Shown here one piece after another: positions 1-64,000 of a stretch of 64,000 bases of DNA (positions within the stretch are counted from its first letter, which is position 1; the number at the start of each line of letters is the position of its first letter). Made by a program: the position numbers and the translations under genes. The DNA lies in NCBI GenBank assembly GCA_002070215.1, contig MWCV01000009.1, positions 21,778 to 85,777 on the forward strand, read 5' to 3'. Source of the DNA: Chloroflexi bacterium ADurb.Bin180 (lineage in GTDB: Bacteria; Chloroflexota; Anaerolineae; UBA2200). The notes under the pieces are model-generated. The model was not told the DNA's origin, made no database searches, and saw nothing but the letters and a program-made list of their open reading frames with translations.

Positions 1-59
1 TTGCTACGTTGAGGGGGCTCGCGGGTGCGGCGAGACGAGCCTGGTGAGGATCTATGTGG

Positions 60-1193
60 CTAGTTGTGTGCCAACTCCGCCGGGCGGAGCTTTAATCCCA
101 TGCGCTCCAGCGTCTCGCGGGTGATGTGCCAGTCCAGAATCCGCCAGCGAAAGCACACCGGTCTCTCCCGCGAAGGATCGTGCGAGAGGTACTTGAGCTG
201 ACCGAGGTAGGTGTACTCGCCGGTCTTGTCCGTGCGCAGAAAGAGGTAGATGTGGTTGCGCCGCTCGTCGTGGCAGATGAACTGCTGCACCCACTTGTCT
301 TCCAGGCCCTGGCCGGGCTGAGACTCCCAGTGCAGCACCCCGTCCTCGGTCACCCACTCGCGGAACTTGTGGTCCGCCTGCTCCTGGCCAAAGGTGACAA
401 AGAAGGCAAAGTCGCCGTCGCGTTCCGGTACCTTGACGATGCCGTGGTAGCCCCAGGTGCCGGTGTAGGGTGTGAAGGGCGCCTTGGGCGCTAGGATGTC
501 GCGGACCTCGCGCCGCGTATAGTCGCGGTAGAGCGTGAGCCCGCCCCCGGCTTGCCAGAGGCCAGCCTGCTCCCGCGCAACTGCCAATTCCGGTGAAGGT
601 GGGTCTCCCGCAGCAGCCGCCCTGGCTTCGCTCTCGGCCAGCAGCGCCGCTTGCTTGCCCGCCTCGGTCAGTTGCCACACGCCGGTGGGTGAGTCGGCCG
701 CCAGCAGACCGCGCTGCACGAGTTTGAGCCTGGCCCATTGCGCCGCGTTGCGCCAGCGGACCGTCCTGGGGCTCGATGGCACGGAACCACGGTCGTGCTC
801 GGTCAGCAGAGGCCCCATGATCTGGCCTACTCGGTCCAGTACCTGCGCCACGCGCGCCGAACCGCCCAGCTCGTGCACCGCCCTTAGCACCGGCTTTTCG
901 AATGCCTCCTGAGGCGTCTTGAGCCCCGACCGCGATGCTCTGCCCAGCTTCTTCCTTCTGCTACGGCGGCGCGGCGCACTCGCGGAGGCCGGGGCCTGCT
1001 CCCACTCGTTCTTGAGGGCCAACACCTTGTCCCGAAAGGCGGCAACCTGCTTACCCTTGGCGGCGAGCTCGCTGGCAGCGCGGAAGTCCCCAGCCGACCC
1101 CGCCGCGGCCACCTTCTTGGCCAGGGCCTCGATGGCCGCCTGGATCTCCTCCAGCACCATATCAAACGCTACCGCGACCCCATTCTCCGCCAT
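60..1193 (-). CDS. DUF3427-domain protein, last gene of the defence operon
   Basis: 377-aa ORF. The C-terminal block 'TPYTGTWGYHGIVKVPERDGDFAFFVTFGQEQADHKFREWVTEDGVLHWESQ...NHIYLFLR' is typical of DUF3427, a domain normally fused to the C-terminus of PLD/helicase defence proteins. An AAGGAG Shine-Dalgarno (SD) sits 6 nt upstream of the ATG at 1193. It lies 86 bp downstream of the PLD-SNF2 gene on the same strand. Confidence 0.7.
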   Translation of the reverse strand: MAENGVAVAFDMVLEEIQAAIEALAKKVAAAGSAGDFRAASELAAKGKQVAAFRDKVLALKNEWEQAPASASAPRRRSRRKKLGRASRSGLKTPQEAFEKPVLRAVHELGGSARVAQVLDRVGQIMGPLLTEHDRGSVPSSPRTVRWRNAAQWARLKLVQRGLLAADSPTGVWQLTEAGKQAALLAESEARAAAAGDPPSPELAVAREQAGLWQAGGGLTLYRDYTRREVRDILAPKAPFTPYTGTWGYHGIVKVPERDGDFAFFVTFGQEQADHKFREWVTEDGVLHWESQPGQGLEDKWVQQFICHDERRNHIYLFLRTDKTGEYTYLGQLKYLSHDPSRERPVCFRWRILDWHITRETLERMGLKLRPAELAHN

Positions 1194-1279
1194 TGGTCAC
1201 TCCTTACGTTGGCTGACCCTCTTCCAGGGCACGGGCCACTATCGCCTCACTGCAGACCAAGCGCGGCAACTCGTCGTGC

Positions 1280-4200
1280 TCATTGCTGCCCGCGAGCGCA
1301 CTCGTTGGCAAGCGTCTCGGCGGCCGCCCATCGCGGGTCGGCGAGAGCTGCGTCCACCTCTGAGCCAGCCACTCTGGCGCGAAGCGAAGCTGCGCTGAGC
1401 GACGCCACATAGAGGTCTATATCCCTCGTCTCGTCGGCTGGCCATTCCGGGTAGTCTCCCAGCAGCCGCACCGCCTGGTGGTAGCGTCCGTTCTTTGTCC
1501 CCTCGCGCTGGACGGCCTGCCGCAGCAGCTCGGTGAGGTTCCCGTCGCTCATGCAGCGCAGAGTGCGCCCCAGCTCTCGCAGCAGCCGATTGCGGGCCGC
1601 CTCGACCTGCGCGCGCAAGCCGTCTTGCTCAGTCCTTTGCGTTGCCTCGGCCAGTGCATCCACGCGCTCCCGGGCTGCCCGCTGCGCCTCTTGGCTGGCG
1701 ATAACGACCAGGGCCGGCGATGCGCTCTGACCTGCCCAACGCGCCAGTAGCTCGCGCAGCTCAGCAGCCGACTTGACCGTCACGATGCCTCTCTCTCCCA
1801 GCCAGCGGGCCTCGGCACAGCGAAAGGCCCCATTCTGGGCCTGGGCCAGAACCAGCGGTAGCCGGCTGCCCACCGGAAGGCGACCAGCCAGGTCTTGAAT
1901 CGCTTGACTGCCGAGGGTGAGTGGCAGCAGGCTTGGGTCACGCTCCAGCGCCTCACGTTCCGTGGTCACGTCCGCTGCTCTGCGAATGCCGTGTAGATGC
2001 CACGCACCGCCCTTGCGGCGCCGAGAGGCGCGCACCGGTCCCTCGAGCTTGGCCAGCTCCTCGAGGGCCTGCTCCAGATCCGGCCTGCTGACGGGCGGAG
2101 TGGGGCGCTCCTGCCTCTTGGCCGAGGCATCGGCGTACGCCGCCATGACCATCTCGTCGGCTTGCAGTCGGCCAGCCAGGTCCTTCAGGGACGCCAGCAA
2201 CCCGTCCATCTCCGAGCTGGATAGGGGTCTCTGCAGTACCCCACGCGCCGCTGCCAGCACCGGCTGCATCGGTCCCACATAGTGCTCAAACAGGCCGCAG
2301 CGCTCGCGCAGCAATTCGTACACGCGCAGGTCAACGCTGTCGTCGAGGAACAGGTTACGGATGGGCAGCACGGGCGCCTGCTGGCCGATGCGGTCAATGC
2401 GGCCGATGCGCTGCTCCACCTTGCTCGGGTTCCAGGGAAGGTCATAGTTGATCAGCGCGCTCGCCGCCTGGAGGTTCAATCCCTCGCTCGCGGCATCGGT
2501 GCAGATCAGAATCCTGATCCGACCATCGCTGAGCCGTTCGGTCACCTCAGCGCGGCTGACCTGGTGCCATTGACCGCCCTCCAGCACCTGACCACCGCTG
2601 CCGCTGAAGCAGCCCAACGTCTGCCCATAGACCGGCCGCAGCCGGTCCCGCAGGTATTCCATCGTATCCTGGTACTCGCTGAACACCAGCACCGACCTGC
2701 CACCTGCCGCGACCTCATCCAGCAGCCTGGAGAACCGCATGAGCTTGCTGTCGGTACTGCCCAGCGCATCCAGCCGCTGCAACAGATGGTCGATTTCGTA
2801 CGCCTCCTGCTCGGCGGCCTGCGGCGTCGATGGAGCGGCCGGATCGATGCGCTCGTCCATACCGGCATCGGCCAGGTCGCGTGCGTCCATCTGCTCCCCT
2901 TCGGGTTTCAGCCAGGCCTCCCACCATTCCCGCCGCATGACCTTTTCGCACAGTTGCCGGCGTCGCTCCAAGCTGCGACGCAGGGCCAGCGGACAACTCG
3001 CGGCTCGCCGCCGGTACACCGTCATCACGAAACCTTTGCCGCCCTTTTCTCTCTCGAGCTCGTCAAAGCGGCGGTCGATGTAGCTAGTGATGGCCACGTA
3101 CGAGTCTCGCTCCGCCTGGTCCTCATAATCAAATAGTACGTCGTGTACGTCCCGCCTGGCAGGCGGCTGCGGCAGCAAGCCCATCTGATAATACCCGTGC
3201 AGGGTGCGGCGGGTGTTGCGATGCATTCGCCGGCCTAGCGGCGCGCCGTGCCGCAACCATTCAGCGATGCCCGCGCGCTGGGGGCCCATGGTGTGAAAGG
3301 CCAGGTTCTGCGCTGTCTGAGACACGCTTCTGGCCACAATCCCGCCCGGGCCAGCCGGAAAATCCCGGTCGGAAAGAATGAGCCGTGCCACCCGTTCTGC
3401 CTCTGACAGGGGTAGCGCCTTGGTGCGCAGCTTGGCCAGTGCGCCATAGTAGCCGCGTACCTCGTCGAACTCGACCATCCAACGGCCGCCGATGCCCAGG
3501 ACGGACAGCAAGTCCCAGGGCTCCCACGGCCTGGTTTGCATCGGAGTGGCGCTGAGCAGCAGGATGCCGCGCGTGCGGCGCTTGAGCTGCAAGTCCCGCA
3601 ACAGCTCGAGCAAGAGGGTCCCCGAGTTGAACTCGCCTTCTATGTCTGACCGCCGCCGTGCCGCGTGGGCCTCGTCTAGCAGGACCAGGTCCCACGGCGG
3701 TGCGCTTAGCACGGCCTCGCGGTTGCCCGAAAGGCGGGCCCACTCACGGCTCAGCAGTAGCACTGGCTCATGGGCCAGGGCCGTCGCTGGGTCGGTTGGT
3801 GCTGCTCGTCCGTCTGGCCACATCAGCTTGCCGCCGTCGCAGATGGGCACGATCAGCCCACCCTTCTCTCGTAGCTCGTCTTGCCACTGCTTGAGCAAGC
3901 CGGCTGGCACCAGCAACAGCGCCCTCTGTACGCCGCCGCCGGTCAATAGTCGCCTGAGGGCCAGAATGGCTTCGATCGTCTTGCCCATGCCCACTTCATC
4001 GCACAACATTCGGCCTGCCGGGAAGGCCGCGGCACAGTCGTCGACCACCGGTCCCTGATGCGGCCAGAGGTCGACGGGCGCCGTAGCGTCGCAGGCCAGT
4101 TGCCCGTCCGGTAGGTAGGGGGCCACCGCCAGCCAGTTCCACAGCATCGCTGCTCTGGCGCTTGGTAGGTCGAGAGTGACCTCCCCGGGGGGCTCAGTGG

Positions 4201-4906
4201 GGGCTAGCTTGACCAGCTCGAGTCGCACGGCATCGGGCAAGGGCAAGGAGGTGACGTACTCGTCGCGGTCCTGCCACAGTTCCTCGAAACGAGACCGGTA
4301 ATAATCGGTGAAGCTGCTATCGTTCCACGAAGTGCGCAGCTCCACTTCCTCATAGTTCTCGACCAGCGCCGAGCCGCTCTCGTTGTCGCTGCCCATAAAG
4401 GCCACACGCTGGCCGTATTCGTCGGTGATCACGCCGAACTTGGCATGGCTCATGCCCCCAAAACGCCGCATGACGCCTACGCGCACTTCCAGCCAGCCCT
4501 TGGCCACCAGCCACGCCAGCATGGCCAGGCGGTTCTTTTCCAGGGCCGATTGGGGGGTTTTGAACTGTGCCAGGAGGCGGCGCACCAGTGGCTCCTGGTC
4601 GCCAGTGGTCAGCAGCGCTCGCAGGTCGTCCGGGTCGAGATGCTCGTTCACTAGCAGCCGCACCGCCGGCTTGGGCGCCTGGTCGCCCAGCCGTTGCAGA
4701 TTCTCGATAAAGCCACCAAAGCCGCGCGCCGCCACGCTGAGGACGTGGCTGGAAAAGTAGCCACAACAGCGGTCATAGCTCACGGCGCAGCGGAGGGCCG
4801 GAACGTACAACTGGTTCAGCAGCTCGGGGTCGGGAGCTCGCAGCCGGTCAGGCCAAGTGTGCTGGCGCAGCCCCAGTCCCTCGCTCGCATTGCTGCCCAT
4901 GAGCAT
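1280..4906 (-). CDS. PLD(HKD) nuclease-like domain fused to an SNF2-family helicase
   Basis: 1208 aa. The N-terminal HKD motif is 'HAKFGVITDEYGQRVAFMGSDNES' (HxK(x)4D(x)6GSxN). SNF2 motifs are 'DEVGMGKT' (I), 'LLDEAH' (II), 'LLLSATP' (III) and 'QRIGRIDRIGQ' (VI). A GGGAGG SD precedes the ATG at 4906. Confidence 0.85.
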   Translation of the reverse strand: MLMGSNASEGLGLRQHTWPDRLRAPDPELLNQLYVPALRCAVSYDRCCGYFSSHVLSVAARGFGGFIENLQRLGDQAPKPAVRLLVNEHLDPDDLRALLTTGDQEPLVRRLLAQFKTPQSALEKNRLAMLAWLVAKGWLEVRVGVMRRFGGMSHAKFGVITDEYGQRVAFMGSDNESGSALVENYEEVELRTSWNDSSFTDYYRSRFEELWQDRDEYVTSLPLPDAVRLELVKLAPTEPPGEVTLDLPSARAAMLWNWLAVAPYLPDGQLACDATAPVDLWPHQGPVVDDCAAAFPAGRMLCDEVGMGKTIEAILALRRLLTGGGVQRALLLVPAGLLKQWQDELREKGGLIVPICDGGKLMWPDGRAAPTDPATALAHEPVLLLSREWARLSGNREAVLSAPPWDLVLLDEAHAARRRSDIEGEFNSGTLLLELLRDLQLKRRTRGILLLSATPMQTRPWEPWDLLSVLGIGGRWMVEFDEVRGYYGALAKLRTKALPLSEAERVARLILSDRDFPAGPGGIVARSVSQTAQNLAFHTMGPQRAGIAEWLRHGAPLGRRMHRNTRRTLHGYYQMGLLPQPPARRDVHDVLFDYEDQAERDSYVAITSYIDRRFDELEREKGGKGFVMTVYRRRAASCPLALRRSLERRRQLCEKVMRREWWEAWLKPEGEQMDARDLADAGMDERIDPAAPSTPQAAEQEAYEIDHLLQRLDALGSTDSKLMRFSRLLDEVAAGGRSVLVFSEYQDTMEYLRDRLRPVYGQTLGCFSGSGGQVLEGGQWHQVSRAEVTERLSDGRIRILICTDAASEGLNLQAASALINYDLPWNPSKVEQRIGRIDRIGQQAPVLPIRNLFLDDSVDLRVYELLRERCGLFEHYVGPMQPVLAAARGVLQRPLSSSEMDGLLASLKDLAGRLQADEMVMAAYADASAKRQERPTPPVSRPDLEQALEELAKLEGPVRASRRRKGGAWHLHGIRRAADVTTEREALERDPSLLPLTLGSQAIQDLAGRLPVGSRLPLVLAQAQNGAFRCAEARWLGERGIVTVKSAAELRELLARWAGQSASPALVVIASQEAQRAARERVDALAEATQRTEQDGLRAQVEAARNRLLRELGRTLRCMSDGNLTELLRQAVQREGTKNGRYHQAVRLLGDYPEWPADETRDIDLYVASLSAASLRARVAGSEVDAALADPRWAAAETLANECARGQQ

Positions 4907-4946
4907 CTTCCTCCCTCTCTCCTCATCGCGGCACCGCTAGTTACTG

Positions 4947-7865
4947 CTAGGCCTCGTACTCTTCCTCGTCCTCTTTGAGCAGCCGCGGCTGCGCTTGCAC
5001 TGGCGCTCTCCACTCTGGCGCCGGCAAGGAAAACAGCGGCCCCAGCAGCTCGTGCCAGGCGCGGAATTCGGGGAATTTGTCCGCCGCAGTGGTCTTGCCC
5101 CTTTTGCCGGGGAACTGCACCGCCGGCGGCGCGGCCTTGACCAGGGCATCCATCAGCCGGGCACAGGGGCTAGCGGCACCCCACCCCTGCTGGCGCGCCA
5201 TGCCGCGCGCCGCGCCAATGCCGGCCTGCCCGGCACCGGCCTCGGCGTAGCGCAAGGCCAGGGCGTGACAGGCATCGATGGCGGTATGGAAAGTCTCATC
5301 TGCGGGGTGAATGAGCCGCACGGTGCGACTGCGGCGGCCGCCCCCGACCCCGGGCAGCTCCATCTGCTCTTCCTTGCGCTTCAGTGCCTTTTCCCGGCGT
5401 CGCTCCTTGGCCGAGAGCAGGCGCACCTTGTCGCCGCTCTTTTCCACCAGCCCGGCACTCACCAGGCTGTTCACGTCCATGCCCACCGAGCGGCCGAGCA
5501 GCATGGCCTCGTTAAAGCGGAACTCTTGCGCCGCCAGCACATCCCAACACAAGAGCACAAAGCGGCTCTCGGCATCGACCCCCGTCAGGCCGCGCTCGGC
5601 GAGCTGGGCTGCGCGCCAGTCGGCCACGGCGTCGGCCGCAGCCTGTATGGCCTGGCTCACGCCCACCGGTTCGCCGGTGTCGGTCTTGACCGCGGCATAG
5701 CGGGTAAAGACCTGCATCGCTGGGCCAAAGGCGCCCACTAGCTGGTCCACTGCGGTCAACCCCTCGGCCTTGAGGCGGCTGGCGGTGCTCTGGGCGGCCT
5801 GGCGGATTTCGGCTTGCATCGCCTCGTCAAAGTAGCCACGCTCGGCCCCCGGCTCGCGCTTGCGCGCCACCAGCAGCACCGTGCTTTGGGCGGCGTTCTT
5901 GTTGGCCTGGTGCAGGCTGTGCTGGCTCTCGGTGCGCACTGGCCAGGTCGCGCTGATGGTGAAGCCGGCATCGATCAGCGACTGGAACAGGTTGGCCCAG
6001 GCGTCCTGTTGCTTGTGCGTGAACATCACCGTGAGCACGCCGTCGTCGCGGAGCACGCGATGGCACTCGCGGAAGATGTCGGTCATGAGCTGCTGGTAAA
6101 AGGCGTGCGCCTTGACCCGGGCTTCTCCCTTCTCCTGGTCGTCCTCGCGGTGGCGGCTGAGGTTGACCACCGCCTCCTGATCGTGCTCCGACAGGTAGGT
6201 GGAGAACCACTCGGGCCGGCGGTGGCCCTGGGTGCGCTTGAGCCAGACGTAGAAGAAATCGGCCAGCTCCGAGTACTGTACGTTGTCGGCATAGGGCGGA
6301 TCGACCACTACAGCGGTCACGGACTGGTCCCCCAGGTCAACCAGATGAGTGGCGCTGCCCTGGGTGACGGTGACCGGCTGTACGTGCTCGGCGCGCGGGA
6401 GCCTGGCAATATCCTCGTAGGCCTCGAGAACGTTGTCGATGGCCCAGGCCAGGCCCGCGCCCGAAACGCAGGCCGCCAGCTCCCCAAACGTCGCCTTGAA
6501 GGCATAGTCGTGTCGGTCCCACTTCCCAGCGATGACGCAGCGCCCGGCGTCCCACCTTCCCAGGATGCAGTTAAAGTTGCAGAACTTGTCAGCGATGAAT
6601 GCCAGCAGGTGCACCACCGCCTCGCCCAACTCCTGGCCCTCGGCCTCGAGGATCTCTGGCCGCAACCGACGCAGCTCCTCCACCAGCAGACCCATGGCCA
6701 GCAGTTGCCGCGGCGCGAACATATCGGCAAAGGTACGCATGCCAACGTTGAGCGGCTCCTTGGTCTTGTCGCCCAGGGGGATTTGCTCCGTGGGAACGAT
6801 GCCATCCCTCTCCCAGTCTGGCCTCAGGCGCTTGAGCTCGCGCTCGGCCGCCTGCAGCGCCTCGAAATCCCGCTTTTCCGGCGGGCGGAACTCGAGCTTG
6901 CGCGCTTTGGTGGCCACGGCATAGAGGCGATACCCCATCTGGCCCTGCTGAGCCAGGGCCTTGATCGTCTCCGACGGGATTTCCTCCTGGGTAAAGAGCG
7001 ACCAACCCCGGCCGCCGTCGTAGGTAGGCTGTGGCGCCGTGCGCAACTGTCCAGCACCCTTGCCCACCTGGCGCACGCGGATGGTCCACTCGCCCTTGGC
7101 GCGGTTGGTCACCACCGGTTCAGCCACGATGTGCGGCCCGCCCTTGACCCGCGATAGGCTCCAGTCTCCCACCAGAGGCGTGGGGTGGCCGGTGCCGGGG
7201 CAAGGCACCGTGCGCGCAAAGATGTAGGTGTAGGCGGGTATCGGCCCCTCGACGGCATAGAACTCGGACATCCGCTCCACGAACCGGTCGCGCCAAATAG
7301 CGGCCCACTTCCTCGCTGCTGTTGCTGGGTTGGACCCCAGGCGCAGCGGGTAGTCGACCGTCGCTTCCAGGATAGAGCAGGCGACCGGGCTGTACTCATT
7401 GGCCATAGCGATCAGTCCGAGTCTCGCTGCCTCCAGCGGGATTGACCCGCCACCGGCCATGGGATCGAGTGTCGTGGGCACTTGGCCCCAGGTCGCGTGC
7501 AGGGCCTGGTGCATCCGCTCTACGTCGGGCTCTCTAATGGTAGCGGAGAAGGCCCGCGGTCCATGCGGATTGGGAATGCGTTCGGTCGCGTCGCCCCTGC
7601 CCTCCAAGACCTGGCTATTTCGCGCAATGGTTGCCGAGTCCGCATAGAACCCCAGCAGCCGCTCGAAAACGTCGTGCGGAAAGTCAGCCGGTAGGAGCGA
7701 TCCCAACACCGCGGCGCGGGAGATGGTCAGCGGCCGCCGGGCCCACCACACGTGCAGGCGGTTTGGCGGCGGATGCAGGCCGGTGCTGTTCTCGCGCATA
7801 CACTCTACGCCGATGGCCTGGGCTGGCAGCCAGTCTTCAATCAGTACGCGTCGTTTTGGGTTCAT
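4947..7865 (-). CDS. DUF1156-type N6-adenine DNA methyltransferase
   Basis: 972 aa. The N-terminus 'LIEDWLPAQAIGVECMRE...LHVWWARRPL' is characteristic of DUF1156. The SAM-binding motif I is 'LDPMAGGGSIPLEA' and the catalytic motif IV is 'VVVDPPYADNV' (DPPY). A GGAGG SD is present. Its start codon overlaps the stop of the upstream small ORF (ATGA). Confidence 0.85.
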   Translation of the reverse strand: MNPKRRVLIEDWLPAQAIGVECMRENSTGLHPPPNRLHVWWARRPLTISRAAVLGSLLPADFPHDVFERLLGFYADSATIARNSQVLEGRGDATERIPNPHGPRAFSATIREPDVERMHQALHATWGQVPTTLDPMAGGGSIPLEAARLGLIAMANEYSPVACSILEATVDYPLRLGSNPATAARKWAAIWRDRFVERMSEFYAVEGPIPAYTYIFARTVPCPGTGHPTPLVGDWSLSRVKGGPHIVAEPVVTNRAKGEWTIRVRQVGKGAGQLRTAPQPTYDGGRGWSLFTQEEIPSETIKALAQQGQMGYRLYAVATKARKLEFRPPEKRDFEALQAAERELKRLRPDWERDGIVPTEQIPLGDKTKEPLNVGMRTFADMFAPRQLLAMGLLVEELRRLRPEILEAEGQELGEAVVHLLAFIADKFCNFNCILGRWDAGRCVIAGKWDRHDYAFKATFGELAACVSGAGLAWAIDNVLEAYEDIARLPRAEHVQPVTVTQGSATHLVDLGDQSVTAVVVDPPYADNVQYSELADFFYVWLKRTQGHRRPEWFSTYLSEHDQEAVVNLSRHREDDQEKGEARVKAHAFYQQLMTDIFRECHRVLRDDGVLTVMFTHKQQDAWANLFQSLIDAGFTISATWPVRTESQHSLHQANKNAAQSTVLLVARKREPGAERGYFDEAMQAEIRQAAQSTASRLKAEGLTAVDQLVGAFGPAMQVFTRYAAVKTDTGEPVGVSQAIQAAADAVADWRAAQLAERGLTGVDAESRFVLLCWDVLAAQEFRFNEAMLLGRSVGMDVNSLVSAGLVEKSGDKVRLLSAKERRREKALKRKEEQMELPGVGGGRRSRTVRLIHPADETFHTAIDACHALALRYAEAGAGQAGIGAARGMARQQGWGAASPCARLMDALVKAAPPAVQFPGKRGKTTAADKFPEFRAWHELLGPLFSLPAPEWRAPVQAQPRLLKEDEEEYEA

Positions 7866-8323
7866 CGCACTGCCTCCATCAGGATGCGGAACGCGCGCAG
7901 CGCGCGTGTGTTATCGACCTGACCCAGCAGCCCTAGCCACCAGGCTGCCTGGTCGCCCGGGGTGTGGCGGATGTGCTTGGCCGCCAGCAGCAAGCGCTCG
8001 CCATCGCGCAGGCCAGCGGCGAGCAGCCCGTAGCAGGCCACCCGTGCCCCCCAGTCGGCATCCAACGGGTGGAAGGCCCCCCGCGAAAGCACGTCCTCGC
8101 TCCTCTGGCCAGCCTCAGCTTCGTTTCGTCCGGCCAGCACGGCCTGGCGCAACATCATCGCCGCCGCCCCAAAGCACAAGGGGCTCAGCGCGGCCACACG
8201 TCGCAGTCGGTCTCGGCCGGCGTTGTTGGCCTGGCGGCGGTAGATCACCGCTGCCGTGCCACCCTTGCGGTCAACAACGCGCAGGGCAAAAGGCGCCTGC
8301 CTGGTTGGGCTAGCTGGCACCAC
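7862..8323 (-). CDS. small hypothetical protein (153 aa) coupled between the ATPase and methylase genes
   Basis: The ORF overlaps the methylase start by 4 nt (ATGA) and the ATPase gene's 3' end by 14 nt, which is a translational-coupling geometry. It may correspond to the small conserved ORF that usually sits between DUF499 and DUF1156 genes, but this was not verifiable here. In high-GC DNA a spurious ORF remains possible. Confidence 0.45.
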   Translation of the reverse strand: MVPASPTRQAPFALRVVDRKGGTAAVIYRRQANNAGRDRLRRVAALSPLCFGAAAMMLRQAVLAGRNEAEAGQRSEDVLSRGAFHPLDADWGARVACYGLLAAGLRDGERLLLAAKHIRHTPGDQAAWWLGLLGQVDNTRALRAFRILMEAVR

Positions 8324-11300
8324 TGGTCTCCTCCTCGCCGAACTCGGCCTCTACCGACACCGTGCCAGCGGCCTTGACTTTCGCGTTGCGCACCGGTTCC
8401 TCGCCCAGGGGCCTGGCCGGCGCGGCCAAGTCGAGCGCCAACGACGCGCTGAACTGCACCGTGGCGGCATTGCAGGCCCGCTGCATCTCCCTGGCTCGCT
8501 CGATGGGCTTGAGCGGAGAGCTGTGCTTGACGTCGTTGACGGCGAAAAAGAGCTGGCCTCCGCCCGACAACTCTCCCGAGACATTGACGCTCAGCCATAG
8601 GGCCCGCGCCCCAAACGGCTGCGCGATGTCGATGAGGTCGCCGGCGCGGTCCAAAGAGTTGGTCGACAGGGTCAGCCGTAGCAGCGGCCGCCGTGCCGCG
8701 TACTTGACCGCCTCGTCCCACTCCTTAGTGCTGACCGTCTTGGCCTCGCCGCTCGGATGCCAGGCGCGGTACTTGTCGTCAACCACCACCATCAACTGGC
8801 CGTCTACCTCTTGCCCGTTCAACTGGCCGGCGTCAATGGCGTCGCGCACCTTTTGCTCGCTGGTGAACTTGTCGGTGGCTGCCTGATGGATAGTGAGCAG
8901 CTCGCCTGATGGTGCGGCCGCCACCTGCTGCCAGGCCGAGGCGCAGGGCGCGCTGGACGGTGCCAGCAGTACGTCGCTGCTTAGACTGAACGCCGGACAC
9001 TGGACACCGGCCTGCAGCGAGCGCTGCTCGGGCGGTCCCGTATAGCAGCCCTGCCGGGCATAGACAGACCCGTCGGGCAACCGCAGCAAGAGCCGGCCTT
9101 CTTCAATGGCTTTGCGGATGGCCTTGCGCACCGGTTCCTCGTCGCGCATCAGGCGCAATCGAGGACTGGCCAGGGCGCGTTCGTGCACCGCGCTGGCCAG
9201 TACGGCGCCGTCGTGCTCCAGCGAAGGTGTGGCCCCCTTGACCAGCTCGTCTAGCAACAGGTCCACGTCCAAGGCATCGCCGGCCTCATAGATCAAGTGC
9301 TTGTCGTCCAGCATGTCCTTCAGTTTCGTCTGACCATCGACGTCCCTGAGCGGCCCCACATTGGAGACCAGATACTCCTCAGTCAGGGTGACCGATGGCC
9401 GGCCCTGGAAGACCACGCGGTTGAAGGCGCGCAAAGTCTGGCGGCGCGCCGTGAGCTGCAGGTCCGGCAGCAGTGCCTTGACCTCGTCGAGCAACGGGGT
9501 GGTGCGGGTCCGGCCGGTGCAGCGCTCCTGCTCCTGGCGCTGGATCTCTTGCGCCACAGTGAGCCGGCGCGTGGCCTGGGCCGCAACTTCGAACTGTGCC
9601 GGTGTAGCCGCGATGCCCAGGATCGCGTTGCGGAAGCGGCGCGGGAACCGGTTGCCCGCATCGGCCTCCTCGGTATAGTCGCATATCTCCTGGGCGAGCG
9701 CCTCGGATTCAGTCAGCACCAGCTTGAGCTGGGCACTATCGGCTACGGCGCTGGGACCGTTGGGGTAAGCCACCAGAGTAAAGACAGTACCGCGAAAGTA
9801 GTTGTGGGCCATCGTGCGCACCGCCTGCCGGGCGTCTTCGCTGCTGACAGTGCCGCTGCGCTCCTCGATGATCTTGTTGATGTTGGGCTCATAGCGGAAC
9901 TGGAAGCGAGTGCGGCCCTCATCGTGGTAGATGTGCCAGCAGTGTTGGAGCAGCCGGTCCACGGCCTCGCCTGGCTCCGAGCCGGTCTCGTTCGGGCGGA
10001 GCACAGCCAGGGTGAGGTCGGCCTTGCTCATGGTGGCCCTTTCGTTCAGCGGCAGGCTTTCGAGCAGCAGGGCGGTCGCCACACGGCGATGGACGTCCGA
10101 TCCCTGCACCTCATCGAGCTGTCGTGCGTGACGCAGCACGTCGGCATTGACGGACGGCTTGAACGAGTCGCGGTGCAGCCGGTCGAGCAGGTCGGCCTGG
10201 ATGCGGCTACTGCCCCAGTCGAGGTCGCCGGCCGAGATGAGGAACAGGTCGCGCTCTTGCTCCCACACATCGCGGACGATGCGGGCAAACAGGCGCAGCG
10301 TGCCGCGGCTCTTGTGGAAATCCTGCAGTGCGGCCAGGCGATCCTGTGCCGTCTCTAGCAGGCGGGGATGGAAGGGATAGGTGCGGGAAATGACCTTGGC
10401 ATAGTCAACGGCGGCTCCACCGGGCAGTGCCTCGGGCAGCTCAGCCTTGACCCGCTCGTAGGCACGGTAATACTCGCTGGAGGCAGTCTCCGCTGCGCCT
10501 CGCTCTATATGTTCAAAGAGGCGGCGCACAATGACTTCCGCCGCCTCCTTGCCGACGGGGTCAAAGCCGCTCGCCCTGCGACCGATGATGCCGTCCAAGT
10601 CGCTTGCTGCTGCGCTTAGCCTGGTGGCTTCGATCAGCTCGTGCGCCTGCTTGGCGTACACGGGCTGACCGGCCGGGTCCGTGAGCACCAGCACCGCCTG
10701 GCGTCGTGCCCCTACCTCGGCCATCAGCGTAGAAACGAACGAGAGCACGGCATTCTTCTCCTGTTCGTTCAAGATAGCCATATACATCACCAGCTCATCG
10801 AGGAGGATGAGCACCGGGCCGTCGGGTAGCATCTCACGCACCTTGCTGGCTGGGGGCACGTCGTCTGGCGAGTCCATCGCTTCGATCGCCCGGTACGCCG
10901 GCTCTCCGCCCAGTTGATAGGCCACCTCGCCCCACAGGCTGTGGACCTTGATAGCTCCATGCTCCGCAACCAGGGATTTGCCAAAGGCCCGCGCATCGAG
11001 CCCGGCTACGGCAACCCTACGTGGCCGGCCGGCGGCGGGCAGGAGTTGCGTTCCCAGCGTGGGCCTGGCGATGTTGTGCGCCAGGTGCCACAGCGCGATG
11101 AGGGTGTGGGTCTTGCCGCCGCCAAACCCAGTGCTCAGGCGGAGCGGAAAACCGGCCTCGTTGGGATTGGCCAGACGGTCGAAAACCGTGGTGACGACCT
11201 TCTTGAGTGTCGCGGTCGGGTAGGTGTTGGCGAAGAACCGCTCGGGATCCTGGTACACACTAGGGGCTACCCCGCCGACGACTTGGCCGAAATCGGCCGC

Positions 11301-11372
11301 AAAAATGGCGTCCTCGAGGTCGCCTCTGAGCACCTCGGGGCGTGGAACACAGGTTTCTCGTACCGACTTCAT
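8310..11372 (-). CDS. DUF499-type P-loop ATPase (BrxC/PglY-like), first gene of the defence operon
   Basis: 1020 aa. Walker A is 'LRLSTGFGGGKTHTLIALWHL' and Walker B is 'PVLILLDELVMYM'. An AAGGAGGG SD precedes the ATG at 11372. Confidence 0.8.
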   Translation of the reverse strand: MKSVRETCVPRPEVLRGDLEDAIFAADFGQVVGGVAPSVYQDPERFFANTYPTATLKKVVTTVFDRLANPNEAGFPLRLSTGFGGGKTHTLIALWHLAHNIARPTLGTQLLPAAGRPRRVAVAGLDARAFGKSLVAEHGAIKVHSLWGEVAYQLGGEPAYRAIEAMDSPDDVPPASKVREMLPDGPVLILLDELVMYMAILNEQEKNAVLSFVSTLMAEVGARRQAVLVLTDPAGQPVYAKQAHELIEATRLSAAASDLDGIIGRRASGFDPVGKEAAEVIVRRLFEHIERGAAETASSEYYRAYERVKAELPEALPGGAAVDYAKVISRTYPFHPRLLETAQDRLAALQDFHKSRGTLRLFARIVRDVWEQERDLFLISAGDLDWGSSRIQADLLDRLHRDSFKPSVNADVLRHARQLDEVQGSDVHRRVATALLLESLPLNERATMSKADLTLAVLRPNETGSEPGEAVDRLLQHCWHIYHDEGRTRFQFRYEPNINKIIEERSGTVSSEDARQAVRTMAHNYFRGTVFTLVAYPNGPSAVADSAQLKLVLTESEALAQEICDYTEEADAGNRFPRRFRNAILGIAATPAQFEVAAQATRRLTVAQEIQRQEQERCTGRTRTTPLLDEVKALLPDLQLTARRQTLRAFNRVVFQGRPSVTLTEEYLVSNVGPLRDVDGQTKLKDMLDDKHLIYEAGDALDVDLLLDELVKGATPSLEHDGAVLASAVHERALASPRLRLMRDEEPVRKAIRKAIEEGRLLLRLPDGSVYARQGCYTGPPEQRSLQAGVQCPAFSLSSDVLLAPSSAPCASAWQQVAAAPSGELLTIHQAATDKFTSEQKVRDAIDAGQLNGQEVDGQLMVVVDDKYRAWHPSGEAKTVSTKEWDEAVKYAARRPLLRLTLSTNSLDRAGDLIDIAQPFGARALWLSVNVSGELSGGGQLFFAVNDVKHSSPLKPIERAREMQRACNAATVQFSASLALDLAAPARPLGEEPVRNAKVKAAGTVSVEAEFGEEETSGAS

Positions 11373-11762
11373 CGGAGATCCCTCCTTAGCTATGCCGAAT
11401 GACGTCGCGTGGCCGGCCAGGCAAGAAGAACAGGCGCTGCTGGTCCAAGCGCTGGGCCGGGCCGGACTCTGTCCTGCCTGTCTCTGGATTCAGTTAGCTG
11501 CAATTGGGGAGCCCCGCCGAGCGCGAGGGGCAAAGCCGCCAGCATGAGGGGCACTGCGCAGGGCCGTATGGAGATGCCACAGGGGAAAGGACGCCGCATC
11601 ACACTCTCCCAGGCGATGGTTGGAATGGCGGCGAGGGCGCAACTCACCGCTGTGAGCTGGCAAGGCAGCTCACTGGGACATTATACTGTTGTTGCGGCCA
11701 GCCCGCAACAAAATAACACGGCTGACCCCTCGCGGGCCAGCCGTGTCCTCTTACTCCCTCCC

Positions 11763-11811
11763 TCGCGCTATTCCGTCGGCGGAGCGTCGGCCTCCAGCCG
11801 CTCCAGCGTCT
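11763..11811. repeat. 49-bp direct repeat, copy 1 (3' tail of the DUF3427 remnant); copy 2 is at 18863..18911
   Basis: 'tcgcgctattccgtcggcggAgcgtcGgcctccagccgctccagc' at 11763-11811 matches 18863-18911 with 2 mismatches. Both copies encode the C-terminal '...LERLEADAPPTE*' of a minus-strand ORF. Confidence 0.8.
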
Positions 11812-12105
11812 GGCGGGCGATGTGCCAGGCCCCGCTGCGCCAGCGCAAGCACAACCTGTCGGCCGACCCGTGACGGCACAGAGAGTCCCGGTGCATTACC
11901 CCACCTCGGTGATCCACTCGCGGCACTTGCGGTCGGCCCACTCCTGACCAAAGGTGACCAAAAAGGCGAAATCTCCGTCGCGCTCCGGCACCTGGACAAT
12001 CCCATGCTGACCCCACGTGCCGAGGTGAGGCCTGAAGCGACTACCAGGCGCCCGGATGTCGTGCACTTTTTGTCGGGTGTAGTCAGCGTATAGCTTCAGT
12101 TGCAC
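11768..12105 (-). pseudogene. frameshifted remnant of a second DUF3427 gene
   Basis: Two overlapping frames (69-aa and 82-aa ORFs) together encode '...YTRQKVHDIRAPGSRFRPHLGTWGQHGIVQVPERDGDFAFLVTFGQEWADRKCREWITE...WHIARQTLERLEA'. This is clearly homologous to the C-terminus of the 60..1193 protein. The upstream part of the gene is absent. Confidence 0.65.
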
Positions 12106-12138
12106 CTAGGGCTCCTCGTGCTCAAGCACCCCGCGACA

Positions 12139-13242
12139 CTATGACTCGCCGTGGGGTTTGAGTTCAGCTGCGAACTTGTCCAACTCATTGAGCATCAGCT
12201 CAAATGCGTTCACCATCGCCTCCAGATTAGCCTCGTCGACCGTAGCGCGGAGATAGTAGTTGCCGCCCTCTTTGAAGAGGCCGGTAGCGAGGATCTTCCG
12301 GCGCAGAGCGTCAGCAAAGGTCGGCTCGCGGATTGATCCAGCGAAATAGAATTCGAACCTACGCGGCGCCCAGCAGTAGGCAAACGTCGTCACGCCTGTG
12401 GGGAGGTCGGCACGCAAAGAGAGGCCCACCCGACCCCAATAGACAATGCAGCGTCCCGCTGCGGCTTGGTCGAGGGCGTGGGTAAAGAACTGCTTTGCGC
12501 CCGGGGCGCATTTGGCGAGGAACTCCTCTTGCGTGATCGGCCGAGTGGGCTGGGGTCGTCTCGCAGCCTCTGTCAGGCCGATAACACGGGGTGCTATGGC
12601 AGGGGGGTGGTCACCCTTCGCACTCTGGTACTGCTTCAGCTCGATGGCCAGCACCCGTACGTTCTCCATCTCCTCGTTCAAGAACTCCACCAAGCGGCGC
12701 AGCTCACTTGGCGTGCTATCCGTCACGAATATCAGGCGGATGCGCCGGCCCGCCAGGTTGCCTTCGACGACGCTCCAATATGCATCCTGGTCTTTATCTG
12801 CACCGAGGAGCTTGCTAACCTGGTCCTCCAGCGTTGCGCCCGCCTGCTCCGCCGTTTTCTCGGCCTGTGCCTTGATCTGGTCCACGCTCCAGTACTGAAC
12901 GCCGTTGGCCGCATAGTCGAGCATCTGCACCACGACCTCGCGACGAGTCCTTGTATCGGTTGCCCTCTTGCACTCCACAAAGGTGGGGATGCCGAACTGG
13001 TCAAGGAACAAGTGGTCGAGGCTCCACCTCCCCGCACCATCGGCGACGTCGGGGACGGGCATCTCGCGTGTGACCAGCATCCAGCGGCAGGGGTCGTCGG
13101 GTTCGATCTGGTCGCCTGGCAGCAGGTCTGGGTACTTGGCAAGCAGGTCCTGAAGCGCGTCCTCGCTCACATATTCACTCTCCTCCAGCGGAACCAGCGT
13201 TCCCTTCTCCTTGCCGATCAAGAAGATCTTGGATTTGAACAT
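12139..13242 (-). CDS. RecB-family-like PD-(D/E)xK nuclease-domain protein
   Basis: 'DHLFLDQFGIPTFVECKR...VVVQMLDYA' supplies the D...ExK...QxxxY motifs of RecB/Cas4-type nuclease cores. The preferred start is the ATG at 13242 (MFKSKIFLIG...), preceded by a GAGGGAGG SD. The ORF track extends it to 13275. Confidence 0.6.
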   Translation of the reverse strand: MFKSKIFLIGKEKGTLVPLEESEYVSEDALQDLLAKYPDLLPGDQIEPDDPCRWMLVTREMPVPDVADGAGRWSLDHLFLDQFGIPTFVECKRATDTRTRREVVVQMLDYAANGVQYWSVDQIKAQAEKTAEQAGATLEDQVSKLLGADKDQDAYWSVVEGNLAGRRIRLIFVTDSTPSELRRLVEFLNEEMENVRVLAIELKQYQSAKGDHPPAIAPRVIGLTEAARRPQPTRPITQEEFLAKCAPGAKQFFTHALDQAAAGRCIVYWGRVGLSLRADLPTGVTTFAYCWAPRRFEFYFAGSIREPTFADALRRKILATGLFKEGGNYYLRATVDEANLEAMVNAFELMLNELDKFAAELKPHGES

Positions 13243-13332
13243 CGCCCGTTCATCCTCCCTCAGCATTGTAAACATGGACGCTATCGTACGGTCGGCGGCT
13301 ACGGCACGAGAGCTAGTATGCTGTCGCCACGT

Positions 13333-13884
13333 TCATCGCCGAGCCTGGCCCGTCGGAAGGCACCAGCCGCAGTCGGCAAAGGGCCACCCCTTGCCTGCTG
13401 CAAAGGCACAGGCCTCCTCATACGTCGCGAACCCTCTGTAACCGCCTTCACCGTACTTGTGCTCGCCGCCATGCTGCCTGATGTACTTGCAGCCCGCGAG
13501 GTGAATCCTCGACCGGGAGTTGGCTCGGTTCCAGTACACGACGTAGCGTGCGTTGTCCAGGTCAGATGGCGCTGGCGAAGCGCGGGACCTGCCCCTGATG
13601 GAGGTGTTAGACTCCTCAGAGGCCTCACCGAGAATGCCAGTCGCCCCTACGGGCACGGGCGCAACCATGCTGTCCTCTGGCGCCGATGGCCGTGGCTGGC
13701 CCGGCCCCACGGGGATCTGGCCGACAGAGCCAGGTGCCTGCTCGGCAAGGACGGATGCATCGCTGTTCTTGATGAGGTTCGCCCGCCCTGTGCGCACCAT
13801 CCTTCGCCTTATGAAGTACCACGATGCGCCGGCGGCGAGCACGACCGCAGCTATCACCACCACCCGGTTCGGGGTCACCGTCAA
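13333..13884 (-). CDS. small membrane-anchored hypothetical protein with a Cys-rich C-terminus
   Basis: 183 aa. It has an N-terminal hydrophobic helix 'VVVIAAVVLAAGASWYFI', then a Pro/Ala/Ser-rich linker. The C-terminal ~70 aa carry 4 Cys ('HLAGCKY...EEACAF...FADCGWC'). It uses a TTG start with a poor SD, so the start is uncertain. Confidence 0.4.
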   Translation of the reverse strand: MTVTPNRVVVIAAVVLAAGASWYFIRRRMVRTGRANLIKNSDASVLAEQAPGSVGQIPVGPGQPRPSAPEDSMVAPVPVGATGILGEASEESNTSIRGRSRASPAPSDLDNARYVVYWNRANSRSRIHLAGCKYIRQHGGEHKYGEGGYRGFATYEEACAFAAGKGWPFADCGWCLPTGQARR

Positions 13885-13964
13885 TCTCCGTTCATGTCGC
13901 TTAGCCCTTCCGTGGCCGTCCGCCTTCTGGCGCCAAGAGCGCCATCGGCCTCGGAGACTACCCC

Positions 13965-16900
13965 TTAGCCATTCTGAATGAGCTCAATGAGCCGCTCGAT
14001 TTCGGCGCAGTCGATGCCTCCCCGCTCATCATCCTGGCTGGTTAGCAAAGTGCCATTGGGCCCTCCGCCCTGCGCGGCCGGAAGGATGCCCAGCGAGGCA
14101 TACCATTGCAGCTTGCGCTCCCACTTGCGCCGATAAGTAGGCTCTCGCAGCTTGCCCAGATGCTCCCAGTAGAACACCGCACCCGTCTCGTCATCGGCGA
14201 TGGTAAAGTCCGGGTAGCGCGGCGCGCCGCTCTTGCCGAGCAAGGGCTGCTCGTAGCGATACTCAATGTTGCGCGCATGAAGCATGTTGGCAATAATGAC
14301 CTCGGACTTGCTGCGGACCGGTTCACCGCGGAGGGTGCTATGGATGAGCTCCTGCTCGAGGAAGCGCTCCGTTGGTCCCTGCGCCTTGCCTGTCGCTTGC
14401 TCCCTGGATGGCAGGCGCACTAGATTGGGGGCGTGTAGGAGATTGGTCAGCCGCGCCGCGGCGTCGGAGTGATAGTCGTCGGAGAAGGCGCGCAACTCGT
14501 GAAAGTCGCCCTGGTGGAGAATGACCAGGCGGTCGTGCTGGCGGGTCAATGCGGTGTAGAGCAGCTCGCGCGACAACAGCCGACAAGGATTGGGTAGGAC
14601 GACTATGGTCAGTCCGAACTCGGACCCCTGCGCTTTGTGAATGGTGAGGGCGTAGGCGAGCTCCAACGGCGGATCGCCCTCTTCGCCGAAATCCTTGCCA
14701 CCAAAGCCGTAGGAGAACCCGAGCTGCGAGGCGAACTCTACCTGCAGTTTCCAGGGCGGGTCCCTGAATGGCCAATTCCTGCCTTTGAACTGGCCAACCA
14801 CAATCCCCACTTCGCCGTTGGCCACGTAGGCCAAGGCGTCCTGCTTTGGGTAGACGTCACGGTGGCGGTGGTTGACCAGGTTGATCACCTTGTCCCCGTA
14901 CAAGATGCCCTGTGGACCGATTGGCTTGGGAATGCGGCGCTGGGCGTTGAGAAGGTGCGCATCTCTTGCGGTCTGTCCGCGAAACCGTGTCTGGATGGTG
15001 CGGTTCAGCGCGTCCACACCGTGGGGAAGATTGCGCACCGGCGACAAGATCTGCCAGGCCTCGGCCCTCGTGGCGGCCCCTTCGCGACTGCCGGTAGTGG
15101 GCCAGAAGTAGTTGCGGCCTGCGTAGGGTGCCCCTCCGAGCGTTTGCTCGAAGGCGGCCGCGTCTGTCGCGTCCTGGAGTCGCAACTCCTCAACCAGCAC
15201 CTGCAGCAGCTTCTCCTGTAGCTCGTCCGAGTTGTCCCAGCGCACGAGCCGCAGCCGCGGCGAGAGGTCAGCGTCGGTCACCTGAGACCAGACCTCGTCA
15301 TCGCCAGGCTCCAAAGGCCGCCCGCTGAACCATTTGGCTAGCTCGAGGTCCAGGAACCGGTCGGTTTCCGCGGTTCCGGTAGCCTGCTGGCGGCGGACTA
15401 CCGTTAGCTCAGCTAGCCCAGGCACCACGAGGGGGAACAGTGCGTGGGCGTTCTCTGGCGTGAGGGCCCGCACGATGTCCAAGAATGGGCGGCCAGCGCC
15501 AATGGGCGGCAACTGCCGAGGATCGCCAACCAGCACCAGACGATCAACGCGGTCGAGCGCGTCCAGCACGGCCGCCAGCATGGCTTCGGTGAGCATGGAG
15601 CACTCGTCGATGATGACCGTGCGAGCGATATCGACCTTGGGAGCGGTGGACAATCGGTAAGTTCCGGTTGGTCCGTAGTAGCGATCCTTATCGAGGAGGA
15701 ACTGGGCGATGGTCTGCGCTCCAGGGATGTTGATCTTGACCCTCGCCTTGCCGGTGGGGGCCAGCACCAGCACCCCTCCGGCCTGGACCTCCGGCGCCTT
15801 GCACAGAACGCGTACCACGGTGGTCTTGCCTGTGCCGGCTGCGCCTGCAAGGACGCTCAGGCGCGAGGCGAACAGCTCCTGCAGTGCAGCCGTCTTCTCC
15901 TGGCGCGCAGACTCTTCAGTCTCGTCGCCGACGGGCCCCGTTAGCTCTCGGTCTAGCCTCTCGCGCCAGTCAATCTGGGCTTCGTGTCTCCTGCCCCTGA
16001 CACGCCTCTGCACCGCATTGCGAATGACCTCGCCGAACTCGCGCTGCTCTTTGAGTTGGTAGGCTGACGTGCCGTCGGCCAGTCGGACAATGGTGACGGA
16101 GGGTGCCAGATCCGTCTCGAGCACGTTCATCATGTCTTCATCGAGTGGCAGCTCTGGCTGCACCTGCTGGGCGCGAACGCGCCTCACGACTTGCGAGCGA
16201 GTTTGCAGGGTGTGACCCTCCAAGGCGGCGAGCTCTAGCTCTTGAACGATGAAAGCGCGCACTCGTCGTGCGTCAGTTGGATCGTCCACGCGCGACGGCG
16301 CCGGCAGGGCGTACTTCTCGCGCAGACTTGGGTCCGGAAAGACACCCCTGTCCACAGTACCCAGGGCAATCGCCGCCGGGGCCACGCGGTCACGCTCGTA
16401 GAGCTCGTATGGGTTCTTGAGCAGGTCGGAGTCATTGCAGTCGATTCGCAGCTCCTGGCGCGAGCCATCTTCGTGGACATAATAGCGGGTGGCCTGTTCT
16501 GGGAGCAGCTCAAAGCGACTCAGCAGTTGCAGCAGCGCGCGGCGTTCAGCGGGCAGGGCGATCCACTTCCTGCTGGTGGTGGCAGTGACGTGTTTGCGGA
16601 GAGCCTCCTGGAACGTTCGCGGTTCACGCAGCAACTTGTCTACCACCGGCCAAGGATCCCCGCCGTGCGCGGCCATTATCCTCTCCAATTCATAGGCCAG
16701 CAGAGTGCCCTTCTCAATGCCAAATGCAGTGAGGGCGGACCCGAGGCCGGGACAGGGTCCGCGCATCCGCCACAGCTCGCTCAATCGCTTGTCGATCCAG
16801 TCCCGTGCCTGGTCCCAATTGCCAGGCACGATGCTGGCGATGTTCTGCAGAGCTTTGTCGCAGGCCAGGAGCGCGGCGATGGCTCCGTCGTTGGTCACGT

Positions 16901-17750
16901 GCTCTGAGGTAAAGCTGAAGGACCAGAATTGGTCATCCGGAACAAAGGCCACATAGGGAGTTGGATCCTCCTCCGGGTGCGATCCGAGATAGGCGAGCAC
17001 CTCGTGGTATGGCAAGAGGAACCCTTCAGTGCCGGCAGGGCGGATCGAATGCTGCACGGCTCGGTCCCAGATCATCGATTGCAGAGCACCAGGCTGCTGG
17101 TAGCAGTACTCTACGGCGTTGGCGACGGCAGTCACACGCCCCACGCCCACCAGCACACGGCGAGTGTCCTCCACGAGAGGAGTACGCTTGGCATAGAAGA
17201 AGCAGAGCGACTGGTTCGGCTGGATCGCGCTGAAGAAGGTATCGAGCATCAGCAGTTGGTTGTGCTTGCTCTGCAGCCACGCAGTGGTGAAACCCATCAA
17301 CTCGGTGGCCTTCTGCTCTAGCTCTGGTGCAAAACCTAGCTCCAGTTCGGCTGTACGAGCTGGTGCGTTCTCTTTGAGCATCCAGTTGAAGGGGATACAG
17401 GCTGCTGAGTAGGCTGGGTGGCGGTAGGGGGTGGGTCCAAAGTGGGCATGAGCCTGGCTGCGTTCAACATAGGGGTGATTGAGTGTTCGCGTACTTTCCT
17501 GTGGGCACATAAAGTTGCCCCGTTCGCTGAGACAAGCAGGAAGCTGGTTAGGTGGGATCTCGGTCCAGCGCCTGCCTGCAAGCGCGCACTCCGCATCGTC
17601 GTCGCGCGTGTCACGAATGCGCCCCAGGATCAGGCAGGATAGGTTATCCTTTGGCTTCTGGCAGACCTTGCCGGTCCAGTCGGTGTCGTGCCAGGGCACC
17701 CGAATGGAGAGGTGCCGCAGGGGAAGCTGTCTCGCTCCGTCGGAAAGCAT
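13965..17750 (-). CDS. RecD/TraA-like SF1 helicase with an uncharacterised N-terminal domain and a C-terminal Vsr/DUF559-like PD-(D/E)xK endonuclease domain
   Basis: 1261 aa. Walker A is 'LAGAAGTGKTT', motif II is 'VIIDECSMLTE' and the RecD-type motif VI is 'ALTIHKAQGSEFG'. The C-terminal nuclease-like block is 'SKSEVIIANMLHARNIEYRYEQPL...YPDFTIADDETGAVFYWEHLG'. A GGGAGG SD lies 8 nt upstream of the ATG at 17750. Confidence 0.85.
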   Translation of the reverse strand: MLSDGARQLPLRHLSIRVPWHDTDWTGKVCQKPKDNLSCLILGRIRDTRDDDAECALAGRRWTEIPPNQLPACLSERGNFMCPQESTRTLNHPYVERSQAHAHFGPTPYRHPAYSAACIPFNWMLKENAPARTAELELGFAPELEQKATELMGFTTAWLQSKHNQLLMLDTFFSAIQPNQSLCFFYAKRTPLVEDTRRVLVGVGRVTAVANAVEYCYQQPGALQSMIWDRAVQHSIRPAGTEGFLLPYHEVLAYLGSHPEEDPTPYVAFVPDDQFWSFSFTSEHVTNDGAIAALLACDKALQNIASIVPGNWDQARDWIDKRLSELWRMRGPCPGLGSALTAFGIEKGTLLAYELERIMAAHGGDPWPVVDKLLREPRTFQEALRKHVTATTSRKWIALPAERRALLQLLSRFELLPEQATRYYVHEDGSRQELRIDCNDSDLLKNPYELYERDRVAPAAIALGTVDRGVFPDPSLREKYALPAPSRVDDPTDARRVRAFIVQELELAALEGHTLQTRSQVVRRVRAQQVQPELPLDEDMMNVLETDLAPSVTIVRLADGTSAYQLKEQREFGEVIRNAVQRRVRGRRHEAQIDWRERLDRELTGPVGDETEESARQEKTAALQELFASRLSVLAGAAGTGKTTVVRVLCKAPEVQAGGVLVLAPTGKARVKINIPGAQTIAQFLLDKDRYYGPTGTYRLSTAPKVDIARTVIIDECSMLTEAMLAAVLDALDRVDRLVLVGDPRQLPPIGAGRPFLDIVRALTPENAHALFPLVVPGLAELTVVRRQQATGTAETDRFLDLELAKWFSGRPLEPGDDEVWSQVTDADLSPRLRLVRWDNSDELQEKLLQVLVEELRLQDATDAAAFEQTLGGAPYAGRNYFWPTTGSREGAATRAEAWQILSPVRNLPHGVDALNRTIQTRFRGQTARDAHLLNAQRRIPKPIGPQGILYGDKVINLVNHRHRDVYPKQDALAYVANGEVGIVVGQFKGRNWPFRDPPWKLQVEFASQLGFSYGFGGKDFGEEGDPPLELAYALTIHKAQGSEFGLTIVVLPNPCRLLSRELLYTALTRQHDRLVILHQGDFHELRAFSDDYHSDAAARLTNLLHAPNLVRLPSREQATGKAQGPTERFLEQELIHSTLRGEPVRSKSEVIIANMLHARNIEYRYEQPLLGKSGAPRYPDFTIADDETGAVFYWEHLGKLREPTYRRKWERKLQWYASLGILPAAQGGGPNGTLLTSQDDERGGIDCAEIERLIELIQNG

Positions 17751-17799
17751 CGTTCAAACCTCCCGAGTTGCTAGTTTTGGTGCACTCGGCACATCCGGA

Positions 17800-18171
17800 C
17801 TACCCTAGGCCTCGTGCCGTTGATGCTTTCTCTGCGGCAAAGCTTGCACGGGTTCCTGGTGTTCCGGCTGTGTCCCGTAATACCACGCGATCATCGTTGA
17901 GCTCTTGCCAGATGAGCTCCTTGGCCGACTCGAGGCCATGGCGAGACATCCCTTGAAGCAGGTCCAGTACCCTCTGTTGTGCGTCTGTGGACACGGAGAC
18001 CTCCTGGTGGGTGTCGACCAAGCAACGGTGGCGCGGCCGCAGCGCGGGCGACGGTTTATGGGTTACAGCCGCGCGGCGTGGGGCACTGCGAGACGGCTGG
18101 GTTTCTGCGACTAGGCCGTCTAGCGAGGGGCCAACACGGCTCACGGGGGCATTATAGCCGTACCGTGGCAA
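17800..18171 (-). CDS. hypothetical small ORF upstream of the helicase gene
   Basis: 123-aa ORF. The C-terminal half, 'QQRVLDLLQGMSRHGLESAKELIWQELNDDRVVLRDTAGTP', looks protein-like while the N-terminal half is Arg/Pro-rich. There is no clear SD, so the call is weak. Confidence 0.2.
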   Translation of the reverse strand: MPRYGYNAPVSRVGPSLDGLVAETQPSRSAPRRAAVTHKPSPALRPRHRCLVDTHQEVSVSTDAQQRVLDLLQGMSRHGLESAKELIWQELNDDRVVLRDTAGTPGTRASFAAEKASTARGLG

Positions 18172-18208
18172 GCCTACAAACGTGTGCAGCAGGACGGACG
18201 TCCTCTCC

Positions 18209-18514
18209 CTACCCCCCCGCCACCCACGTTCCCTCCGCGGAGACCGACGTCAGACACTCGTAAGGCGGGTAGGGGAAGCTGATGGTAAGTTTGACTCCGC
18301 GAATGCTGTACGTGCCATGTGCCTCGGCGGCCGAATCAAACGTGCCGCTGAAGGCGAACATGGTGTCGTCGTAGAGGAACTGACCGTCGGTGATGGCCCG
18401 GGGCCCGGCGTTGCTCATCCCCGGCTCGCCGCGGACATTGCAGCCCGGCGCGTCACAGTTGATGGTGATCCAGAAATCCCTGCACTCGGAGCCGTCCGGC
18501 AAGACGTGGAACAT
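18209..18514 (-). CDS. hypothetical protein (~101 aa)
   Basis: From the internal Met, 'MFHVLPDGSECRDFWITINCDAPGCNVRGEPGMSNAG...TISFPYPPYECLTSVSAEGTWVAGG' has a non-degenerate composition. The upstream part of the 165-aa ORF is Arg/Pro junk. The SD is poor. Confidence 0.3.
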   Translation of the reverse strand: MFHVLPDGSECRDFWITINCDAPGCNVRGEPGMSNAGPRAITDGQFLYDDTMFAFSGTFDSAAEAHGTYSIRGVKLTISFPYPPYECLTSVSAEGTWVAGG

Positions 18515-18610
18515 CACCGGCCTGTTCGCGTCGGCGGTGCCGGGCCACAGCACGGGCGGGGTGCGGAAGCGAGCCACGAGGGGCACCAGGACTCGCGCCG
18601 CCCGTACGGG

Positions 18611-18807
18611 AGGCGCCCGGGCGGTTCCCGAACTGCCGCTACGCGAGGGGGCGGTTGTCGAGCAGCCCGTACGGGAAGGGGGAAGCAGGTCGCGAGGTGC
18701 CCCCACGGCCGGCCAGAGGGCGGTTCCCGAACCGCCCCTACGGGAGGCGGAAGCGCGGTTGTCGAACCGCTCCGACGACAGACGCGAGGGCGGCCCACCA
18801 GGCGCTC
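18611..18807. repeat. cluster of GC-rich palindromic hairpin repeats (GGCGGTT-N4-AACCGCC family), including a ~103-bp imperfect tandem duplication
   Basis: Repeated elements are 'gggcggttcccgaacTgccGctacgCgaggg' (~18613) and 'ggcggttcccgaacCgccCctacgGgaggcgg' (~18718), plus 'gcggttgtcgagcagccc' (~18647) and 'gcggttgtcgaaccgc' (~18755). Each is an inverted repeat of GGCGGTT/AACCGCC around a 4-nt loop. Confidence 0.55.
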
Positions 18808-18846
18808 GAATAAAAAGCGGGGGGCGGTTAGAAAACCGCCCCCCGC
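18808..18846 (-). terminator. Rho-independent terminator of the giant surface-protein gene
   Basis: Read on the minus strand just after the stop at 18869: 5'-GCGGGGGGCGGTT-TTCT-AACCGCCCCCCGC-TTTTTATTCG. This is a 13-bp perfect GC stem with a 4-nt loop and a T-tract. Confidence 0.75.
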
Positions 18847-18868
18847 GATTCCCTGTCTGCAGGTCGCG

Positions 18869-21800
18869 CTATTCCGTCGGCGGGGCGTCTGCCTCCAGCC
18901 GCTCCAGCAGCTCCTTCGGCGGCACTACCGGCGTGGCCGTGGGCATCGGCCGGTCGTCCCTGGGCAGCGGGATCGGCTCGTCGCGCACGATCACCGGCGA
19001 CCCGCCGGGCAGCCAGTACTGGATGACCAGCCGCGGCCTCTTGCTGACCTGCTCGGCCTCGGCGCTGGCAAAGAAGAACGATGCCGTCGACGTTCCGCCG
19101 CGCAGCAGCACCCCCTCGGCCGGCATTCCGGCGTACCACTGCTTGACCAGGTTGGTCACATCCCAGCCGTACCAGCGGGTGGGCCCGGCGGTGGTCAGCC
19201 GGTCCTCCGGCGCCGGCCGGCGGTCGGTGCTCACATCGCCCAGGCCGCCAGCTCCCCAGGGGAAGCCAGTGCGGGCGTTGGTCCAGGTGGCCTCGGAGAT
19301 GGTCACCGTGCGGGTGATGGCGTACACGCCCAGCTCCATATCCGCTCCGCCCCAGCCGGCGGCATAGAGCTGCAGGCTGGCCTGGTGCACCGTGGCCCCG
19401 GCCGGCAGAGCCGGCAGGGTAAAGCGCAGGAGCGAGACGTTGGTCTGCTTGTAGCCGGCCTTGAGCAGCGGCGAGAGGGCATAGTTCGCCTGCGGGGCGT
19501 AGCGGTACAGGTAGGTGTCTTCGCTCTGGCCAGAGCTGCCCTGCTGGATGACCAGCGTGGTCAGCCCGGGCAGAGGCGTGGGCGTGGCCGTGGGCGTGGG
19601 CGTCGGTGTGGGCGGAGGCGGCGGCACCGGCGTGGGCGGGTTCGTCTGGCAGGCCCTGACGCAGGCCACGTCGCTCATCGGGATGGGGATCTCGATCTCG
19701 TCCGCGCCGAGCCAGGCATAGTTGGTCAGGCAGTGTCCGGCCGCCCAGCCATAGGTCTGGGCCCGGATCCACACGGCCAGGCTGTTGCCCGGCCCGAGTG
19801 AGCCGAGGTGCCAGACCACCTGGTTCACCCCGTCAAAGGTGCCGCCGGGCACATAGGTATAGGGGTAGCCGATGCCGGTCTGCACCGAGTAGGGCGCGAT
19901 GCCCGCCGGCAGCGTATCGGTCAGCACCACATTGTTGATCGCCGATGAGCTGGTGTTGGTCACAAAGATATAGTACCAGAAGGTCCACGTGGCGCAGACG
20001 TCGCCGTGCGGCCTCATCTTGAGCGGGTCGATCGGGCTGTCAAAGCCAAAGTCCAGTGTATAGTTGGTCGGCTGGTCCACGGTCAGGTCGGTGGTGAACT
20101 GGCCCGGCGTGGTCAGGTAGTATCCGCCAATCGGCTGCACGGTCACCGTGTAGGTGGTGCTGAGCAGCAGGTGGGGGAACAGGTACATCCCGTTGGTGCC
20201 GGTGGTCGTGGTCACCACCAGTCCGGAAGAGCTGGTGAGGGTCACCACAACGCCGGGCAGGCCGAGCTCGAGCGGATCCTGGATGCCGTCCGCGTTCGGG
20301 TCGTACCACACGCGGTCGCCGACCTCGCCCAGGCCGCGCACGCCATAGTCGTGGTCCTCGTTGGTCGGGTTGGCCGACGTGAGCAGCGACGAGAAGTGGC
20401 CCGGCGTGGTCAGCCAGGTGCCGGGCGGCAGGCTGGCCAACTGGAGGGTGGTGGTGTAGTAGGTGTCCAGCGCCAGGTTGGTAAAGGTGTACACGCCATT
20501 GGCGTCGGTGGTGGTGGTGTAGGTGTGGCCGAACTGGTCGACCATCGTGATGACCACGCCGGGCAGGCCTGGCTCGCCAGGTCCCTGCACGCCGTTGCCG
20601 TCATAGTCCAGCCAGACCGTGTCGCCAATCGCGCCCGGCGGGTAAAAGCCAAAGTCGATGGTCAGGTTGGTGTTGGCGTTGCCGTCTTCCGAGGTCGGCT
20701 CCCCGCCGATGGTGAGCGTGACCGGTCCGCTGGAGATGCCGTTCGCCGCCGGATTCGGATCGTCGATGCCGTTCTCGTCCACGTCCTGATCGAGGTCGGC
20801 ATCGGGCGAGCCGGCGCCGGTGGACGAGCGCAGTCCATAGAGCGGCGCGGTCGGGGTGGCCCAGTTGCTGGCGGCGATGTGCACCACATAGCTGCCCGGC
20901 GCCAGGCCGGTGAAGAGATAGTCACCGTTGGCGTCGGTGGTGGTATAGACGGGGTTGCCGCTGCCGTCGAGCACCAGCGAGCCGTCGGCGTGGCGCAGCT
21001 CGACGCGCACGTTCGGGATGCCCGCCTCGCCGCCGTCCTGGCGGCCGTTGTCGGTGGTGCCTACTCCGTCATCGCGCCAGACGCGGTTGCCCAGGGCCAG
21101 CAGCACATAGTCTTCTACTTCGCCGTTGGGCGCCTGGCCCGTGGGCTCGGTGGCCTGGCGCGGGCCAGAGGTGTAGCGGAAGCGGCTGTAGACCGTGGCC
21201 GTGACAAACGACGGCGTTGGGAAGGTCAGGGTGTTGACCCCCGCCGTCAGCGGCTGGTCGCTAAAGATCTTGTCTCCGGCATCAAAGATGCCGTTCCCGT
21301 TAAAGTCGATCCAGGCGTTGAGGTAGCCGGCCTGAGAGGCCACTACCTGGATGGTAGCCGTCGAGTTGGGCATGATCGGCGTGAGGAAGGTGATGCCGTC
21401 CTCGTCGTCGGGCACGCCGTTGAGGTCATCGCCGTTGGCGTTGCTGTTGGGCTGTCCGTCCGGCTCAAAGTCCACGCTGTTGCCCAGGTACAGGCCGGGC
21501 ACGATGGTGTGCCGCGGGCCGTTGCTGGCAAAGGTCGTGGGATACGGCCCGTCGGGCAGGTCGCCCCAGTCCGACTGGATGAGGCCGGCGTCCAGGGTGT
21601 CGTTCACCTCGGCCGGTCCCAGGGTCACGGTGCCGGTGTGGCCGGTGTAGACGTTGGCGTCGCTGTCCAGGGTATCGTCGAGACCCTGGTCCTGGCTGGT
21701 AAAGCCAAAGCCCACCGGCGGCTCAAAGCCCACGCTGTAGGTGCCTGCGGGCAGGCCGGGGAACTCGTACCAGCCGGGGTTGCCGCTCACCGGGTGGTTG

Positions 21801-24800
21801 TGGGTGGTGGTGGTGATGGGATTGCCGGACGCGTCGCGCACCGGGTTGCCGCTCGCGTTGAGCAGGCTCACCACGATGCCGTTCATGCCGTCGGCCGGCA
21901 GCTCGTTCTGGATGCCGTCGCCGTTGCGGTCGAACCAGACATAGTCGCCCAGGGAGGCCAGTGCATAGTCCTCGACCTCGCCGTTGGGCGCGAGGCCGGT
22001 GGGCAGGGTGGCCTGATTCTGTCCGGTGGTAAAGCGGAAGCGGCTGTACTGCACCCCGGTGGCGTTGGCCGGCACGACAAAGGTAATGGCGTTGGGCCCC
22101 GCCGCCAGCGGCGTATCGAGGGCGATCTGTTCGCCCGGGTCAAAGGTGCCGTTCCCGTTAAAGTCGATCCAGGCGTTGAGATAGCCCGCCGTGGAGGCAG
22201 TCACGGTGATGGTGGCGCTGCGGCCGGGCACGAGCGGCGTGGCAAAGATCACGCCGTCTTCGTCGTCGGGCACGCCGTTGATGTCGTCACCGGTGGCGGT
22301 GGCGTTGGGCTGGCCGTTGCCCTCGCCGTCGACCCCCGCGCCCAGGTACACACCGCTCACGATCTGGTGGTGCGGTCCATTGCTGGCCGCCAGGGTCGGG
22401 AAGGTCGGATCGGGCAGGTCGCCCCAGTCGTACTGCACCAGGCCGGCATCCACGCTCAGGTCGGCCGTGTGCGGTCCGATGGTGTAGACGCCGGTGAGTC
22501 CGGTGGTCGGATTGGCATCGCTGTCGGTGGCGTCAGAGCCGATGTTGGCGGCGGTAAAGCCCAGGCCCGCCGGCGCCACAAAGCCGATGCGATAGTCGCC
22601 CGCCGGCAGACCGGCGAACTGGTACCAGCCGGGGTTGCCGGTGGTGGGATGGTTCGTAGTGGTCGTAGTGATGGCGTGGCCCGCGGCATCGAGCACCGGG
22701 TTGCCGCTGGCGTCGAGCAGGCGCACCTGCACGCCGTTGAGGCCGTTCGTCGGGCCGTCGTCCTGCTGGCCGTTGCCGTTGGCATCGAGCCAGACATAGT
22801 CGCCGATGACGCCCAGCACATAGTCCTCCACCTCGCCGTTGGGCGCGCGGCCGGTAGGCGCGGTGGCCTGGCCCTGGCCGGAGGTAAAGCGGAAGCGGGC
22901 ATAGTCGTAAGGCGTGTCGACCGCCGTGGCCGGCACGTTGACGACGAGCTGGTTCGGGCCGGCGGCGAGCAGCAGGTCGGAGGCGATCTTTTCGCCCGCC
23001 TCCAGAACGCCGTTGTTGTTCCAGTCGATCCAGGCGTTGAGGTAGCCAGCCTGCGAGGCGGTCACGGTGATGGTGGCCGGGCGACCGGCGACGAGCGGCG
23101 TATTAAAGACGACACAGTCTTCGTCATCGGGCACGCCGTTGATGTCATCGCCGGTGGCGGTGAGGTTGGGCTGGCCGTCGGGCTCGGCGTCGACGCTGCT
23201 GCCCAGGTACAGGCCGGTGATGATCTGGTGGTTGGCCCCGTTGTTGGCGGCCAGAGTCGGATAGGGTCCGTCGGGCAGGTCGCCCCAGTCGAACACGACC
23301 AGGCCGGCGTCGAGCGTCGGGTTGGTCTGGCCGGGCCCCAGGGTTACCGTCTGTGTGCGCCCGTTCGCGGGCACATAGTCGCTGTCGATGGTGTCGTCGC
23401 CGCCCACGTTGGGCGTGGTGAACTCGTATCCCGCCGGCGGGGCAAAGCTCACGCTGTAGGAGCCGGCCGGCAGGCCGGGGAACTCGTACCAGCCGGGGTT
23501 GCCGCTCACCGGGTGATTGTGGGTAGTGGTGGTGATGGCGTTGCCCAGGGCGTCGCGCACCGGGTTGCCGCTCGCGTCGAGCAGGCTCACCACAACGCCG
23601 TTCACGCCCGGCTCGCCGCTGGTCTGCAGTCCGTCGCCGTTGCCGTCGAGCCAGACATAGTCGCCCAGCGCGGCGAGGACGTAATCCTCCACCTCACCGT
23701 TGAGCGCGAGGCCGGTCGGCAGGGTAGCCTGGTTCTGTCCGGTGGTAAAGCGGAAGCGGCTGTACTCCACGCCGGTGGCGTTGGCCGGCACGGCAAAGGT
23801 GATGGCGTTGGGGCCCGCGGCCAGCGGCGTATCGAGGGCGATCTGCTCGCCCGGGTCAAAGGTGCCGTTCCCGTTAAAGTCGATCCAGGCGTTGAGATAG
23901 CCCGCCGTGGAGGCAGTCACGGTGATGGTGGCGCTGCGGCCGGGCACGAGCGGCGTGGCAAAGATCACGCCGTCTTCGTCGTCGGGCACGCCGTTGCTGT
24001 CGTCACCGGTGGCGGTGGCGTTGGGCTGGCCGTTGGCCTCGCTGTCCACCGAGGCGCCCAGGTAGACGCCGGGCTGGATGACGTGGCGTGGTCCGTTGCT
24101 GGCCGCCAGGGTCGGGAAGGTCGGATCGGGCAGGTCGCCCCAGTCGAGGCGGAGGATGCCCGCGTCCCAGGTCATATCGTTCTCGCCCAGGTCGAGGTGG
24201 GTGGTCGCTGTCTGGCCGGTGGCCGGGTTGGCGTCGCTGTCCAGCGCGTCGTTGGCGCCCTGGTCCGGCAGGGTAAAGCTGTAGCCAGGCGGCAGGGTAA
24301 AGACGACGTAATAGTCGCCGGGCGGCAGGTACTCAAAGAGGTACAGGCCGCTGCCATCGGTCACGTCGGTGGCCAGCGGCGTGCCTGTTCCGCTGTACAG
24401 GGTAACGGTGACGCCGGGCACTGGCGGCTCGCCGTTGTCCTGGATGCCGTTATAGTTCGAGTCGTACCACACGTAGTTGCCCAGCGATCCGGCCACCTGC
24501 AGGGGCACGTTGCTGTACTCAACATAGCGCGGGTTGTTGGGCGAGTTGCCGCCGTCGCGTTCACCCGGCACGGTCCCGGGCAGCGTGCTGGTCCAGGCCA
24601 TCACGCTGTTGGTCAGCACCGAGCCGGGAGCGATGCCCGCGTTCACCGTGGCGGTGAACTGGTAGCTGTAGCTGACGCCAGGGTCCATCTGGCTCACGAA
24701 CCAGGAAATCAGCGTCGGCCCACTGCCGACCACGCTCGCGGGAGCCGGCGTACCCGGCAGGACTCCGCCGTAGGTGAGGCCTGGCGGCAGCGTGTCGAGC

Positions 24801-27800
24801 AGGGTCACGTCGTAGGCCACGCTGTTGTTGACGCCCGCAGCGTTGCTAAAGTTAAAGGTGTAGGTCACGATGTCGCCCGGCTTGAGGCCCAGCGGCGCCG
24901 TGGCCGACTTGAGTATGCCAATGTCCGGCTCGACAATGGTCACGTTGACCGTGTTCGAGTCGCGCGGGCCATAGGTCTGGCCGTACTCGTTCTGCCAGGT
25001 GAAGCGTGCCGTATCCGGCACCACCGTGCCGGCGGTGTTGGTGATCAGGTTGCGCACCGTGGCGGTGATAACCACATAGCCCTGCGTGCTCGAAAGGATC
25101 GAGGTCCACGAGGCGCTCACCGTCTGTCCGTTGACCGCCGCGGCCGGGCCGACTCCGCCGTGCGCCGAGGCGCCGTTGACGGTAAAGCGCGCGTCGACCA
25201 CGTCCGTCACCAGCACCGTGTACATCGTGGCGGTGATGGCCGGGCTGGGCACGGTGACCGTGTAGTATAGCTGCTGGCCGATGGTCGCAGTGATGGGCGA
25301 GACGGCCTTGACGATGTGCACGTCCGACGGGGTATAGTGCACGACCGAACCCTGGCCGTCGGCAAAGCTGCGCTCAGTCTGGGTAAAGCCGAACTGCGGA
25401 CCCAGCCCTGGCTGCGAGTCATAGTAGGGCACCACGGCCGTGTTGGTCAGCACCACGCCGGCGCTGATGCTCGGCGAGACCACCGTGCTCACGGTGAGGG
25501 TAAAGGCCTTGCTGACCGTAGGCGCCACGATGGTGCCGTTGAGTGGCGACACCAGCCAGGTGATCACGCCAGTGGCGCCGGGCGTCGGCGCAGAGAGGAT
25601 CGCTGGCGACCCGCTGCCGGGCGACGAGGCCAGAGCATAGCCCTGGTAGACTACGCCGCTCGGGAGGACGTCGCTGATGACAATGTCATAGGCCGGCGTC
25701 TGCGTGCTGTTGGCCACGACCAGGAAGTAGTTGATCGGCGTACCAGCACCGACGATGCTGCCATCGGGCGGGCTGCTGGTCTTGGTGATGGCCAGCGTGG
25801 GCCGGCCAAAGTACGAGTTCACCGTGGCGGTCTGTGAGAACGAGTCGGTCACGGTAAAGGCGCCATTGTCCTGGATGTCCCAGTTGACCGTCTGGCTGTT
25901 GCTGCGGGCCGTGCCGCCTGCCACCACGGCCACTTCGGCACCGGTGCGGCTGCGCCCGGTGAACTGGGCGGTGAAGGTGACCACCACCGTCTGCGTTACC
26001 GCCGTGGTATTGGTAAAGGTGTTCATCCACCACTCGATGGCCTCATTGGCCGTGGTGGTCTTGTAGGTGCCGACGTTGGGGTTGCTGCCGCCGGCGTTGT
26101 TGCCCTGGATCACGCTGTAGGGCACGTTGGTATAGTGCGCCGCCACCGTGTCCAGGGTGCCGGGGAGGGAGCCGCCAATCTGGAACGTGCCGGGCACATA
26201 GTGCAGCCCGGCCTGCATATTGTCCCACTGCCACGGCCAGTAGGCCACCAGGTTCGGCGGCACGGACGTGGTCAGGGTGTACGTTACCAGGTCGCCAATG
26301 CGCAGCTTGGCGGTGAGAGCGCCGCTGGCGCTGGCCGGAGCCACGGCCTTGGCCGTGACCAGGCTGCGCGGCACGACGTCGGCCTGGGCGGTGGTGGTGT
26401 AGGGCCGCTCCTGCCCGGGGTAGGGATTGCCGTCGGGCAGCGACGAGTAGACCGCAGTGACATAGTTCGTAATGGTGATGCCGGCCGGCGCATTGAGCAG
26501 CCGCGCCGTGTAGGTGAGCGCCGTGACCGGCGCCGGCGGCGTCAGCGGAATGCTGGTCAGCCACCAGGTGATCCAGGTGGTGTTGCCCACGGTCCAGCTC
26601 TGGCCGCCCTGGCCGATGCTCTGGATGGCCAGGCCGGTGGGCATCGTGTCGGTCACCACCACGTCATAGGCGGTGGAGGTGCCGGTGTTGGTCAGGTAGA
26701 CGGTATAGTTGAGCAGCGCATTGCCATCGAGGTTGGTGGTGGAACCGGTCGAGCTGACCACCGCCTTGCGCCGCTCCAGGAACGGCTCGACGATGTTCAC
26801 CTGGGCCGTGTCGACAAAGGTGTAGGTCTGGCCGTCGTCGACGTAGCTCATCCGCAGCGTGTTGACACGGCTCACACCGCTCACGTTCGATGGAATGTTG
26901 AGGATGGTGGCCGTGATCACGCCGTCGATCTGCACCGAGCCGGGCAGGTTGCCCAGCGCCCAGACGATGTTGCCCGTGCCGAGGAATGCCGGTGACGAGG
27001 TGGGCGTGTTCGACTCGACGTAGTAGGGCCCGTTCACGTTGCCGTCGACGTCGCTGCTGTAGCGGATGGTCGAGGCGAGGTAGCCCAGCCCGGTCGGCAG
27101 AGTGTCGGTCAGAGTCAGCGAGTTGTAGGTTCCATCGTGGTCTTCCAGCGTGCTGGTAAAGGTGAACACGACGATGGCGCCGATGGTGTCGGTTTGCAGC
27201 GGCGGCCCCTTGTCAAAACTCCGGTTCAGGGTGACATAGGCCGTGTAGCCGGTGGTGGCATAGATGCAGCCCACGGCGCACGAGCCGGTGGCATAGACGC
27301 TGTCGGTCTGCATGCCCGTGGCCGAGACGGTGGCCGTGACCACTGCCTGCCAGGTGCTATGAGCGGCCAGGGTGAAGGGCGGCGACCAGGTGATGACGTT
27401 GCCGCTGATGCCCGGCGTGTTGCTGCCGCCGGGGTAGTTGCCGGGCCCGGCCTGCGGCGAGACAAGACCCGAGCCGAGCAGGTCGGTGACGACCACGTTT
27501 GGCGCATAGATGCCGCTGGTGTTGGTGATGCGCACCGTCCAGGCCACTACCTGGCCGGCGCTGGCCACCTGGGTGAGCGGCGACTTGGTCGCGACCAGCG
27601 TCGGGCTGGCCACGGTCACATTCTGGCTGGCGGTGGCCGTGTAGGAGCCGGTGCCGGCGCAGGTGCCGCTGTCGTCATAAAGCACGTTGATGACGTTGGG
27701 CCCGCCGGCGGGCACCGAGCAGCCGCCGGAGGTCGTGGGGTTGACCACGCGCAGCACGACCGTGGTCACTCCCGTGGGCAGAGGTGTGGAGGTCCAGCGC

Positions 27801-30800
27801 CAGACCGGGGCCGTATCCCCGGCCGATGGGTAGATGTTGGCAGCGGTGCTGGCAGAGACCGTCTCGGCGTAGGCATAGCCGGATGGCAGAGTATCGGTCA
27901 GCCACACGTTGTAGGCGGGCGGGCCGTTGTTGGTGAGGGTTACGGTGAGCACGCCGCCGCACTGGTGGAGCTGCGCTGGCGGCACGTCGGTGGTCAGCCC
28001 CGGCGGGTCAATGACTGGCCTGGTGCGCAGGGTGGAGTGCGCTGTATAGATCTGCTTGCAGGTCGTCTCGGGGCAGCCCCAGGTGGTGGTCATCCAGTTG
28101 GTCGTGTCGACCGCGGTGCAGGCGCCGCTGTTGACCGTGGCCGTGATGTAGGCGGTCCACGAGCTGTTGGTCAGCGTGCCGACGTTCCAGGCAATGACCT
28201 GTCCGCTCTGAAAGCTGGGTGCCGGGCTGGCCGCCACGTAGGTGACGTTGGCCGGCAGCGTGTCGGTGACCAGCGTCTGGTAGGCCGGGGTCTGGCTGCT
28301 GTTGGCCACGGACAGGACCCAGTTGACCGCGTCGCCCGGCTCGGCATAGATCATCGCCGGGTTCTTGGAGATGGTGACTCGCGGCGGGTCAGCCACGAGA
28401 GTGTAGCGGCTTTCGGCCGTGGGCAGCAGGTTGCCGCAGCGGTCCACATAGCTGGCATCGACGACCAGGTGCCCGCCGGCAAAATCGCAGTTCACATAAA
28501 CGCTGTAGCGAATCCAGACCGTCTGGTGCGGGTAGAGCCGCGCCAGAGCGGCGATCTGGCTGGAGGTCCACACCAGCGGGCCGTTCGGCGCGCCGGAGGG
28601 ATCAGAGCCGGCAATCCAGCCGCTGACGGGCGGGGTGGTGCCTTCGCCGATGGCGTACTCGGTGGTGCCGGTCTGGTAGGCCAGGCCGGTGGCCAGGGTT
28701 TCGGTGACCGCGGCCGAATAGACGCTCATCAGGCCAGCGTTGCGCACCGTGGCCGTGACCGTGCGCGTGGCGCAGGTCTGCACCGGTGAGCGCATGATGG
28801 TGGTGTTGAGCAGGGCCGTCACCGGCAGCTCGACGTGCGAATGTTTGACCGGCAGCACGTCGCAGGTGTGGCCCAGGCAGTTCTGGAACCCGCGCAGGGT
28901 GTTGGTCAGGTTGTTGCAGCTCAGGATCTCGGCGACCAGGGTGATCGTGTAGCGCTCGCCGGACTCGATGGCCAGGTCGGGCCAGGTAATGACGTTGCTG
29001 CTGGTGATGGGCACCACGCCCTGTGCCGAGCCGTGCGTCGACAGCACCTGCGAGCTGAGGTAAGCCAGGCCGCTGCCCAGCTCATCGACCAGGGTGATGC
29101 CGTGCACAGCGCCGGCACCAGAGTTGATGGCCGTCAGCGTCCAGGTGACCGTGTCTCCCGCCGCATAGATCACTTCGGGGAACTTGTACAGCAGGGGGGT
29201 CCAGTCCCAGGCCGTGGCCGAGGTCGACGTGCTGGACGAGCAGCGGTCGTCATAGTTCTCGTCGTTGGAGCAGAGGTTGTCGAAATAGACCGTGGCCGTC
29301 AGTTGCCCCTGGGTATCGCAGCGGCGCTGCGTGGGGAACCACATCGTGGCCGTGGTAGCCGTGGCAAAGGCATCGCCGTAGTACACGTCAAAGCCCAGGC
29401 CGTCGGAGATGACCATGACCGGCGTCACCCCGCCGAATGCTGGCGGGCCCAGTGGAGAGAACGAGTTGACCGCCACGCGCATTCGCACGTCATAGGCCGG
29501 AGTGGCACCGCGGGTCAGGGTGATGGTGGGGGTGTACGGAGCGCAGTCGACCACCACGGCGGGCACGCCGCTGATGGCCACGCCCACGGTGGGCGCCGTC
29601 ACATCAAAGAACACGCCCTCGGCCGTGACGCCCGTGTCGCAGGCGGCGCACCAGAAGGTGCCGCCCGCCCCCACGTTGAGGTAGGACCAGTCGTACACGT
29701 TGCGGCCGGCGCAGCCCGTGTCGACCACCGTGGCCCGATAGGTCACGACCATCGTGGCCCCGGGCACAGTCACCGCACAGGTGGGTGAGATGTTGTTGAG
29801 CACGAGCGGATTGGTGCTGGCCACGCTAAAGGTGGCCGGGCAGCTTGTGGCGCCGTTGCTGATGTTGATGGCCGCGCTCCCGCCCACATAGACCAGCGAG
29901 CTCAGCGCTTCGGTAAAGCTCATCCGGCTCCACGCCGGCACCGTGATGTACGAGGAGGCGAACTGGAAGGTGTTGGTAAAGTAGCGCGTGGTGCAGGCCT
30001 CGGCCGCTGCTGGCGAGACAGCCTTGGCTGACGTGGTGCCCCGCTCGCACTGTACATAAGTAGTGGTCGTGCTGGTGCCGTTCACGTTGCAGCCCTGGCA
30101 GTCGCTGCCACTCGCGCCCAGAGTGTTGACTACCGTTTGCCCGCAGCAGGAGCAGACCTCCGGACAGGAAGCGCCGGGGCCAAAGACTACCGTGCGCGAC
30201 CACGGCGAGGTGCTGGTGGTCCAGGTGATGGTGTAGCGCCCGTTGGCCGCGACCACCGTTCCGCCGCCGGCATCGAGCAACTGATAGCCGCAGCCGGCCT
30301 GGAACACGTCGGTGATATAGACCATGCTGGTCAGGTTGGCCGACACCACCGAGAGGGTGTAGGTGATGCGGTCTTCAGCATAGACTTCGGACGGGCCGGT
30401 CTTGGTCACCTGGAGCGAAGGTGTGGCTCCGGTAACGCTCCACGAGCCGCTCTTGGTGGGGAAGGTAAAGGGCGAGGCGCAGCCATCGGGAAAGTTATAG
30501 TACTGCGCCGTGAACAGCAAGGGCCCGCCGGACACGCCGCAGGGCGGTGTGGGCAGGGACAGGGTAAAGGTCAGCACATAGGTGCTGCCCTTGGGAATAT
30601 CGGGCAGATGGAACGCTCCGCCGCTGTAGGGCGCGGAAGAAGCCGTGAGCACCAGCGGCGAAAGGTTGACGCTGAGGGTGGGCGTGTACGCGGTGCCGTC
30701 GCCCGAGTTCACCACCGGTATCTGGAAGGTGCCGCTGCCGGCGCAGTAGCTGATGTTGATCGCCGGCAGGGTATAGTCCAGCGATGGTGCGTCGAGGCGC

Positions 30801-31663
30801 AGGTCCACTGCTGCCTTGGCATACTGCGTCTGGCAGGGGCTGCCGTTGCAGCCCCAGTGGGCCCAGGCCTCGTTCTCCAGGTTGGCGCAGGAAACGACCC
30901 TGGCGCTGAGGCTGAAGGTGTACACTTGGCCTGGTGCCAGGGAGGCGTAGGAGGTGCTGGTGGTGCCGGCCACGAACTGCAAGCCTGAGCCGAGCGCGTC
31001 GGTGACCACCACGTTGGAAACGCGCCCGTATCCGGTGTTTTCGATGTACACCGTCCAGGTGACAATGTCGCCGAGGCCGGCCTTGATCACTGCCGGTTCC
31101 TTACGCAGGGTGATGGCGCCCGGCAGCACGTCAAAATCAAGACGCCGCACGAACAGGTCGTTCTGGGCGTCGGTGATGGTCACCTGGTTCTGGCCCGATG
31201 GCGCGGTGCAGGTAGCGTTGTAGCCAAAGCTGCGCGACGTCGACTGGCCCGGTGCCAGACTGGCCACCGTCGCCGTCCACGAGGTGGGCGTAAAGCCGGC
31301 CGGCATCGTGTCCGTGATCAGCACGCTGGTGGCGGTGATGGTATCGTTGTTGGTAATAAAGACGGTGTAGGTGACCCGGTCGCAGATCTCGACCTTGGTC
31401 GGACCTACCAGGGTGATGCGCAAGTCGATGTCGGGGGCTTGAGCGCCGGCATCGCCGTTCCTGGCCGGCGCCGTCGACGGCGCTGGCGGTTGATGCTGCG
31501 GGAGGAATGATGCCGGAGGTAGAAAGAGCGGGGCGCCGCTCTCTGGCGCGGCAACGGCCGGCTGAGAGAGCACCGTGCCGGCCAGCGCCACCAGACCCAG
31601 GAATGTGATGGCGGCGATGAAGAACAGCACAAAAGACCCACGAGACTCACCCTTGGTTCTCAT
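18869..31663 (-). CDS. giant secreted/surface adhesin-like protein (DUF11 repeats, Cna-B/SdrD-B-like domains, GEVED-motif domains, Pro/Thr linker, DNRLRE-like C-terminal domain)
   Basis: 4265 aa from the ATG at 31663, with a GAAGGGGG SD. It opens with a signal-peptide-like '[33 protein letters not shown]'. The ORF track extends it to 31750. DUF11-like blocks such as '[28 protein letters not shown]' recur. Cna-B-like blocks such as '[36 protein letters not shown]...[15 protein letters not shown]' recur, as does the 'NGEVEDYVL' motif. A PTPTPT linker lies at ~19560-19650. The C-terminus is '...[30 protein letters not shown]...'. Confidence 0.85.
   Translation of the reverse strand: [4264 protein letters not shown]
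20700..24150. repeat. four tandem ~860-bp (~290-aa) repeat units inside the giant gene, each encoding a GEVED-type domain plus a Cna-B-like domain
   Basis: The DWGDLPD-encoding string 'gggcaggtcgccccagtc' occurs at ~21555, ~22420, ~23280 and ~24140. Units 1 and 3 are near-identical at the nucleotide level. The 80-mer 'gtcacggtgatggtggcgctgcggccgggcacgagcggcgtggcaaagatcacgccgtcttcgtcgtcgggcacgccgtt' is exact at ~22195 and ~23915. Confidence 0.85.
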
Positions 31664-31809
31664 GAGACCCCCTTCGCACAACGGTTGTGTTACTGCCAGA
31701 CATACTGTACTCCGTTTGTCCGTTTTTGCCAAACTGGCCATTTCGCGCATTGGGGCGATCGGGTTATAATCTCGCCCAGTCTATCGGTGAAGGGAGGTGC
31801 ATCGCGTCG

Positions 31810-33342
31810 ATGTCACCGGGCAAAATCATCTCCAACTTTTCCCTCTCCAGCCTGGACGGCGACCCCGCCGACAAGACCGCCCTGCTCATCAATCCGCCGG
31901 TCTATGACACCCAGTACTGGGCGCGCTGGTCGCAGCCCTATGGCCTGCTGCGCATCGCCAGCCTGCTCCGCGACGCCGGCTACAAGCGCCGCGAGCTGTA
32001 CGACTTTATGGAAGTGGACCAGAAAGGCCACGTGCACCACCACCGCATCTCGGCCCACGAGTCCTACGCCGAAAAGAGCGAGCCCACCAAGCCGTGCACG
32101 CCCTGGCGCGTGGCCAAGGATGATGCCCGCATCGACTTCTGGAAGTGCCACTTTGGCCACCGGTGGGAGCATTTCGAGCAGTGGCTGGACGACCACGGTT
32201 ACACCGCCGATCACCCGCCCGACGAGATCTATATCTCGGCCATCATGACCTACTGGTGGGAGAGCGTGCGCGACCTGACCGCGCGCCTGCGCAGCCGCTT
32301 TGGCAAAAAGACGGTCATCATCGTCGGCGGCATCTATCCCACCCTCTGCCCGCAGCACTGCGCCGACTATACCTCGGCCGATGTGGTGGTGGCCGGCGAA
32401 GTGGCCGAGGCCAACGACCTCTGGCCCGACCTCTCGCTTTACGAGCGCAAACCCCAGTACGCCATCGTCACGCCGTCGCGCGGCTGCCCCTACAACTGCT
32501 CCTACTGCGCCCAGCGCACGATCAACGCCAGCCGGCGCAAGGTGGCCTACCGCCCGGCCAAGGACATCGTGGCCGAGATTCGCCACCAGATTGACGAGTA
32601 CGGCGTCAAGGACATTGCCTTCTACGCCGATTTCCTGCTGTGGGATTCCGAGAGCAACTTTGAGCAGGTGCTCAAACCGCTCATTGCCGACCAGACCCGC
32701 CACGTGCGCCTGCACGCCCCCGAGGGCCTCGACGTGCGCTATCTCAACCGCTCGCAAAAGCTGGTCGACCTGATGCGCGCGGCCCACTTTGCCAAGCTCT
32801 ACCTGCCGGTGGAGAACATTGACGAGACCTACCTGCGCACGATGAACCGCCGTCATGTGCGGTTGAAGGACTTTGTCGATGCGGTCAAGGCCTGCGAAAA
32901 GGCCGGCTTCAAGCTGCGCAACCTCGAGGTCAATGCTTTTGTGCTGTACGGCCTGCCCCGCGAGTCCATCGACGGTGTGGTCAAGACGGTGCTGTTCGTC
33001 TCCGAGGTGCTGGGCTCGATCATTCCCATGCTCTTTACGCCCGTGCCGACCACCGGCATCTATCAGGACTATGTGCCGTACTTTCGCACTCGCGGCTGGG
33101 ACAAAGAGCTGCAGATGCTCAACGGCAAGGTCTATCCCTTCCTGGAGCTGAACGAGGGCTCGCTGCCCGACTATATCGACCTGCAGCGGCTGATGTTCAT
33201 GCTCAACACGCACTATCGGGATGCGTCGTTCCGGCCCTTTGCCGACAGCCGGGTCAGCAATGCCTTTCGCAACAATCTAACCAACGCCTTCTACAAGTAC
33301 ATCACCACCGGGCTCATGGAGCCGGAGTACCTGGGCTCGTAA
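31810..33342 (+). CDS. B12-binding-domain radical SAM protein
   Basis: 510 aa from the ATG at 31810, with an AAGGGAGGTG SD ~10 nt upstream. The ORF track starts earlier at 31687. The radical-SAM cluster 'CPYNCSYC' (CxxxCxxC) is present. The N-terminus 'KTALLINPPVYDTQYWARWSQPYGLLRIASLLRDAGY' is typical of the B12-binding-like domain of class B rSAM enzymes. It is transcribed divergently from the giant gene across a 147-bp gap. Confidence 0.85.
   Translation: MSPGKIISNFSLSSLDGDPADKTALLINPPVYDTQYWARWSQPYGLLRIASLLRDAGYKRRELYDFMEVDQKGHVHHHRISAHESYAEKSEPTKPCTPWRVAKDDARIDFWKCHFGHRWEHFEQWLDDHGYTADHPPDEIYISAIMTYWWESVRDLTARLRSRFGKKTVIIVGGIYPTLCPQHCADYTSADVVVAGEVAEANDLWPDLSLYERKPQYAIVTPSRGCPYNCSYCAQRTINASRRKVAYRPAKDIVAEIRHQIDEYGVKDIAFYADFLLWDSESNFEQVLKPLIADQTRHVRLHAPEGLDVRYLNRSQKLVDLMRAAHFAKLYLPVENIDETYLRTMNRRHVRLKDFVDAVKACEKAGFKLRNLEVNAFVLYGLPRESIDGVVKTVLFVSEVLGSIIPMLFTPVPTTGIYQDYVPYFRTRGWDKELQMLNGKVYPFLELNEGSLPDYIDLQRLMFMLNTHYRDASFRPFADSRVSNAFRNNLTNAFYKYITTGLMEPEYLGS
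32951..33342. repeat. direct repeat, copy 1 (the functional 3' end of the radical SAM gene); copy 2 is at 40968..41358
   Basis: ~392 bp at ~96% identity to 40968-41358, with about 14 differences. Most differences are synonymous, for example cgggatgcg versus cgcgacgcg. Confidence 0.9.
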
Positions 33343-33681
33343 AGACTGTCAGCGTACCTTTACCGCGAACGTGCCTGACGGGGCGGTCAGTTCCTTGGGT
33401 GGCCGGTCCCGTGCGTCAGGAAAAGTCGGTCCCGGTTACACATTTCGCCAGGCTGTGGAGTCCGAGTAGAATTGGTACGGGCTCAGACGTGCGACCCAAC
33501 ACATTTCGGCGCTCCTGGGGGGACGTCGTTGTGGTAGGTCGCCCAGCGATTTTAGCAGCTTGATGGCTGTCGTGCGGCGCCAGCTAACGCCGGCGATGCG
33601 AATACCGTCTTGTCGTCTGTCTTCTTGTTGCGTACCGCAAAGGTGCGGAAGTGTCTTAACTAGCAACGCAAAGGAGCTACG

Positions 33682-36600
33682 ATGACCGATACCACACCCC
33701 GAGTCACCTTTGTGCAACTCCTCGAACGCGTCAAGTCAGGCAACCATCTGCCTGATTTTTGGGCGGGCATCGACGATACTCGCAAGCTCCACATGCTTGA
33801 AAAGGCCGGCTTCAAGGATGCTCCCTCCATGGTCAAGAAGCCGAAGCGCCGAGCCAACTACCTCAGAATTCACATGCCCGCACTCACGTTTATGTTGAGC
33901 AGTGAGGAGGTGGCGCGCGATGTCGTTTTGGCGTGGCTTGCTGCAAACTCAGACCTGGAGTCTCCTCAGCAAACTGAAGCCCTGGATGACGACAGCAGCG
34001 CTCATCTACTCACGGTAAGCGTGGATTCCTGGAAGGCGTCAGGGCAGTGGTGGAAGGTAGCTCTTGCGTTCTCCACAACCATGCTGCTGGGAGAGCCGGA
34101 TGACCATGCACGCCACCAGATCAGTCAGATGCTTGACCGTTTCGAGACTGGCTTCCCCGAACTGCTCGACACATTGCGTTCAGAGCACGCATCAGAATCC
34201 AAGAACGTGAGTTTGCATCCATCCCTGGACAGACTGATGCATGAGGCCGAGAGACTGTGGCAGCTTCTCGACCAGTTGCAGGCTCAGAGGGAATCGCCTG
34301 TTGCTCTGGCTAAGGTCCCTGGCATGAGCGAACTTCCCGCGTTGGTGGCGGCGGTGACGGAAGCATACAGCAGCGTTCAAGCCGACCTTGTCAGGACGTC
34401 GCAATCGGTCGAATTACCACGCGACGTCGTACCGCCTGCGCAGTGCTCGACTCTGGAGCAACTCCGATCCGCGTATCAGGCAGTGCAGGTTGCGCTGGCT
34501 GAAAGGGAACGCACCGATAGCCTGAGGCGGCTGGCGGAGGACCGCAACCGACTGGCTGATTCGCTCGAGCCGCTGACGCTCCTCGTGAGAAAAGACGGCC
34601 GGCCCATGGCCGAACTGGAATCCGTGCGGGCGCAAGCCAGGCAAATGGCAGACAGTCTCAGGGATGCCCCGTTGGTGCCGGGTTCCGAATCCACACCTGA
34701 ACTGACCACTGACAGCAGCAAGGCATTAGTCGTGTTGTTGAACCTGGTCTCCGGAAAGCTGGAGGACGCCGAAGACTCCGAGGTGGACCATGCTTTCCAG
34801 ACGGTTGCTGACGCGCTGGGTCGCCCGTTAGCCATGGCGGCCTTGCGCGGGCTCCTCGAAGTAGCGGCTGAGCCAAGCAAGGCCAACACCGCCGTTCCGG
34901 CCGCCGACACTGCAGATGAATCGCCAAAGCGTACGCCAACGGAGCAAGCCAAAGCACCGTCGCTGGAGCCATCGGAGGTGCCCGCCACTGCTGTCGCAGT
35001 CCCATCTGTGAAGGACGGCGAACCACCTAGCTCAGGCGGACTACCGACTCAAACGAGTCCTGCAGAATCAGCAAGTGCTCCCAACGAACCTCCGCCTATC
35101 ACGGCACCATCGGGCCCTAGCTCGAACACCCAGCCTCCGGCTGTCTCCCCTGCACCCCATACCGATGAGGGCCCGACCACAGCAGGTGAGGTCGATGCTC
35201 ACTTCTGGCAGATGGTGGAGACAGATCTCCCGGCTGCCTACTGGCTTTCGAGGGCATACGAAGCTATGGAAGAGACGGCGCCTGTTCCTTCGTGGCTGTT
35301 GGCCGCTCTTCAGGGCGCTCGATGGCTCCCCGACGCCCGAGATCATGTGGCCGATGACCTTGCCGAGCTGGCATTGGTGCATGAGGTTGGTCCCAACAAG
35401 GTGCATCGCCTGATGGCTACGGCAGCATCCTTGGTACCGGCTCTTGTCTCGCCCAACACAGGCATGAGTTCGTGGCTGCACGATGCCGGAGTCGATGCAA
35501 TCTACGAGCTTGTAGAGGCAGTTCGCGCATTCGCGGCCCACGGGTATGGGCTTCGCCACGAAGATCTCACCGGAGTGGTGAGTAAGGCACAGGTCAACGC
35601 GGAAATCTCCGATGTCGTGCTGCGTGCAAGGGCTTGGCTCCAGGACGCCCCCAAGCGTAGAATGCCGTACCACCGGGCGACCGAAGTCTGGCGCGTCTGG
35701 ACCAGCCAGACAGGGCCTTTGTACCAAGTCGTCGCCCAAGTGGCGACGAACGATGAATCCACCGTGGACAAAGCTTTGGAGGCCGTCAAGGAGTGGCGAC
35801 GGCGCCCGCTAACCGAACGAGTTCGCAGAGACGATCCCTACCGGAAGAGTCAGGGGAGCAAGCCGATCATCTCCTCCTCCCTGGTGAAGCTTGTGAACGA
35901 ATCGGAAGAAGCCATCGCCGTAGTGGAGGAGTGGGCTGAGCTCCAACGGAGATCACGTGATCTTGAGGAGAGGGGCGACTGGTTCCACGAGCAGGTCACT
36001 CTTCTTGTTGAGAGCGTCAAGGCCACTCTACCTGGATGCTTGGCTGGTCTGACATCGGCTCTGGCCAACGATGCTCCGGTCGGCGAATGCGTAGCGCTAG
36101 AGGAAGTTCTTGCTTCGGTCCATGAGGTCGCGGCCCTGCTCGCGCTCGGGCCCCAACCTTCAAGGCGTCTGCCAAGGCTCACGGGCCCACTCGCCCTCCC
36201 ATCCCCCGACCTGACCGGAGGCCTAGCGCGGGCCCTCCTGTGCTTTCCAGAGTTGCAGCTGGCTGACGATGGCCAACCAACTCCTGAGGCGATGAAGCCC
36301 TTGCTGCAGCTGCTGATCGACCCGGACCTCTCCACTGCGGACTTGCGCCTCCTGCTGCGACGGTGGTTCGAATCACAGGACTACAGGTTCATCGACCAGA
36401 TTCTAGAGGCTCTTGGTGATCAAGCTGACCTAGCAGATCTTCGGCGAACCGCACGCGAGGCCCAGCGCGGCTCCGAGGACATCGTGCTGGAGAGGTGGAA
36501 CCAGGTGTCTGGCAAGCTGGCCCAGGCCGTTGCCGACGAGGTCTTGACCCCGGAGGAGCGGTCTGAGTGTGATGGCGAACTCCAGGACGTCAGGGGAGCT

Positions 36601-39600
36601 ACTGGCAGGTACAACTACCGGGTCCTCCACCAACGGCTTTCTGCCCTGGAGAATCGCGTCGATAGGGCGCGGCAAGAGAGGCTGAACGCACAGCAGCAGG
36701 AATGGAAGTCCGTCGCGGAGAGGCTGCCTAGGTCTATCACTGACGCCGCCACCCGCACACTGATCATCTCTGCTGTTGATCAATCGCTCGAGCGGCGAGA
36801 CACAGTGGTTGTCGCCGACTTGATCGCCCATCTAAAGGCTTCTCTGGATGCCGGTCACCTGCCCGATACTTCCCTCTTCATGTCGACTCGGCCGACTGGG
36901 GATGCTTTCGCCGAGTTCGTGGCCGGCGTGCCGGAGTTGAGTGAGATGATCGGCACCAGAGGTTTGGCGAAACTTGCCAACGCAATTGCTGCTGCCGGCA
37001 AGGCTGAGCGGCGAATCGGTCCGCTTTCCTTCAACCTGCCAGCGCCTCGGCTCAAGGAGGCGCGTAGCGCCTTGCTGGCTTGGAGCGAGTTGACCAGTCT
37101 TCCCGTAGATGGGCTGGTGAACCCGACTCCACTTGCCGTCGTTCTGCGCTACCTTGGCTTTACCATCAGTGGGGAGTGTGGGGAGGTCGTCGAGCAGCGT
37201 GAGCACGACCGCGACTGGTCGCACTTGACCGTGAGGATGTCCGCTGCAGACCTTTCGCCGATTCCCGCCTTCGGCTCACTTCAGGACAACCGCTACAGCA
37301 TTGTCTGCCAGTGGGAGCGACCGTCAGCTGACGTCATTGGCAGCATGTTGCGCCACCTGAGGTTGATTGGCAAGAGCGTTGTCCTTCTCTACTTCGGACG
37401 CCTGACCGTTAACCAAAGGTGGCAACTGGCACAACAGGCCCGCAAAGAACGGCTTTCTATGGCTGTGCTTGATTCGAATCTCCTGCTTTACCTGTCGCAG
37501 GAAAGGGGCTCTCGGCTGCCTGTTTTTCTGCAGTGCTCCCTTCCCTTCGCGGTCGTCAATCCTTACGTGCCCACCGGCACCGTGCCGCGCGAGATGTTCT
37601 TCGGCCGCCAGGACATGATCCAGGCTATTCAGTCGCCTTCAGGACCTGCTATGGTCTTCGGCGGTCGACAGTTGGGCAAGTCCGCCCTGCTGCGGCGCGT
37701 TCAGAACGAGTACGATCGGCCTGAACGAGAGCAGTTTGCTTTGTACGAGGACATCAAGCTGATCGGTGATCCTACCAGCCGGCAGCCCTGTGAGGCGCTA
37801 TGGGTTAGGCTCGCGGACGGTCTGATCCGACATGGGGTACTCAAGTCACGGGGCGAGACTCCAGACAAGATACTCGCACAGATCAGAGATGCCATGGAGA
37901 ACCATCCTGGTCGGCGGGTGCTCGTACTCTTGGATGAAGCCGACATGTTCTTGAAATCCGACTCTGATCAGGGCTTCACCGTGGTCAGTGAGCTCAAGCG
38001 ACTGATGGACGACACTCAGCGACGCTTCAAGGTGGTGTTTGCTGGACTCCATAACGTGCAGCAGTATCAGGGTATTCCCAACCAGCCGCTTGCGCACCTG
38101 GATAGTCTGGTGGTGAATCCACTGGAGCCGCGAGCCGCACGTCAGCTGGTGGAGATCCCAATGAGAGCGCTCGGTTTTCGTTTCTCAGATCAGCAGGCAG
38201 TTCCACGGGTTTTGGCCTACACCAACTACCACCCTGGGCTGATTCAGCTCTTTTGTCACGCGTTGGTCGAGAGGCTCCTAAGGCGCCCAGCGAGTCCTGC
38301 CGCTGACTTGGAGGTCAGGCAGAGTGACGTGGAAGACGTCTACCGCTCAGAAGAGGTTCAGCGGGCGCTCCGCGAGCGCTTTGAATGGACCCTTGCTCTG
38401 GACGCCCGATACCAGTTGGTGGCGCTGGCTCTCGTACATGATCAAATGGCCGAACACGATGGCTACGGCCGCGCCTACAGCCTGTCCGATGTGCTCTCGA
38501 TTTGTCGTGGCTGGTGGCGTCAGGGCTTTGAGAAAGTTCGCCTTGACCAACTGCAAGGCGTGCTCGATGAGATGTGTGGCCTTGGGGTGCTAGTCCGGAA
38601 CACGATAGACCATACTTATCGGCTTCGAAGCCCCAACCTGGTGCGCCTCATGGGAAGCCCAGAAGACATCGAGAATGCGCTCCTTGCCCTCGGAGATCAA
38701 CAGCCTGCCATCGAGGGGGTCATTGGCGAGAGCCACCACGCGGCGCTCGATGATTGCGCCTCTATCTACAGTCCGTTCACCTACTCTCAGGCTCGAACGC
38801 TCAATGCCAAGCGATTCGGAGTCAGCCTGATGTTCGGATCGGAAGCCCTCGGACTGGCAGACGCGAAATTGGCGTCACAGCAGTTCGTTGCGCCCGAGGT
38901 GCTGGCCGACAAGGCCGGCCGCTGGGATGAGTTGAGCTTCCTGGCTCGGTCAGGGGAAGCCATGCGTCACGCACTGCAGAAGCTCTTGGCACAGTACCTG
39001 AATGTGCCGCGGCTGGTCGCCTACCGCGAAATGCACGGCACGAGCGAGCAACTGGCTGAGCAAGTGAACTCGGCGATCGAGTTCTGCACCAAACACGCCC
39101 GAAGCCAGAGGCAGTGGTTGCGGGTCCTTCTGGCGTTCGATCCGGCGGCGACATGGGAATGGCTGAGTGTTCCCGTGGCAAGAAGACAAGAGCTCGAACG
39201 CTCGGCAGATGCCCTGGTCTGGCTTCGGCGGTGGGACGAGGATGGCCTCAAGCAAATCACGGAACAGCATGGCAAGCGAGTCAATTCGCGTGTCCTGCAA
39301 AGGCTACTGCGCGAGACGGGCGGCTGGCCCTTGCTGCTACGACGTCTTGTCGCGGGGTGGTCTTCTGAGCTGGACGATCCTGAGGAGGGGCTCGAGCGGC
39401 TCTTGAGTGACCTACTTGAGCCAAGCGGCGCGCCACCCATTCAGTTCTGGAAGTCGCTCGGAGTAATGGAAGTCCCGCTTGCCGAGCAGGTGCTTCGTGC
39501 GATCGCCGTCCTGGGAGAACCCGTGGAGCCGGGTGATCTGCCGTCACTAATGGAGGGTCAGGTGGTCCCCTGCGAAGGGGAGTGCGCATCGCTATGTGAG

Positions 39601-39696
39601 TATCTGGCACAATTGGGGGTCTTGGAGGAGTCCGGTACGGGCTTGGTAGTCGAGCCCACTGTATCGAGATTGCTCGCTGCGGTTGGGACGGCGTGA
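33682..39696 (+). CDS. giant (2004-aa) protein with a central AAA+/STAND-type P-loop NTPase domain flanked by long, mostly alpha-helical regions of unknown function
   Basis: An AAAGGAG SD lies 6 nt upstream of the ATG at 33682. The Walker A context 'FFGRQDMIQAIQSPSGPAMVFGGRQLGKSALLRRV' (nt ~37600-37700) has the FxGR...GxxxxGKS arrangement typical of STAND/AAA_16 NTPases. Walker B is 'RVLVLLDEADMF' (nt ~37915-37950). The N-terminal ~1250 aa and C-terminal ~500 aa have no motif I can recognise. Confidence 0.8.
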   Translation: MTDTTPRVTFVQLLERVKSGNHLPDFWAGIDDTRKLHMLEKAGFKDAPSMVKKPKRRANYLRIHMPALTFMLSSEEVARDVVLAWLAANSDLESPQQTEALDDDSSAHLLTVSVDSWKASGQWWKVALAFSTTMLLGEPDDHARHQISQMLDRFETGFPELLDTLRSEHASESKNVSLHPSLDRLMHEAERLWQLLDQLQAQRESPVALAKVPGMSELPALVAAVTEAYSSVQADLVRTSQSVELPRDVVPPAQCSTLEQLRSAYQAVQVALAERERTDSLRRLAEDRNRLADSLEPLTLLVRKDGRPMAELESVRAQARQMADSLRDAPLVPGSESTPELTTDSSKALVVLLNLVSGKLEDAEDSEVDHAFQTVADALGRPLAMAALRGLLEVAAEPSKANTAVPAADTADESPKRTPTEQAKAPSLEPSEVPATAVAVPSVKDGEPPSSGGLPTQTSPAESASAPNEPPPITAPSGPSSNTQPPAVSPAPHTDEGPTTAGEVDAHFWQMVETDLPAAYWLSRAYEAMEETAPVPSWLLAALQGARWLPDARDHVADDLAELALVHEVGPNKVHRLMATAASLVPALVSPNTGMSSWLHDAGVDAIYELVEAVRAFAAHGYGLRHEDLTGVVSKAQVNAEISDVVLRARAWLQDAPKRRMPYHRATEVWRVWTSQTGPLYQVVAQVATNDESTVDKALEAVKEWRRRPLTERVRRDDPYRKSQGSKPIISSSLVKLVNESEEAIAVVEEWAELQRRSRDLEERGDWFHEQVTLLVESVKATLPGCLAGLTSALANDAPVGECVALEEVLASVHEVAALLALGPQPSRRLPRLTGPLALPSPDLTGGLARALLCFPELQLADDGQPTPEAMKPLLQLLIDPDLSTADLRLLLRRWFESQDYRFIDQILEALGDQADLADLRRTAREAQRGSEDIVLERWNQVSGKLAQAVADEVLTPEERSECDGELQDVRGATGRYNYRVLHQRLSALENRVDRARQERLNAQQQEWKSVAERLPRSITDAATRTLIISAVDQSLERRDTVVVADLIAHLKASLDAGHLPDTSLFMSTRPTGDAFAEFVAGVPELSEMIGTRGLAKLANAIAAAGKAERRIGPLSFNLPAPRLKEARSALLAWSELTSLPVDGLVNPTPLAVVLRYLGFTISGECGEVVEQREHDRDWSHLTVRMSAADLSPIPAFGSLQDNRYSIVCQWERPSADVIGSMLRHLRLIGKSVVLLYFGRLTVNQRWQLAQQARKERLSMAVLDSNLLLYLSQERGSRLPVFLQCSLPFAVVNPYVPTGTVPREMFFGRQDMIQAIQSPSGPAMVFGGRQLGKSALLRRVQNEYDRPEREQFALYEDIKLIGDPTSRQPCEALWVRLADGLIRHGVLKSRGETPDKILAQIRDAMENHPGRRVLVLLDEADMFLKSDSDQGFTVVSELKRLMDDTQRRFKVVFAGLHNVQQYQGIPNQPLAHLDSLVVNPLEPRAARQLVEIPMRALGFRFSDQQAVPRVLAYTNYHPGLIQLFCHALVERLLRRPASPAADLEVRQSDVEDVYRSEEVQRALRERFEWTLALDARYQLVALALVHDQMAEHDGYGRAYSLSDVLSICRGWWRQGFEKVRLDQLQGVLDEMCGLGVLVRNTIDHTYRLRSPNLVRLMGSPEDIENALLALGDQQPAIEGVIGESHHAALDDCASIYSPFTYSQARTLNAKRFGVSLMFGSEALGLADAKLASQQFVAPEVLADKAGRWDELSFLARSGEAMRHALQKLLAQYLNVPRLVAYREMHGTSEQLAEQVNSAIEFCTKHARSQRQWLRVLLAFDPAATWEWLSVPVARRQELERSADALVWLRRWDEDGLKQITEQHGKRVNSRVLQRLLRETGGWPLLLRRLVAGWSSELDDPEEGLERLLSDLLEPSGAPPIQFWKSLGVMEVPLAEQVLRAIAVLGEPVEPGDLPSLMEGQVVPCEGECASLCEYLAQLGVLEESGTGLVVEPTVSRLLAAVGTA

Positions 39697-40967
39697 TCCT
39701 AAGCCGTGATAGATTTGAACTGCCCGGCGTCCAGTCATGGGTCGCCGGGATAGCCGATGACCTCGACAAGGGCCAGACAGTATGCCTGCTGCTCCCACAG
39801 CCAGTCGAAGCCGGATTGTTCTGGCCGCCGATTCGCGAGCGCCTGGGCAAGCTTGGAAATAGCATCGCAGAGGTGCATACGCCGGGCATTCCCACGGGTG
39901 CCAGGATGCCGTCGGAGCTTGCCAAGGCTCTAGGCGTCAAGTGGCCCGCATCGACAACTCCGCGCACGTTGCCTGAGCTTGTCCGGAACCCAGAACTACC
40001 GGGGATCATCCATCTGGAGGACTGGGCGGAACTTGCACCTGCGGCTCAGCACGAGTGGCTTACCATCGCTCGCCGCTGGGCCGACTACTCCCGGTCGGCT
40101 TCCTGCGAGGGAGAGGGCTCCACAGCTCTCCTTATCATAGCCAACGCGACCGACAACCTGCAGCCAACGCTAGACTCCGATGTGGCGTTTCGGATCCGAC
40201 TGTGGTGGCAGGTTCCGTCCGTGCTGGAGACGATGCAGCTCTGCCGCATCACAGCGGAGGGGAGTTGGCGCACTCCGCTCCACGAATGGCGGGAGCATAT
40301 ACTGCCCTCATTGGTGGCAGGTGACCTGGAGGCTGCCACCGAGATATGGGACGATTCTCTGTGGGATGTGGACTCACTTCTGCCGCGATTGGATAGCTTG
40401 GCTGAAAAGAGAGGTTGGACGCGAGGGACGATAGAGCCATTGACCAACGGGTGGTTCACCGATCAGAGCCCGGTAGTGGGTGCTGAGTCGGGCCTGGAGC
40501 CACCCCGCAGGCTCTTGAGTCTTTGGGCGCGAGGTCTGGTATGCAGCACTCTGGAGTACGGGCCCACTTTGTCACCGGTCGCGCTTGCCGTTCTGGGGAA
40601 TCGTCGTGAGATTGAGCGGCGTCTGTGGCGCGGGCAGGTGGGCCTGCTCATGCCCATAATCGACGAGCTGCGGCTCGATATCTGTGGGCGTTGGGCTCGC
40701 CGCTTCGGCGCAGATTGGCCGACGAGATGGACTCTTCCAGATTCAGAAGAGGAGGCGCGGGCGATCTACGCTAGTCCGCTGAACTGCGGCTGGGGGCACA
40801 TGGAAACGCTCCTGCGAGGTAGGGCCGAACTGATACGGGAGCGTCCTCTGCTGCCAATGATCGCGCATTCGCGCTACGTGCGCAACGAGCTGGCTCACTC
40901 TCGTCCAGTAAGGTACTATGACTTTAAGGAGCTGCTCGATGCCCGCGGGCTGCTGCCCAGGCTCTAG
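39693..40967 (+). CDS. hypothetical 424-aa protein translationally coupled to the giant NTPase gene
   Basis: Its GTG start at 39693 overlaps the upstream TGA stop (GTGA). It has no recognisable catalytic motif, only a possible degenerate nucleotide-binding-like segment 'GQTVCLLLP...ALLIIANATD'. Its stop codon sits exactly at the junction with the repeat copy. Confidence 0.7.
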   Translation: MILSRDRFELPGVQSWVAGIADDLDKGQTVCLLLPQPVEAGLFWPPIRERLGKLGNSIAEVHTPGIPTGARMPSELAKALGVKWPASTTPRTLPELVRNPELPGIIHLEDWAELAPAAQHEWLTIARRWADYSRSASCEGEGSTALLIIANATDNLQPTLDSDVAFRIRLWWQVPSVLETMQLCRITAEGSWRTPLHEWREHILPSLVAGDLEAATEIWDDSLWDVDSLLPRLDSLAEKRGWTRGTIEPLTNGWFTDQSPVVGAESGLEPPRRLLSLWARGLVCSTLEYGPTLSPVALAVLGNRREIERRLWRGQVGLLMPIIDELRLDICGRWARRFGADWPTRWTLPDSEEEARAIYASPLNCGWGHMETLLRGRAELIRERPLLPMIAHSRYVRNELAHSRPVRYYDFKELLDARGLLPRL

Positions 40968-41358
40968 CCTGCCGCGCGAGTCCATCGACGGTGTGGTCAA
41001 GACGGTGCTGTTCGTCTCCGAGGTGCTGGGCTCGATCATTCCCATGCTCTTTACGCCCGTGCCGACCACCGGCATCTATCAGGACTATGTGCCGTACTTT
41101 CGCACTCGCGGCTGGGACAAAGAGCTGCAGATGCTCAACGGCAAGGTCTATCCCTTCCTGGAGCTGAACGAGGGCTCGCTGCCCGACTATATCGACCTGC
41201 AGCGGCTGATGTTCATGCTCAACACGCACTATCGCGACGCGTCGTTCCGGCCCTTTGCCGACAGCCGGGTCAGCAACGCGTTTCGGAGCAACCTGAGCAA
41301 CGCGTTCTACAAGTACATCACCACCGGGCTCATGGAGCCGGAATACCTGGGCTCCTAG
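40968..41358 (+). pseudogene. displaced 3' fragment of a radical SAM gene (direct-repeat copy 2)
   Basis: It encodes '...LPRESIDGVVKTVLFVSEVLGSIIPMLFTPVPTTGIYQDYVPYFRTRGWDKELQMLNGKVYPFLELNEGSLPDYIDLQRLMFMLNTHYRDASFRPFADSRVSNAFRSNLSNAFYKYITTGLMEPEYLGS*'. This is about 98% identical at protein level to the C-terminal ~130 aa of the 31810..33342 product. It has no start codon or upstream part. Confidence 0.85.
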
Positions 41359-41517
41359 CGGGAATAGCCGGCGCCCGGCAATAGCGAACAAGCTCCCCCG
41401 CACGCTGGAGATTCCCACGCCCCTGGGGCGCAGCTCGGAGCTGGCAGTGACGGGCCACGACGGTCGCCGCCGAAGCAATCTCCCCCATCGTCGCCAGTCT
41501 GTCGGAGGTAGGGGCCG

Positions 41518-43593
41518 GTGACACACTATCGACAGCGGATCGTTCTTGCGGGGATCATCCTTCTTGTGCTGGGCTGCGCATGGCTCGCCTTCCCTGCCGG
41601 GAGCTTCCGCGGCGCGGGCCTGCTCCGGACGCACCTGCCTTTGCGCATCGCCTACGCCGCCGAGCTGGCCAACAGCGGTCTGCCCCTGTGGACGCCGCTG
41701 CTGTACGGCGGCTACCCCCTGCTGGCGGACCCGCAGATGGGAGCCCTTTACCCTCCCCATCTCCTTCTCTACCGCTGGCTGCCGGTGACCTCTGCCTTCT
41801 GCGTTCTCCTGGGCCTCCACCTGCTTTGGGCGGCACTCGGTTTCTATCTGCTCGCCGCGCGGCAGGGGGTGCGGCGCGGGTCCGCCCTGGTTGCGGCCCT
41901 CGTCTATTGCCTGGCCCTGGCTCTCGTTGCCCGGTTCGGTCCCGCGAGCGCCCTGGCCTGCCTGTCCTGGCTGCCCTGGCTCCTCCTGCTAACCGGCCGT
42001 CTGGCGGAGCCCTCTGGCTCATTGCCTGCAGCCCGGCAGACCTCTCTGCTAGCCCTGACCGCGGGGATGACCCTGCTGGCCGGCCCGCCCCGGCGGGCCC
42101 TGCTGTGCCTGCTGGCGGCCGCAGCGTACGGGGCATACCTGTCGCTGGCCCGCGGCCCGCGTCGTCGAACTCTCCCGGCCGTTCTTCTCCTGGCCGGGCT
42201 GCTGGCCGGAGCGGCTCTGGCCTCAGTGCAGCTACTGCCGATGCTCGAGCTGGAGCGGCTGTCCGTGCGGCCTGCGGCTCTCGACCCGGCAGCTCTCCCG
42301 GCCCTCCCTCGCTCCGCGTTGAGCGTGCGGCCGAGGTCCCTGCCCTTCCTCGCCGCGCAGACGGGGATCTACCGCATCTTGACTCAGGAGAAGGACGGCA
42401 TTCCCGCGTCCGGGCAGGTCGAGTCCTACTCCTCCAATCTGTCCCTTGTGTGGGGCCTGCCCACGGCAAGCGGCCTCGCCTCTTTGGTTCCCGCCCGCTA
42501 CGCCCGCTACACCGCTGGCATGACCTCGGCGATGCTCAACCTGCTGGGGGTCAAGTACTATCTGCTGCCCCAGGACTCGACCGCTGCCGCCTACGACCTG
42601 AACGACCCCTTCCTGTACAGTCCGCTGAACGACGTGCTGCCCACGGGGCTGAGGGTGGCCGCCGGCTTCGAGCTCGAATGGTATCTCAGCGATTCGGCCG
42701 AGCTGCGCGATGGCGAGCCCGTGGCGGTTTTCGATTACGTCACCGAGGAATCAGTTGACCTGAACGAGAATGTCCTGACCGTCGGCTCCCACGTCGCCGA
42801 CTGGGCCTATGAGCGCAGCGACGTCCGGGCGGTCGTGGCGCACAATCAGGCCCCCATCGCCCGCACCTTCCCGGCGCGCTCCGGTTCACCGCCGGAGGAT
42901 CACGTAGGCTATGTGTACCGCGCTGTGGTGCGGCTCCCCTACGCGGTACTGGTGAATGGACTGCAGATGCCGGCCATTCTGCCGCCGGACCGCATCCACG
43001 TTGAGCGGGCCACCATGATCGATGGGCAGGGCCACCGGCATCTCCTCTCGCACCTCAAGGGCCTGGGCGACCACACCCTGGCCTACCGCAGCGAGGATGT
43101 GGCCATCTTGGAGAACCACGATGTCCTGCCGCGGCTTTTCCTGGCGTACGAGGCGCGGCCGGTGCCGGACGATGCGCAGGCGCTGGCCCTTCTGCATGGT
43201 GGCCAAGTGGACCTGCAACGGGAGGTTCTGCTGGCCGCTGCGGAGGTTGCGCCTGCCCGGCCGCCGACGGCGGGAACGGAGCGGGTGGCACTGGCGGAGT
43301 ACGGCTCTCGCCGCGTGGCGGTGGAAGTGGAGGTGCCTGCCGATGGCTACCTGGTGCTGACCGATAGCTGGTACCCCGGCTGGCGAGTGTCGGTGGATGG
43401 CCGGGAGGCCCCTCTCCTGCGCGCGGATTTCCTCTTCCGCGCCGTCCACCTGACCGCGGGCGAGCACCGGGTCGAGTTCACCTATCAGCCCGAGCCCTTC
43501 CGCACCGGGGGATGGATCAGCGCAGCGGCAGCGGTCTTTGTTCTGGCGCTCTGGCTGTGGGGTGGAAAGAAGTACGGCCTGGTGGGCGCCTGA
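41518..43593 (+). CDS. YfhO-family polytopic membrane protein (putative glycosyltransferase)
   Basis: 691 aa from a GTG start with a GGAGG SD 9 nt upstream. It has multiple hydrophobic helices and the YfhO-like motif 'LPLWTPLLYGGYPLLADPQ'. The C-terminus 'YPGWRVSVDGREAPLLRADFLFRAVHLTAGEHRVEFTYQPEPF' resembles YfhO C-termini. Confidence 0.65.
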   Translation: MTHYRQRIVLAGIILLVLGCAWLAFPAGSFRGAGLLRTHLPLRIAYAAELANSGLPLWTPLLYGGYPLLADPQMGALYPPHLLLYRWLPVTSAFCVLLGLHLLWAALGFYLLAARQGVRRGSALVAALVYCLALALVARFGPASALACLSWLPWLLLLTGRLAEPSGSLPAARQTSLLALTAGMTLLAGPPRRALLCLLAAAAYGAYLSLARGPRRRTLPAVLLLAGLLAGAALASVQLLPMLELERLSVRPAALDPAALPALPRSALSVRPRSLPFLAAQTGIYRILTQEKDGIPASGQVESYSSNLSLVWGLPTASGLASLVPARYARYTAGMTSAMLNLLGVKYYLLPQDSTAAAYDLNDPFLYSPLNDVLPTGLRVAAGFELEWYLSDSAELRDGEPVAVFDYVTEESVDLNENVLTVGSHVADWAYERSDVRAVVAHNQAPIARTFPARSGSPPEDHVGYVYRAVVRLPYAVLVNGLQMPAILPPDRIHVERATMIDGQGHRHLLSHLKGLGDHTLAYRSEDVAILENHDVLPRLFLAYEARPVPDDAQALALLHGGQVDLQREVLLAAAEVAPARPPTAGTERVALAEYGSRRVAVEVEVPADGYLVLTDSWYPGWRVSVDGREAPLLRADFLFRAVHLTAGEHRVEFTYQPEPFRTGGWISAAAAVFVLALWLWGGKKYGLVGA

Positions 43594-43988
43594 GGGCGTT
43601 CACGCCTGGGCCGAGCCTTGGCTCCCCCGAGCGTAGCGAATGGTCGATGTTCATATCAACCCCATTACTCACACAGACACGATGGAAATCCGTATCTGGT
43701 CTGCAGGCAAGGTTGCGCACTCGGTTGCATAACTCCTCCGCGCTTTGCCCAACTCGTGAGCAACGCCAACCGGTTCGCTTTTCAACTTCGGCTAACACAA
43801 AGAAACGTGTCTTCCCCAGATGCAGCATCTCCTCTACTTCGGACCTGCACAGCGTGCCTTGGCAGTAGCCTAGCAGCAACACCCGAATCTGCTCTGCAGT
43901 GAAACGTCGATGTATCTGGTCCATTGATCCCTCCTACAGGTGTCGGAGGAGTCTACCACAAATCGTGGGCGGCAAGGCCCCGGCGGCA

Positions 43989-44046
43989 GTTCACTTTTCA
44001 ACCTAAAATGGTTCACTTTTGAACTGTAAACAGTTCACTTTTCAAC
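43989..44046. promoter_or_regulatory. three copies of a 14-bp palindrome GTTCACTTTT(C/G)AAC spaced 22 bp apart, a candidate operator array
   Basis: The copies are at 43989-44002, 44011-44024 and 44033-44046. The middle copy, GTTCA-cttt-TGAAC, is a perfect inverted repeat. The array sits 30-85 bp upstream of the -35 of the regulator promoter. Confidence 0.5.
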
Positions 44047-44073
44047 TTTGGATGACAAATGCAAAATTGCCTA

Positions 44074-44102
44074 TTGACAAAGCCGAAAAGTGCCGCTATA
44101 CT
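44074..44102 (+). promoter_or_regulatory. near-consensus sigma70-type promoter for the GntR regulator/catabolic operon
   Basis: TTGACA at 44074-44079, a 17-bp spacer, then TATACT at 44097-44102. It lies in a locally AT-rich segment ~100 bp upstream of the regulator's start codon. Confidence 0.5.
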
Positions 44103-44204
44103 GTGGCACAGTAGATTGTTAGACAATAGACATTGTACAAGTAGTGAGCAGAGCAGCTCGAGGGTTTACGACAACTAGCGTCAGTTTCTGAGTGGAGACT
44201 GTGC

Positions 44205-45059
44205 ATGACCCAACGACTGGTCCGCGACGTTACGTACGATGTAGTAGCGACAAGAGAGCGTGTCTCCGACGGTGTTGCTTCAGCCATGGTGTGGGCCAAT
44301 CACCTTGGCCTCAGCCGTGGGTCGCTGTCGCAAGTCGCGGCTGATATGCTCCGAGCGATGATTCGAGATGGCCGTCTCGCACCCGGCGCCAAGCTCCCGG
44401 GTGAGCCTAAGCTTGCCTCCAACCTCAAGGTAAGCCGCGGGACGCTTCGGTCGGCAATCCACCAGCTCGAACAGCAAGGGCTGGTCTGGAAACGCCGGGG
44501 TGTGGGCACGTTCGTCAGTGCCCGACGACTGCTGCATAACCGCCTCGACCTTTACCTCAGTCTCACTGATCTCATCGAATCCACTGGCCGCAAGCCAGGC
44601 GTAAGTGACCTCTCCGTAGAAGTGATCCCCGCCGACGACCATACGGCCGAGAACCTCCAGGCGCCACTCAATGCGCCGGTCGTATGTTTGCGCCGCACCC
44701 GCACCGCCGACGACGTAGCAGTGATTGCCAATATCGATTACTTCCTGCTCGCCCAGCTCGGGACTGGCTCTGCTTCGGATTTGCTGCGCCGGCTGACCCA
44801 TGGCCTCGAGGAGCTCGGTGGGTTGCAGCGCTTTTTTGAGCGAGAGCTGGGCCGTCCTCTGGATCATGCCATCACTACTATACGGCCCGTGCGAGCCGAT
44901 CACCGACTGCTGCAGGAGATACGCCTGCCAATTACCCGTGGAGCCGTGCTTCTCTGCCTTGAGCAGACCGACTATGACCGCTTCCAGCATCCGCTGATCA
45001 CTGGTTTCGAGTACCACGTCCCCGAGTTCTGCGATTGCACGATCTACCGACACCGCTGA
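44205..45059 (+). CDS. GntR-family (HutC/UTRA subfamily-like) transcriptional regulator
   Basis: The GntR helix-turn-helix is 'DMLRAMIRDGRLAPGAKLPGEPKLASNLKVSRGTLRSAIHQLEQQGLVWKRRGVGTFV'. It is followed by a ~200-aa effector domain. A GGAG sits 7 nt upstream of the ATG. Confidence 0.85.
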   Translation: MTQRLVRDVTYDVVATRERVSDGVASAMVWANHLGLSRGSLSQVAADMLRAMIRDGRLAPGAKLPGEPKLASNLKVSRGTLRSAIHQLEQQGLVWKRRGVGTFVSARRLLHNRLDLYLSLTDLIESTGRKPGVSDLSVEVIPADDHTAENLQAPLNAPVVCLRRTRTADDVAVIANIDYFLLAQLGTGSASDLLRRLTHGLEELGGLQRFFERELGRPLDHAITTIRPVRADHRLLQEIRLPITRGAVLLCLEQTDYDRFQHPLITGFEYHVPEFCDCTIYRHR

Positions 45060-45166
45060 TGACTAGAACATACCCGCTTCAAAGGAGGTGCTCGCGCAAA
45101 ACTTTCGGTGCCGCATCACGAGTCGGGTTGATTACGGTCGATTTCTAGACAGGGAGGACAGCTGAT

Positions 45167-46609
45167 ATGCGGTCGAGAAGCAAATCGTTACAGATCTGGT
45201 TGATAGCTACTATCGTTCTGGCCGTAGTGCTAGGCAGCTGCAAGTCTGCCCCGGCGCCTACGGCAACTGCTGAACCTCAGGTACAGGGATTCAACTGGCG
45301 GAAGTACGCTGGAACAGAGCTGTATCTCTTCTTGAACAAGCACCCGTACGCCGAGGCTTTGCTCGGCCAGATCGGCAAGTTCGAGGAGAAAACCGGCATC
45401 AAGGTCAGATACGACATGCTTTCGGAAGGCGAGTTCATGGAAAAGCTGCGGATCGAGCTCGCTGCCGGGACAGGCCTGTACGATGCCTTTATGACCGGCC
45501 CCTATACGGAATGGGAATACGCTCCGGCTGGCTGGCTGGAACCGCTCGAGCTATTCGTTAACGATCCGGCCAAGACCGACCAGGCGTACTACAAGTTCGA
45601 AGACTTTTACCCCAACACGCTCGCCGCCAACATGTGGGACCTGAACGTGGGCAGCGGTGTGGGGCAGGGCCACCTGTGGGCCGTTCCGACCATGGTCGAG
45701 ACTTATATCATTGCCTACCGCGCCGATCTCTTCGCCAAGTACAATCTCAAGGCTCCGACCACGCTGCAGGAAATGTACGATGCCGCCTCCGTCCTGACCA
45801 AAGGCGAGGGTGGTGATTTTCGCGGCTGGTTGGGCGCTGGCGACAAGGGCGGCAACGCAGTCTGGACCGGATTCCCCTCAACATTAATGTCGCACGCCGC
45901 GACCAAGCTGCCCGACTTTGACATCGTTGACGGCAAGCTCAAGTGCGTCATCAACCAGCCCGCTCTGGTGCCCGTTACGGACCTATGGATCAAGAACGTG
46001 CGCGACAACGGACCCCTGGGCTGGACCGCCATCACCTGGTACGATGCCATGGAGCTGTTCTCTACCGGACGCTATGGCATGATTTATGACTGCGACTTTT
46101 TCGCCTCCAACTTTGAGGACCCCGTCAAGTCGCAGGTCGCGGGCAAGGTCAAGTACGCGTCGCCCGTAGCGCCCGTGGGCGGCACGCCTGCCTCTAGCAT
46201 GTGGACCTGGGGCTTGAGCATGAACTCCAAGTCCAAGAACAAGGACGCCGCCTGGTTGCTCATGCAGTGGGCTACCGGCCCCGATACCCTGCTGGCCGCC
46301 ACACGCGACTTTAGGAACTATAACCCCACTCGCAAGTCAGTATGGGATGATCCGACCGTCTCTGCCACGCTGGGCAAGTGGGGCGAGGGCACTTATATGA
46401 CGGCCGTGCGCGCCAACCTGGAAAAGTACGCCCGGATTGGCTGGACACCAGAACCTCAGATCTGGACTCTGGCCGACTACTGGTCTGTGGCCCTGCAGGA
46501 AATTTGGTCAGGCGCCAAGACCACTCAGCAAGCTCTGGATGATGCAGCAAAGCAAATGGATGCTACTATCGCTCAGGTGGGCATCAAGCCCGGTCCGATA
46601 GGCAAGTAA
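45167..46609 (+). CDS. ABC transporter substrate-binding lipoprotein (family 1, sugar-type)
   Basis: The lipoprotein signal 'MRSRSKSLQIWLIATIVLAVVLGSCKS' contains an LGSC lipobox. An extracellular solute-binding fold follows. A GGGAGG SD is present. Confidence 0.9.
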   Translation: MRSRSKSLQIWLIATIVLAVVLGSCKSAPAPTATAEPQVQGFNWRKYAGTELYLFLNKHPYAEALLGQIGKFEEKTGIKVRYDMLSEGEFMEKLRIELAAGTGLYDAFMTGPYTEWEYAPAGWLEPLELFVNDPAKTDQAYYKFEDFYPNTLAANMWDLNVGSGVGQGHLWAVPTMVETYIIAYRADLFAKYNLKAPTTLQEMYDAASVLTKGEGGDFRGWLGAGDKGGNAVWTGFPSTLMSHAATKLPDFDIVDGKLKCVINQPALVPVTDLWIKNVRDNGPLGWTAITWYDAMELFSTGRYGMIYDCDFFASNFEDPVKSQVAGKVKYASPVAPVGGTPASSMWTWGLSMNSKSKNKDAAWLLMQWATGPDTLLAATRDFRNYNPTRKSVWDDPTVSATLGKWGEGTYMTAVRANLEKYARIGWTPEPQIWTLADYWSVALQEIWSGAKTTQQALDDAAKQMDATIAQVGIKPGPIGK

Positions 46610-46725
46610 TTCCCGCTGGAGGCGGACGGCAGCATCTCGCTGTCCGCCTCCAGACTCGCGCGAGCTCCGTTATCCGTGGACGGCTTGGTAACGTAAGGTA
46701 GCCAGAACGAAGGGAGCGAGTGACT

Positions 46726-47649
46726 ATGACGAGTATAAGTACCCCGGTGGGCACAGCGGCACCAAAAACGCTAACCACCGGCCGTGGCAGGGGCAGTCCA
46801 TCACGCAAGTGGCTGCCCGTGGTCTTGACGGGTCCGGCCTTCTTTGTGCCCTTTGTGCTGACCCTCGCCTGGATCCTGGGAGTCTACTGGAGTCTGACCG
46901 ACTATGACCTCCGCTTCGGGCTGCGCAACTATATCGGCCTGGCGAACTATATTGACCTGCTCAAGCTGCCGCTGTTCTGGACCTCGGTCAAGGTAACTCT
47001 GCAGTACACAGTGCTGACCGCAGGAATCGAGCTGCCCATCAGTCTGGGCTTTGCCATGATGCTGAACCGGGCCACCGGCTGGACGGCCAGATTGGCACGC
47101 AGCGTTATTATGGCTCCGCTCTGCATCTCGCCGGTCATCGCTGCTCTGATGTGGAAAATTATGCTGGGACCCAATCAGGGCCTGTTCAACTATGCGCTGC
47201 ATCTTGTTGGCCTGCCCAAGGTGGACTGGTTTGGCGATCCTCGCGTCGCCATGTGGTCGTTGATGATCGTCGACTGCTGGTTGTTCATCCCCTTTACCAC
47301 GCTCATTCTGTGGGGCGGGTTACAGAGTCTGCCCAAGACCCCCTATGAGGCGGCCGCAGTGGATGGCGCTTCAAGCTGGTTTACCTTCCGCAGGCTGACC
47401 CTGCCGCTGATGAAGCCCTTTGTGATGATCGCTCTGTTGTTCCGCGTCTGCGACAGCCTCAACGTCTTTGACACCATCTTTGCCACCACCAAAGGCGGAC
47501 CGGGGCGGGTCACGTTCGCGCTGAACTTGCTCGGGTACGACTCGGTGATGAGATGGTTCCGTCTCGGCTCCGGCCTGGCCGCCATGATGATCACGTACTT
47601 CCTGGCCTATGCCGTAGCCAAGCGCCTGATCGCATTTTTCCCCAAGTAG
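46726..47649 (+). CDS. ABC transporter permease (MalF/UgpA-like)
   Basis: It has 6 predicted TM segments and the EAA-like loop 'YEAAAVDGASSWFTFRRLTLP'. The ATG at 46726 has an AAGGGAG SD. The ORF track begins at GTG 46720. Confidence 0.85.
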   Translation: MTSISTPVGTAAPKTLTTGRGRGSPSRKWLPVVLTGPAFFVPFVLTLAWILGVYWSLTDYDLRFGLRNYIGLANYIDLLKLPLFWTSVKVTLQYTVLTAGIELPISLGFAMMLNRATGWTARLARSVIMAPLCISPVIAALMWKIMLGPNQGLFNYALHLVGLPKVDWFGDPRVAMWSLMIVDCWLFIPFTTLILWGGLQSLPKTPYEAAAVDGASSWFTFRRLTLPLMKPFVMIALLFRVCDSLNVFDTIFATTKGGPGRVTFALNLLGYDSVMRWFRLGSGLAAMMITYFLAYAVAKRLIAFFPK

Positions 47650-47664
47650 GAGGAGATCTCAACC

Positions 47665-48534
47665 ATGCACAGCACAGGACGCTCGCGTCGTGCAATAGGG
47701 GCAGTCATGATGTACGCTGCCTACATCCTCCTGATGGCATTCATTGTGTTCCCGCTTATCTGGATGCTGCTGATGTCGTTCAAGAATCCGACGGACGTAA
47801 TGGCCATACCGCCCAAGCTGTTCTTCAAGCCCACGTTGGACAACTACATCCGGCTGTTCTTTGGGCGTCAGCGCGAGGGCTACGCGCTGGTCAAGAGCGA
47901 CTTTCCATTGGCGATGAAGAACACCATTATCATCGCCGGAGGCGCGACCATCGTCTCCATGATCACCGGGACGCTGGCTGGCTATGCGTTGGCGCGCCTC
48001 CGTTTTGCCGCACGCGATTTCCTGGCCTTTACGATCCTGTCACTGCGCTTTTCGCCACCGCTCAGCATGATTATACCGGTGTACATCCTTTACCGCCGGA
48101 TCGGCCTGTACAACACCCATGTGGGCTTGATGCTGATCTACCAGATCATCTCCATGCCGATCATCATCTGGGTGGTGCGCAGCTACATTGAATCTGTGCC
48201 CGTGGACCTGGAACAGGCGGCTTGGATCGATGGCTATTCCTGGTGGCAGGGGTTTAGCAAGGTTCTCTTCCCTCTGATCGCCCCGGGCGTGGCCGCGACA
48301 TCAGTGCTGGCGTTCGTCTTTTGCTGGAACAACTTTGTGTTCGGCTTGATGCTGGGCGCCGCCGAAACGCACACCCTGACTGTCGCCACCAGCGCGTTTA
48401 TCTCCTACGAGCAGGTCCTGTGGGGGCAAATGGCCGCTGCCTCCGTGGTGACGATCATCCCGGCGATGATTTTTATCTTCCTGGTGCAGCGGTGGGTGGT
48501 TCGCGGCCTGACCTTTGGCGCCGTCAAGGGCTAG
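47665..48534 (+). CDS. ABC transporter permease (MalG/UgpE-like)
   Basis: An AGGAGG SD precedes it. The EAA motif is 'LEQAAWIDGYSWWQGFSKVLFPL'. It is a multi-TM protein. Confidence 0.85.
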   Translation: MHSTGRSRRAIGAVMMYAAYILLMAFIVFPLIWMLLMSFKNPTDVMAIPPKLFFKPTLDNYIRLFFGRQREGYALVKSDFPLAMKNTIIIAGGATIVSMITGTLAGYALARLRFAARDFLAFTILSLRFSPPLSMIIPVYILYRRIGLYNTHVGLMLIYQIISMPIIIWVVRSYIESVPVDLEQAAWIDGYSWWQGFSKVLFPLIAPGVAATSVLAFVFCWNNFVFGLMLGAAETHTLTVATSAFISYEQVLWGQMAAASVVTIIPAMIFIFLVQRWVVRGLTFGAVKG

Positions 48535-48555
48535 ACGAATCAGAAAGCGAGTGAG

Positions 48556-49659
48556 ATGGCAACCATCGTTCTGAAGGATCTTGTCAAAAAGTACGGTGAC
48601 GTCGAGGCTGTCAAGGGCATCAACCTGGAGATCCGCCACAAAGAGTTCTTTTGCTTCCTGGGCCCTTCGGGCTGCGGAAAGACGTCGACCCTGCGCGTGA
48701 TCGCCGGGCTCGAGGATATTACCGCCGGTGAAGTGTGGATAGGTGACAGGAAGGTCAACGGACTGGCACCCGCTGACCGCGACGTCTCGATGGCTTTTGA
48801 GACCTATGCTCTCTATCCGCCTTTGACGGTTCGCGAAAACCTGGCCTTCCCATTGGCGGCTCGCGGCGCCACTAAAGAGGCAATCGCGAACAAGGTCGCC
48901 GAGGTCGCGCGTATCCTGGACCTCAGCGATGTGCTGGATAAGAAGCCGGACCAGATCAGCGGCGGGCATCAGCAGCGGGTGTCGCTGGGCCGCTGCATCA
49001 TCCGTTCGCCCAACGCGTTTCTGTTCGACGAGCCGCTCTCGCACGTGGACTCGAAGGCGCGCCGCCAGATGCGCGGCGAAATCCGGCGCATTCAGCTCTC
49101 GCTGGGCATTACCTCGCTCTATGTGACCCATGACCAGTCGGAAGCACTGGCCCTGGCCGACCGGGTGATGATCATGAACGCGGGCGAGATCCAGCAAGTC
49201 GGCACACCGGACGAGGTCTACGACCGTCCGGCCAACCTGTTCGTGGCCGACTTTGTTGGCGAGCCGCCATTCAACCTTCTGGATTGCCGGCTGGTGAAGG
49301 AAGATGGTGTGAGCCGGTTCCGCCTGGACAAGGGCGGGTTCAGCCTTCGCGTACCCGATCGGTTGCTGCCTCTCCTTGCCGACCACGGCGATCAAGTGCT
49401 CAAGCTCGGCATCCGACCGATGTACATCGTTCCGCGGCTCACTCAGCCCGAAGAGCGGACCGTAGCGGGCAAGGTGTATGTGTTTGAGAATCTGGGCGAA
49501 GAAGGCGTGCTCACCGTGGACGTCGCCGGCGACCTGGTGCGTGTCACCACCACTCCTGACTTTCGGGGCAAGTCCGGCGACCCGGTGTGGCTCGACATGG
49601 ACACGAGCCGGGTGCACGTGTTTGATCCCGTTACCACGCGCAATATCACCCTGGACTGA
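48556..49659 (+). CDS. ABC transporter ATP-binding protein (MalK/UgpC-like), copy 1
   Basis: Walker A is 'GPSGCGKTS', the ABC signature is 'LSGGHQQR' and Walker B is 'FLFDEPLS'. It has a C-terminal MalK-type regulatory/TOBE domain. Confidence 0.9.
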   Translation: MATIVLKDLVKKYGDVEAVKGINLEIRHKEFFCFLGPSGCGKTSTLRVIAGLEDITAGEVWIGDRKVNGLAPADRDVSMAFETYALYPPLTVRENLAFPLAARGATKEAIANKVAEVARILDLSDVLDKKPDQISGGHQQRVSLGRCIIRSPNAFLFDEPLSHVDSKARRQMRGEIRRIQLSLGITSLYVTHDQSEALALADRVMIMNAGEIQQVGTPDEVYDRPANLFVADFVGEPPFNLLDCRLVKEDGVSRFRLDKGGFSLRVPDRLLPLLADHGDQVLKLGIRPMYIVPRLTQPEERTVAGKVYVFENLGEEGVLTVDVAGDLVRVTTTPDFRGKSGDPVWLDMDTSRVHVFDPVTTRNITLD

Positions 49660-49680
49660 CCAGGAGAGGGGAATCGAACG

Positions 49681-50793
49681 ATGGGTGAAGTAGTGCTGGA
49701 GAACGTCTGGAAGCGCTACGGCAAGACCGAAGCGGTGAAAGGACTCTCTCTGGAGGTCAAGGAAGAAGAGTGCATCGTCATCCTGGGCCCTTCCGGGGCT
49801 GGCAAGACGTCCACTCTCAAGATGATCGCGGGACTGGAAGACATCAGCTCCGGCCACATCTTCGTCAACGGCCGCCTGGTCGACAACCTTGAACCGCACG
49901 AGCGCAATGTGGCTATGACCTTTGAGACCTACGCCTTGTACCCGCACTTCTCAGTGTACGACAACCTGGCCTTTCCGCTGCGCTCGCCCAAACACAAGGT
50001 GCCCGAAGTAGAGATCAAGCAGCGCGTGGACAAGGTGGCAGATATGCTTGGCATTGGCGGCCTGCTCGACCGCCTGCCGGCTCAGCTCAGCCAGGGGCAG
50101 AAGCAGCGCGTGGGCCTGGGACGCACGCTGGTTCGCCAGCCATCTGTGTTTCTCTTCGATGAGCCGCTGGCCCACGTGGATGCCAAGATTCGCAACCGCA
50201 TGCGTATGGAGATCAAGCGTATCCAGGAAGAGTTGCGCACCACGTCGATCTTTGTCACCCACGACTATCTGGAAGCGCTTTCGCTGGGCGACCGCATCGC
50301 CGTCCTCGACAAGGGCGTGCTGCAGCAGATTGGAGCACCGCAGCAGATCTTCGAAAACCCTGCCAACAGCTTTGTGGCCGGGATCGTGGGCGACCCGCCG
50401 TGCAACCTCTTTGATGCCCGCGTGGCGCGCTTGGGCGGCGAGATGGCCTTCGTCAGCCGGGATGGCTGCTGCCAAATGCCGATGTCCCCGGGTTTGGCGG
50501 AGACACTGCGTCCCCACGTGGGCGAGGAGGTCAAAGTGGGCGTGCGGCCGATGTACGTTACCCCTTCATTCGTCGCGAGCGAGGGATGCATAGCCGGCAC
50601 GGTGTATGTCTTTGAGCGTTTTGAGACCAAGGGTGTGCTCCAGGTCCAGGTAGGGGAGACACGTATCGCCGCGATGACCACGCCGGATCTGAAGGTACAG
50701 CTCAACCAGCCCGTGTGGCTCAAGGTTCAGCCGCGGCGTGTGCTGGCGTTCGACGTCGCGTCAGGGCGCGCGCTTCCGCCGTCCGATGTCTAG
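49681..50793 (+). CDS. ABC transporter ATP-binding protein (MalK/UgpC-like), copy 2
   Basis: Walker A is 'GPSGAGKTS', the signature is 'LSQGQKQR' and Walker B is 'FLFDEPLA'. Confidence 0.9.
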   Translation: MGEVVLENVWKRYGKTEAVKGLSLEVKEEECIVILGPSGAGKTSTLKMIAGLEDISSGHIFVNGRLVDNLEPHERNVAMTFETYALYPHFSVYDNLAFPLRSPKHKVPEVEIKQRVDKVADMLGIGGLLDRLPAQLSQGQKQRVGLGRTLVRQPSVFLFDEPLAHVDAKIRNRMRMEIKRIQEELRTTSIFVTHDYLEALSLGDRIAVLDKGVLQQIGAPQQIFENPANSFVAGIVGDPPCNLFDARVARLGGEMAFVSRDGCCQMPMSPGLAETLRPHVGEEVKVGVRPMYVTPSFVASEGCIAGTVYVFERFETKGVLQVQVGETRIAAMTTPDLKVQLNQPVWLKVQPRRVLAFDVASGRALPPSDV

Positions 50794-50926
50794 CGGGCGC
50801 GCGGCCTGGAGCGTGAAAGGGCTTTGGGACTCGGTTTGACAGGCGTCGCGCGGTGCCCGGCATCGACTGGTCGTGATGGTTGCGCCGGCGCCGAAATCAT
50901 AGAAGATGATCGAGAAAGGAGCTGCA

Positions 50927-51742
50927 ATGACTGACATGGGTAAGAAGTTGAGGATGGGGCGTATTTTCAACCCCAAGACCGGCAAAGCAGTGGTGATGCC
51001 GATGGACCAGCCGCTCTACGGCTATCACGAGGCTTTGGTCGATTTGGTTCCACTGGTGCATGGGCTGATCGAAGCCGGCGCCACCGCGTTTCTGCTTGCC
51101 CGCGGCACGGCCAAGGCAGTCGCCGACGAGTTGGCCGGCCGAGCAGGATTGATCTACCGAACGCACGTGGCCACGGCCTTTAGCCGGGTCGACACCGAAT
51201 ACGCCGTCTACTCGACCGTAGAAGAGGCCCTCCGCCTGGGCGCCGATGCCGTGGCTCCCTGCGTGTTCCTGGGCTCTCCGACCGAGAAGGACGACCTCAC
51301 CGCCTGGGGCCTGATGGCCGACGAATGCGACAAGTGGGGCATGCCCATCTTTCCCGAGGTTCATCCGCCCGCCGTGCTGCCCGGTGCCAAGGTTTATGAT
51401 GGACCGTATGGTTGGGAGGAAATGCGCCTGACCATCCGCATCGCCTCAGAGGTCGGCGCGGACTTTATCAAGACCTGGTACAGCGGTGACGCTGAGAGCT
51501 ACCGCAAGATCCTCAGCTTCAGCCAGGTGCCCGTGCTTATCGCTGGCGGCGCGCCGACCGACGACGCTCGCAAGGTGCTGCAGATCGTGCGCGGTGCGAT
51601 GGATGCCGGAGCGGGCGGTGTGTCGATGGGCCGCAAGGTCTGGGGCGGCAAGACCCCGTTCGCGATGTGCCGTGCGGTTTCAAAGATCATCCAGGAAAAT
51701 GCCACCGTGGATGAAGCGCTTAAGGAGTTCAACAGGAAGTAG
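50927..51742 (+). CDS. class I aldolase of the DeoC/FbaB (DhnA) family, LsrF-like
   Basis: 'LRMGRIFNPKTGKAVVMPMDQP' and 'ADFIKTWYSG...VPVLIAGG...GGVSMGRKVW' align with LsrF/FbaB-type enzymes, including the Schiff-base Lys context 'IKTWY'. An AAAGGAG SD precedes the ATG at 50927. Confidence 0.75.
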   Translation: MTDMGKKLRMGRIFNPKTGKAVVMPMDQPLYGYHEALVDLVPLVHGLIEAGATAFLLARGTAKAVADELAGRAGLIYRTHVATAFSRVDTEYAVYSTVEEALRLGADAVAPCVFLGSPTEKDDLTAWGLMADECDKWGMPIFPEVHPPAVLPGAKVYDGPYGWEEMRLTIRIASEVGADFIKTWYSGDAESYRKILSFSQVPVLIAGGAPTDDARKVLQIVRGAMDAGAGGVSMGRKVWGGKTPFAMCRAVSKIIQENATVDEALKEFNRK

Positions 51743-51908
51743 TGACCCGATCGCGGCGGCCGGGCAGGCCAGCGTCCAGTGCTCACTGAACCCAAAAGCC
51801 TGCCTGGCTGGCCGCGACGTACGGGTGTTTCAGAGCTGTTGCGCGATGCTTCGGAACCGACCGCCCGTCGAGCTGACGCCGGTCCACACTGATGACGGAG
51901 TGCTGAGA

Positions 51909-52916
51909 ATGAAAGAAGCCTTGCTCTATGGTGTACGCGACCTCAGGGTGGTAGAGTCACCCAAACCCGAGATTGGCCCCTACGACGTGCTGGTGCGTGT
52001 GCGGGCCTGCGGCATCTGTCCGACCGACCTGCGCAAGTACCTCTTGCTCCACGAGTCGGCGCAGGTGCCACACCTACCGCTCAACATGGGACACGAGTTC
52101 GCTGGCGATGTGGTGGAGGTGGGTGCCAAGGTAACGCGGCCGATCAAGGTGGGCATGCGCGTGGCGGCCTCGGACTATGGTGGTTACGCCGAGTACGCGC
52201 GGCTTGGTCCCTGCCGCACGGAAGAGGACATCGCCATCGAGGCCATCGACACCGTGTTTGAGCTGCCGGAGAACGTGTCGTACGAAGAAGGAACCCTGAT
52301 GGAGCCGCTGGCCTGCGCGATCCATGCGGTGCGCGACCAGGCCAAGATCCAGGTGGGCCAAACGGTCGCCATTCTCGGCTCGGGCCAAATGGGCCTGCTC
52401 AAGATGGGTGTCGCTCAGGCCATGGGCGCGCGGGTCATTATGGTCGACCTGCGCGAGGATCGTTTGGCCTGGGCGGTCAAGCTGGGCGCCGACGAGACCG
52501 TCAACGCCAGCACGGAAGATCCTGTGGCAGCGGTGCGACGGCTCACTCACGGCGAGGGAGCGGAGGCGGTGATCGTGTCGCCCGGGCGCGTGCCCGAGAT
52601 GATACCGCAGGCGCTGGGCATGGCCGCATACCTGGGCCGTGTAGTGCTGTTTGGCGGATACAAGAAGGGCACCTCGGTGCCGTTCGACCCGAACGTCATT
52701 CACTATGGCGAGATCATCCTTACCGGCTGTGAAGGCATCGGCGTCAAGCCCTCGCCCACGGATTTACTTACTTTCAAGATCGCGCTGGACCTGATCGCTT
52801 CGGGGCGTGTGCCGGTGAGCAAGATCATCACCCACACGTTCCCGCTGGACGAGATCACGGTCGCCTTTGGCGTGTTGGAGCGGATGGAAGCGATGAAAGT
52901 CGTGCTCAAGATCTAG
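51909..52916 (+). CDS. zinc-dependent medium-chain alcohol/polyol dehydrogenase
   Basis: 'GPYDVLVRVRACGICPTDL' is the catalytic Zn site. 'ILGSGQMGLLKMGVAQAMGA' is the Rossmann GxGxxG. It is 335 aa from the ATG at 51909, with a GGAG SD. Confidence 0.85.
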   Translation: MKEALLYGVRDLRVVESPKPEIGPYDVLVRVRACGICPTDLRKYLLLHESAQVPHLPLNMGHEFAGDVVEVGAKVTRPIKVGMRVAASDYGGYAEYARLGPCRTEEDIAIEAIDTVFELPENVSYEEGTLMEPLACAIHAVRDQAKIQVGQTVAILGSGQMGLLKMGVAQAMGARVIMVDLREDRLAWAVKLGADETVNASTEDPVAAVRRLTHGEGAEAVIVSPGRVPEMIPQALGMAAYLGRVVLFGGYKKGTSVPFDPNVIHYGEIILTGCEGIGVKPSPTDLLTFKIALDLIASGRVPVSKIITHTFPLDEITVAFGVLERMEAMKVVLKI

Positions 52917-52954
52917 GGCGGGCCAGTCAGCGCACTATCAGGGGAGGATGTCGG

Positions 52955-53119
52955 ATGACCCTCAAAAGCATCTTGAAGAGTCTGTTGCGGCGGGTTGTAT
53001 TCGCACTCGCCATCGGGGCACTGCTGTTCGCGATTCAGCCGCTGGTTACGCGGGTGCCCTGGCTGCATGCGACTATCGTCATCCTGTTGTTCCTGTTCGC
53101 CTGGGAATACATCGTCTAA
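52955..53119 (+). CDS. unlisted small hydrophobic protein (54 aa, two predicted TM helices)
   Basis: Translation gives 'MTLKSILKSLLRRVVFALAIGALLFAIQPLVTRVPWLHATIVILLFLFAWEYIV*'. An AGGGGAGG SD lies 7 nt upstream. It is in the 240-bp gap between the dehydrogenase and kinase genes and is below the 60-aa ORF-track cutoff. Confidence 0.45.
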   Translation: MTLKSILKSLLRRVVFALAIGALLFAIQPLVTRVPWLHATIVILLFLFAWEYIV

Positions 53120-53155
53120 GGTGGAGCGCAATGAACCTCAGGTGGTGGCGGTAGA

Positions 53156-54706
53156 ATGAGCGAAGGACGGTTCTTGCTCGGCGTGGACGTGGGTACCTAC
53201 GGCTCCAAGGGAGTCGTGGTGAACCAGGCTGGCCGCGTGCTGGCCACTAGCTTTGCCGAGCATGGCGTAGACAGTCCTCGTCTGGGCTGGTACGAGCATG
53301 ACCCGGAGCGTGTCTGGTGGAACGACCTGACGCGGATCATCCAGGAGCTGCTGGATCGTTCGGGCATCGACCCGCGCGAGGTCGCCGCACTGGGCGTGAG
53401 CGGTCTGAGTCCTGAAGTGACCGCGGTGGATGCCGAGGGGCGAGTGCTGCGCCCGGCCATCCTGTACTCGGACACTCGGGCGGCCGCTGAGTCCGAGCGC
53501 ATCATAGAGAAGCTGGGCGAGCAGCGGATCCTGGACGTCGGCGGGAACGCGCTCTCGGTGCAGTCCGCCGGCCCCAAGGTGCTCTGGCTCCGCGATCATG
53601 AGCCCGAGGTCTTTGGCCGAACCCGCTACATCTATGACGCGCCCAGCTACCTGACCTACCTTCTCACCGGCGTGTCGCGCATGGACTATGGGCAGGCCTG
53701 CTGGTTTCACCCGCTGTTCAACATCCGCGACCTTAAGTGGGATGAGAGCGTGTGCACCGAGCTGGGCATCTCCAGCAGCATCTTTCCTCCGCTCGGGTGG
53801 GCCACGGAGGTCGCGGGCGGCATCTCGCGGAGCGCCGCACAGGCCACGGGGCTGGTGGAAGGAACGCCGGTGATCACCGGAACCGGTGACGGCCCGGCCG
53901 AGCAGGTGGCCGTCGGTGCCTCGGAAGAGGGAGAGGCGGCGTTGGTGTACGGCAGCACGATGTGCCTGCTCGCGCTGTCCAACACGCCGCGAGTGCACGC
54001 GCGGGCGGCGGCGGCCATCGGAGCGGTTCCCGGTCGCCGCTTGCTGATGACCTACATGAACGCCTCCGCGGCGCTGACACGCTGGTTTCGCGACAACTTT
54101 GGTCAGGTGGAACGCGAGGCAGAAGCGAGCCTCGGCATCAACGCCTACCAGCTGCTCAGCGCCGAGGCCGCCCAGGTTCCTCCCGGGTCCGAGGGCCTGG
54201 TGGTACTGCCTTACTTTGCCGGCGAAGGCCACCCGATCCTAGATACATCAGCCCGCGGCTTGATCCTGGGGCTGACCCTGTCGCACAAGCGCGGCCACCT
54301 CTACCGCGCCTTGCTCGAGGGAGTGGCCTACGGCCTGCGTCATAACCTGGAGACGTTCCAGGAGGCCGGTCTGCCCATCCGGAGATACCTGGCCGTGGGC
54401 GGCGGGACCAAGAGCAAGCTGTGGACGCAGATCGTGAGTGACGTTGTAGGCATCAACCAGGAGCTGGTATCCGTGCCCTTCGGGGCGCCGTTCGCTGACG
54501 CCTATCTGGCCGGCTACGGCGTGGGGATGTTCCGCGATATGCGGACCCTGCGCGACGAATGGGCGCAGATTTCCGGACGGGTGTCTCATCAGCCCGAGCT
54601 GTGGCCCGTGTACGACCGCTATTATCAGGTATACCGTGCGCTTTACGAACCACTGAAGAAACATATGCATACGCTGGCCGAATTGTCTATGGCAGCAAGA
54701 GATTGA
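53156..54706 (+). CDS. FGGY-family carbohydrate kinase, copy 1
   Basis: The N-terminus 'LLGVDVGTYGSKGVVV' is the FGGY phosphate-1 motif. It is 516 aa with the conserved FGGY_N and FGGY_C layout. Confidence 0.85.
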   Translation: MSEGRFLLGVDVGTYGSKGVVVNQAGRVLATSFAEHGVDSPRLGWYEHDPERVWWNDLTRIIQELLDRSGIDPREVAALGVSGLSPEVTAVDAEGRVLRPAILYSDTRAAAESERIIEKLGEQRILDVGGNALSVQSAGPKVLWLRDHEPEVFGRTRYIYDAPSYLTYLLTGVSRMDYGQACWFHPLFNIRDLKWDESVCTELGISSSIFPPLGWATEVAGGISRSAAQATGLVEGTPVITGTGDGPAEQVAVGASEEGEAALVYGSTMCLLALSNTPRVHARAAAAIGAVPGRRLLMTYMNASAALTRWFRDNFGQVEREAEASLGINAYQLLSAEAAQVPPGSEGLVVLPYFAGEGHPILDTSARGLILGLTLSHKRGHLYRALLEGVAYGLRHNLETFQEAGLPIRRYLAVGGGTKSKLWTQIVSDVVGINQELVSVPFGAPFADAYLAGYGVGMFRDMRTLRDEWAQISGRVSHQPELWPVYDRYYQVYRALYEPLKKHMHTLAELSMAARD

Positions 54707-56038
54707 ATGGAAGGGAGCCTCGTGACCACTGGACAGCATCTCATTCTGCATCGAACTTCCCGCCGCGAGATGAAAGAAGGCAAGATACCGGTCATCGTCA
54801 AAGGTGAGGGCGTTTATGTTTGGGACCAGGCCGGGCGCAAGTACCTGGACTTTGTCTCCGCGGTGACCCGCGTTTCGCACCTGGGATACGGCCGCAAGGA
54901 GATTGCTCAGGCGATGTACGACCAGGCCTGTCAGCTCAGCTACTATAGCCCGTTTCAGTTCGCCACCCAGCCGGCCATGGAGATGGCTGACGTGCTCGCC
55001 GAGGTGGCGCCGGGTCAGATCAGCCAGTTCTTCTTTGTCTGCGACGGCTCCGAGTCCGTAGAGGCCGCGCTGAAACTGGCCAAGCACTACCATTACTTCC
55101 GCGGTGACAAGCAGCGCCACAAAGTCATCTCCCGGCGAGGGGCCTATCACGGCACTACCGGTGGCGCACTGCGCGCGCTGGGCGTGGTGCTGCCGATGCG
55201 CCACATCATGGAGCCAGTTGGACCGGGGACGGTGTGGGCAGAGTCACCCTACTGCTATCGCTGCCCGCTGCACCTGTCCTACCCGGCCTGCGACCTGGCC
55301 TGCGCCAGGGACGTGGCGCGGATTATCGAGTTCGAAGGACCCGAGCAGGTCTCGGTGTTCATTGGTGAGCCCATTCAGCAAGGGTTCGGCGTGCTTCCCG
55401 CGCCCCCGGGGTACTGGAAGACCATCCGCGAGATCTGCGACCGCTATGGCATCCTCATCATTCACGACGAAATCATCTCGGCCTTTGGTCGAACCGGCAA
55501 GTGGTTTGCCAGTGAGCATTTCGGCGTGTGGCCTGATCTGGTCACGATGGCCAAGGGCCTGGCCAGCGGCTATGCGGCGCTGGGTGCGGTGGGCTGCACC
55601 GAAAAGGTGATCGAGCCCGTGGACACGTTCCATCACATCCACACCTATGGCAATCATCCGGTGGCTTGCGCCGCGGCACTGGCTTCGATGCGCATTATGA
55701 AGAACGAGCATCTGGTGCAGCACGCCGAGCGTATGGGTGTTTACCTGAAGCAAGGCCTGGAGTCGCTGTCCGGACATCGCGTCTTTGGCGAGGCGCGCGT
55801 GGTGGGGGTGTGGGGCGCTATCGACTGCACCACCGACCGCCAGACCCGAGCTCCGTTCCCGGCCGAGCGGCTGGCGAGCCTGGTGCGCCGGGCGCAGGAC
55901 AAGGGATTGATCATCAAGAGTATGGGCCAGGCACTCGAGTTCGCTCCACCGCTGATCATCGAGAAGGAGCATATCGACCGGGCCGTGCGCATTCTGGACG
56001 AGTGTCTGACCGAAGAAGAAAAGGACATGAATCTGTAG
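54707..56038 (+). CDS. class III (omega-type) PLP-dependent aminotransferase
   Basis: 'IHDEIISAFGRTGKWFASE' is the PLP-lysine region. 'GDKQRHKVISRRGAYHGTT' matches the aminotransferase class III fold. Its ATG immediately follows the kinase stop. Confidence 0.85.
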   Translation: MEGSLVTTGQHLILHRTSRREMKEGKIPVIVKGEGVYVWDQAGRKYLDFVSAVTRVSHLGYGRKEIAQAMYDQACQLSYYSPFQFATQPAMEMADVLAEVAPGQISQFFFVCDGSESVEAALKLAKHYHYFRGDKQRHKVISRRGAYHGTTGGALRALGVVLPMRHIMEPVGPGTVWAESPYCYRCPLHLSYPACDLACARDVARIIEFEGPEQVSVFIGEPIQQGFGVLPAPPGYWKTIREICDRYGILIIHDEIISAFGRTGKWFASEHFGVWPDLVTMAKGLASGYAALGAVGCTEKVIEPVDTFHHIHTYGNHPVACAAALASMRIMKNEHLVQHAERMGVYLKQGLESLSGHRVFGEARVVGVWGAIDCTTDRQTRAPFPAERLASLVRRAQDKGLIIKSMGQALEFAPPLIIEKEHIDRAVRILDECLTEEEKDMNL

Positions 56039-56085
56039 CAACTGCGCATTGGCAGCGCAGGTCGCCGGGGAGAGCCGCTAAAGCA

Positions 56086-57636
56086 ATGGGCGCCGACTAT
56101 CTGTTGGGAATCGACGTAGGCACTTTCGGCTCCAAGGGCGTCCTGGTGGACGTCCACGGCCGGATTCTGGCGTCTGCCTTTGTGGAGCATGGCGAAGAAA
56201 GCCCTAGGACAGGCTGGTACGAGCAGGATGCGGACGCGGTCTGGTGGGGCGATCTGATCAAGATCACGGGCCGCCTGGTAGGTACTGTGCCAGGCGGCGC
56301 CGGCTCGGTCGCCGCGGTTGGGGTCAGCGCCGTGACACCAGATGTGTTGCCGGTCGACGCCCGGGGCAACGCTCTCCGCAGGGCGATCCTGTACTCGGAC
56401 ACCCGGGCGGCGAGCCAGGCCAAGCGCATGGTGGAGGTCCTTGGCCAGGACGCGATCCTTGCCACCTGCGGCAATGCTCTGTCAGTGCAGTCCGCTGGCC
56501 CCCGGCTTCTCTGGCTGCGGGAAAACGAGCCTGACCTGTTCTGGAGAGCGCACAAGATTATGGACGCGCCGGCGTTTCTCGTGCATCGCCTGACCGGCAC
56601 CTTCTGCGCCGACCGTTCTTCCATTGGCGCGTATCACCCGTTCATGAATATCCGCACACTGGAGTGGGACGAAGCCATCTGCGCCGAGTTTGGGGTGCCG
56701 GTGGACAAGCTGCCCGAGCTGCGTTGGTCAACCGACATCGTGGGCTCGGTGACCCGGGCAGCGGCAGCGGCGACTGGCCTGGTTGAGGGCATCCCGGTGA
56801 TCGCAGGCGCCGGCGACGGAATAGCCGAAATGGTGAGTGTTGGCCCCGAGCACGAAGGCGAGGCTGCCCTGCTGTATGGCACCACCATGGTTCTCGTCAC
56901 GCTGACCAGGCGCCTCCGGCCGCACCCGAAGGTGATCACGCTGGCAGGTCCGCTTCCCGGAACCTATGTGTCCGGCGCCTACATGAACACCTCGGCAGCT
57001 CTGTCGCGATGGTTCCGCGACAACTTGGGTCAGGTGGAGCGCCGGCTCGAAGCTCAACTGGGCATCAACGCCTATCAGCTGCTCAGCAGCGATGCGGCCG
57101 AGGTGCCACCTGGGTCCGCAGGCCTGGTGGTCCTGCCGTACTTTGCCGGTGAGGGTTACCCGATCCTGGATGAGCAGGCACGCGGTCTGATTCTGGGCCT
57201 CACCCTGACCCATACGCGAAAGCATGTCTACCGCGCCCTGCTCGAGGGCGTGGCCTACGGACTGCGGCATAACTGGGAGACCATTCTCAGCGCTGGCGTC
57301 AACATCACTCGGATTCGGGCCGTTGGCGGAGGCACCAAGAGCGCAGTATGGACTCAGATCATCAGTGACGTGATCGGACAGGACCAGGAGCTGGTGGCCT
57401 CACATCTCGGCGCTCCCTACGGTGATGCCTATCTGGCAGGGCTGGGCATAGGCATGTTCCGCGACCTATCGACCTTGCACGAGGAGTGGGTGCGGACCAT
57501 TGGCGTGGTCAAGCACAGGCCCGAGATCAAGCCAGTGTACGATTCGTACTATGCCGTGTATAAGGAGCTCTATCCGCCTCTGGCGGATTCAATGCATACT
57601 CTCGCTCGGATTTCGGTCGAGCCAGTGAACGTCTAG
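56086..57636 (+). CDS. FGGY-family carbohydrate kinase, copy 2
   Basis: 'MGADYLLGIDVGTFGSKGVLV...' is co-linear with copy 1 at roughly 55-60% identity. The ORF track extends spuriously upstream to 55666. Confidence 0.85.
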   Translation: MGADYLLGIDVGTFGSKGVLVDVHGRILASAFVEHGEESPRTGWYEQDADAVWWGDLIKITGRLVGTVPGGAGSVAAVGVSAVTPDVLPVDARGNALRRAILYSDTRAASQAKRMVEVLGQDAILATCGNALSVQSAGPRLLWLRENEPDLFWRAHKIMDAPAFLVHRLTGTFCADRSSIGAYHPFMNIRTLEWDEAICAEFGVPVDKLPELRWSTDIVGSVTRAAAAATGLVEGIPVIAGAGDGIAEMVSVGPEHEGEAALLYGTTMVLVTLTRRLRPHPKVITLAGPLPGTYVSGAYMNTSAALSRWFRDNLGQVERRLEAQLGINAYQLLSSDAAEVPPGSAGLVVLPYFAGEGYPILDEQARGLILGLTLTHTRKHVYRALLEGVAYGLRHNWETILSAGVNITRIRAVGGGTKSAVWTQIISDVIGQDQELVASHLGAPYGDAYLAGLGIGMFRDLSTLHEEWVRTIGVVKHRPEIKPVYDSYYAVYKELYPPLADSMHTLARISVEPVNV

Positions 57637-57700
57637 CAGCTCTGGGCAGCGGCGAGCTTTCCGCGAGCTGATAGATCACTATCGAGGAAGGAGAAATCGG

Positions 57701-59602
57701 ATGTTGGGTTGTGTAGCAGGCAGGATTCTGCACGTTGATCTTACGAAAGGTCAGCTGAAGGTCGAGGAGCCGCCCGAATCCTTCTACCGCAAGTATGGCG
57801 GTGGCAGCGCGATGGGCACGTACTATATTCTCAAGCATACTCCCGCCGGAATAGATGCGTTTTCTCCCAAGAACACGCTTACGCTCTTTGTCGGTCTGGC
57901 GACGGGACTGCCGGTTTCGGGTCAGGCCCGAGTTTGCGCCAACGCCAAGTCGCCCCTGACAGGTGCCATCGGCGACTCGCAGGCCGGCGGTTTCTTCCCG
58001 GCCGAGCTGAAGTTCGCAGGCTTTGACGGCGTCGTCATTCGCGGCAGGTCCAAGACGCCGGTCTATCTCTGGCTGCACGACGGCCAGGCCGAGCTGTGCG
58101 ATGCATCTGGGCTGTGGGGGAAGGACACGGGGGAGGTTGAAGACCTGCTGCAGAAAGAGCTCAACGACCCCAAGATCCAGGTCCTGCAGATCGGTCCGGC
58201 AGGTGAGCGGCTGGTGCGTTTCGCCAGCCTGATCAACATGTGCAATCGCGCCAATGGGCGGACCGGCATGGGTGCGGTGATGGGTTCCAAGAACCTGAAG
58301 GCGGTAGTAGTGCGCGGCACGGGCAAGCCGACAGCGGCGCACCCGGAAGAGCTGGCGGCGATCAGCAAGCAGGGCCTGCAGAGTCTCGCTGACATACCCG
58401 ACATGACCGGCCTGTCAAACAATGGCACGAGCGACGGCCTGGGCTGGCAGAACGACTTTGGCACCCTGCCTACCCGCAACTGGAACGAAGGTCAGTTCGA
58501 GCATTTCGAGAACCTTACCGGCCAGAAGATGACCGATACGATTCTGAAGGAGAGGGATACCTGCTTCGGTTGCATCGTCCGCTGTAAGCGCGTGGTCGAG
58601 ACCGAGTACGACGGACGCAAGGTCCTTCCGCGCTATGGTGGCCCGGAATACGAGACCATGAGCACGCTGGGCTCGTACTGCGCCGTGTCCGAGCTGGGCG
58701 CCGTTGCCCTGGGCAACCAGCTGTGCAACCAGCTCGGCCTGGATTCGATCAGTGCCGGCGCTACGGTCGCCTTTGCCATGGAGTGCTTTGAGAATGGACT
58801 GCTCACAGAGAAGGACACGGGCGGAATAGATTGCAGGTTCGGCAACGCTCGCGCTATGCTGCGCCTGCTGGAGATGATCGCTGAGCGCGAAGGGCTGGGC
58901 GACCTGTTGGCCGAAGGGACGGAGCGCGCCGCGGCCAAGATTGGCAAGAACGCCGCCGAGTTTCTCATCACTGCCAAGTCGCAGGAGGCGCCTGCCCACA
59001 TGCCTCACGCCAAAAGGTCGCTGGGACTCATCTACGCGGTGAACCCCTTTGGCGCCGACCACCAGTCGTCGGAACACGATCCCACCTACGAGGATGGTGC
59101 GTTCCCGCTGTACCCGCAGCGTCTGGCTATGTTGGGGTTGACCTCGCCTCAGCCGGTAGGCAGCATGAATGACGAGAAGGTACGCTTTGCCTATCTGACG
59201 CAGCTGTTCTTTAGCGCGATGGACTCTTACTCGCTGTGCCAGTTTGTCTGGGGCCCCACCTACGAGCTGTACGGCCCACAGGAGACGGTGGCCATGCTGC
59301 GTGCCGTGACCGGTTGGGACGACCTGACCCTCGACGAGCTGATGAGCGTGGGAGAGAGGCGCCTGAACATGATGCGCGCCTTTAACGCCCGTGAGGGTCT
59401 GGACCGCAAGCAGGACAAGCTCGCGAGCAGGTTCGCCCAGCCGCTGGGAGGCACGGGACGTACGGCGGGCGTGTCCATCGATCCGGCCGAACTGGAACGC
59501 CACAAGGACTCGTACTACAAGCTGGCTGGCTGGAGCAAAACTACCGGCAACCCGAGCGCGAAAAAGCTGGCCTCGTTGGGTCTGGACTGGATCAAGCCCT
59601 AG
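57701..59602 (+). CDS. aldehyde:ferredoxin oxidoreductase (AOR) family, tungsten/molybdopterin enzyme
   Basis: The N-terminus 'GRILHVDLTKGQLKVEEPPESFYRKYGGGSAMGTYYIL' is typical of AOR. It is 633 aa. A GAGGAAGGAG SD is present. Confidence 0.8.
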   Translation: MLGCVAGRILHVDLTKGQLKVEEPPESFYRKYGGGSAMGTYYILKHTPAGIDAFSPKNTLTLFVGLATGLPVSGQARVCANAKSPLTGAIGDSQAGGFFPAELKFAGFDGVVIRGRSKTPVYLWLHDGQAELCDASGLWGKDTGEVEDLLQKELNDPKIQVLQIGPAGERLVRFASLINMCNRANGRTGMGAVMGSKNLKAVVVRGTGKPTAAHPEELAAISKQGLQSLADIPDMTGLSNNGTSDGLGWQNDFGTLPTRNWNEGQFEHFENLTGQKMTDTILKERDTCFGCIVRCKRVVETEYDGRKVLPRYGGPEYETMSTLGSYCAVSELGAVALGNQLCNQLGLDSISAGATVAFAMECFENGLLTEKDTGGIDCRFGNARAMLRLLEMIAEREGLGDLLAEGTERAAAKIGKNAAEFLITAKSQEAPAHMPHAKRSLGLIYAVNPFGADHQSSEHDPTYEDGAFPLYPQRLAMLGLTSPQPVGSMNDEKVRFAYLTQLFFSAMDSYSLCQFVWGPTYELYGPQETVAMLRAVTGWDDLTLDELMSVGERRLNMMRAFNAREGLDRKQDKLASRFAQPLGGTGRTAGVSIDPAELERHKDSYYKLAGWSKTTGNPSAKKLASLGLDWIKP

Positions 59603-59623
59603 CACCAAAAGCGGAGGCGTAGA

Positions 59624-59857
59624 TTGCAGATCAAAGTTACCCTGCATTCTATCCTGTGCGAGTTGCTGCCGGCCGAAAACCGAGGCGTGGCCACTCTGGA
59701 CATAGTGCCAGGAACGACTCTAGCTGACGTCTCGGACCGGCTGGGAATCAAGGGTCGAGTGATCTTCACCGTCAACGGGAAAGTGGTCACCGAGTCGGCG
59801 AGCCGCCTGCACGCTGGCGACGATGTTCAGGTCTATGTGTCAGTGCACGGGGGGTAG
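59624..59857 (+). CDS. MoaD/ThiS-like small sulfur-carrier/ubiquitin-fold protein
   Basis: 77 aa ending in '...VYVSVHGG*', a C-terminal Gly-Gly. It has a TTG start with a GGAGG SD 6 nt upstream. It immediately follows the AOR gene. Confidence 0.6.
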   Translation: MQIKVTLHSILCELLPAENRGVATLDIVPGTTLADVSDRLGIKGRVIFTVNGKVVTESASRLHAGDDVQVYVSVHGG

Positions 59858-59858
59858 A

Positions 59859-61181
59859 GTGACTAGCAATCAGGAGAATCTTTATGCTCGCGCCAGGCAA
59901 CACCTTGTCGCGGGGGTTGGGGCCGCTGGACGCTTTAACGGTAGCCTGGGACACCCGGTTTACTTCGCACGAGGTGATGGCGCCTACCTGTGGGATGTGG
60001 ATGGCCGCCGCTACCTCGACCTGAACTGCTCGCATGGTGCGACCATCCTGGGCCACAATCATGCCAGCACCAGGGCGGCCATCATCCGTGCCCTCGACGC
60101 GGGAGTCCTGGCAGCGTGCGAGACGGAGAGCACGGTCGCCCTGGCCGAGCGCATTGGCAGCTTTTTGCCGTGTGCCGAGCGCGTGCGTTACCTGCCCTCT
60201 GGCACGGAGGTCACGCTGGTGGCGCTGCGGCTGGCGCGCGCGGCCACAGGGCGTTCCAGGATCCTGCGTTTTGAGGGTCACTTTCACGGCATGCATGAAC
60301 TGGTGCACTACGCTCCGCGTGAGCCGCTCGACGCTTCACGGCCCTTTGCGCTGGGAAACCCGGCGACCGCCGGGGTTCCGCGCGAGATGGGCGACTATGT
60401 GTGCATCGCCCCATGGAATGACGTCGCGGCGTTTGACGCGGTGATGGCCGCCTACGGCTCTGAGCTGGCCGCGGTCATTCTGGAGCCGGTGTCCTACAAC
60501 ATGGGCTGCGTCCCCGCCGAGCGGGCTTTCCTGGAGCACGTCCGGCTCAAGACCGCATCTAACGGCACGGTGCTGATCTTTGACGAGATCCTCTCCGGGT
60601 TTCGCACCGGGGTGGACTGCATGCAGGGGCACTATGGCGTCACGCCGGACCTGTGCACGCTGGGCAAAGCCATCGCCAACGGAGTGCCGATCGCGGTGCT
60701 GGCCGGCAAGCAGGCGTTCATGGACGAGCTGGCACCGACCGGAGCGGTGGCGCAAAGCGGTACGTACAGCGGCCATCAGTTCGGTGTTCAGGCGGCGCTG
60801 GCCACGCTGGACGAGCTGCAGGAGCCCGGCTTTTATCGTCGCCAGGAGGCGCTCGCAGCACAGCTCTATGGCGGCCTGGCCGCGCTGCTGAAGGATCACC
60901 GGGTGGTCGGTCGGGTTCAGGGACTTGGTGCCCGTTTCGGACTATACTTTGGGGTGGGTTCCGAGGTGCGGAACTATCACGATGCTTCGCGGCGTGATGT
61001 GCAGGCGATGCATCGCTTTGTCCGCGGCTGCTATGCCCGTGGGGTTTACTTTCAGACCATCGGCCACGCCATCGGCCATTCGGGCTTCAACGGGGCCTGC
61101 ACCGAAGGGGACATCACCTGGGCGCTGGAGCAGTTCGATGCGGTACTCGGAGATATGCGCCGCGAGGGCGTCGGCGGCTAG
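59859..61181 (+). CDS. class III aminotransferase of the glutamate-1-semialdehyde 2,1-aminomutase (HemL-like) family
   Basis: 'TSNQENLYARARQHLVAGVGAAGRF...GAYLWDVDGRRYLDL' aligns with the HemL N-terminus '[25 protein letters not shown]'. The GTG at 59859 is the preferred start. The ORF track begins at 59823, overlapping the MoaD gene. Confidence 0.75.
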   Translation: MTSNQENLYARARQHLVAGVGAAGRFNGSLGHPVYFARGDGAYLWDVDGRRYLDLNCSHGATILGHNHASTRAAIIRALDAGVLAACETESTVALAERIGSFLPCAERVRYLPSGTEVTLVALRLARAATGRSRILRFEGHFHGMHELVHYAPREPLDASRPFALGNPATAGVPREMGDYVCIAPWNDVAAFDAVMAAYGSELAAVILEPVSYNMGCVPAERAFLEHVRLKTASNGTVLIFDEILSGFRTGVDCMQGHYGVTPDLCTLGKAIANGVPIAVLAGKQAFMDELAPTGAVAQSGTYSGHQFGVQAALATLDELQEPGFYRRQEALAAQLYGGLAALLKDHRVVGRVQGLGARFGLYFGVGSEVRNYHDASRRDVQAMHRFVRGCYARGVYFQTIGHAIGHSGFNGACTEGDITWALEQFDAVLGDMRREGVGG

Positions 61182-61254
61182 TTGGAACGGTCGTTAAAGC
61201 AATGACCGGCCCAGATCGGCGCCGGTCGCAAACCGAATCTAATGGAGGCAAGTC

Positions 61255-61554
61255 ATGGTAGCCAAGGTCAAGATCACGGTAGCCAAGCGCACGTCGAACG
61301 CGGATCTCATCGCGGCGTACGGCAACAAGGTGCTGCCGCAATGCGACGTGCTGAAGGATGGACAAGAATTCATCTCGGAAGAATTCAAGGTCCCGCCGGG
61401 GTTCTGCCCCTGGGCGTGGGTAGACATCCAGCGCGACGTCGTCGTGCTCGCCTGCGGTGGCAACTTTGATTGGGTGAAGCAGAAGGGGCTCGGCTTTTCG
61501 AGCTGCACGGACGGTTTTCGGCCGGTGGTGTTCCGACTCGAGCGCATTGAGTAG
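61255..61554 (+). CDS. small Cys-containing protein resembling the TIGR04076 family
   Basis: 99 aa, 'MVAKVKITVAKRTSNADLIAAYGNKVLPQCDVLKDGQEFISEEFKVPPGFCPWAWVDIQ...GGNFDWVKQKGLGFSSCTDGFRPVVFRLERIE'. It matches the KVKITV...YGN...C...GQ.F...P.GFC..AW...C.DG.RPV.F.LE pattern of that family. A GGAGG SD lies 6 nt upstream. Confidence 0.6.
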   Translation: MVAKVKITVAKRTSNADLIAAYGNKVLPQCDVLKDGQEFISEEFKVPPGFCPWAWVDIQRDVVVLACGGNFDWVKQKGLGFSSCTDGFRPVVFRLERIE

Positions 61555-61602
61555 AGCCGCGGTGGCAGCCCGCACTCACGGGGCTGGCAGGAGCAAAGCG
61601 GT

Positions 61603-62418
61603 ATGAGGCTTGAAGGCAAGGTGACGCTGGTCTCGGGAGGCAGCTCGGGCATCGGCCGGGCGACGGCCATGCTGATGGCCAACGAGGGCGCCCGGGTCGT
61701 TCTCGCGTGCCGCGACCAGGCGCGCGGCGACGAGGTCGTGCGGGAGATCCGCGCGCAGGGCGGTCAAGCGAGCCTGGTGCGCTGTGATGTGTGCGAGCTC
61801 GCTGACTGCGAGGCGGCCGTGGCGCACACCGCGGACACCTGGGGCCGACTGGATGTGCTGTTCAACAACGCCGGGGTGATCTTTCCCGGTCGCAGCGTGG
61901 TGCAAACGTCACTGCAGGAGTGGCAGAAGACGTTCGATACCAACGTCAGCGGCGCCTACCTGATGTCCAAATTCGCCATTCCCCTCATGACGGCCAGCGG
62001 TGGAGGCGTGATCATCAACACGGCCTCCGACAAGGGGCTGGTAGGGAGGCGCGGGTGTGCTGCCTATTGCGCCTCCAAAGGAGCGGTGGTCCAGCTAACC
62101 AGGGCGATGGCGCTGGACCACGCCCGCGAGGGCATTCGCGTCAACTGCATCTGCCCGGGCAGCGTGGATACGCCTATGCTGCGGCATGAGATGGAGCTGC
62201 TCGGCGACCGGGACGCCATGCGCGAGGCGTTTGCCGCCAAGCACCCTCTGAACCGCATTTGTACGCCGGAAGAAGTGGCCGCGGTGGTGGTGTTTCTGGC
62301 ATCGAGCGAGGCTGCCTTTATCACCGGCGCCGCGCTGAGCGTCGATGGCGGGCGCCTGGCGGGCGAGCTCGACGCATCGCTGTGGCCGCGGCCCTCAGGC
62401 GGTACCCTCCCCGGTTGA
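61603..62418 (+). CDS. SDR-family short-chain dehydrogenase/reductase
   Basis: 'GKVTLVSGGSSGIGRA' is the TGxxxGxG motif. 'YCASKGAV' is the YxxxK catalytic motif. 'NAG' is also present. Confidence 0.85.
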   Translation: MRLEGKVTLVSGGSSGIGRATAMLMANEGARVVLACRDQARGDEVVREIRAQGGQASLVRCDVCELADCEAAVAHTADTWGRLDVLFNNAGVIFPGRSVVQTSLQEWQKTFDTNVSGAYLMSKFAIPLMTASGGGVIINTASDKGLVGRRGCAAYCASKGAVVQLTRAMALDHAREGIRVNCICPGSVDTPMLRHEMELLGDRDAMREAFAAKHPLNRICTPEEVAAVVVFLASSEAAFITGAALSVDGGRLAGELDASLWPRPSGGTLPG

Positions 62419-62675
62419 CCACGGCCGCGCGCCTCAAGCGCTGCTGACTGCATCTCTCACTCACGCCAGCATTCGGCAAAGGGTGAGCTGTCCCGACTCG
62501 TCGGACGCCTCACTGACTCACGGTGGTCTGCCCCATGCCCGGCCGGCTTTGCCGGCGTGCTGAGGGCAGCCGGGACCAGCCCGCCTTCGTCATCCTCTTG
62601 CGCAGCCCGCGGCTCACCCCGCCCTCGATTCCGCGTTCAGCGTCGGTACCCTCGAGTCTCTTAAGTTTCCCAACT

Positions 62676-63780
62676 CTACTTTGCATAACACGGACCGCCG
62701 TAGGGCGGCGGTGGCATCTCGAGCATCGCCGGGACGTTGCTGGCAAAGCGGTTGCGGAAGGTATAGTTTACCGTGCTCACGTGGCTGCTGACGGCGGCGA
62801 ATCCGCCATGGGGCGCGCAGGACAGGCCGATGTCGAGCAAGCCGGCGGCCCAGGCGCGATGCAGCCAGTACTGCACGCCGTACGAGCCGAGGTTGCCCAG
62901 ATCGTGGCTGGCATCGCAGCCGGCGGGATCGGAAGGGTTGGGGAAGGCGACACAGCCGGTGACGTGTCCGAGGGCCGCCGGAGGCGTGACGAATTTCGTG
63001 GACGTAATAGTCCAGCGTGCTGGAGAGGCCGCGCCAGTCGCGCTTGAAATTGCGCTGCACGTCGTCCTGGATAGACTGGGCGAGGTACTTGTTCCCGTCG
63101 ATCACGTCGCAGCAGTAGAGCTGACCGGGGGCGGCCTTCAAATTGACGCCGGCCACGTTGGAGGTCATCTAGTCGTGGAGGTTCTTCGACGTCCAGGGCA
63201 GGTAACCGATCGGGCCGGGGTTCACATAGTAGGCAATGCGGATCGTCTGCAGGGCGATGAGCTCGGCGGTAAGCGCCTTGATCGGCATGGTAGCAAAGGT
63301 GCCGCTGCAGGGGATCTCGCCCACGGGCAGACCATCGCGCAGGGTGGCGAACCCGCGGCGGATACGGGTATGGGCCTTGTCTTTGTCGGGGCAGACGTTG
63401 ACAAAAGCGGCGATGTCGTCGATGCCCGTGCGCAGATAGACCGGCGGACCGTAGCCCCGCGAGGTCAATGGCAGGTAGACGCGCCGGGGAATGGCAGCCA
63501 CTCCCGCCGCCGGAGCGACTTCCTGGGAGCGTTGACCTGCCGAAGCGGGACGGCAGCCAAAGGGAGGCTACTGGGTTGTCGGGCCGGTTTTCAGAGCGGC
63601 CAGTCCCGCCGCCGGAGCGACTTCCTGGGAGCGTTGACCTGCCGAAGCGGGACGGCAGCCAAAGGGAAACTGCTGCGTTGTCGGAGTGGATTCCAGAGCG
63701 GCCAGCGTGGACGACTCGGCAGGGAGGGCGGCGGCGAGAGGGGGGTCAAGCACCACGGGCAGCCACAGCGCCAGCGCCAC
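62676..63780 (-). pseudogene. decayed gene for a secreted protein (in-frame amber at 63169-63171, at least one frameshift, internal tandem duplication)
   Basis: A signal-peptide-like N-terminus 'MALALWLPVVL...' opens the gene. The protein-like reading 'PIKALTAELIALQTIRIAYYVNPGPIGYLPWTSKNLHD*MTSNVAGVNLKAAPGQLYCCDVIDGNKYLAQSIQDDVQRNFKRDWRG' is interrupted by TAG. The downstream sense reading continues only in another frame ('...YWLHRAWAAGLLDIGLSCAPHGGFAAVSSHVSTVNYTFRNRFASNVPAML'). Confidence 0.5.
63503..63698. repeat. 98-bp tandem duplication (two copies) inside the pseudogene's 5' region
   Basis: 'gccgccggagcgacttcctgggagcgttgacctgccgaagcgggacggcagccaaaggga' occurs at ~63501-63560 and again at ~63599-63658. 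The period is ~98 bp, which is not a multiple of 3. Confidence 0.75.
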
Positions 63781-64000
63781 CAGTGCCAGCAGGCAGCGCG
63801 GATCAGACTACGGAGGGTCCAGGCAACGTGTTGGGGCATTTCCTTCAACCCCCTTTTTCGAGCAAGAGCCAGGCGGTTGCCAACGACCTGCCATCGATTC
63901 TACGGCCAGCGACCGGGTGGTGCAAAGCCGTGGCCGAGAGTGTGGAAAAAGAGGGGATTGGAGGAAGTGCTCTCCCTCTGAGGGGAGAATTCGGCCGCTT

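What the first reader, a model, noticed from the sequence alone, without database searches (positions are those of the whole stretch)
60..11372. Translationally coupled operon of DUF499 ATPase, small ORF, DUF1156 N6-adenine methylase, PLD+SNF2 helicase and DUF3427: a BREX/DISARM-like methylation-based defence module
The five genes are co-directional on the minus strand. Their junctions are overlapping or very short: a 14-nt overlap, an ATGA overlap, a 40-bp gap and an 86-bp gap. The DUF499 ATPase (Walker A 'GFGGGKTHTLIAL') is the BrxC/PglY-type ATPase. The DUF1156 protein carries 'DPMAGGGSI' (motif I) and 'DPPY' (motif IV), so it is a DNA N6-adenine methyltransferase. The helicase is a canonical SNF2 (DEVGMGKT, DEAH, SATP, QRIGRIDRIGQ) fused to a single HKD phospholipase-D nuclease motif. 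This composition of ATPase, methylase and SNF2/PLD recalls BREX (BrxC + PglX) and class 1 DISARM (DrmD SNF2 + adenine methylase + DrmC PLD). It has no PglZ, DrmA or DrmB. It therefore appears to be a distinct member of the methylation-plus-helicase family of defence systems. Defence-island surveys have noted such ATPase-methylase-helicase modules, but to my knowledge they remain poorly characterised mechanistically.
Basis: partly seen in the sequence, partly recalled or inferred. Interest (0 to 1): 0.7.

Follow-up and report, generated by a model that had tools for sequence, protein, structure and literature searches.

The report
Divergent MANTIS-like methylation defence operon
This is a real anti-phage restriction-modification-like operon, a divergent relative of the recently characterised MANTIS (Gao_RL) system with a different small subunit and an extra modified-DNA reader gene, and a phage from the same habitat has copied that small subunit gene out of this locus.

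Summary
The five minus-strand genes, their junctions and every quoted motif are real. The domains are DUF499 AAA+ ATPase (A), DUF1156 N6-adenine methylase (C) and single-HKD PLD + Swi2/Snf2 helicase (D). The small ORF (B) is DUF7680, not DUF3780. The fifth gene (E) is Mrr_N wHTH + DUF3427.

The locus is neither BREX (no PglZ) nor DISARM (no DrmA/DrmB). It belongs to the DUF499-centred BREX-related systems and has the gene order and effector type of Gao_RL / BR Type-2 / MANTIS, whose mechanism was described in 2026. It is only 24–27% identical to canonical MtsA, MtsC and MtsD and falls far below the NCBIfam cutoffs. B has no significant profile similarity to MtsB.

A-B-C-D is conserved in 64 species-level genomes from at least ten phyla. 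E is present in none of them. E's domain matches the target-recognition domain of SauUSI, which MtsD-type effectors lack.

A tailed phage carries a 954-bp, circularly permuted, sequence-identical piece of this locus containing the whole B gene, and insert-free relatives of that phage exist. Solitary DUF3780 genes also occur in other phages.

Verdict: a new variant of a known kind.

The parts
8310..11372 (-). Gene A: DUF499 AAA+ ATPase (MtsA/HmaC-like), 1020 aa. Walker A at residues 82-94, Walker B at 187-195.
   Evidence: Pfam DUF499 4e-26. PADLOC HmaC 7e-74 and DUF499 model 2e-36. NCBIfam DUF499_antiphage 157 bits against a cutoff of 1200. 24% identical to canonical MtsA.
7862..8323 (-). Gene B: 153-aa DUF7680 protein in the MtsB position, translationally coupled to A (14-nt overlap) and C (ATGA overlap).
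4947..7865 (-). Gene C: DUF1156 N6-adenine DNA methyltransferase (MtsC/HmaB-like), 972 aa. Motif I DPMAGGGSI at 134-142, motif IV DPPY at 522-525, with a roughly 380-aa insert between them.
   Evidence: Pfam DUF1156 3e-18; N6_N4_Mtase 26.2 bits, just below its 26.7-bit cutoff. PADLOC HmaB 2e-81 and DUF1156_MTase 2e-46. NCBIfam 213 bits against 1000. 24% identical to MtsC.
1280..4906 (-). Gene D: N-terminal single-HKD PLD nuclease plus Swi2/Snf2 motor (MtsD-like), 1208 aa, with a roughly 320-aa unannotated C-terminal extension.
   Evidence: Pfam PLDc_2, SNF2-rel_dom and Helicase_C. PADLOC PLD_Helicase 2e-69. NCBIfam phospholipD_antiphage 340 bits against 1100. HxK...GSxN motif intact in 31/31 homologues. 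27% identical to MtsD.
60..1193 (-). Gene E: accessory reader-only protein, Mrr_N winged helix (98-182) plus a DUF3427 SauUSI-TRD-like domain (217-340). No nuclease domain.
   Evidence: Pfam Mrr_N 1e-13 and DUF3427 1.5e-11. A profile of its domain family hits only SauUSI 7CLG residues 802-923, E 6e-4. Absent from 64/64 related loci. A 70%-identical homologue lies 20 bp downstream of a different HKD+Snf2 helicase.
11715..11747 (-). Terminator-like hairpin (14-bp stem plus T-run) about 340 bp upstream of gene A; likely upstream boundary of the transcription unit.
   Evidence: It is the only terminator-like site on the minus strand in 1-12200, and none lies between D and E.
7728..8697 (-). Segment found, circularly permuted and otherwise identical, inside a tailed-phage genome. 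It holds the last codons of A, all of B and codons 1-46 of C. The microhomologies used for the internal join are at 7728-7743 and 8682-8697.
   Evidence: blastn and junction alignment. Empty-site phage relatives L091 and L092. Phage hallmark genes.
11899..12099 (-). Decayed second copy of a DUF3427 domain (67 aa, 70% identical to E residues 219-285), just downstream of the 378-aa gene 12139-13275.
   Evidence: tblastn of E against the window; DNA similarity of 74%.

Best explanation
Genes A-D form a four-component, methylation-based restriction system. It has the same architecture as MANTIS (Gao_RL / BREX-related Type-2) but comes from a divergent clade whose small subunit is DUF7680.

By analogy with MANTIS, the inferred mechanism is:
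1. The DUF499 AAA+ ATPase (A) uses ATP to load the DUF1156 methylase (C) onto a short, probably asymmetric, recognition site.
2. The small protein (B) stimulates methyl transfer, so host sites carry N6-methyladenine as the self mark.
3. Unmodified sites on incoming DNA, recognised by the A-B-C assembly, license a dimer of D.
4. D's Swi2/Snf2 motor translocates along the DNA. Its two half-HKD domains pair into one PLD active site that cuts the DNA.

Gene E is a lineage-specific add-on. It is a nuclease-less reader (Mrr_N winged helix plus a SauUSI-type DUF3427 recognition domain) and most likely directs the same or a similar HKD-Snf2 motor to modified DNA of the 5mC/5hmC type. That would give the locus a second, Type IV-like arm.

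What is shown: the domains, motifs, gene order, conservation of A-B-C-D, and the accessory status of E. What is inferred: every biochemical step, and E's partnership with D.
For: - Domains and intact catalytic motifs.
- Same gene order and translational coupling as the canonical locus L021: DUF499, DUF3780, DUF1156, PLD-helicase.
- A-B-C-D co-linear in 48/49, 29/31 and 26/28 informative loci across at least ten phyla.
- HxK...GSxN motif invariant in 31/31 D homologues.
- D's N-terminus is an HKD domain, the published hallmark of BR Type-2 helicases (PMC12839542).
- MANTIS experiments show that MtsA+MtsB+MtsC+ATP are needed for hemimethylation, all four proteins for restriction, and that MtsD is a SauUSI-like dimer lacking the TRD (bioRxiv 10.64898/2026.09.23.753747).
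- B's fold (pLDDT 90.4, four strands plus about five helices) fits the published description of DUF3780.
- E: Pfam DUF3427 1.5e-11, profile hit to the SauUSI TRD region at E 6e-4, and a homologue next to another HKD+Snf2 helicase. Lutz 2019 notes SauUSI-like systems in which the TRD is a separate adjacent protein (PMC6765204).
- No terminator-like signal between D and E.
- Defence-island setting: PDC-S68 and a PDC-S11-like gene upstream, a HepT/MNT toxin-antitoxin pair downstream.
Against: - Identity to canonical MtsA, MtsC and MtsD is only 24-27%.
- All three NCBIfam equivalog scores are far below cutoff.
- A and C score better on the PADLOC Type-1 (Hma) models than on the Type-2 models, so the locus is mosaic.
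- B is not detectably homologous to MtsB: hhalign probability 0.3%, no HMM hit, and no bridge in an exhaustive profile search. Its role as a methylation activator therefore rests on position and topology only.
- The DUF3780 model used for the topology comparison is poor (pLDDT 51).
- The MANTIS mechanism comes from a preprint, and MtsD cleavage has not been reconstituted in vitro.
- E is absent from all 64 related loci, and its only independent pairing with an HKD-Snf2 helicase is one truncated contig (L016).
- No methylation or phage data exist for this uncultured organism.
Confidence: 0.7

Rival explanations
1. The locus works like Hma / BR Type-1. The helicase-nuclease acts largely alone, with nicking or an abortive-infection-like outcome as reported for HmaA, and the ATPase and methylase are dispensable or regulatory.
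For: The best PADLOC hits for A and C are HmaC (7e-74) and HmaB (2e-81), ahead of the Type-2 models. HmaA alone protected against T4, and about 15-20% of the hmaA loci surveyed lack hmaB or hmaC (PMC11232893).
Against: D has no NOV_C/PD-(D/E)XK C-terminal nuclease and no reported TUDOR domain. It has an N-terminal HKD domain instead. A conserved, translationally coupled small gene sits between A and C, as in Type-2 and unlike the three-gene Hma system. A, B, C and D co-occur in nearly all informative loci.
Confidence: 0.1
2. Gene E is not part of the system. It is an independent neighbour in a defence island, for example a DNA-binding regulator or the reader half of a separate decayed Type IV system, and the functional unit is A-D only.
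For: E is absent from 64/64 related loci. The 86-bp gap is the largest in the cluster. A second, decayed DUF3427 copy lies on the other side of the cassette, next to a gene with a PD-(D/E)XK-like D...ECK motif. This suggests that DUF3427 genes were resident in the island independently of A-D. The closest DUF3427 relatives are stand-alone NOV_C fusions.
Against: E is on the same strand, with no terminator-like signal between D and E. It has no nuclease of its own. Its 70%-identical homologue is again 20 bp downstream of an HKD+Snf2 helicase. MtsD-type effectors are SauUSI-like but lack exactly the domain that E supplies.
Confidence: 0.4
3. It is a canonical BREX or class 1 DISARM system with its other genes nearby.
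For: Weak HMM cross-hits: PglX 5e-18, DrmD 6e-55, BrxHI/II 5e-51.
Against: No PglZ, DrmA, DrmB or DUF1998 was found among the flanking genes or the other large ORFs scanned. DrmD scores 220 bits against a cutoff of 610. The ATPase is DUF499, not the BrxC type (PMC12839542).
Confidence: 0.02

Closest known systems
MANTIS / Gao_RL / BREX-related (BR) Type-2 system (MtsA-MtsB-MtsC-MtsD)
   Same: Four genes in the same order with the same tight coupling. DUF499 AAA+ ATPase, small standalone protein, DUF1156 N6-adenine methylase with motifs I and IV split by a large insert, and an N-terminal single-HKD PLD nuclease fused to a Swi2/Snf2-type motor.
   Different: Only 24-27% identity to canonical proteins and far below the NCBIfam equivalog cutoffs. 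The small subunit is DUF7680 (153 aa) with no significant similarity to DUF3780/MtsB (195 aa). The helicase is about 300 aa longer (1208 against 905 aa). There is an extra reader gene, E. The ATPase and methylase score higher on the Type-1 (Hma) profiles.
Hma / BR Type-1 system (HmaA-HmaB-HmaC)
   Same: A DUF499 ATPase and a DUF1156 methylase, the best-scoring PADLOC profiles for A and C, plus a Snf2 helicase fused to a nuclease. Loci act as hotspots for inserted accessory defence genes.
   Different: HmaA carries a C-terminal NOV_C PD-(D/E)XK nuclease (and, per Rakesh & Krishnan, an N-terminal TUDOR domain), not an N-terminal HKD domain. Hma has no small gene between the ATPase and the methylase.
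SauUSI (Type IV, PLD nuclease - SF2 motor - DUF3427 TRD in one chain)
   Same: D plus E together contain the three SauUSI modules. E's C-terminal domain is the only thing in the PDB that its family profile matches (7CLG residues 802-923).
   Different: The modules are split over two proteins. The motor is Swi2/Snf2-type and sits inside a methylase-containing operon. E adds an Mrr_N winged helix. Modification dependence is untested.
McaZI-group DUF3427-PD-(D/E)XK proteins
   Same: The closest sequence relatives of E's DUF3427 domain (49-59% identity) are NOV_C+DUF3427 fusions. Members of that group bind 5mC/5hmC DNA and restrict T4gt.
   Different: E has no nuclease domain. Mrr_N takes its place.
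BREX (Type 3) and class 1 DISARM
   Same: A methylase, a large ATPase and a Snf2-type helicase. A PLD nuclease as in DrmC.
   Different: No PglZ, BrxA, BrxB or BrxF, and no DrmA or DrmB. The nuclease is fused to the helicase.

Membership tests
MANTIS / Gao_RL / BR Type-2 | DUF499 AAA+ ATPase (MtsA) with intact Walker A and B | tested here: met
   Pfam DUF499 4e-26; motifs at residues 82-94 and 187-195.
MANTIS / Gao_RL / BR Type-2 | Standalone DUF3780 protein (MtsB) encoded inside the locus (98% of Type-2 loci) | tested here: not met
   B is Pfam DUF7680. hhalign of DUF7680 against DUF3780 gives probability 0.3%, E 0.18. The DUF3780 HMM does not hit B. No bridge in the exhaustive profile search.
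MANTIS / Gao_RL / BR Type-2 | A small gene between the ATPase and the methylase, translationally coupled, with an alpha+beta fold of a four-stranded sheet plus about five helices | tested here: met
   14-nt and 4-nt overlaps. Same position as in L021. AF2 pLDDT 90.4 with elements E-E-E-H-H-E-H-H-H-H. Fold description in PMC12839542. The DUF3780 model used for direct comparison was poor.
MANTIS / Gao_RL / BR Type-2 | DUF1156 N6-adenine methylase with motif I and DPPY | tested here: met
   Pfam DUF1156 (N6_N4_Mtase hit is just below its cutoff); DPMAGGGSI and DPPY.
MANTIS / Gao_RL / BR Type-2 | Helicase with an N-terminal HKD endonuclease in place of TUDOR, plus a Swi2/Snf2 motor | tested here: met
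   PLDc_2 at 95-211, SNF2 at 297-472, Helicase_C at 727-841. PADLOC PLD_Helicase 2e-69. HKD motif conserved in 31/31 homologues.
MANTIS / Gao_RL / BR Type-2 | Scores above the NCBIfam equivalog cutoffs NF042962, NF042963 and NF042964 | tested here: not met
   157/1200, 213/1000 and 340/1100 bits.
MANTIS / Gao_RL / BR Type-2 | ATP- and MtsB-dependent hemimethylation of asymmetric 6-bp sites; restriction needs all four proteins | not testable with these tools
   Needs methylome sequencing and phage assays.
Hma / BR Type-1 | Snf2 helicase with a C-terminal NOV_C PD-(D/E)XK nuclease | tested here: not met
   No PF13020 hit. The nuclease is an N-terminal PLDc_2 domain. HmaA is only the sixth-best PADLOC hit.
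Hma / BR Type-1 | HmaB- and HmaC-type methylase and ATPase | tested here: met
   PADLOC HmaB 2e-81 and HmaC 7e-74.
BREX | PglZ alkaline-phosphatase-family protein in the locus | tested here: not met
   No PglZ hit in the five operon genes, the two upstream neighbours, or nine further large window ORFs. The genes called downstream of E in L002 carry no PglZ family either. Smaller window ORFs and the ORFs beyond about 50 kb were not scanned.
DISARM class 1 | DrmA helicase and DrmB (DUF1998) core genes | tested here: not met
   Neither was found as a gene among the ORFs scanned. D scores below the DrmD cutoff (220 against 610 bits).
SauUSI-like Type IV enzymes (considered for D+E) | PLD nuclease, SF2 motor and DUF3427 target-recognition domain | tested here: inconclusive
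   All three modules are present, but split between D and E. Physical coupling and modification dependence are untested.

The most novel reading that the evidence does not exclude
Phages counter MANTIS-type systems by carrying a solitary copy of the system's small co-regulator.

Evidence for this locus:
- A tailed phage from the same anaerobic-digester communities has gained a 954-bp, circularly permuted piece of this locus. It is sequence-identical apart from the junction microhomologies.
- The piece contains the complete B gene, co-oriented with the phage's early genes, and an in-frame fusion of the methylase N-terminus to an ATPase C-terminal fragment.
- Close phage relatives have the exact empty site.
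- Independently, intact solitary DUF3780 (MtsB-family) genes sit in at least two other genuine phage genomes with no MtsA, MtsC or MtsD nearby.

The proposal is that phage-supplied small subunit either pushes the system towards methylating phage DNA (as lambda Ral does for EcoKI; from my own knowledge) or poisons A-B-C assembly. A second novel element is that E turns the MtsD-like motor into a dual-mode effector, acting on unmodified sites through A-B-C and on modified DNA through E.
Probability: 0.35. Interest if true: 0.8.

Novelty: new variant of a known kind. Interest (0 to 1): 0.6.

Why it matters
MANTIS-type systems are widespread, and their small subunit is the least understood component: the MANTIS authors call its role unclear and note that unknown anti-MANTIS mechanisms must exist.

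- **A natural contrast for the small subunit.** This locus defines a sister clade, found in at least 64 species-level genomes from at least ten phyla and mostly uncultured. A different small-protein family occupies the same slot. That helps define what the small subunit must do.
- **A candidate counter-defence.** A phage has copied exactly this gene, with a demonstrable empty-site ancestor, and orphan DUF3780 genes occur in other phages. Together these give a concrete, testable candidate for an anti-MANTIS strategy.
- **Tractable homologues exist.** Cultured-strain relatives on Rhodococcus pyridinivorans SB3094 and Roseomonas mucosa AD1 plasmids make experiments feasible.

Tried and rejected
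- **Canonical BREX or DISARM:** rejected. No PglZ, DrmA or DrmB among the ORFs scanned.
- **DUF3780 for the small ORF:** rejected by Pfam, hhalign, HMM search and the exhaustive profile search.
- **PHROGs for B and E:** no hits.
- **AF2 model of DUF3780:** too poor for a firm fold comparison (pLDDT 51).
- **Rakesh & Krishnan supplements:** the text held does not contain this locus's accessions or 'DUF7680'. I could not tell whether the clade was in their Type-1 or Type-2 sets.
- **Assembly chimera as the explanation for the phage insert:** rejected. The joins are 13-16-nt microhomologies, far shorter than the assembly k-mer. The same structure occurs in JGI (IMG/VR) and ENA assemblies. The predicted empty site exists. 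Contig L006, which runs from the phage into the host methylase beyond the insert, is probably an assembly path switch through the 840-bp shared repeat, but a longer-insert variant is not excluded.
- **L105 (89%-identical E homologue):** this is the same strain with a 41-codon in-frame deletion, so it is not independent evidence for D-E linkage.
- **tRNA genes as island borders:** none in the window.
- **Not run:** the PADLOC and DefenseFinder system-level rules. Only the PADLOC HMMs could be used.

Full report
**1. Observation**

The five minus-strand ORFs are at the stated coordinates, with the stated junctions: a 14-nt overlap, an ATGA overlap, and gaps of 40 bp and 86 bp. All quoted motifs are present.

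Pfam gives the following:
- A: DUF499.
- B: DUF7680 (2.4e-6, above the gathering score). This is not DUF3780.
- C: DUF1156, plus an N6_N4_Mtase hit just below its gathering score (26.2 against 26.7 bits).
- D: PLDc_2 + SNF2-rel_dom + Helicase_C.
- E: Mrr_N (98-182) plus the C-terminal half of DUF3427 (217-340).

The window is the reverse complement of GCA_022707605.1 contig JAKJAH010000010.1. Identical proteins are deposited for 'Chloroflexi bacterium ADurb.Bin180'.

A strong terminator-like hairpin lies about 340 bp upstream of A. There is none on the minus strand inside the cluster.

**2. What family it belongs to**

PADLOC HMMs give these best hits:
- A: HmaC 7e-74, DUF499 model 2e-36.
- C: HmaB 2e-81, DUF1156_MTase 2e-46.
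- D: PLD_Helicase 2e-69, then PbeA, DrmD, BrxH and HmaA.

NCBIfam has an 'anti-phage-associated' DUF499 / DUF1156 / phospholipase-D trio. The window proteins hit it at 157/1200, 213/1000 and 340/1100 bits, far below the equivalog cutoffs.

No PglZ, DrmA or DrmB was found among the ORFs scanned or the flanking genes.

The literature resolves the identity:
[quoted passage not shown] Type-1 is Hma, with a C-terminal PD-(D/E)XK nuclease on the helicase. Type-2 has an N-terminal HKD nuclease on the helicase plus a standalone DUF3780 gene in 98% of loci. Type-3 has PglZ and iSTAND.
- Shaw et al. (bioRxiv 2026-09-24, 10.64898/2026.09.23.753747) rename Gao_RL / BR Type-2 as MANTIS and give a mechanism:
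  - MtsA (AAA+) loads MtsC.
  - MtsB stimulates hemimethylation of asymmetric 6-bp sites.
  - All four proteins and both ATPases are needed for restriction, which favours inverted unmodified sites.
  - MtsD is a dimeric PLD + SF2 motor, structurally like SauUSI but without its target-recognition domain.

A canonical locus, Acinetobacter baumannii pJBA13_1 (L021), has the same order and coupling as the window.

**3. How this locus differs**

- Identity to canonical MtsA, MtsC and MtsD is 24%, 24% and 27%. B has no hit to MtsB.
- Profile-profile comparison of DUF7680 (46 sequences) with DUF3780 is not significant: hhalign probability 0.3%, E 0.18. The forced alignment is co-linear and pairs similar motifs (LDxxWGxxxC...PdEAAWWL against LDxxLGxxLC...PEErWWL).
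- B's AF2 model is confident (pLDDT 90.4). It has a four-stranded sheet plus about five to six helices, which matches the published description of DUF3780. It has no solved or viral structural homologue.
- The DUF3780 model I could build was poor (pLDDT 51), but it shows the same order of secondary-structure elements.
- An exhaustive HMMER profile search found only 100 clusters at 50% identity and no bridge to DUF3780.
- No paper in the library mentions DUF7680.

I therefore treat B as the positional and probably functional equivalent of MtsB. Homology is unproven.

**4. Conservation**

- A DUF7680 profile scan of species-representative genomes found 64 loci. They come from Chloroflexota, Armatimonadota, Planctomycetota, Acidobacteriota, Verrucomicrobiota, Gemmatimonadota, Aminicenantes, Proteobacteria, Synergistaceae and others, and nearly all are MAGs.
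- A is upstream in 48/49 informative loci, C downstream in 29/31 and D in 26/28, always co-linear.
- The HxK...GSxN motif is intact in 31/31 D homologues.
- Cultured relatives exist on plasmids. Rhodococcus pyridinivorans SB3094 has a small protein that hits DUF7680 at 5e-28. Roseomonas mucosa AD1 has B 46%, C 56% and D 47% identical, with its ATPase truncated by an IS element.
- In 21/48 loci the B-C junction holds inserted accessory genes: NYN, Schlafen AlbA_2, DUF3800, M78 peptidase, AAA_21, SIR2 and a C5 methylase.

**5. Gene E**

- E is absent from all 64 related loci. Only three protein clusters share its architecture.
- The closest relatives of its DUF3427 domain are NOV_C+DUF3427 fusions of the McaZI type. 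Members of that group bind 5mC/5hmC DNA and restrict T4gt (PMC6765204).
- A profile of the domain family hits only SauUSI (7CLG residues 802-923, E 6e-4) in the PDB.
- A 70%-identical E homologue lies 20 bp downstream of a different, only distantly related helicase whose best PADLOC match is the 'HKD+Snf2' model C3a139 (1e-55). That contig is cut before the helicase's N-terminus.
- Lutz et al. note SauUSI-like systems in which the specificity domain is a separate adjacent protein.
- MtsD-type effectors are SauUSI-like but lack the TRD.

From this I infer that E is a trans-acting reader for an HKD-Snf2 motor. It is an inference and carries the lowest confidence in the model.

A decayed DUF3427 fragment, 70% identical to E residues 219-285, lies on the other side of the cassette. 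This argues that DUF3427 genes may be resident in the island independently of A-D.

**6. Phage capture of gene B (outside the window, but bearing on B)**

- The exact B protein is also encoded on phage-like contigs.
- L001 9757-10596 equals window 8567..7728 at 100% identity. It is followed directly by window 8697..8552.
- All three mismatches lie in the junction microhomologies.
- The insert is a circular permutation of a 954-bp host segment. It is joined internally at a 13-16-nt microhomology (window 7728-7743 and 8682-8697). In the phage it is flanked by an imperfect 16-nt repeat.
- It contains the last 86 codons of A, all of B, and an in-frame 115-aa fusion of MTase residues 1-46 to ATPase residues from about 892 onward.
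- Its GC content is host-like, 0.67 within a phage of about 0.60.
- The same structure is present in IMG/VR contigs from JGI assemblies.
- The element is a tailed phage: major head protein 4e-26, Neck1 1e-18, tape measure 2e-41, and Snf2 and primase genes.
- The predicted empty site occurs exactly in a related viral contig and in a metagenome contig. These are collinear on both sides (97.7-100% and 86.9% identity) and have no similarity to the window.

The capture is therefore real, recent, and a gain in one phage lineage.

Whether it was selected is not shown. Because the insert is identical in sequence to the host, the intactness of B is not in itself evidence of selection.

There is a parallel in the canonical clade. 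Of 12 viral-catalogue loci with DUF3780, nine carry whole MtsABCD systems. Three carry an intact solitary DUF3780 gene (151-167 aa, ending at about model position 160 of 184). Two of those are in clear phage contexts, one near a terminase (7e-104) and one beside a RecE-like exonuclease and a virion protein.

**7. Verdict**

The locus is a methylation-based defence module that is neither BREX nor DISARM, but it belongs to a family that is now named and mechanistically described.
- It is a new variant of that kind. It has a DUF7680 small subunit, a longer helicase, mosaic affinity to the Type-1 and Type-2 profiles, and an accessory reader gene.
- The most interesting lead is the phage-borne copy of the small subunit.

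Noticed in passing
window 7728-8697 (-); L001 9757-10726; L011-L013; L089; empty sites at L091 5101-5134 and L092 3071-3104: A tailed phage from anaerobic-digester metagenomes carries a 954-bp circularly permuted piece of this locus, sequence-identical apart from the junction microhomologies. It holds the whole B gene plus an MTase-N::ATPase-C fusion ORF, inserted at a 16-nt microhomology. Close phage relatives have the exact empty site.
   Followed up: yes
L097 6992-7447; L103 6989-7468; L104 5185-5688: Intact solitary DUF3780 (MtsB-family) genes of 151-167 aa, lacking the C-terminal tail of the 195-aa cellular proteins, sit on viral contigs with no MtsA, MtsC or MtsD within 7 kb. Two are next to clear phage genes (terminase; RecE-like exonuclease and a virion protein).
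   Followed up: partly
Related loci L031-L082, between the B and C homologues: In 21 of 48 loci the B-C junction holds 0.8-3.8 kb of inserted genes: NYN (6 loci), Schlafen AlbA_2+HATPase_c_4 (4 loci), DUF3800, XRE-HTH, M78 peptidase, AAA_21, a C5 methylase, SIR2_2 and GMT-wHTH. It is a hotspot for accessory defence genes. In the window the junction is a 4-nt overlap.
   Followed up: partly
window 11899-12099 (-) and 12139-13275 (-): A decayed DUF3427 fragment (67 aa, 70% identical to E residues 219-285) lies just downstream of a 378-aa gene with a D...ECK (PD-(D/E)XK-like) motif and a weak PADLOC PDC-S11 hit. It may be the remnant of a Type IV-like pair flanking the cassette.
   Followed up: partly
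window 13965-17750 (-): A 1261-aa RecD-like SF1 helicase matches the PADLOC candidate defence family PDC-S68 end to end (E = 0). The operon therefore sits in a defence island. GC content drops to about 0.61-0.64 over 12-18 kb.
   Followed up: no
window 18869-31750 (-): A giant 4293-aa ORF made of SdrD_B, DUF11, GEVED, CarboxypepD_reg and CBM96 repeats, probably a surface adhesin. A 1754-aa antisense ORF on the plus strand is probably a high-GC artefact.
   Followed up: no
window 33682-39696 (+) and 39693-40967 (+): A 2004-aa protein whose only annotation is an AAA_22 domain (1321-1461), overlapping the start of a 424-aa ORF with no family. Neither hits PADLOC. The region has low GC (about 0.61). 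It may be an uncharacterised NTPase-based system.
   Followed up: no
L019 (Roseomonas mucosa AD1 plasmid NZ_CP025194.1) and L020 (Rhodococcus pyridinivorans SB3094 plasmid NC_023144.1): DUF7680-type four-gene systems occur on plasmids of cultured strains. In Roseomonas the ATPase is truncated next to an IS6 element and an MBL-fold hydrolase gene sits between the methylase and the helicase. The Rhodococcus locus is intact.
   Followed up: partly
L046 (Planctomycetota MAG, 5.97-Mb scaffold): Homologues of A and B are present, but no C or D homologue was detected within 10 kb downstream. It may be a variant with replaced partner genes.
   Followed up: no
L105 (ENA ERZ2624663), matching window 1-4039: A strain variant of the same organism has a 41-codon in-frame deletion in gene E (window 573-693, the linker between Mrr_N and DUF3427). 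The contig has low coverage.
   Followed up: partly
L002 18312-20462 (beyond window position 1): Downstream of E lie an AAA_25/DnaB_C-like gene on the opposite strand and an MNT/HepT (NTP_transf_2 / HepT-like) toxin-antitoxin pair. This again indicates an island context.
   Followed up: no

Follow-up and report, generated by a model that had tools for sequence, protein, structure and literature searches.

A PDC-S68-family helicase–nuclease gene in a repeat-bounded block beside an Hma-type defence system

The repeat-bounded block and its genes

The window analysed here is a stretch of 64,000 nt from Chloroflexi bacterium ADurb.Bin180. Within positions 12139–17750 it carries three minus-strand open reading frames (ORFs) of 1261, 183 and 378 aa, and we found these genes, together with the motifs quoted for them, where a preliminary description of this DNA had placed them. 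The helicase gene (13965–17750) is followed by the genes for the 183-aa protein (13333–13884) and the 378-aa protein (12139–13275), all on the same strand and separated by gaps of 57–90 nt. There was no strong terminator-like site between the three genes, and they are probably co-transcribed here.

The trio lies inside a 7.1-kb block framed by two 45-nt direct repeats (11763–11807 and 18864–18908) that are identical at 43 of 45 positions, so the repeat-bounded accessory block that had been proposed is indeed present. The right copy consists of the last 13 codons and the stop codon of a gene for a 4293-aa protein plus 5 nt, and we read the left copy, at the other edge of the block, as a displaced 3′ end of this giant gene. 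On the minus strand, a strong terminator-like hairpin comes after each copy (11747–11715 for the left and 18846–18817 for the right one). The GC content inside the block is 0.60–0.63, as against 0.65–0.69 in the flanks. The direct repeats, the lower GC content and the occurrence of helicase homologues on predicted viral contigs are signs of a foreign insertion. The last called gene of the block, a minus-strand ORF of 69 aa (11896–12105), is also called as a gene on the same-lineage contigs L085 and L086, and had no family match in Pfam or PHROGs. At the 5′ end of the block, the ORF calls gave two hypothetical minus-strand ORFs of 123 aa (17800–18171) and 165 aa (18209–18706), neither of which had a family match; a 125-aa gene is called within the latter on L085. 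REP-like hairpin repeats are also found at this end (18580–18785).

The 183-aa protein has one hydrophobic N-terminal segment, a low-complexity linker and four C-terminal cysteines; the anchor-like segment and the cysteines can be read directly from the translation and agree with what had been said of this protein. It had no match in Pfam, PADLOC, NCBIfam or PHROGs, and its single homologue among 5.8 billion proteins is a 99% identical one from Chloroflexi bacterium ADurb.Bin180. Hence, it is a lineage-restricted ORFan.

The 378-aa protein probably starts at Met12 (13242), because all its homologues and an identical database entry (P0271) begin there. We observed that the RecB/Cas4-type nuclease motif reported for it is present, as D92...E101-C-K103...Q117-x3-Y121, and is invariant in 22 homologues. 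The protein consists of an N-terminal PD-(D/E)xK nuclease and a C-terminal domain, which is duplicated in 510-aa relatives. It shares the D...ExK...QxxxY arrangement with RecB/Cas4/NucS-type nucleases, but has no Cas4-like 4-Cys cluster and carries a distinct, repeatable C-terminal domain; Pfam gave no match to Cas4 or PDDEXK. The PADLOC model PDC-S11 matched weakly and partially (E 1.8e-11, residues 25–218 on positions 12–172 of a 358-position profile), which speaks for kinship of the nuclease domain rather than for demonstrated membership. Bacteria and archaea have more than 3400 homologues with a length of about 375 aa. The three that we sampled stand alone among toxin–antitoxin pairs, an Mrr gene and a transposase remnant, with no helicase nearby. 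This protein is therefore a member of a widespread solitary nuclease family.

Domains and family of the 1261-aa protein

The central part of the 1261-aa protein (residues 611–1097; 14460–15920, minus strand) is a helicase motor of the SF1B RecD family. Pfam matched it with AAA_30 (1e-25), AAA_19 (1e-19) and UvrD_C_2 (4e-12), and PDB profiles with RecD2 (3e1s, 7e-32) and the RecD subunit of RecBCD (2e-25), in agreement with the RecD-type SF1 core recognised before. It carries Walker A (GTGKT, within GAAGTGKT at residues 636–643), Walker B (DECSM, within IIDECSM at 713–719), motif III, an SH3-like insert and motifs V/VI, with further motif stretches at 741–753 (VGDPRQLPPIGAG) and 1038–1045 (HKAQGSEF). 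These motifs are invariant across 26–61 homologues, and the motor is intact. It has the 1A/2A domains, all motifs, the SH3-like insert and part of the N-terminal neck in common with RecD2 of D. radiodurans (3e1s) and RecD of E. coli RecBCD; as the domains and motifs are shared, a 5′→3′ polarity is expected. It differs from them in its additional N-terminal region of ∼490 residues, in the fused C-terminal nuclease and in having no RecB or RecC partners. Orthology with RecD2 or RecD was rejected on the basis of scores far below the cut-offs (TIGR01448, 184 versus 500 bits; TIGR01447, 130 versus 310 bits). Nor is the protein a conjugative relaxase-helicase (TraA/TraI), an assignment named beforehand as one that would refute the module: the TraA/TraI models cover the motor only and stay far below their cut-offs (TraA_Ti, 66 versus 590 bits); no relaxase Pfam domain was found in residues 1–610, and the neighbours of the window helicase are defence genes, with no T4SS genes among them.

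The N-terminal region begins '...SIRVPWHDTDWTGKVCQKPKDNLSC'. The preliminary description had seen no recognisable motif in these ∼600 residues, and Pfam likewise gave no match to the N-terminus at E≤10, also when 20 diverse members were searched. We searched residues 1–300 (16851–17750, minus strand), an α/β domain, against PDB sequences (no match at E≤10), against PDB structures with Foldseek (no match at E≤1e-3) and against PHROGs (no match). Structure prediction, which had been suggested for this region, gave a confident fold: the AlphaFold2 model of residues 1–610 has a pLDDT of 93.4 and a pTM of 0.90. The N-terminal region has 18 invariant residues over 61 sequences with identities down to 28%; conserved in residues 1–300 are H13, R17, W20, D22, C30, N36, C39, C73, E76, H92, Y94, K188, R198, H234 and R237. 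These data show that ∼490 residues ahead of the RecD2-like part fold confidently and are strongly conserved, and that at least residues 1–300 are without detectable relatives. We propose a sensing or regulatory role for the domain of residues 1–300, which may hold a Cys3-His metal site. Residues 301–610 (15921–16850, minus strand) are mostly helical in the model, contain winged-helix-like elements and merge into the RecD2-like N-terminal neck, where the TIGR01448 alignment begins at residue 491. The winged-helix matches of Foldseek in this part are weak (E 0.05–1), and a giant-virus RecD2-like HhH-domain protein resembles it with an E of 4e-4.

The C-terminal domain (residues 1098–1261 and the stop codon; 13965–14459, minus strand) was modelled by AlphaFold2 with a pLDDT of 90.9. 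Nearly all PDB matches listed by Foldseek were nucleases of the restriction-endonuclease fold (Bax1, R2 RLE, Cdn1/Card1, DrdV, AbaSI, NucS and TnsA), with probabilities up to 1.0, E-values of only 6e-3 to 0.2 and identities of 11–17%. The best of these, Bax1, the RLE of the R2 retrotransposon and Card1/Cdn1, have an E...PD...E core in common with our domain; the similarity is at the level of the fold only. The previously noted YPDF...YWEH element is present as 'RYPDF...YWEHLG' and is invariant in 61 homologues (S1147-K-S-E1150, P1180-D-F and W1195-E-H1197), so the conservation of nuclease residues, listed beforehand as a check, holds for this domain as for the 378-aa protein. The domain thus has a predicted PD-(D/E)xK nuclease fold, with an αβββ core that bears conserved acidic residues on helix 1, strand 2 and strand 3. 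E1150, D1181 and E1196 are invariant and, with K1148 and H1197, are the candidate catalytic residues. The position of the canonical (D/E)xK lysine is occupied by Leu1198, hence catalysis would need K1148 or H1197, and the domain may be catalytically competent. Of the earlier assignment to a Vsr/DUF559-like nuclease, the restriction-endonuclease-like fold stands and the specific family does not: neither Pfam nor PDB-sequence profiles gave a match to Vsr (PF03852) or DUF559 (PF04480), and the only Vsr-like structure among the Foldseek matches listed was AbaSI, at rank 21. Pfam had no match at E≤10 in the C-terminal 171 aa except a chance match to TPD, and the C-terminal profile found no nuclease among all PDB sequences.

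This combination of domains had been thought to match nothing recognised. We found that the 1261-aa protein belongs over its full length to PDC-S68, a candidate family of PADLOC: in the PADLOC check that had been recommended, the model PDLC05065 matched residues 10–1258 over profile positions 4–1218 of 1221 (E=0, 1568.9 bits, 97% coverage), and the sister models PDLC05066 and PDLC05064 also matched end to end. More than 1800 homologues exist. The 119 best that come from other lineages than the source have, for the most part, ∼1250 aa and 51–64% identity, across phyla; the spread is patchy, with 50–60% identity between distant phyla, and contigs predicted as viral in IMG/VR carry about ten homologues of full length. 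The window gene has no feature that distinguishes it from the family, with which it shares the full-length profile match, the single-gene behaviour and the same defence-system neighbours as the discovery method implies. It adds to the family a member from a metagenomic lineage that is Chloroflexi-like.

Hhe, Nhi and Hna, described by Gao (2020), Bari (2022) and Sather (2023), respectively, are reportedly validated single-chain helicase–nuclease defence proteins. By their reported architectures, they follow the same logic as PDC-S68, with an SF1 or SF2 motor and a nuclease in one polypeptide that acts alone and lies in defence islands; PDC-S68 differs from these reported architectures in motor subfamily (RecD-type, as opposed to Upf1-like/DUF4011 in Hhe), domain order and N-terminal domain, and we claim no membership. 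Gabija, Hachiman, Shedu, Hhe, Nhi and Hna were not among the 14 PADLOC families matched by the helicase or the two matched by the 378-aa protein (E≤0.01) in the 2023 release, which may not hold models for all of them.

What is already known is that PDC-S68 is catalogued as a single-gene anti-phage candidate; what is new here is another member. It comes from the set of 145 "phage defence candidates", all untested, that a guilt-by-embedding approach yielded (Payne, Hughes, Fineran and Jackson 2024, 10.1101/2024.01.29.577857), and in the literature searched we found neither an experimental test of it nor a description in the text of a paper. In another study, which tested seven other PDCs and one HEC from PADLOC, only four of the eight protected (PMC12881386).

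Defence genes and partner genes at PDC-S68 loci

The gene adjoins an Hma-type methylation-based defence system (60–11372, minus strand) recognised by PADLOC and Pfam, which is not part of PDC-S68. On the minus strand it comprises genes for a DUF499 ATPase (8310–11372), a 153-aa protein with a weak match to DUF7680 (7862–8323), a DUF1156 methyltransferase (4947–7865), a helicase with PLDc_2 and SNF2 domains (1280–4906), matched by the PADLOC model PLD_Helicase, and a protein with Mrr_N and DUF3427 domains (60–1193). The PADLOC E-values were 7e-74 for HmaC, 2e-81 for HmaB, 2e-69 for PLD_Helicase and 2e-50 for HmaA. Frequent embedding of genes in Hma has been shown by Payne et al. 2024 (10.1101/2024.01.29.577857).

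The defence context that had been suggested extends beyond the window: defence genes neighbour PDC-S68 at 11 of 16 genome loci and at all three metagenome loci. The gene is found repeatedly next to or within many defence systems of unrelated kinds, as the following loci show. The neighbours are a type IIG restriction–modification (RM) system with DRT1a (L001) or with HKD-Snf2 (L013), type I RM (L004), joined at L007 by a TmtA-like gene, MkoA (L005), a TmtA-like gene (L009 and L015), a GajB-like/NERD-UvrD helicase (L012), a type I methyltransferase homologue with a PtuA-like ATPase (L014) and a type IV REase (L016). At L011 the gene lies between DrmD and HKD-Snf2, and at L082–L084 PglZ and BrxA are immediately upstream, with a start overlap or a 32-nt gap. 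The neighbour systems are thus varied (Hma, BREX, DISARM, type I/IIG/IV RM, DRT1, Mokosh and Tiamat-like). Among them are the BREX, DISARM, type I RM and Hma systems whose recurrent association with the gene, as host or as neighbour, underlies the PDC prediction. At the remaining five genome loci, either the ORF scan recognised no defence gene nearby or the scan did not extend to the locus. Methylase-based systems are over-represented among the neighbours, which goes against autonomy of the gene and would also fit an accessory role.

At the locus of the closest relative (L081), the helicase is 63% identical to ours and is flanked by a DUF1156 methylase on one side and a PLD-SNF2 helicase on the other, which are 70% and 64% identical to those of the window, where the two genes are directly adjacent. 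The PDC-S68 gene, therefore, has a different position in the same Hma-type system, a sign of independent mobility.

We looked for the partner genes at 29 full-length helicase-homologue loci outside the source lineage (16 genome, 3 metagenome and 10 IMG/VR loci). None of them has a relative of the 183-aa or the 378-aa protein, and tblastn of all block proteins against the 29 loci found nothing. All-against-all clustering of the neighbour ORFs at the 16 genome loci gave no shared family, except chained helicase domains. The trio is present only on the same-lineage contigs L085–L088, which are 99–100% identical. These results show that the PDC-S68 gene is without a conserved partner gene.

The preliminary description had proposed that helicase, small membrane protein and RecB-like nuclease form one three-gene defence module. 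The close same-strand arrangement without a strong terminator-like site, the common repeat-bounded block and the invariant motifs of the 378-aa nuclease fit this proposal, and given the lack of such a site the genes may be functionally linked in this lineage. However, the proposal failed its own co-conservation test at the 29 loci. The trio is confined to nearly identical contigs of one lineage, the 183-aa protein has a single homologue, the sampled homologues of the 378-aa protein are solitary and the helicase already carries a nuclease domain of its own. We consider such a module very improbable; since neither partner recurs, the 183-aa protein is an ORFan and the 378-aa family is solitary, the trio is better regarded as co-resident cargo.

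A probable autonomous single-chain enzyme and the alternatives to it

We favour, with a probability of roughly 60%, the reading that 13965–17750 encodes an autonomous single-polypeptide PDC-S68 helicase–nuclease, a mobile cargo of the defence island beside the Hma-type system. Its N-terminal domain, which may hold a Cys3-His metal site, would serve for sensing and/or autoinhibition; together with the winged-helix/HhH-like neck it would detect a phage trigger or a DNA feature specific to invaders. Thereafter the RecD-type motor would move 5′→3′ along DNA and feed it to the C-terminal nuclease, and the outcome would be processive degradation of phage or foreign DNA. The 183-aa and 378-aa genes would be unrelated cargo of the same 7.1-kb insertion, outside the system of the helicase.

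Alternatively, PDC-S68 might not be autonomous and might serve as an exchangeable accessory or effector of methylation-based systems (Hma, BREX, DISARM and type I/IIG RM). It might, for instance, degrade DNA on their behalf or back them up when phages get past them. A methyltransferase-based system directly adjoins the gene in about 10 of the 20 loci analysed: Hma-type in the window and L081, PglZ/BrxA at L082–L084, DrmD at L011, type I at L004, L007 and L014, and type IIG at L001 and L013. Complementary action has also been proposed for embedded genes such as BrxU (10.1101/2024.01.29.577857). On the other hand, the partners are of five different kinds, other loci have only non-methylase neighbours (Mokosh, Tiamat-like, DRT and Gabija-like), five genome loci are without a recognised defence neighbour in the sense given above, and the gene is placed differently with respect to Hma in the window and in L081. 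As RM-type systems are the commonest residents of such islands, adjacency to them is expected by chance, and we regard the accessory role as unlikely. A type IV-like modification-dependent restriction enzyme, whose N-terminal domain reads a modified base and whose motor and nuclease cut modified phage DNA, would complement the neighbouring methylase systems that attack unmodified DNA. In this it would resemble BrxU/GmrSD, which lie within BREX, Hma and type I RM loci (10.1101/2024.01.29.577857), and the N-terminal domain has a conserved set of polar, pocket-like residues; the strands around residues 180–250 recall PUA-like readers loosely, as an impression. Neither Pfam, PDB nor Foldseek gave similarity to SRA, EVE, YTH, ASCH or another reader, and such an enzyme is decidedly less probable than an accessory.

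Little more probable than a modification-dependent enzyme is a role outside immunity, either as a housekeeping or element-borne repair/recombination helicase–nuclease (AddAB/AdnAB/Dna2-like) or as a helicase that serves a mobile element in replication or conjugation. It is generally known that motors of the RecD family, fused to PD-(D/E)xK nucleases or paired with them, take part in end resection as well (RecBCD, AddAB and Dna2), and the homologues on predicted viral contigs would suit an element-borne enzyme. Against this stand the patchy spread with 50–60% identity between distant phyla, the variable, defence-rich neighbours without conserved repair or replication genes, the want of a relaxase domain or T4SS, and the RecD, RecD2 and TraA equivalog scores.

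The autonomous reading can be taken further, and in this fuller form we hold it tentatively, at somewhat less than even odds: PDC-S68 would be an anti-phage enzyme in which the ∼490-residue N-terminal region, an undescribed sensor fold with a Cys3-His metal site and a polar pocket, gates the RecD-type 5′→3′ motor fused to the PD-(D/E)xK nuclease, and whose insertions into methylation-based systems (Hma, BREX, DISARM and RM) would stem from a back-up role where phages escape these.

That a helicase, a small membrane protein and a nuclease stand side by side in this block was no sign of a module. The window and L081 together form a natural experiment, in which the same Hma-type system has the cassette at two positions, and show the embedding and movement of defence genes. 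If PDC-S68 is confirmed, it would add one more single-chain helicase–nuclease to the bacterial immune repertoire, and its N-terminal domain, which is absent from current libraries, could represent a novel means by which infection or foreign DNA is sensed.

Family membership and domain make-up of the 1261-aa protein

We observed that the three ORFs named in the preliminary description are all present on the minus strand, encoding the 1261-aa helicase-nuclease (13965-17750), a 183-aa, putatively membrane-anchored protein (13333-13884) and a 378-aa nuclease (12139-13275). The 1261-aa protein carries the full SF1B motif set, GAAGTGKT (residues 636-643), IIDECSM (713-719), VGDPRQLPPIGAG (741-753) and HKAQGSEF (1038-1045), in which the GTGKT, DECSM and HKAQGSEF motifs reported earlier were all found. 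It matched AAA_30 (1e-25), AAA_19 and UvrD_C_2 in Pfam, and a profile of 26 homologues compared with solved structures recovered RecD2 of D. radiodurans (7e-32) and the RecD subunit of E. coli RecBCD (2e-25). PDB entry 9kwf, also matched by the motor, was dismissed, as it comes from an unrelated nanopore-helicase study. We ruled out the alternative, raised in the same description, of a conjugative relaxase (TraA/TraI): neither a relaxase domain nor T4SS genes were found, and the TraA/TraI models covered the motor only, with about one-tenth of their cut-off scores.

The PADLOC-DB model PDLC05065, which carries the name of the single-gene phage defence candidate family PDC-S68, matched the protein end to end (E=0, 1569 bits; residues 10-1258 on profile positions 4-1218 of 1221), and two sister models likewise spanned its full length. 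As this family is already catalogued, the claim that the domain combination matches nothing recognisable was wrong; judged by its sequence, the helicase-nuclease adds a new member to a known candidate family. The family comprises more than 1800 proteins at E<=1e-10. Beyond the source lineage, the best 119 homologues have lengths mostly near 1250 aa and identities of 51-64%, and their hosts include Anaerolineales, Deltaproteobacteria, Actinomycetota and Geobacter, among others. A search with just the N-terminal 600 residues gave 1584 cluster representatives; of the 150 best, those that were long had nearly all ~1250 aa. The name PDC-S68 was not found in the literature and supplements searched; CMoRE, also checked in the literature, is unrelated. 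The PDC authors themselves describe their candidates as untested (10.1101/2024.01.29.577857). A later study assayed eight further PADLOC candidates, of which seven were PDCs and one was a HEC, and saw protection with four (PMC12881386).

Next, we analyzed the N-terminal region. AlphaFold2 gave a confident fold for residues 1-610 (pLDDT 93.4, pTM 0.90; 61 sequences), with a predicted alpha/beta part (about residues 1-300) followed by a helical part. For residues 1-300, searches with the N-terminal 600 aa and with 20 diverse N-terminal sequences gave no Pfam match at E<=10; an N-domain profile found no relative among PDB sequences, PHROGs gave none, and neither did Foldseek against the PDB at E<=1e-3. 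The helical half showed weak winged-helix matches (Foldseek, E 0.05-1) and a RecD2-like HhH-domain match in BFVD (4e-4). The NCBIfam RecD2 alignment starts at residue 491, and therefore the part without an assigned family is about residues 1-490. What is still new to science is this ~490-residue region, in which residues 1-300, at the least, have no counterpart in current libraries. Across the 61 sequences, down to 28% identity, 18 positions of the N-terminal region are invariant, including R17, W20, D22, N36, H234 and D467, while H13, C30, C39, C73, E76, H92, Y94, K188, R198 and R237 are kept in at least 90%. From this pattern, the conserved residues resemble a pocket and a putative Cys3-His metal site.

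The C-terminal domain (residues 1098-1261) was also modelled confidently (pLDDT 90.9), and nearly all the Foldseek matches listed were PD-(D/E)xK-fold nucleases. Among the matches were Bax1, the RLE domain of the R2 retrotransposon, Cdn1/Card1, DrdV, AbaSI, NucS and TnsA, with probabilities up to 1.0 but weak E-values (6e-3 to 0.2). S1147-K-S-E1150, P1180-D-F and W1195-E-H1197 are invariant among the homologues. Leu1198 occupies the canonical lysine position, so that K1148 or H1197 would need to stand in for it in the predicted nuclease. The restriction-endonuclease-like fold proposed earlier was thus borne out by the model and the Foldseek matches; Pfam gave no Vsr/DUF559 similarity for this domain, and the more specific "Vsr/DUF559" label was dropped because the C-terminal profile gave only chance matches to PDB sequences.

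Gene neighbours of PDC-S68

The helicase gene and its two neighbours had been proposed as a candidate helicase-nuclease defence module. The 183-aa protein has, as described, a single hydrophobic N-terminal segment and four C-terminal cysteines (read from the translation); its only homologue in 5.8 billion proteins is a 99% identical protein of Chloroflexi bacterium ADurb.Bin180. The nuclease motifs of the 378-aa protein are also as described (D92...E101-C-K103...Q117-x3-Y121) and are invariant in 22 homologues. Its family, of ~375-aa proteins, is spread very widely through bacteria and archaea (>3400 matches), and it has a weak partial match to PADLOC PDC-S11. Three sampled homologues stand alone, with toxin-antitoxin pairs, an Mrr gene or the remains of a transposase around them and no helicase in the vicinity. 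One family member is named "DUF5655 domain-containing" in one source, and in 510-aa relatives (P0272, P0274 and P0289 of alignment A6) the C-terminal ~130-residue domain is duplicated in tandem. Profile-profile comparison found the C-terminal nuclease of the helicase, the 378-aa family and the N-domain mutually unrelated, and the two nucleases are therefore not paralogues.

We checked co-conservation at 29 helicase-homologue loci: 16 genome loci (species representatives with full-length homologues), three metagenomic loci (the closest relatives) and 10 IMG/VR contigs. The genome loci span Nitrospira, Planctomycetota, Hyphomicrobiales, Pseudomonas, Pedobacter, Amycolatopsis, Mycobacterium, Sinorhizobium, Gemmatimonadota and Lachnospira, among others. 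By tblastn, the 183-, 378-, 123-, 165- and 69-aa products of the block matched none of the 29 loci, and the trio was seen only on same-lineage contigs (L085-L088) at 99-100% identity. On these comparisons the trio is co-resident cargo and no module. As no strong terminator-like site lies between the three genes, they are probably co-transcribed here, which is a feature of this insertion and not of a conserved system.

The genes surrounding PDC-S68 are varied immunity genes: a type IIG RM system with DRT1a (L001) or HKD-Snf2 (L013), type I RM (L004, L007), a type I methyltransferase homologue with a PtuA-like ATPase (L014), Mokosh MkoA (L005), Tiamat-like TmtA immediately downstream (L007, L009, L015), DISARM DrmD with HKD-Snf2 (L011), a GajB-like/NERD-UvrD helicase (L012), a type IV restriction enzyme (L016), and BREX PglZ-BrxA directly upstream (L082-L084). 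A neighbour family that all-against-all ORF clustering gave as common to six of the 16 genome loci proved to consist of generic helicase domains, chained together from different defence proteins. Gene content thus indicates that no specific gene travels with PDC-S68.

Some local arrangements were observed. In L007 (11738-18634), L009 (11731-16404) and L015 (7793-13012), from three distant lineages (Pedobacter, a deltaproteobacterium and Lachnospira), the giant same-strand gene immediately downstream encodes a Tiamat-like protein (TmtA, Sacsin/HATPase-type) fused to an SF1 or SF2 helicase; a pairing of PDC-S68 with a TmtA-like gene may recur in divergent subfamilies. At two unrelated loci, L083 (10793-11737, metagenomic) and L093 (9786-10487, IMG/VR), the PDC-S68 homologue is closely followed downstream by an ADP-ribosylglycohydrolase homologue. 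In L082 (3240-6004) and L083 (3165-5968), the PDC-S68 homologue comes directly after PglZ and a BrxA-like gene, with a start overlap or a 32-nt gap; an upstream methyltransferase is present, and the stretch from it to PglZ lacks a BrxHII-type helicase. That role might be filled there by the PDC-S68 helicase, or the helicase might simply be embedded.

The repeat-bounded block and its surroundings

The trio lies within a 7.1-kb accessory block bounded by a 45-nt direct repeat (11763-11807 and 18864-18908; 43/45 identical), and GC is 0.60-0.63 inside the block versus 0.65-0.69 in the flanks. The block is therefore real, and the preliminary description stands in what it observed (ORFs, motifs, repeat-bounded block) and only in part in how it interpreted them. 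The right repeat copy is the true 3' end of a 4293-aa gene (the last 13 codons, the stop and 5 nt), and a strong terminator-like hairpin follows each copy on the minus strand (18846-18817 and 11747-11715). A duplicated gene end with one terminator per copy is plausibly the signature of an element integrated with a replacement gene end, the 3' end of the giant gene being the plausible integration point. We recognised no integrase or recombinase inside the block and no tRNA or Rfam element as integration site in the window, and an empty site (left flank, one repeat, right flank) had no match in JGI metagenome contigs; for these reasons the insertion reading is only plausible. The empty-site search says little, because the source lineage is seen only in ENA, Logan and NCBI data and may be absent from the JGI contigs.

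The 4293-aa protein (18869-31750, minus strand) looks secreted, with many tandem domain repeats ("GDYVWLD.NGDG.Q" and "DWGDLPD...YPT" units), and is presumably a very large adhesin of the cell surface. On contigs of the same lineage a 42-aa ORF is called (11768-11896 of the window, minus strand); it reads into the left repeat and therefore shares its last 12 residues (LERLEADAPPTE) with the giant protein. This ORF probably exists only because the 3' end was duplicated, and is unlikely to be a gene. A cluster of REP-like hairpin repeats (18580-18785) separates the giant gene's terminator from the block's first ORF; its partly palindromic core, GGCGGTTCCCGAACYGCC, is absent elsewhere in the window. 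Not far from the defence island, a 2004-aa protein (33682-39696, plus strand) is a large uncharacterised NTPase, with an AAA_22 P-loop domain (residues 1321-1461) as its sole match and no PADLOC match; an overlapping 424-aa ORF after it has no family matches.

The adjoining Hma-type system and the proposed action of PDC-S68

A complete Hma-type methylation-based defence system (60-11372, minus strand) lies immediately downstream on the same strand as the PDC-S68 gene. It encodes a DUF499 ATPase, a 153-aa protein, a DUF1156 methyltransferase, a PLD+SNF2 helicase and an Mrr_N+DUF3427 protein; the extra 153-aa gene between ATPase and methylase has a weak DUF7680 match, and the trailing Mrr_N+DUF3427 protein (60-1193) may be a restriction component. 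Embedded defence genes are frequent in Hma systems, as first shown in 10.1101/2024.01.29.577857. The closest relative of the 1261-aa protein (63% identity) is encoded on contig L081 (1-8852), where the PDC-S68 gene and a 248-aa gene sit between a DUF1156 methylase and a PLD-SNF2 helicase that are 70% and 64% identical to their counterparts in the window (1280-7865). In the window these two genes are directly adjacent, whereas PDC-S68 lies upstream of the whole Hma-type operon. The same host system thus has the cassette at two positions, which argues for an independently mobile single-gene unit.

The best explanation, to which we assign a probability of roughly 0.6, is that PDC-S68 combines an N-terminal sensor and/or off-switch with a RecD-type motor and a nuclease that degrades the threaded DNA strand. 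We observed a RecD-type motor that is intact, a PD-(D/E)xK-fold domain that is conserved, and an N-terminal region that is likewise conserved and folds well; the gene has no partner, lies in defence islands or embedded in other systems, is patchily distributed among lineages and occurs on mobile DNA. The N-terminal region would sense an infection cue or DNA feature and/or keep the enzyme inactive; the neck, with its winged-helix and HhH elements, would load on DNA together with the motor and travel 5'->3'; the C-terminal nuclease would then break down the threaded strand.

A methylation-based neighbour is found at about half of the loci, as expected if PDC-S68 were an accessory arm of such systems, but these neighbours are of five different kinds and we consider this role unlikely. 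A repair or mobile-element helicase-nuclease is improbable, and a modification-dependent type IV-like enzyme, for which no reader-domain similarity was found, is at least as improbable. The three-gene module proposed earlier is very hard to credit.

The window and L081 provide a natural with/without pair for studying the embedding of defence genes. The family may yet turn out to be an active defence whose sensor has a new fold.

Follow-up and report, generated by a model that had tools for sequence, protein, structure and literature searches.

Some integrase-borne genomic islands, ICEs and prophages integrate at the 3' terminus of a protein-coding or tRNA gene, where the attachment site is duplicated as attL and attR and the incoming DNA supplies a replacement gene end. 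In Campbell-type integration, as with suicide plasmids, a circle carrying one homology segment becomes an insert between two direct, potentially chimeric copies of that segment, and the event can be reversed by recombination between the repeats. Displacement of a native 3' module by incoming DNA with one-sided homology has been proposed for the orphan modules of T6SS, Rhs and CDI loci (PMC5361080). Many defence islands occupy chromosomal hot spots without a visible mobility gene. The HEPN superfamily, which is relevant to the cargo described here, is defined by an Rx4-6H motif with a polar residue (N, D or H) after the R, and a HEPN-AAA+ arrangement of the Ava_2192 type has been described (both PMC3710099).

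Here we analyze an insertion in Chloroflexi bacterium ADurb.Bin180, a member of a digester species, using a 64,000-nucleotide stretch of its DNA (the window) and related loci. The locus provides an unusually complete snapshot, with occupied and empty sites in one species and the native gene end lying beside the imported one.

The repeat-bracketed insertion

The target is an intact B12-binding radical SAM (rSAM) gene (31810-33342, + strand; 510 aa, OQB28040.1), whose Pfam matches to Radical_SAM (PF04055, 69.5 bits) and B12-binding (PF02310, 33.4 bits) place it among the B12-binding radical SAM proteins; no NCBIfam equivalog reached its cut-off. The same 510-aa gene is called in contigs L001/L011, and members of this widespread family are 60-95% identical. 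The final 392 bp of the gene (copy A, 32951-33342, + strand) recur as a direct repeat 8016 bp downstream (copy B, 40967-41358, + strand) with zero indels. The earlier note had reported this repeat correctly, but placed the second copy one base late, at 40968, and estimated ∼14 substitutions where we count 13 (96.7% identity). As the note had it, copy B directly follows the 424-aa gene, beginning at the G of its TAG stop codon. The 7,624 bp between the repeats (33343-40966) hold two overlapping genes, 33682-39696 and 39693-40967, the second reaching its stop codon at the edge of copy B. We note that the public record calls a 139-aa ORF (40939-41358) across copy B, although copy B is a gene fragment.

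The differences between the copies comprise 10 synonymous and 2 nonsynonymous changes (N to S and T to S) and one change in the third base of the stop codon (TAA vs TAG), so that the two gene ends differ at 2 of 130 encoded residues. Codon position 3 accounts for 11 of the 13, and the NG86 method gives Sd=11, Nd=2, dS=0.129 and dN=0.0068. The resulting dN/dS of 0.053, taken with the third-position bias, shows that both copies derive from functional genes, in agreement with the coding constraint that had been proposed for them. The differences are also clustered, a feature absent from the earlier note: only one (32958) falls in the first 268 bp, followed by 260 identical bp, and the remaining 12 lie in the last 124 bp.

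The earlier note had suggested looking for an intact rSAM-to-YfhO junction in relatives. Searching the GTDB species genomes with the rSAM protein gave no hit, and the empty sites were instead obtained from cluster members. Six contigs (L013-L018), which at ∼97.5% identity to the window we treat as its own species, carry the rSAM gene, a 159-nt spacer and the YfhO gene without interruption, as does the 92% lineage L141. The two segments of the window that align to L013 overlap by exactly the repeat. Given these empty sites, the 8,016 bp are a strain-specific insertion. Copy B is followed by the same native context, the 159-nt spacer and a gene for a 691-aa YfhO-family membrane protein (together 41359-43593, + strand; Pfam YfhO), and positions 40967-43636 are 98.2% identical to L013.

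At the 13 differing sites, copy B has the empty-site state in 11 cases and copy A in 2, and copy B is therefore the native rSAM 3' end, displaced by the insertion; as the note had supposed, the downstream fragment was once part of a functional gene. Relative to L013, copy B shows 4 synonymous and 0 nonsynonymous differences, and copy A shows 13 (11 synonymous, 2 nonsynonymous), a total that includes 33189 and 33255, at which neither copy agrees with L013. At 33270, 33272 and 33279, copy A has states found elsewhere only in L006, a distant lineage (80%). Copy A, the end now joined to the intact gene, is thus a different allele, and it travels with the cassette. In contig L019, from another strain background with a different upstream gene set (a DpnII restriction-modification (R-M) system), copy A, the leader and the start of the ATPase gene are 100% identical to the window over 32821-34958 (2,138 bp), whereas the upstream rSAM sequence differs by 2.8%, with all 30 mismatches in 31776-32820. 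This identity beside diverged upstream sequence shows that the cassette and copy A spread between strain backgrounds by homologous recombination, with a crossover inside the rSAM gene. Exchange mediated by homologous recombination, one of the options raised in the note, is thus directly evidenced here as a means by which the cassette moves between strains. The checks that the note had suggested supported its interpretation.

The four junctions were also seen independently in other assemblies: partner to copy B in L002 and L003, copy A to spacer in L002 and L019, and copy B to YfhO in L012. The rSAM alleles of the species are mosaic, with clustered differences elsewhere in the gene (e.g., 32421-32460). 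The locus is a hot spot: unrelated genes follow the rSAM gene in relatives L004, L005 and L006, R-M systems lie on either side of it in other strains, and a defence island occupies window positions 1-17750. No tRNA genes were found.

The cargo and its relatives

The cargo is foreign in composition. The two cassette genes have GC3 values of 0.674 and 0.689 vs 0.877 in the rSAM gene and 0.825 in the YfhO gene, a drop of ∼0.15-0.2 that bears out an impression first gained by eye; most other window genes lie at 0.75-0.88, with the exception of GntR (0.674). The 339-nt leader (33343-33681, + strand), which runs from the rSAM stop to the ATPase gene and is identical in L019, has no homology to the native rSAM-YfhO spacer. 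It contains one promoter-like site, a sigma-70-like match at 33445-33472, and no terminator, Rfam hit or unusual fold (z-score 0.78).

The first gene (33682-39696, + strand; OQB28041.1) encodes a 2004-aa ORC/Cdc6-like AAA+ ATPase, as assigned from a Pfam AAA_22 profile match above the curated cut-off, a Walker A motif (GGRQLGKS, residues 1327-1334), a Walker B motif (DE, 1418-1419) and an AAA+ fold followed by a winged helix. Its N-terminal ∼1260 aa are poorly conserved and contain no invariant polar residue. The second gene (39693-40967, + strand; OQB28042.1) overlaps it by 4 nt and encodes the 424-aa partner, which has a degenerate, Walker-less AAA+ fold at its N terminus. In the helical C-terminal domain, R397, N398 and H402 are invariant in 11 sequences (RxxRNxxAH); the resulting RNxxxH arrangement conforms to the Rx4-6H definition of HEPN and suggests that the partner is likely an RNase. 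From the folds, this motif and the gene neighbourhood, the cargo is probably a two-component conflict (defence) system.

Neither cargo protein has a hit in PADLOC-DB v2.0.0 (E <= 0.01), which places the pair outside the catalogued anti-phage systems, and neither has one in NCBIfam, PHROGs or, by sequence search, the PDB. Searches of mobile elements gave no phage hit and weak, partial plasmid hits, and literature searches found nothing specific on a comparable ATPase/HEPN system. Pfam, NCBIfam, PADLOC and PHROGs identified no recombinase domain in either gene. The insertion shows an empty site in relatives and direct repeats containing the target gene's 3' end, and no tyrosine, serine or DDE recombinase was found in or adjoining it. 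The statement in the earlier note that no integrase is present stands for the sequence between the repeats, for the public gene calls with precomputed Pfam at ∼29.7-52 kb and for ten further large ORFs elsewhere in the window. Its suggestion that the element may be decayed finds no support, as both cargo genes are intact and full length.

Outside the species, no relative of the cargo closer than ∼40% (partner) or 36% (ATPase) identity was found. The family is sizeable, comprising 1,380 cluster representatives of the partner protein and, in species genomes, at least 540 relatives of the ATPase, and the two genes form a conserved operon in at least 44 loci from many phyla. It is without a Pfam, NCBIfam, PADLOC or PHROGs match as a family, though the window ATPase matches AAA_22. 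In 5 of 38 loci from other phyla, exact direct matches of 143, 24, 22, 18 and 14 nt lie close on either side of the pair, vs 0 of 97 controls, 38 inverted and 59 shifted, in which the longest match was 12 nt; a BLAST version of the count gave 3/24 vs 0/127. In the cleanest case, L079, the pair splits a sugar ABC operon, and a perfect 22-bp repeat corresponds to the last 19 nt plus the stop of the upstream (ABC) ATPase gene, with the right copy starting 2 nt past the partner stop. The right repeat of L094 overlaps the partner stop. A Streptomyces island with an ATPase homologue (L007) lies between 82-bp copies of a methyltransferase gene end, which differ at codon position 3 in 8 of 14 cases (dN/dS 0.12). 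None of these repeat-bracketed intervals encodes a recombinase. The repeats of L049 and L094 are real, yet their differences show no third-position bias, and the upstream ORF of L094 looks spurious. Three other loci were set aside: the 129-bp repeat of L051 is an hsdM 5' fragment beside an NN gap and probably a scaffolding artefact, and L126, whose repeat is the 5' end of the downstream gene, and L072, whose repeats are 71-75% identical, both differ in geometry.

Route of arrival

We favor, at a probability of about 0.6, a founding event in which single-crossover or one-sided homologous recombination brought in a cassette with its own rSAM end and displaced the native end, the cargo being a conflict system. 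The 8,016-bp unit, made up of the rSAM 3'-end copy, the 339-nt leader, the 2004-aa ATPase gene and the partner gene, would have inserted into the rSAM 3' end in one lineage of this Chloroflexi species. The incoming DNA would have come with an rSAM 3' end (392 bp) of its own, and recombination within this homology would have placed the imported end on the intact gene and left the native end 8 kb downstream as a fragment. This could have occurred by a single reciprocal (Campbell-type) crossover with a circular molecule or, from a linear fragment, by one homologous and one illegitimate join. By either route the rSAM gene would stay functional and the insert need encode no recombinase. Within the cargo, the ORC/Cdc6-like ATPase may bind DNA and control or sense, and the HEPN-type RNxxxH domain of the partner may act as RNase effector. 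We infer the nature of this crossover and the function of the cargo. With nothing closer than ∼40%/36% found outside the species, the founding junction is not reconstructable from a donor, which counts against this reading, as does the lack of any PADLOC, NCBIfam or PHROGs hit for the cargo. A reciprocal crossover at 33222-33261, suggested by the distant outgroups L004-L006 only, was dropped when comparison with empty sites from the same species revealed copy B as native-like throughout, and L006 was rejected as a donor-like arrangement because the large gene after its rSAM gene is unrelated to the ATPase.

Two features of the junctions also count against this explanation. The right end of the insert is the partner stop codon here and lies 0-2 nt from it in the two unrelated loci L094 and L079, a recurrence not expected of random illegitimate joins. 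Near the left edge, copy A already departs from the empty-site allele at 32958, only 8 bp inside the repeat, where copy B agrees with it; this single site is compatible with a crossover at the outermost left end of the repeat, as in a site-specific event, and a random homologous crossover would need a coincidental polymorphism. We regard as a real if minority prospect the alternative of a dedicated integrative cassette with defined ends that inserts co-directionally and site-specifically at gene 3' ends through an attP-like target mimic, moved by a recombinase in trans or by an unrecognized activity of its own proteins. The excess of bracketing repeats over controls, the gene-end repeats of L079, L094 and L007 and the absence of an encoded recombinase from all of these intervals are in keeping with such a cassette, as are the ORC/MuB/TnsC/IstB-like AAA+ folds of the ATPase and partner, whose fold relatives are transposon helper ATPases. 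These folds suit defence equally well, however, being ORC/BrxC-like, and a hidden catalytic domain is unlikely given the lack of invariant polar residues in the first ∼1260 ATPase residues. About 33 of the 38 loci have no repeat, the repeats range from 22 to 392 bp, the target genes differ and no shared end motif was seen; the copies in L049 and L094 lack the third-position signature, and a 392-bp block with 260 identical bases far exceeds what a site-specific recombinase needs. A related and somewhat more doubtful proposal is that the pair forms a self-contained mobile cassette of an undescribed kind, without a recognizable recombinase, that inserts co-directionally at a gene end or between operon genes together with a replacement gene end. 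Mobility could then come from a trans-acting host or element recombinase, from RecA acting on the carried gene end or from the ORC/MuB/TnsC-like ATPases themselves, and the range of such a cassette would take in Chloroflexota, Latescibacterota, Deltaproteobacteria, Terriglobia and Streptomyces.

That the native end was instead duplicated in situ at insertion (by staggered breaks, template switching or end joining) and then diverged by mutation or allelic recombination seems improbable to us. The single differing site in the first 268 bp would fit, and the mosaic rSAM alleles mean that copy A could have been overwritten later. Against this, 11 of the 13 differences are synonymous although one copy is a dead fragment, and two strains share 1.6 kb of the cassette without a single difference, against 3.3% divergence between the repeat copies. 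The copy-A states extend to the last codon and stop (33339, 33342), adjoining nonhomologous DNA, so that later conversion would need a cassette-bearing donor, and three of these states occur only in the 80% lineage L006. We give the least credence to an assembly artefact or mis-phasing, in which an empty chromosome and a separate (circular) molecule with one rSAM fragment and the cassette were merged. The 260-bp identical core is longer than the k-mer sizes used, and each of the Logan contigs L002, L003 and L012 ends within the repeat, which is equally compatible with an integrated form and with an empty site plus a circle; but the 86-kb MAG contig spans both copies, the 5' part of the rSAM gene runs into copy A and the cassette in L019, which comes from another sample, and in all contigs the marker 32958/40974 sits with the expected flank. 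A separate molecule would, moreover, still be the excised form of the same element.

Likeness to described systems

The ATPase/partner family is a candidate defence system that recurs as a repeat-bracketed insertion in distant phyla, and this recurrence opens to direct test whether some defence cassettes can move with no recombinase of their own. Like integrase-borne islands, the insertion lies inside a gene 3' end, leaves an intact gene with the incoming end and displaces the native end as a direct repeat; it too has an empty site in relatives, sits in a hot spot rich in defence genes and carries cargo of atypical composition. Unlike them, it shows no recombinase of the tyrosine or serine type, whether inside the insert, beside it or among the window ORFs that were checked, its 392-bp repeat with a 260-bp identical core is far longer than typical att identity blocks, and it carries only two genes. 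The locus is also exactly the product expected of Campbell-type integration, although no replicon or transfer functions are visible.

With the orphan modules of Rhs, CDI and T6SS loci it shares a conserved upstream anchor, an incoming piece that takes over the gene end and an old 3' piece kept downstream. It differs in that the rSAM gene encodes an ordinary enzyme with no relation to the cargo, and the gene is not diversified, as both ends encode nearly the same protein. The cargo itself resembles AAA+/STAND-HEPN conflict systems (Avs, BREX BrxC and the Ava_2192 type) in pairing a large P-loop ATPase with winged-helix modules and an Rx4H partner with N after R, in its sporadic occurrence across many phyla and in its neighbours, which include R-M, toxin-antitoxin, NACHT and GmrSD genes and transposases. 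The pair, without a PADLOC, NCBIfam or PHROGs counterpart, departs from these systems in placing the ATPase in the C-terminal third of 2004 aa, behind a variable region of ∼1260 aa, and in a partner that combines a Walker-less AAA+ fold with a HEPN-like domain.

The repeated gene end and the empty site

The window corresponds to contig JAKJAH010000010.1 (GCA_022707605.1), and identical proteins are on record for 'Chloroflexi bacterium ADurb.Bin180'. The terminal 392 bp of the B12-binding radical SAM gene (rSAM, 31810-33342, 510 aa), which we term copy A (32951-33342), are found again at 40967-41358 (copy B), with an offset of 8016 bp and no indels. Copy B starts with the last base (G) of the TAG stop that ends a 424-aa partner gene. 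The copies differ at 13 sites (10 synonymous, 2 nonsynonymous, and the stop codon, TAA versus TAG), 11 of them at third codon positions, and NG86 gives dS 0.129, dN 0.0068, and dN/dS 0.053, which confirms the claim of the earlier note that the end of rSAM recurs after the 424-aa gene with mostly synonymous changes. The 13 sites are clustered: after a single difference at 32958 come 260 identical bp, and the other 12 fall within the final 124 bp. The interval between the repeats holds two genes only, for a 2004-aa AAA+ ATPase and its partner, preceded by a 339-nt leader (33343-33681). The lower GC3 that had been suspected for this cassette is borne out, with values of 0.674 and 0.689 versus 0.877 for rSAM, 0.825 for the downstream membrane protein gene YfhO, and 0.75-0.88 for other genes in the window, a GntR gene (0.674) being the exception among them. 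Public annotation places a 139-aa gene at 40939-41358, over the displaced rSAM fragment and with its start within the partner gene's 3' end; this call most likely marks a pseudogene fragment instead of a true gene.

Within the 90% identity cluster to which the rSAM protein belongs, the gene for one member, P0156, was located on at least 10 contigs, which come from digester metagenomes and a MAG. In these contigs, the minus-strand gene of a 4264-aa surface protein is followed by rSAM, a 159-nt spacer, and YfhO, and nothing is inserted among them. The empty-site contig L013 matches the window at 97.5% over 21811-33338 and at 98.2% over 40967-43636, and the overlap of the two matches within L013 is exactly the repeat. 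The junction is likewise uninterrupted in L141, from a 92% lineage. The intact rSAM-YfhO junction that the earlier note had envisaged in relatives therefore exists, and we conclude that this arrangement is ancestral and that 8,016 bp were gained in the lineage of the window. At the 13 differing sites, the empty-site allele equals copy B at 11 and copy A at 2, and the native spacer and YfhO come directly after copy B, which identifies copy B as the native end, displaced downstream. The allele in copy A is not that of the empty site; its states at 33270, 33272, and 33279 are otherwise present only in L006, from an 80% lineage. A crossover at 33222-33261, derived from polarization with distant outgroups only, was rejected because closer outgroups failed to support it.

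Strain variation around rSAM

In L019, a contig from another sample, rSAM ends in copy A and runs on into the same 339-nt leader and the first part of the 2004-aa ATPase gene. Contig and window agree at every position across 32821-34958 (100% identity), and 30 of 30 mismatches are confined to 31776-32820. This pattern indicates that the cassette was transferred between backgrounds together with its gene end, by a crossover inside rSAM; mosaic rSAM alleles are visible in this Chloroflexi species. Homology between L019 and the window ends at 31763, where a DpnII R-M system replaces the surface protein gene. This end point, 47 nt ahead of the rSAM start codon, adds a third variable junction to those around rSAM, and the DpnII-type restriction enzyme and methylase (L019 1-1834) lie directly upstream of the gene.

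A second such junction lies 43 nt past the YfhO stop codon, at 43636, where homology to the empty-site strains stops. Beyond it, those strains (L013 from 13811 onward) encode an N6_N4 methylase, RE_EcoO109I, a 1447-aa surface protein, and a DDE transposase, and the window continues past YfhO with a GC-poor 611-nt spacer (43594-44204, GC 0.51), the GntR gene, and a sugar ABC operon. The distant outgroups L004, L005, and L006 (rSAM 80-90% identical) have unrelated genes past the rSAM stop codon, at which homology ends in each, namely a 1148-aa PPC/Reprolysin-like protein gene, a DUF3427 gene, and a gene for a protein of >1253 aa, respectively. No displaced rSAM fragment was seen in these three contigs. 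The end of L004 (7250-7279) matches 44011-44040 of the window.

On the other side of rSAM, a 4293-aa ORF on the minus strand (18869-31750; 4264 aa in the public record) has many SdrD_B, GEVED, and CLIPPER repeats, and its product is probably a giant surface protein; these repeats produce secondary BLAST matches to L013. Farther out lies a minus-strand defense island (1-17750) with genes for Mrr_N+DUF3427 (60-1193), an SNF2 helicase with a PLD domain (1280-4906), a DUF1156/N6_N4 methylase (4947-7865), a DUF499 ATPase (8310-11372), and a UvrD/AAA_30 helicase (13965-17750). The island is similar to DUF499-containing R-M-like systems (PMC3710099).

The cargo pair at other loci

The operon of ATPase and partner genes is conserved across many phyla: it was recovered in at least 44 loci, whose GC ranges between 0.43 and 0.70. 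The partner family numbers 1,380 representatives (E <= 0.001), and at least 540 ATPase relatives occur in GTDB species genomes, a few on large plasmids; none was found in phages. Neighboring genes include transposases, RHH/PIN, NACHT, GmrSD, and R-M, and our best guess is a putative defense role for the pair. A further large gene (∼730-1340 aa) without a Pfam match lies immediately upstream of the ATPase gene in several loci (L024, L027, L033; L007, 7683-9884); three-gene versions of the system may exist. In the Streptomyces version, L007, a partner of the 424-aa type was not detectable.

To find bracketing repeats, the 800 nt ahead of the ATPase gene were compared with the 150 nt past the partner stop. 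Exact direct matches of 143, 24, 22, 18, and 14 nt were found in 5 of 38 loci, with a maximum of 12 nt in the controls (38 inverted and 59 shifted); a BLAST version gave 3/24 loci versus 0/127 controls. The majority of pair loci have no repeat. L079 (Latescibacterota) is the cleanest bracketed case: here the pair interrupts a sugar ABC operon, with the binding protein and ATPase genes on one side and the permease gene on the other, and a perfect 22-bp repeat comprises the final 19 nt of the ABC ATPase gene plus its stop codon. The right copy begins 2 nt past the partner stop and lies 2 nt ahead of the permease ATG. In L094, the right-hand repeat and the partner stop overlap. In the complete Streptomyces genome (L007), 82-bp copies of a methyltransferase gene end flank an island containing an ATPase homologue (dN/dS 0.12; 8 of 14 differences at position 3); such third-position bias is absent in L049 and L094. 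L049 holds the same gene-end segment three times (1-275, 553-844, 8391-8556), with two of the copies nearly in tandem ahead of the ATPase gene and the third past the partner, as would be expected if insertions had followed one another at a single site; close downstream is a GmrSD_N gene. A 129-bp repeat in L051 (302-430 and 14159-14287; 97% identity, 5' part of hsdM) is probably a scaffolding artifact, as one copy adjoins an NN gap.

Origin of the insertion

All of these data fit a recombination of incoming DNA, bearing an rSAM gene end, within that end, and we favor this explanation with a probability of roughly 0.6. The incoming DNA could have been circular and entered by a Campbell-type single crossover, or a homologous anchor could have been combined with an illegitimate join, as has been proposed for orphan 3' modules at T6SS, Rhs, and CDI loci (PMC5361080). 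A site-specific cassette mobilized in trans is a less probable, tentative alternative, to which the right junction at the partner stop, recurring in three unrelated lineages, the resemblance of the perfect L079 repeat to an att core, and the compatibility of the marker at 32958 with a crossover placed at the repeat's left edge all lend weight. The absence of an integrase reported in the earlier note holds: Pfam, NCBIfam, PADLOC, and PHROGs find no recombinase, transposase, or nuclease domain in either cargo protein, and no recombinase is present in the public gene calls of ∼29.7-52 kb or in ten further large window ORFs. No tRNA genes were found, and the leader has no Rfam match, terminator, or special fold.

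Duplication of the gene end in situ is very unlikely, because the copies differ synonymously, as far as the last codon, whereas the cassette shows no differences between strains. A mis-phasing of short-read contigs over the 260-bp identical core is likewise very unlikely; the integrated form is supported by both the MAG contig and L019.

The cargo pair matches no catalogued defense system and is similar in kind to AAA+/HEPN conflict systems. In a tentative model, the ATPase (Walker A residue K1333; D1418/E1419) would be the sensor and the partner (R397/H402) a HEPN-type effector with RNase activity. The locus has the same architecture as an island integrated in the 3' end of a gene; the recombinase that defines that class was sought and not found, and we therefore do not assign the locus to it. 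It works like such an integrated island or like a one-sided homologous displacement.
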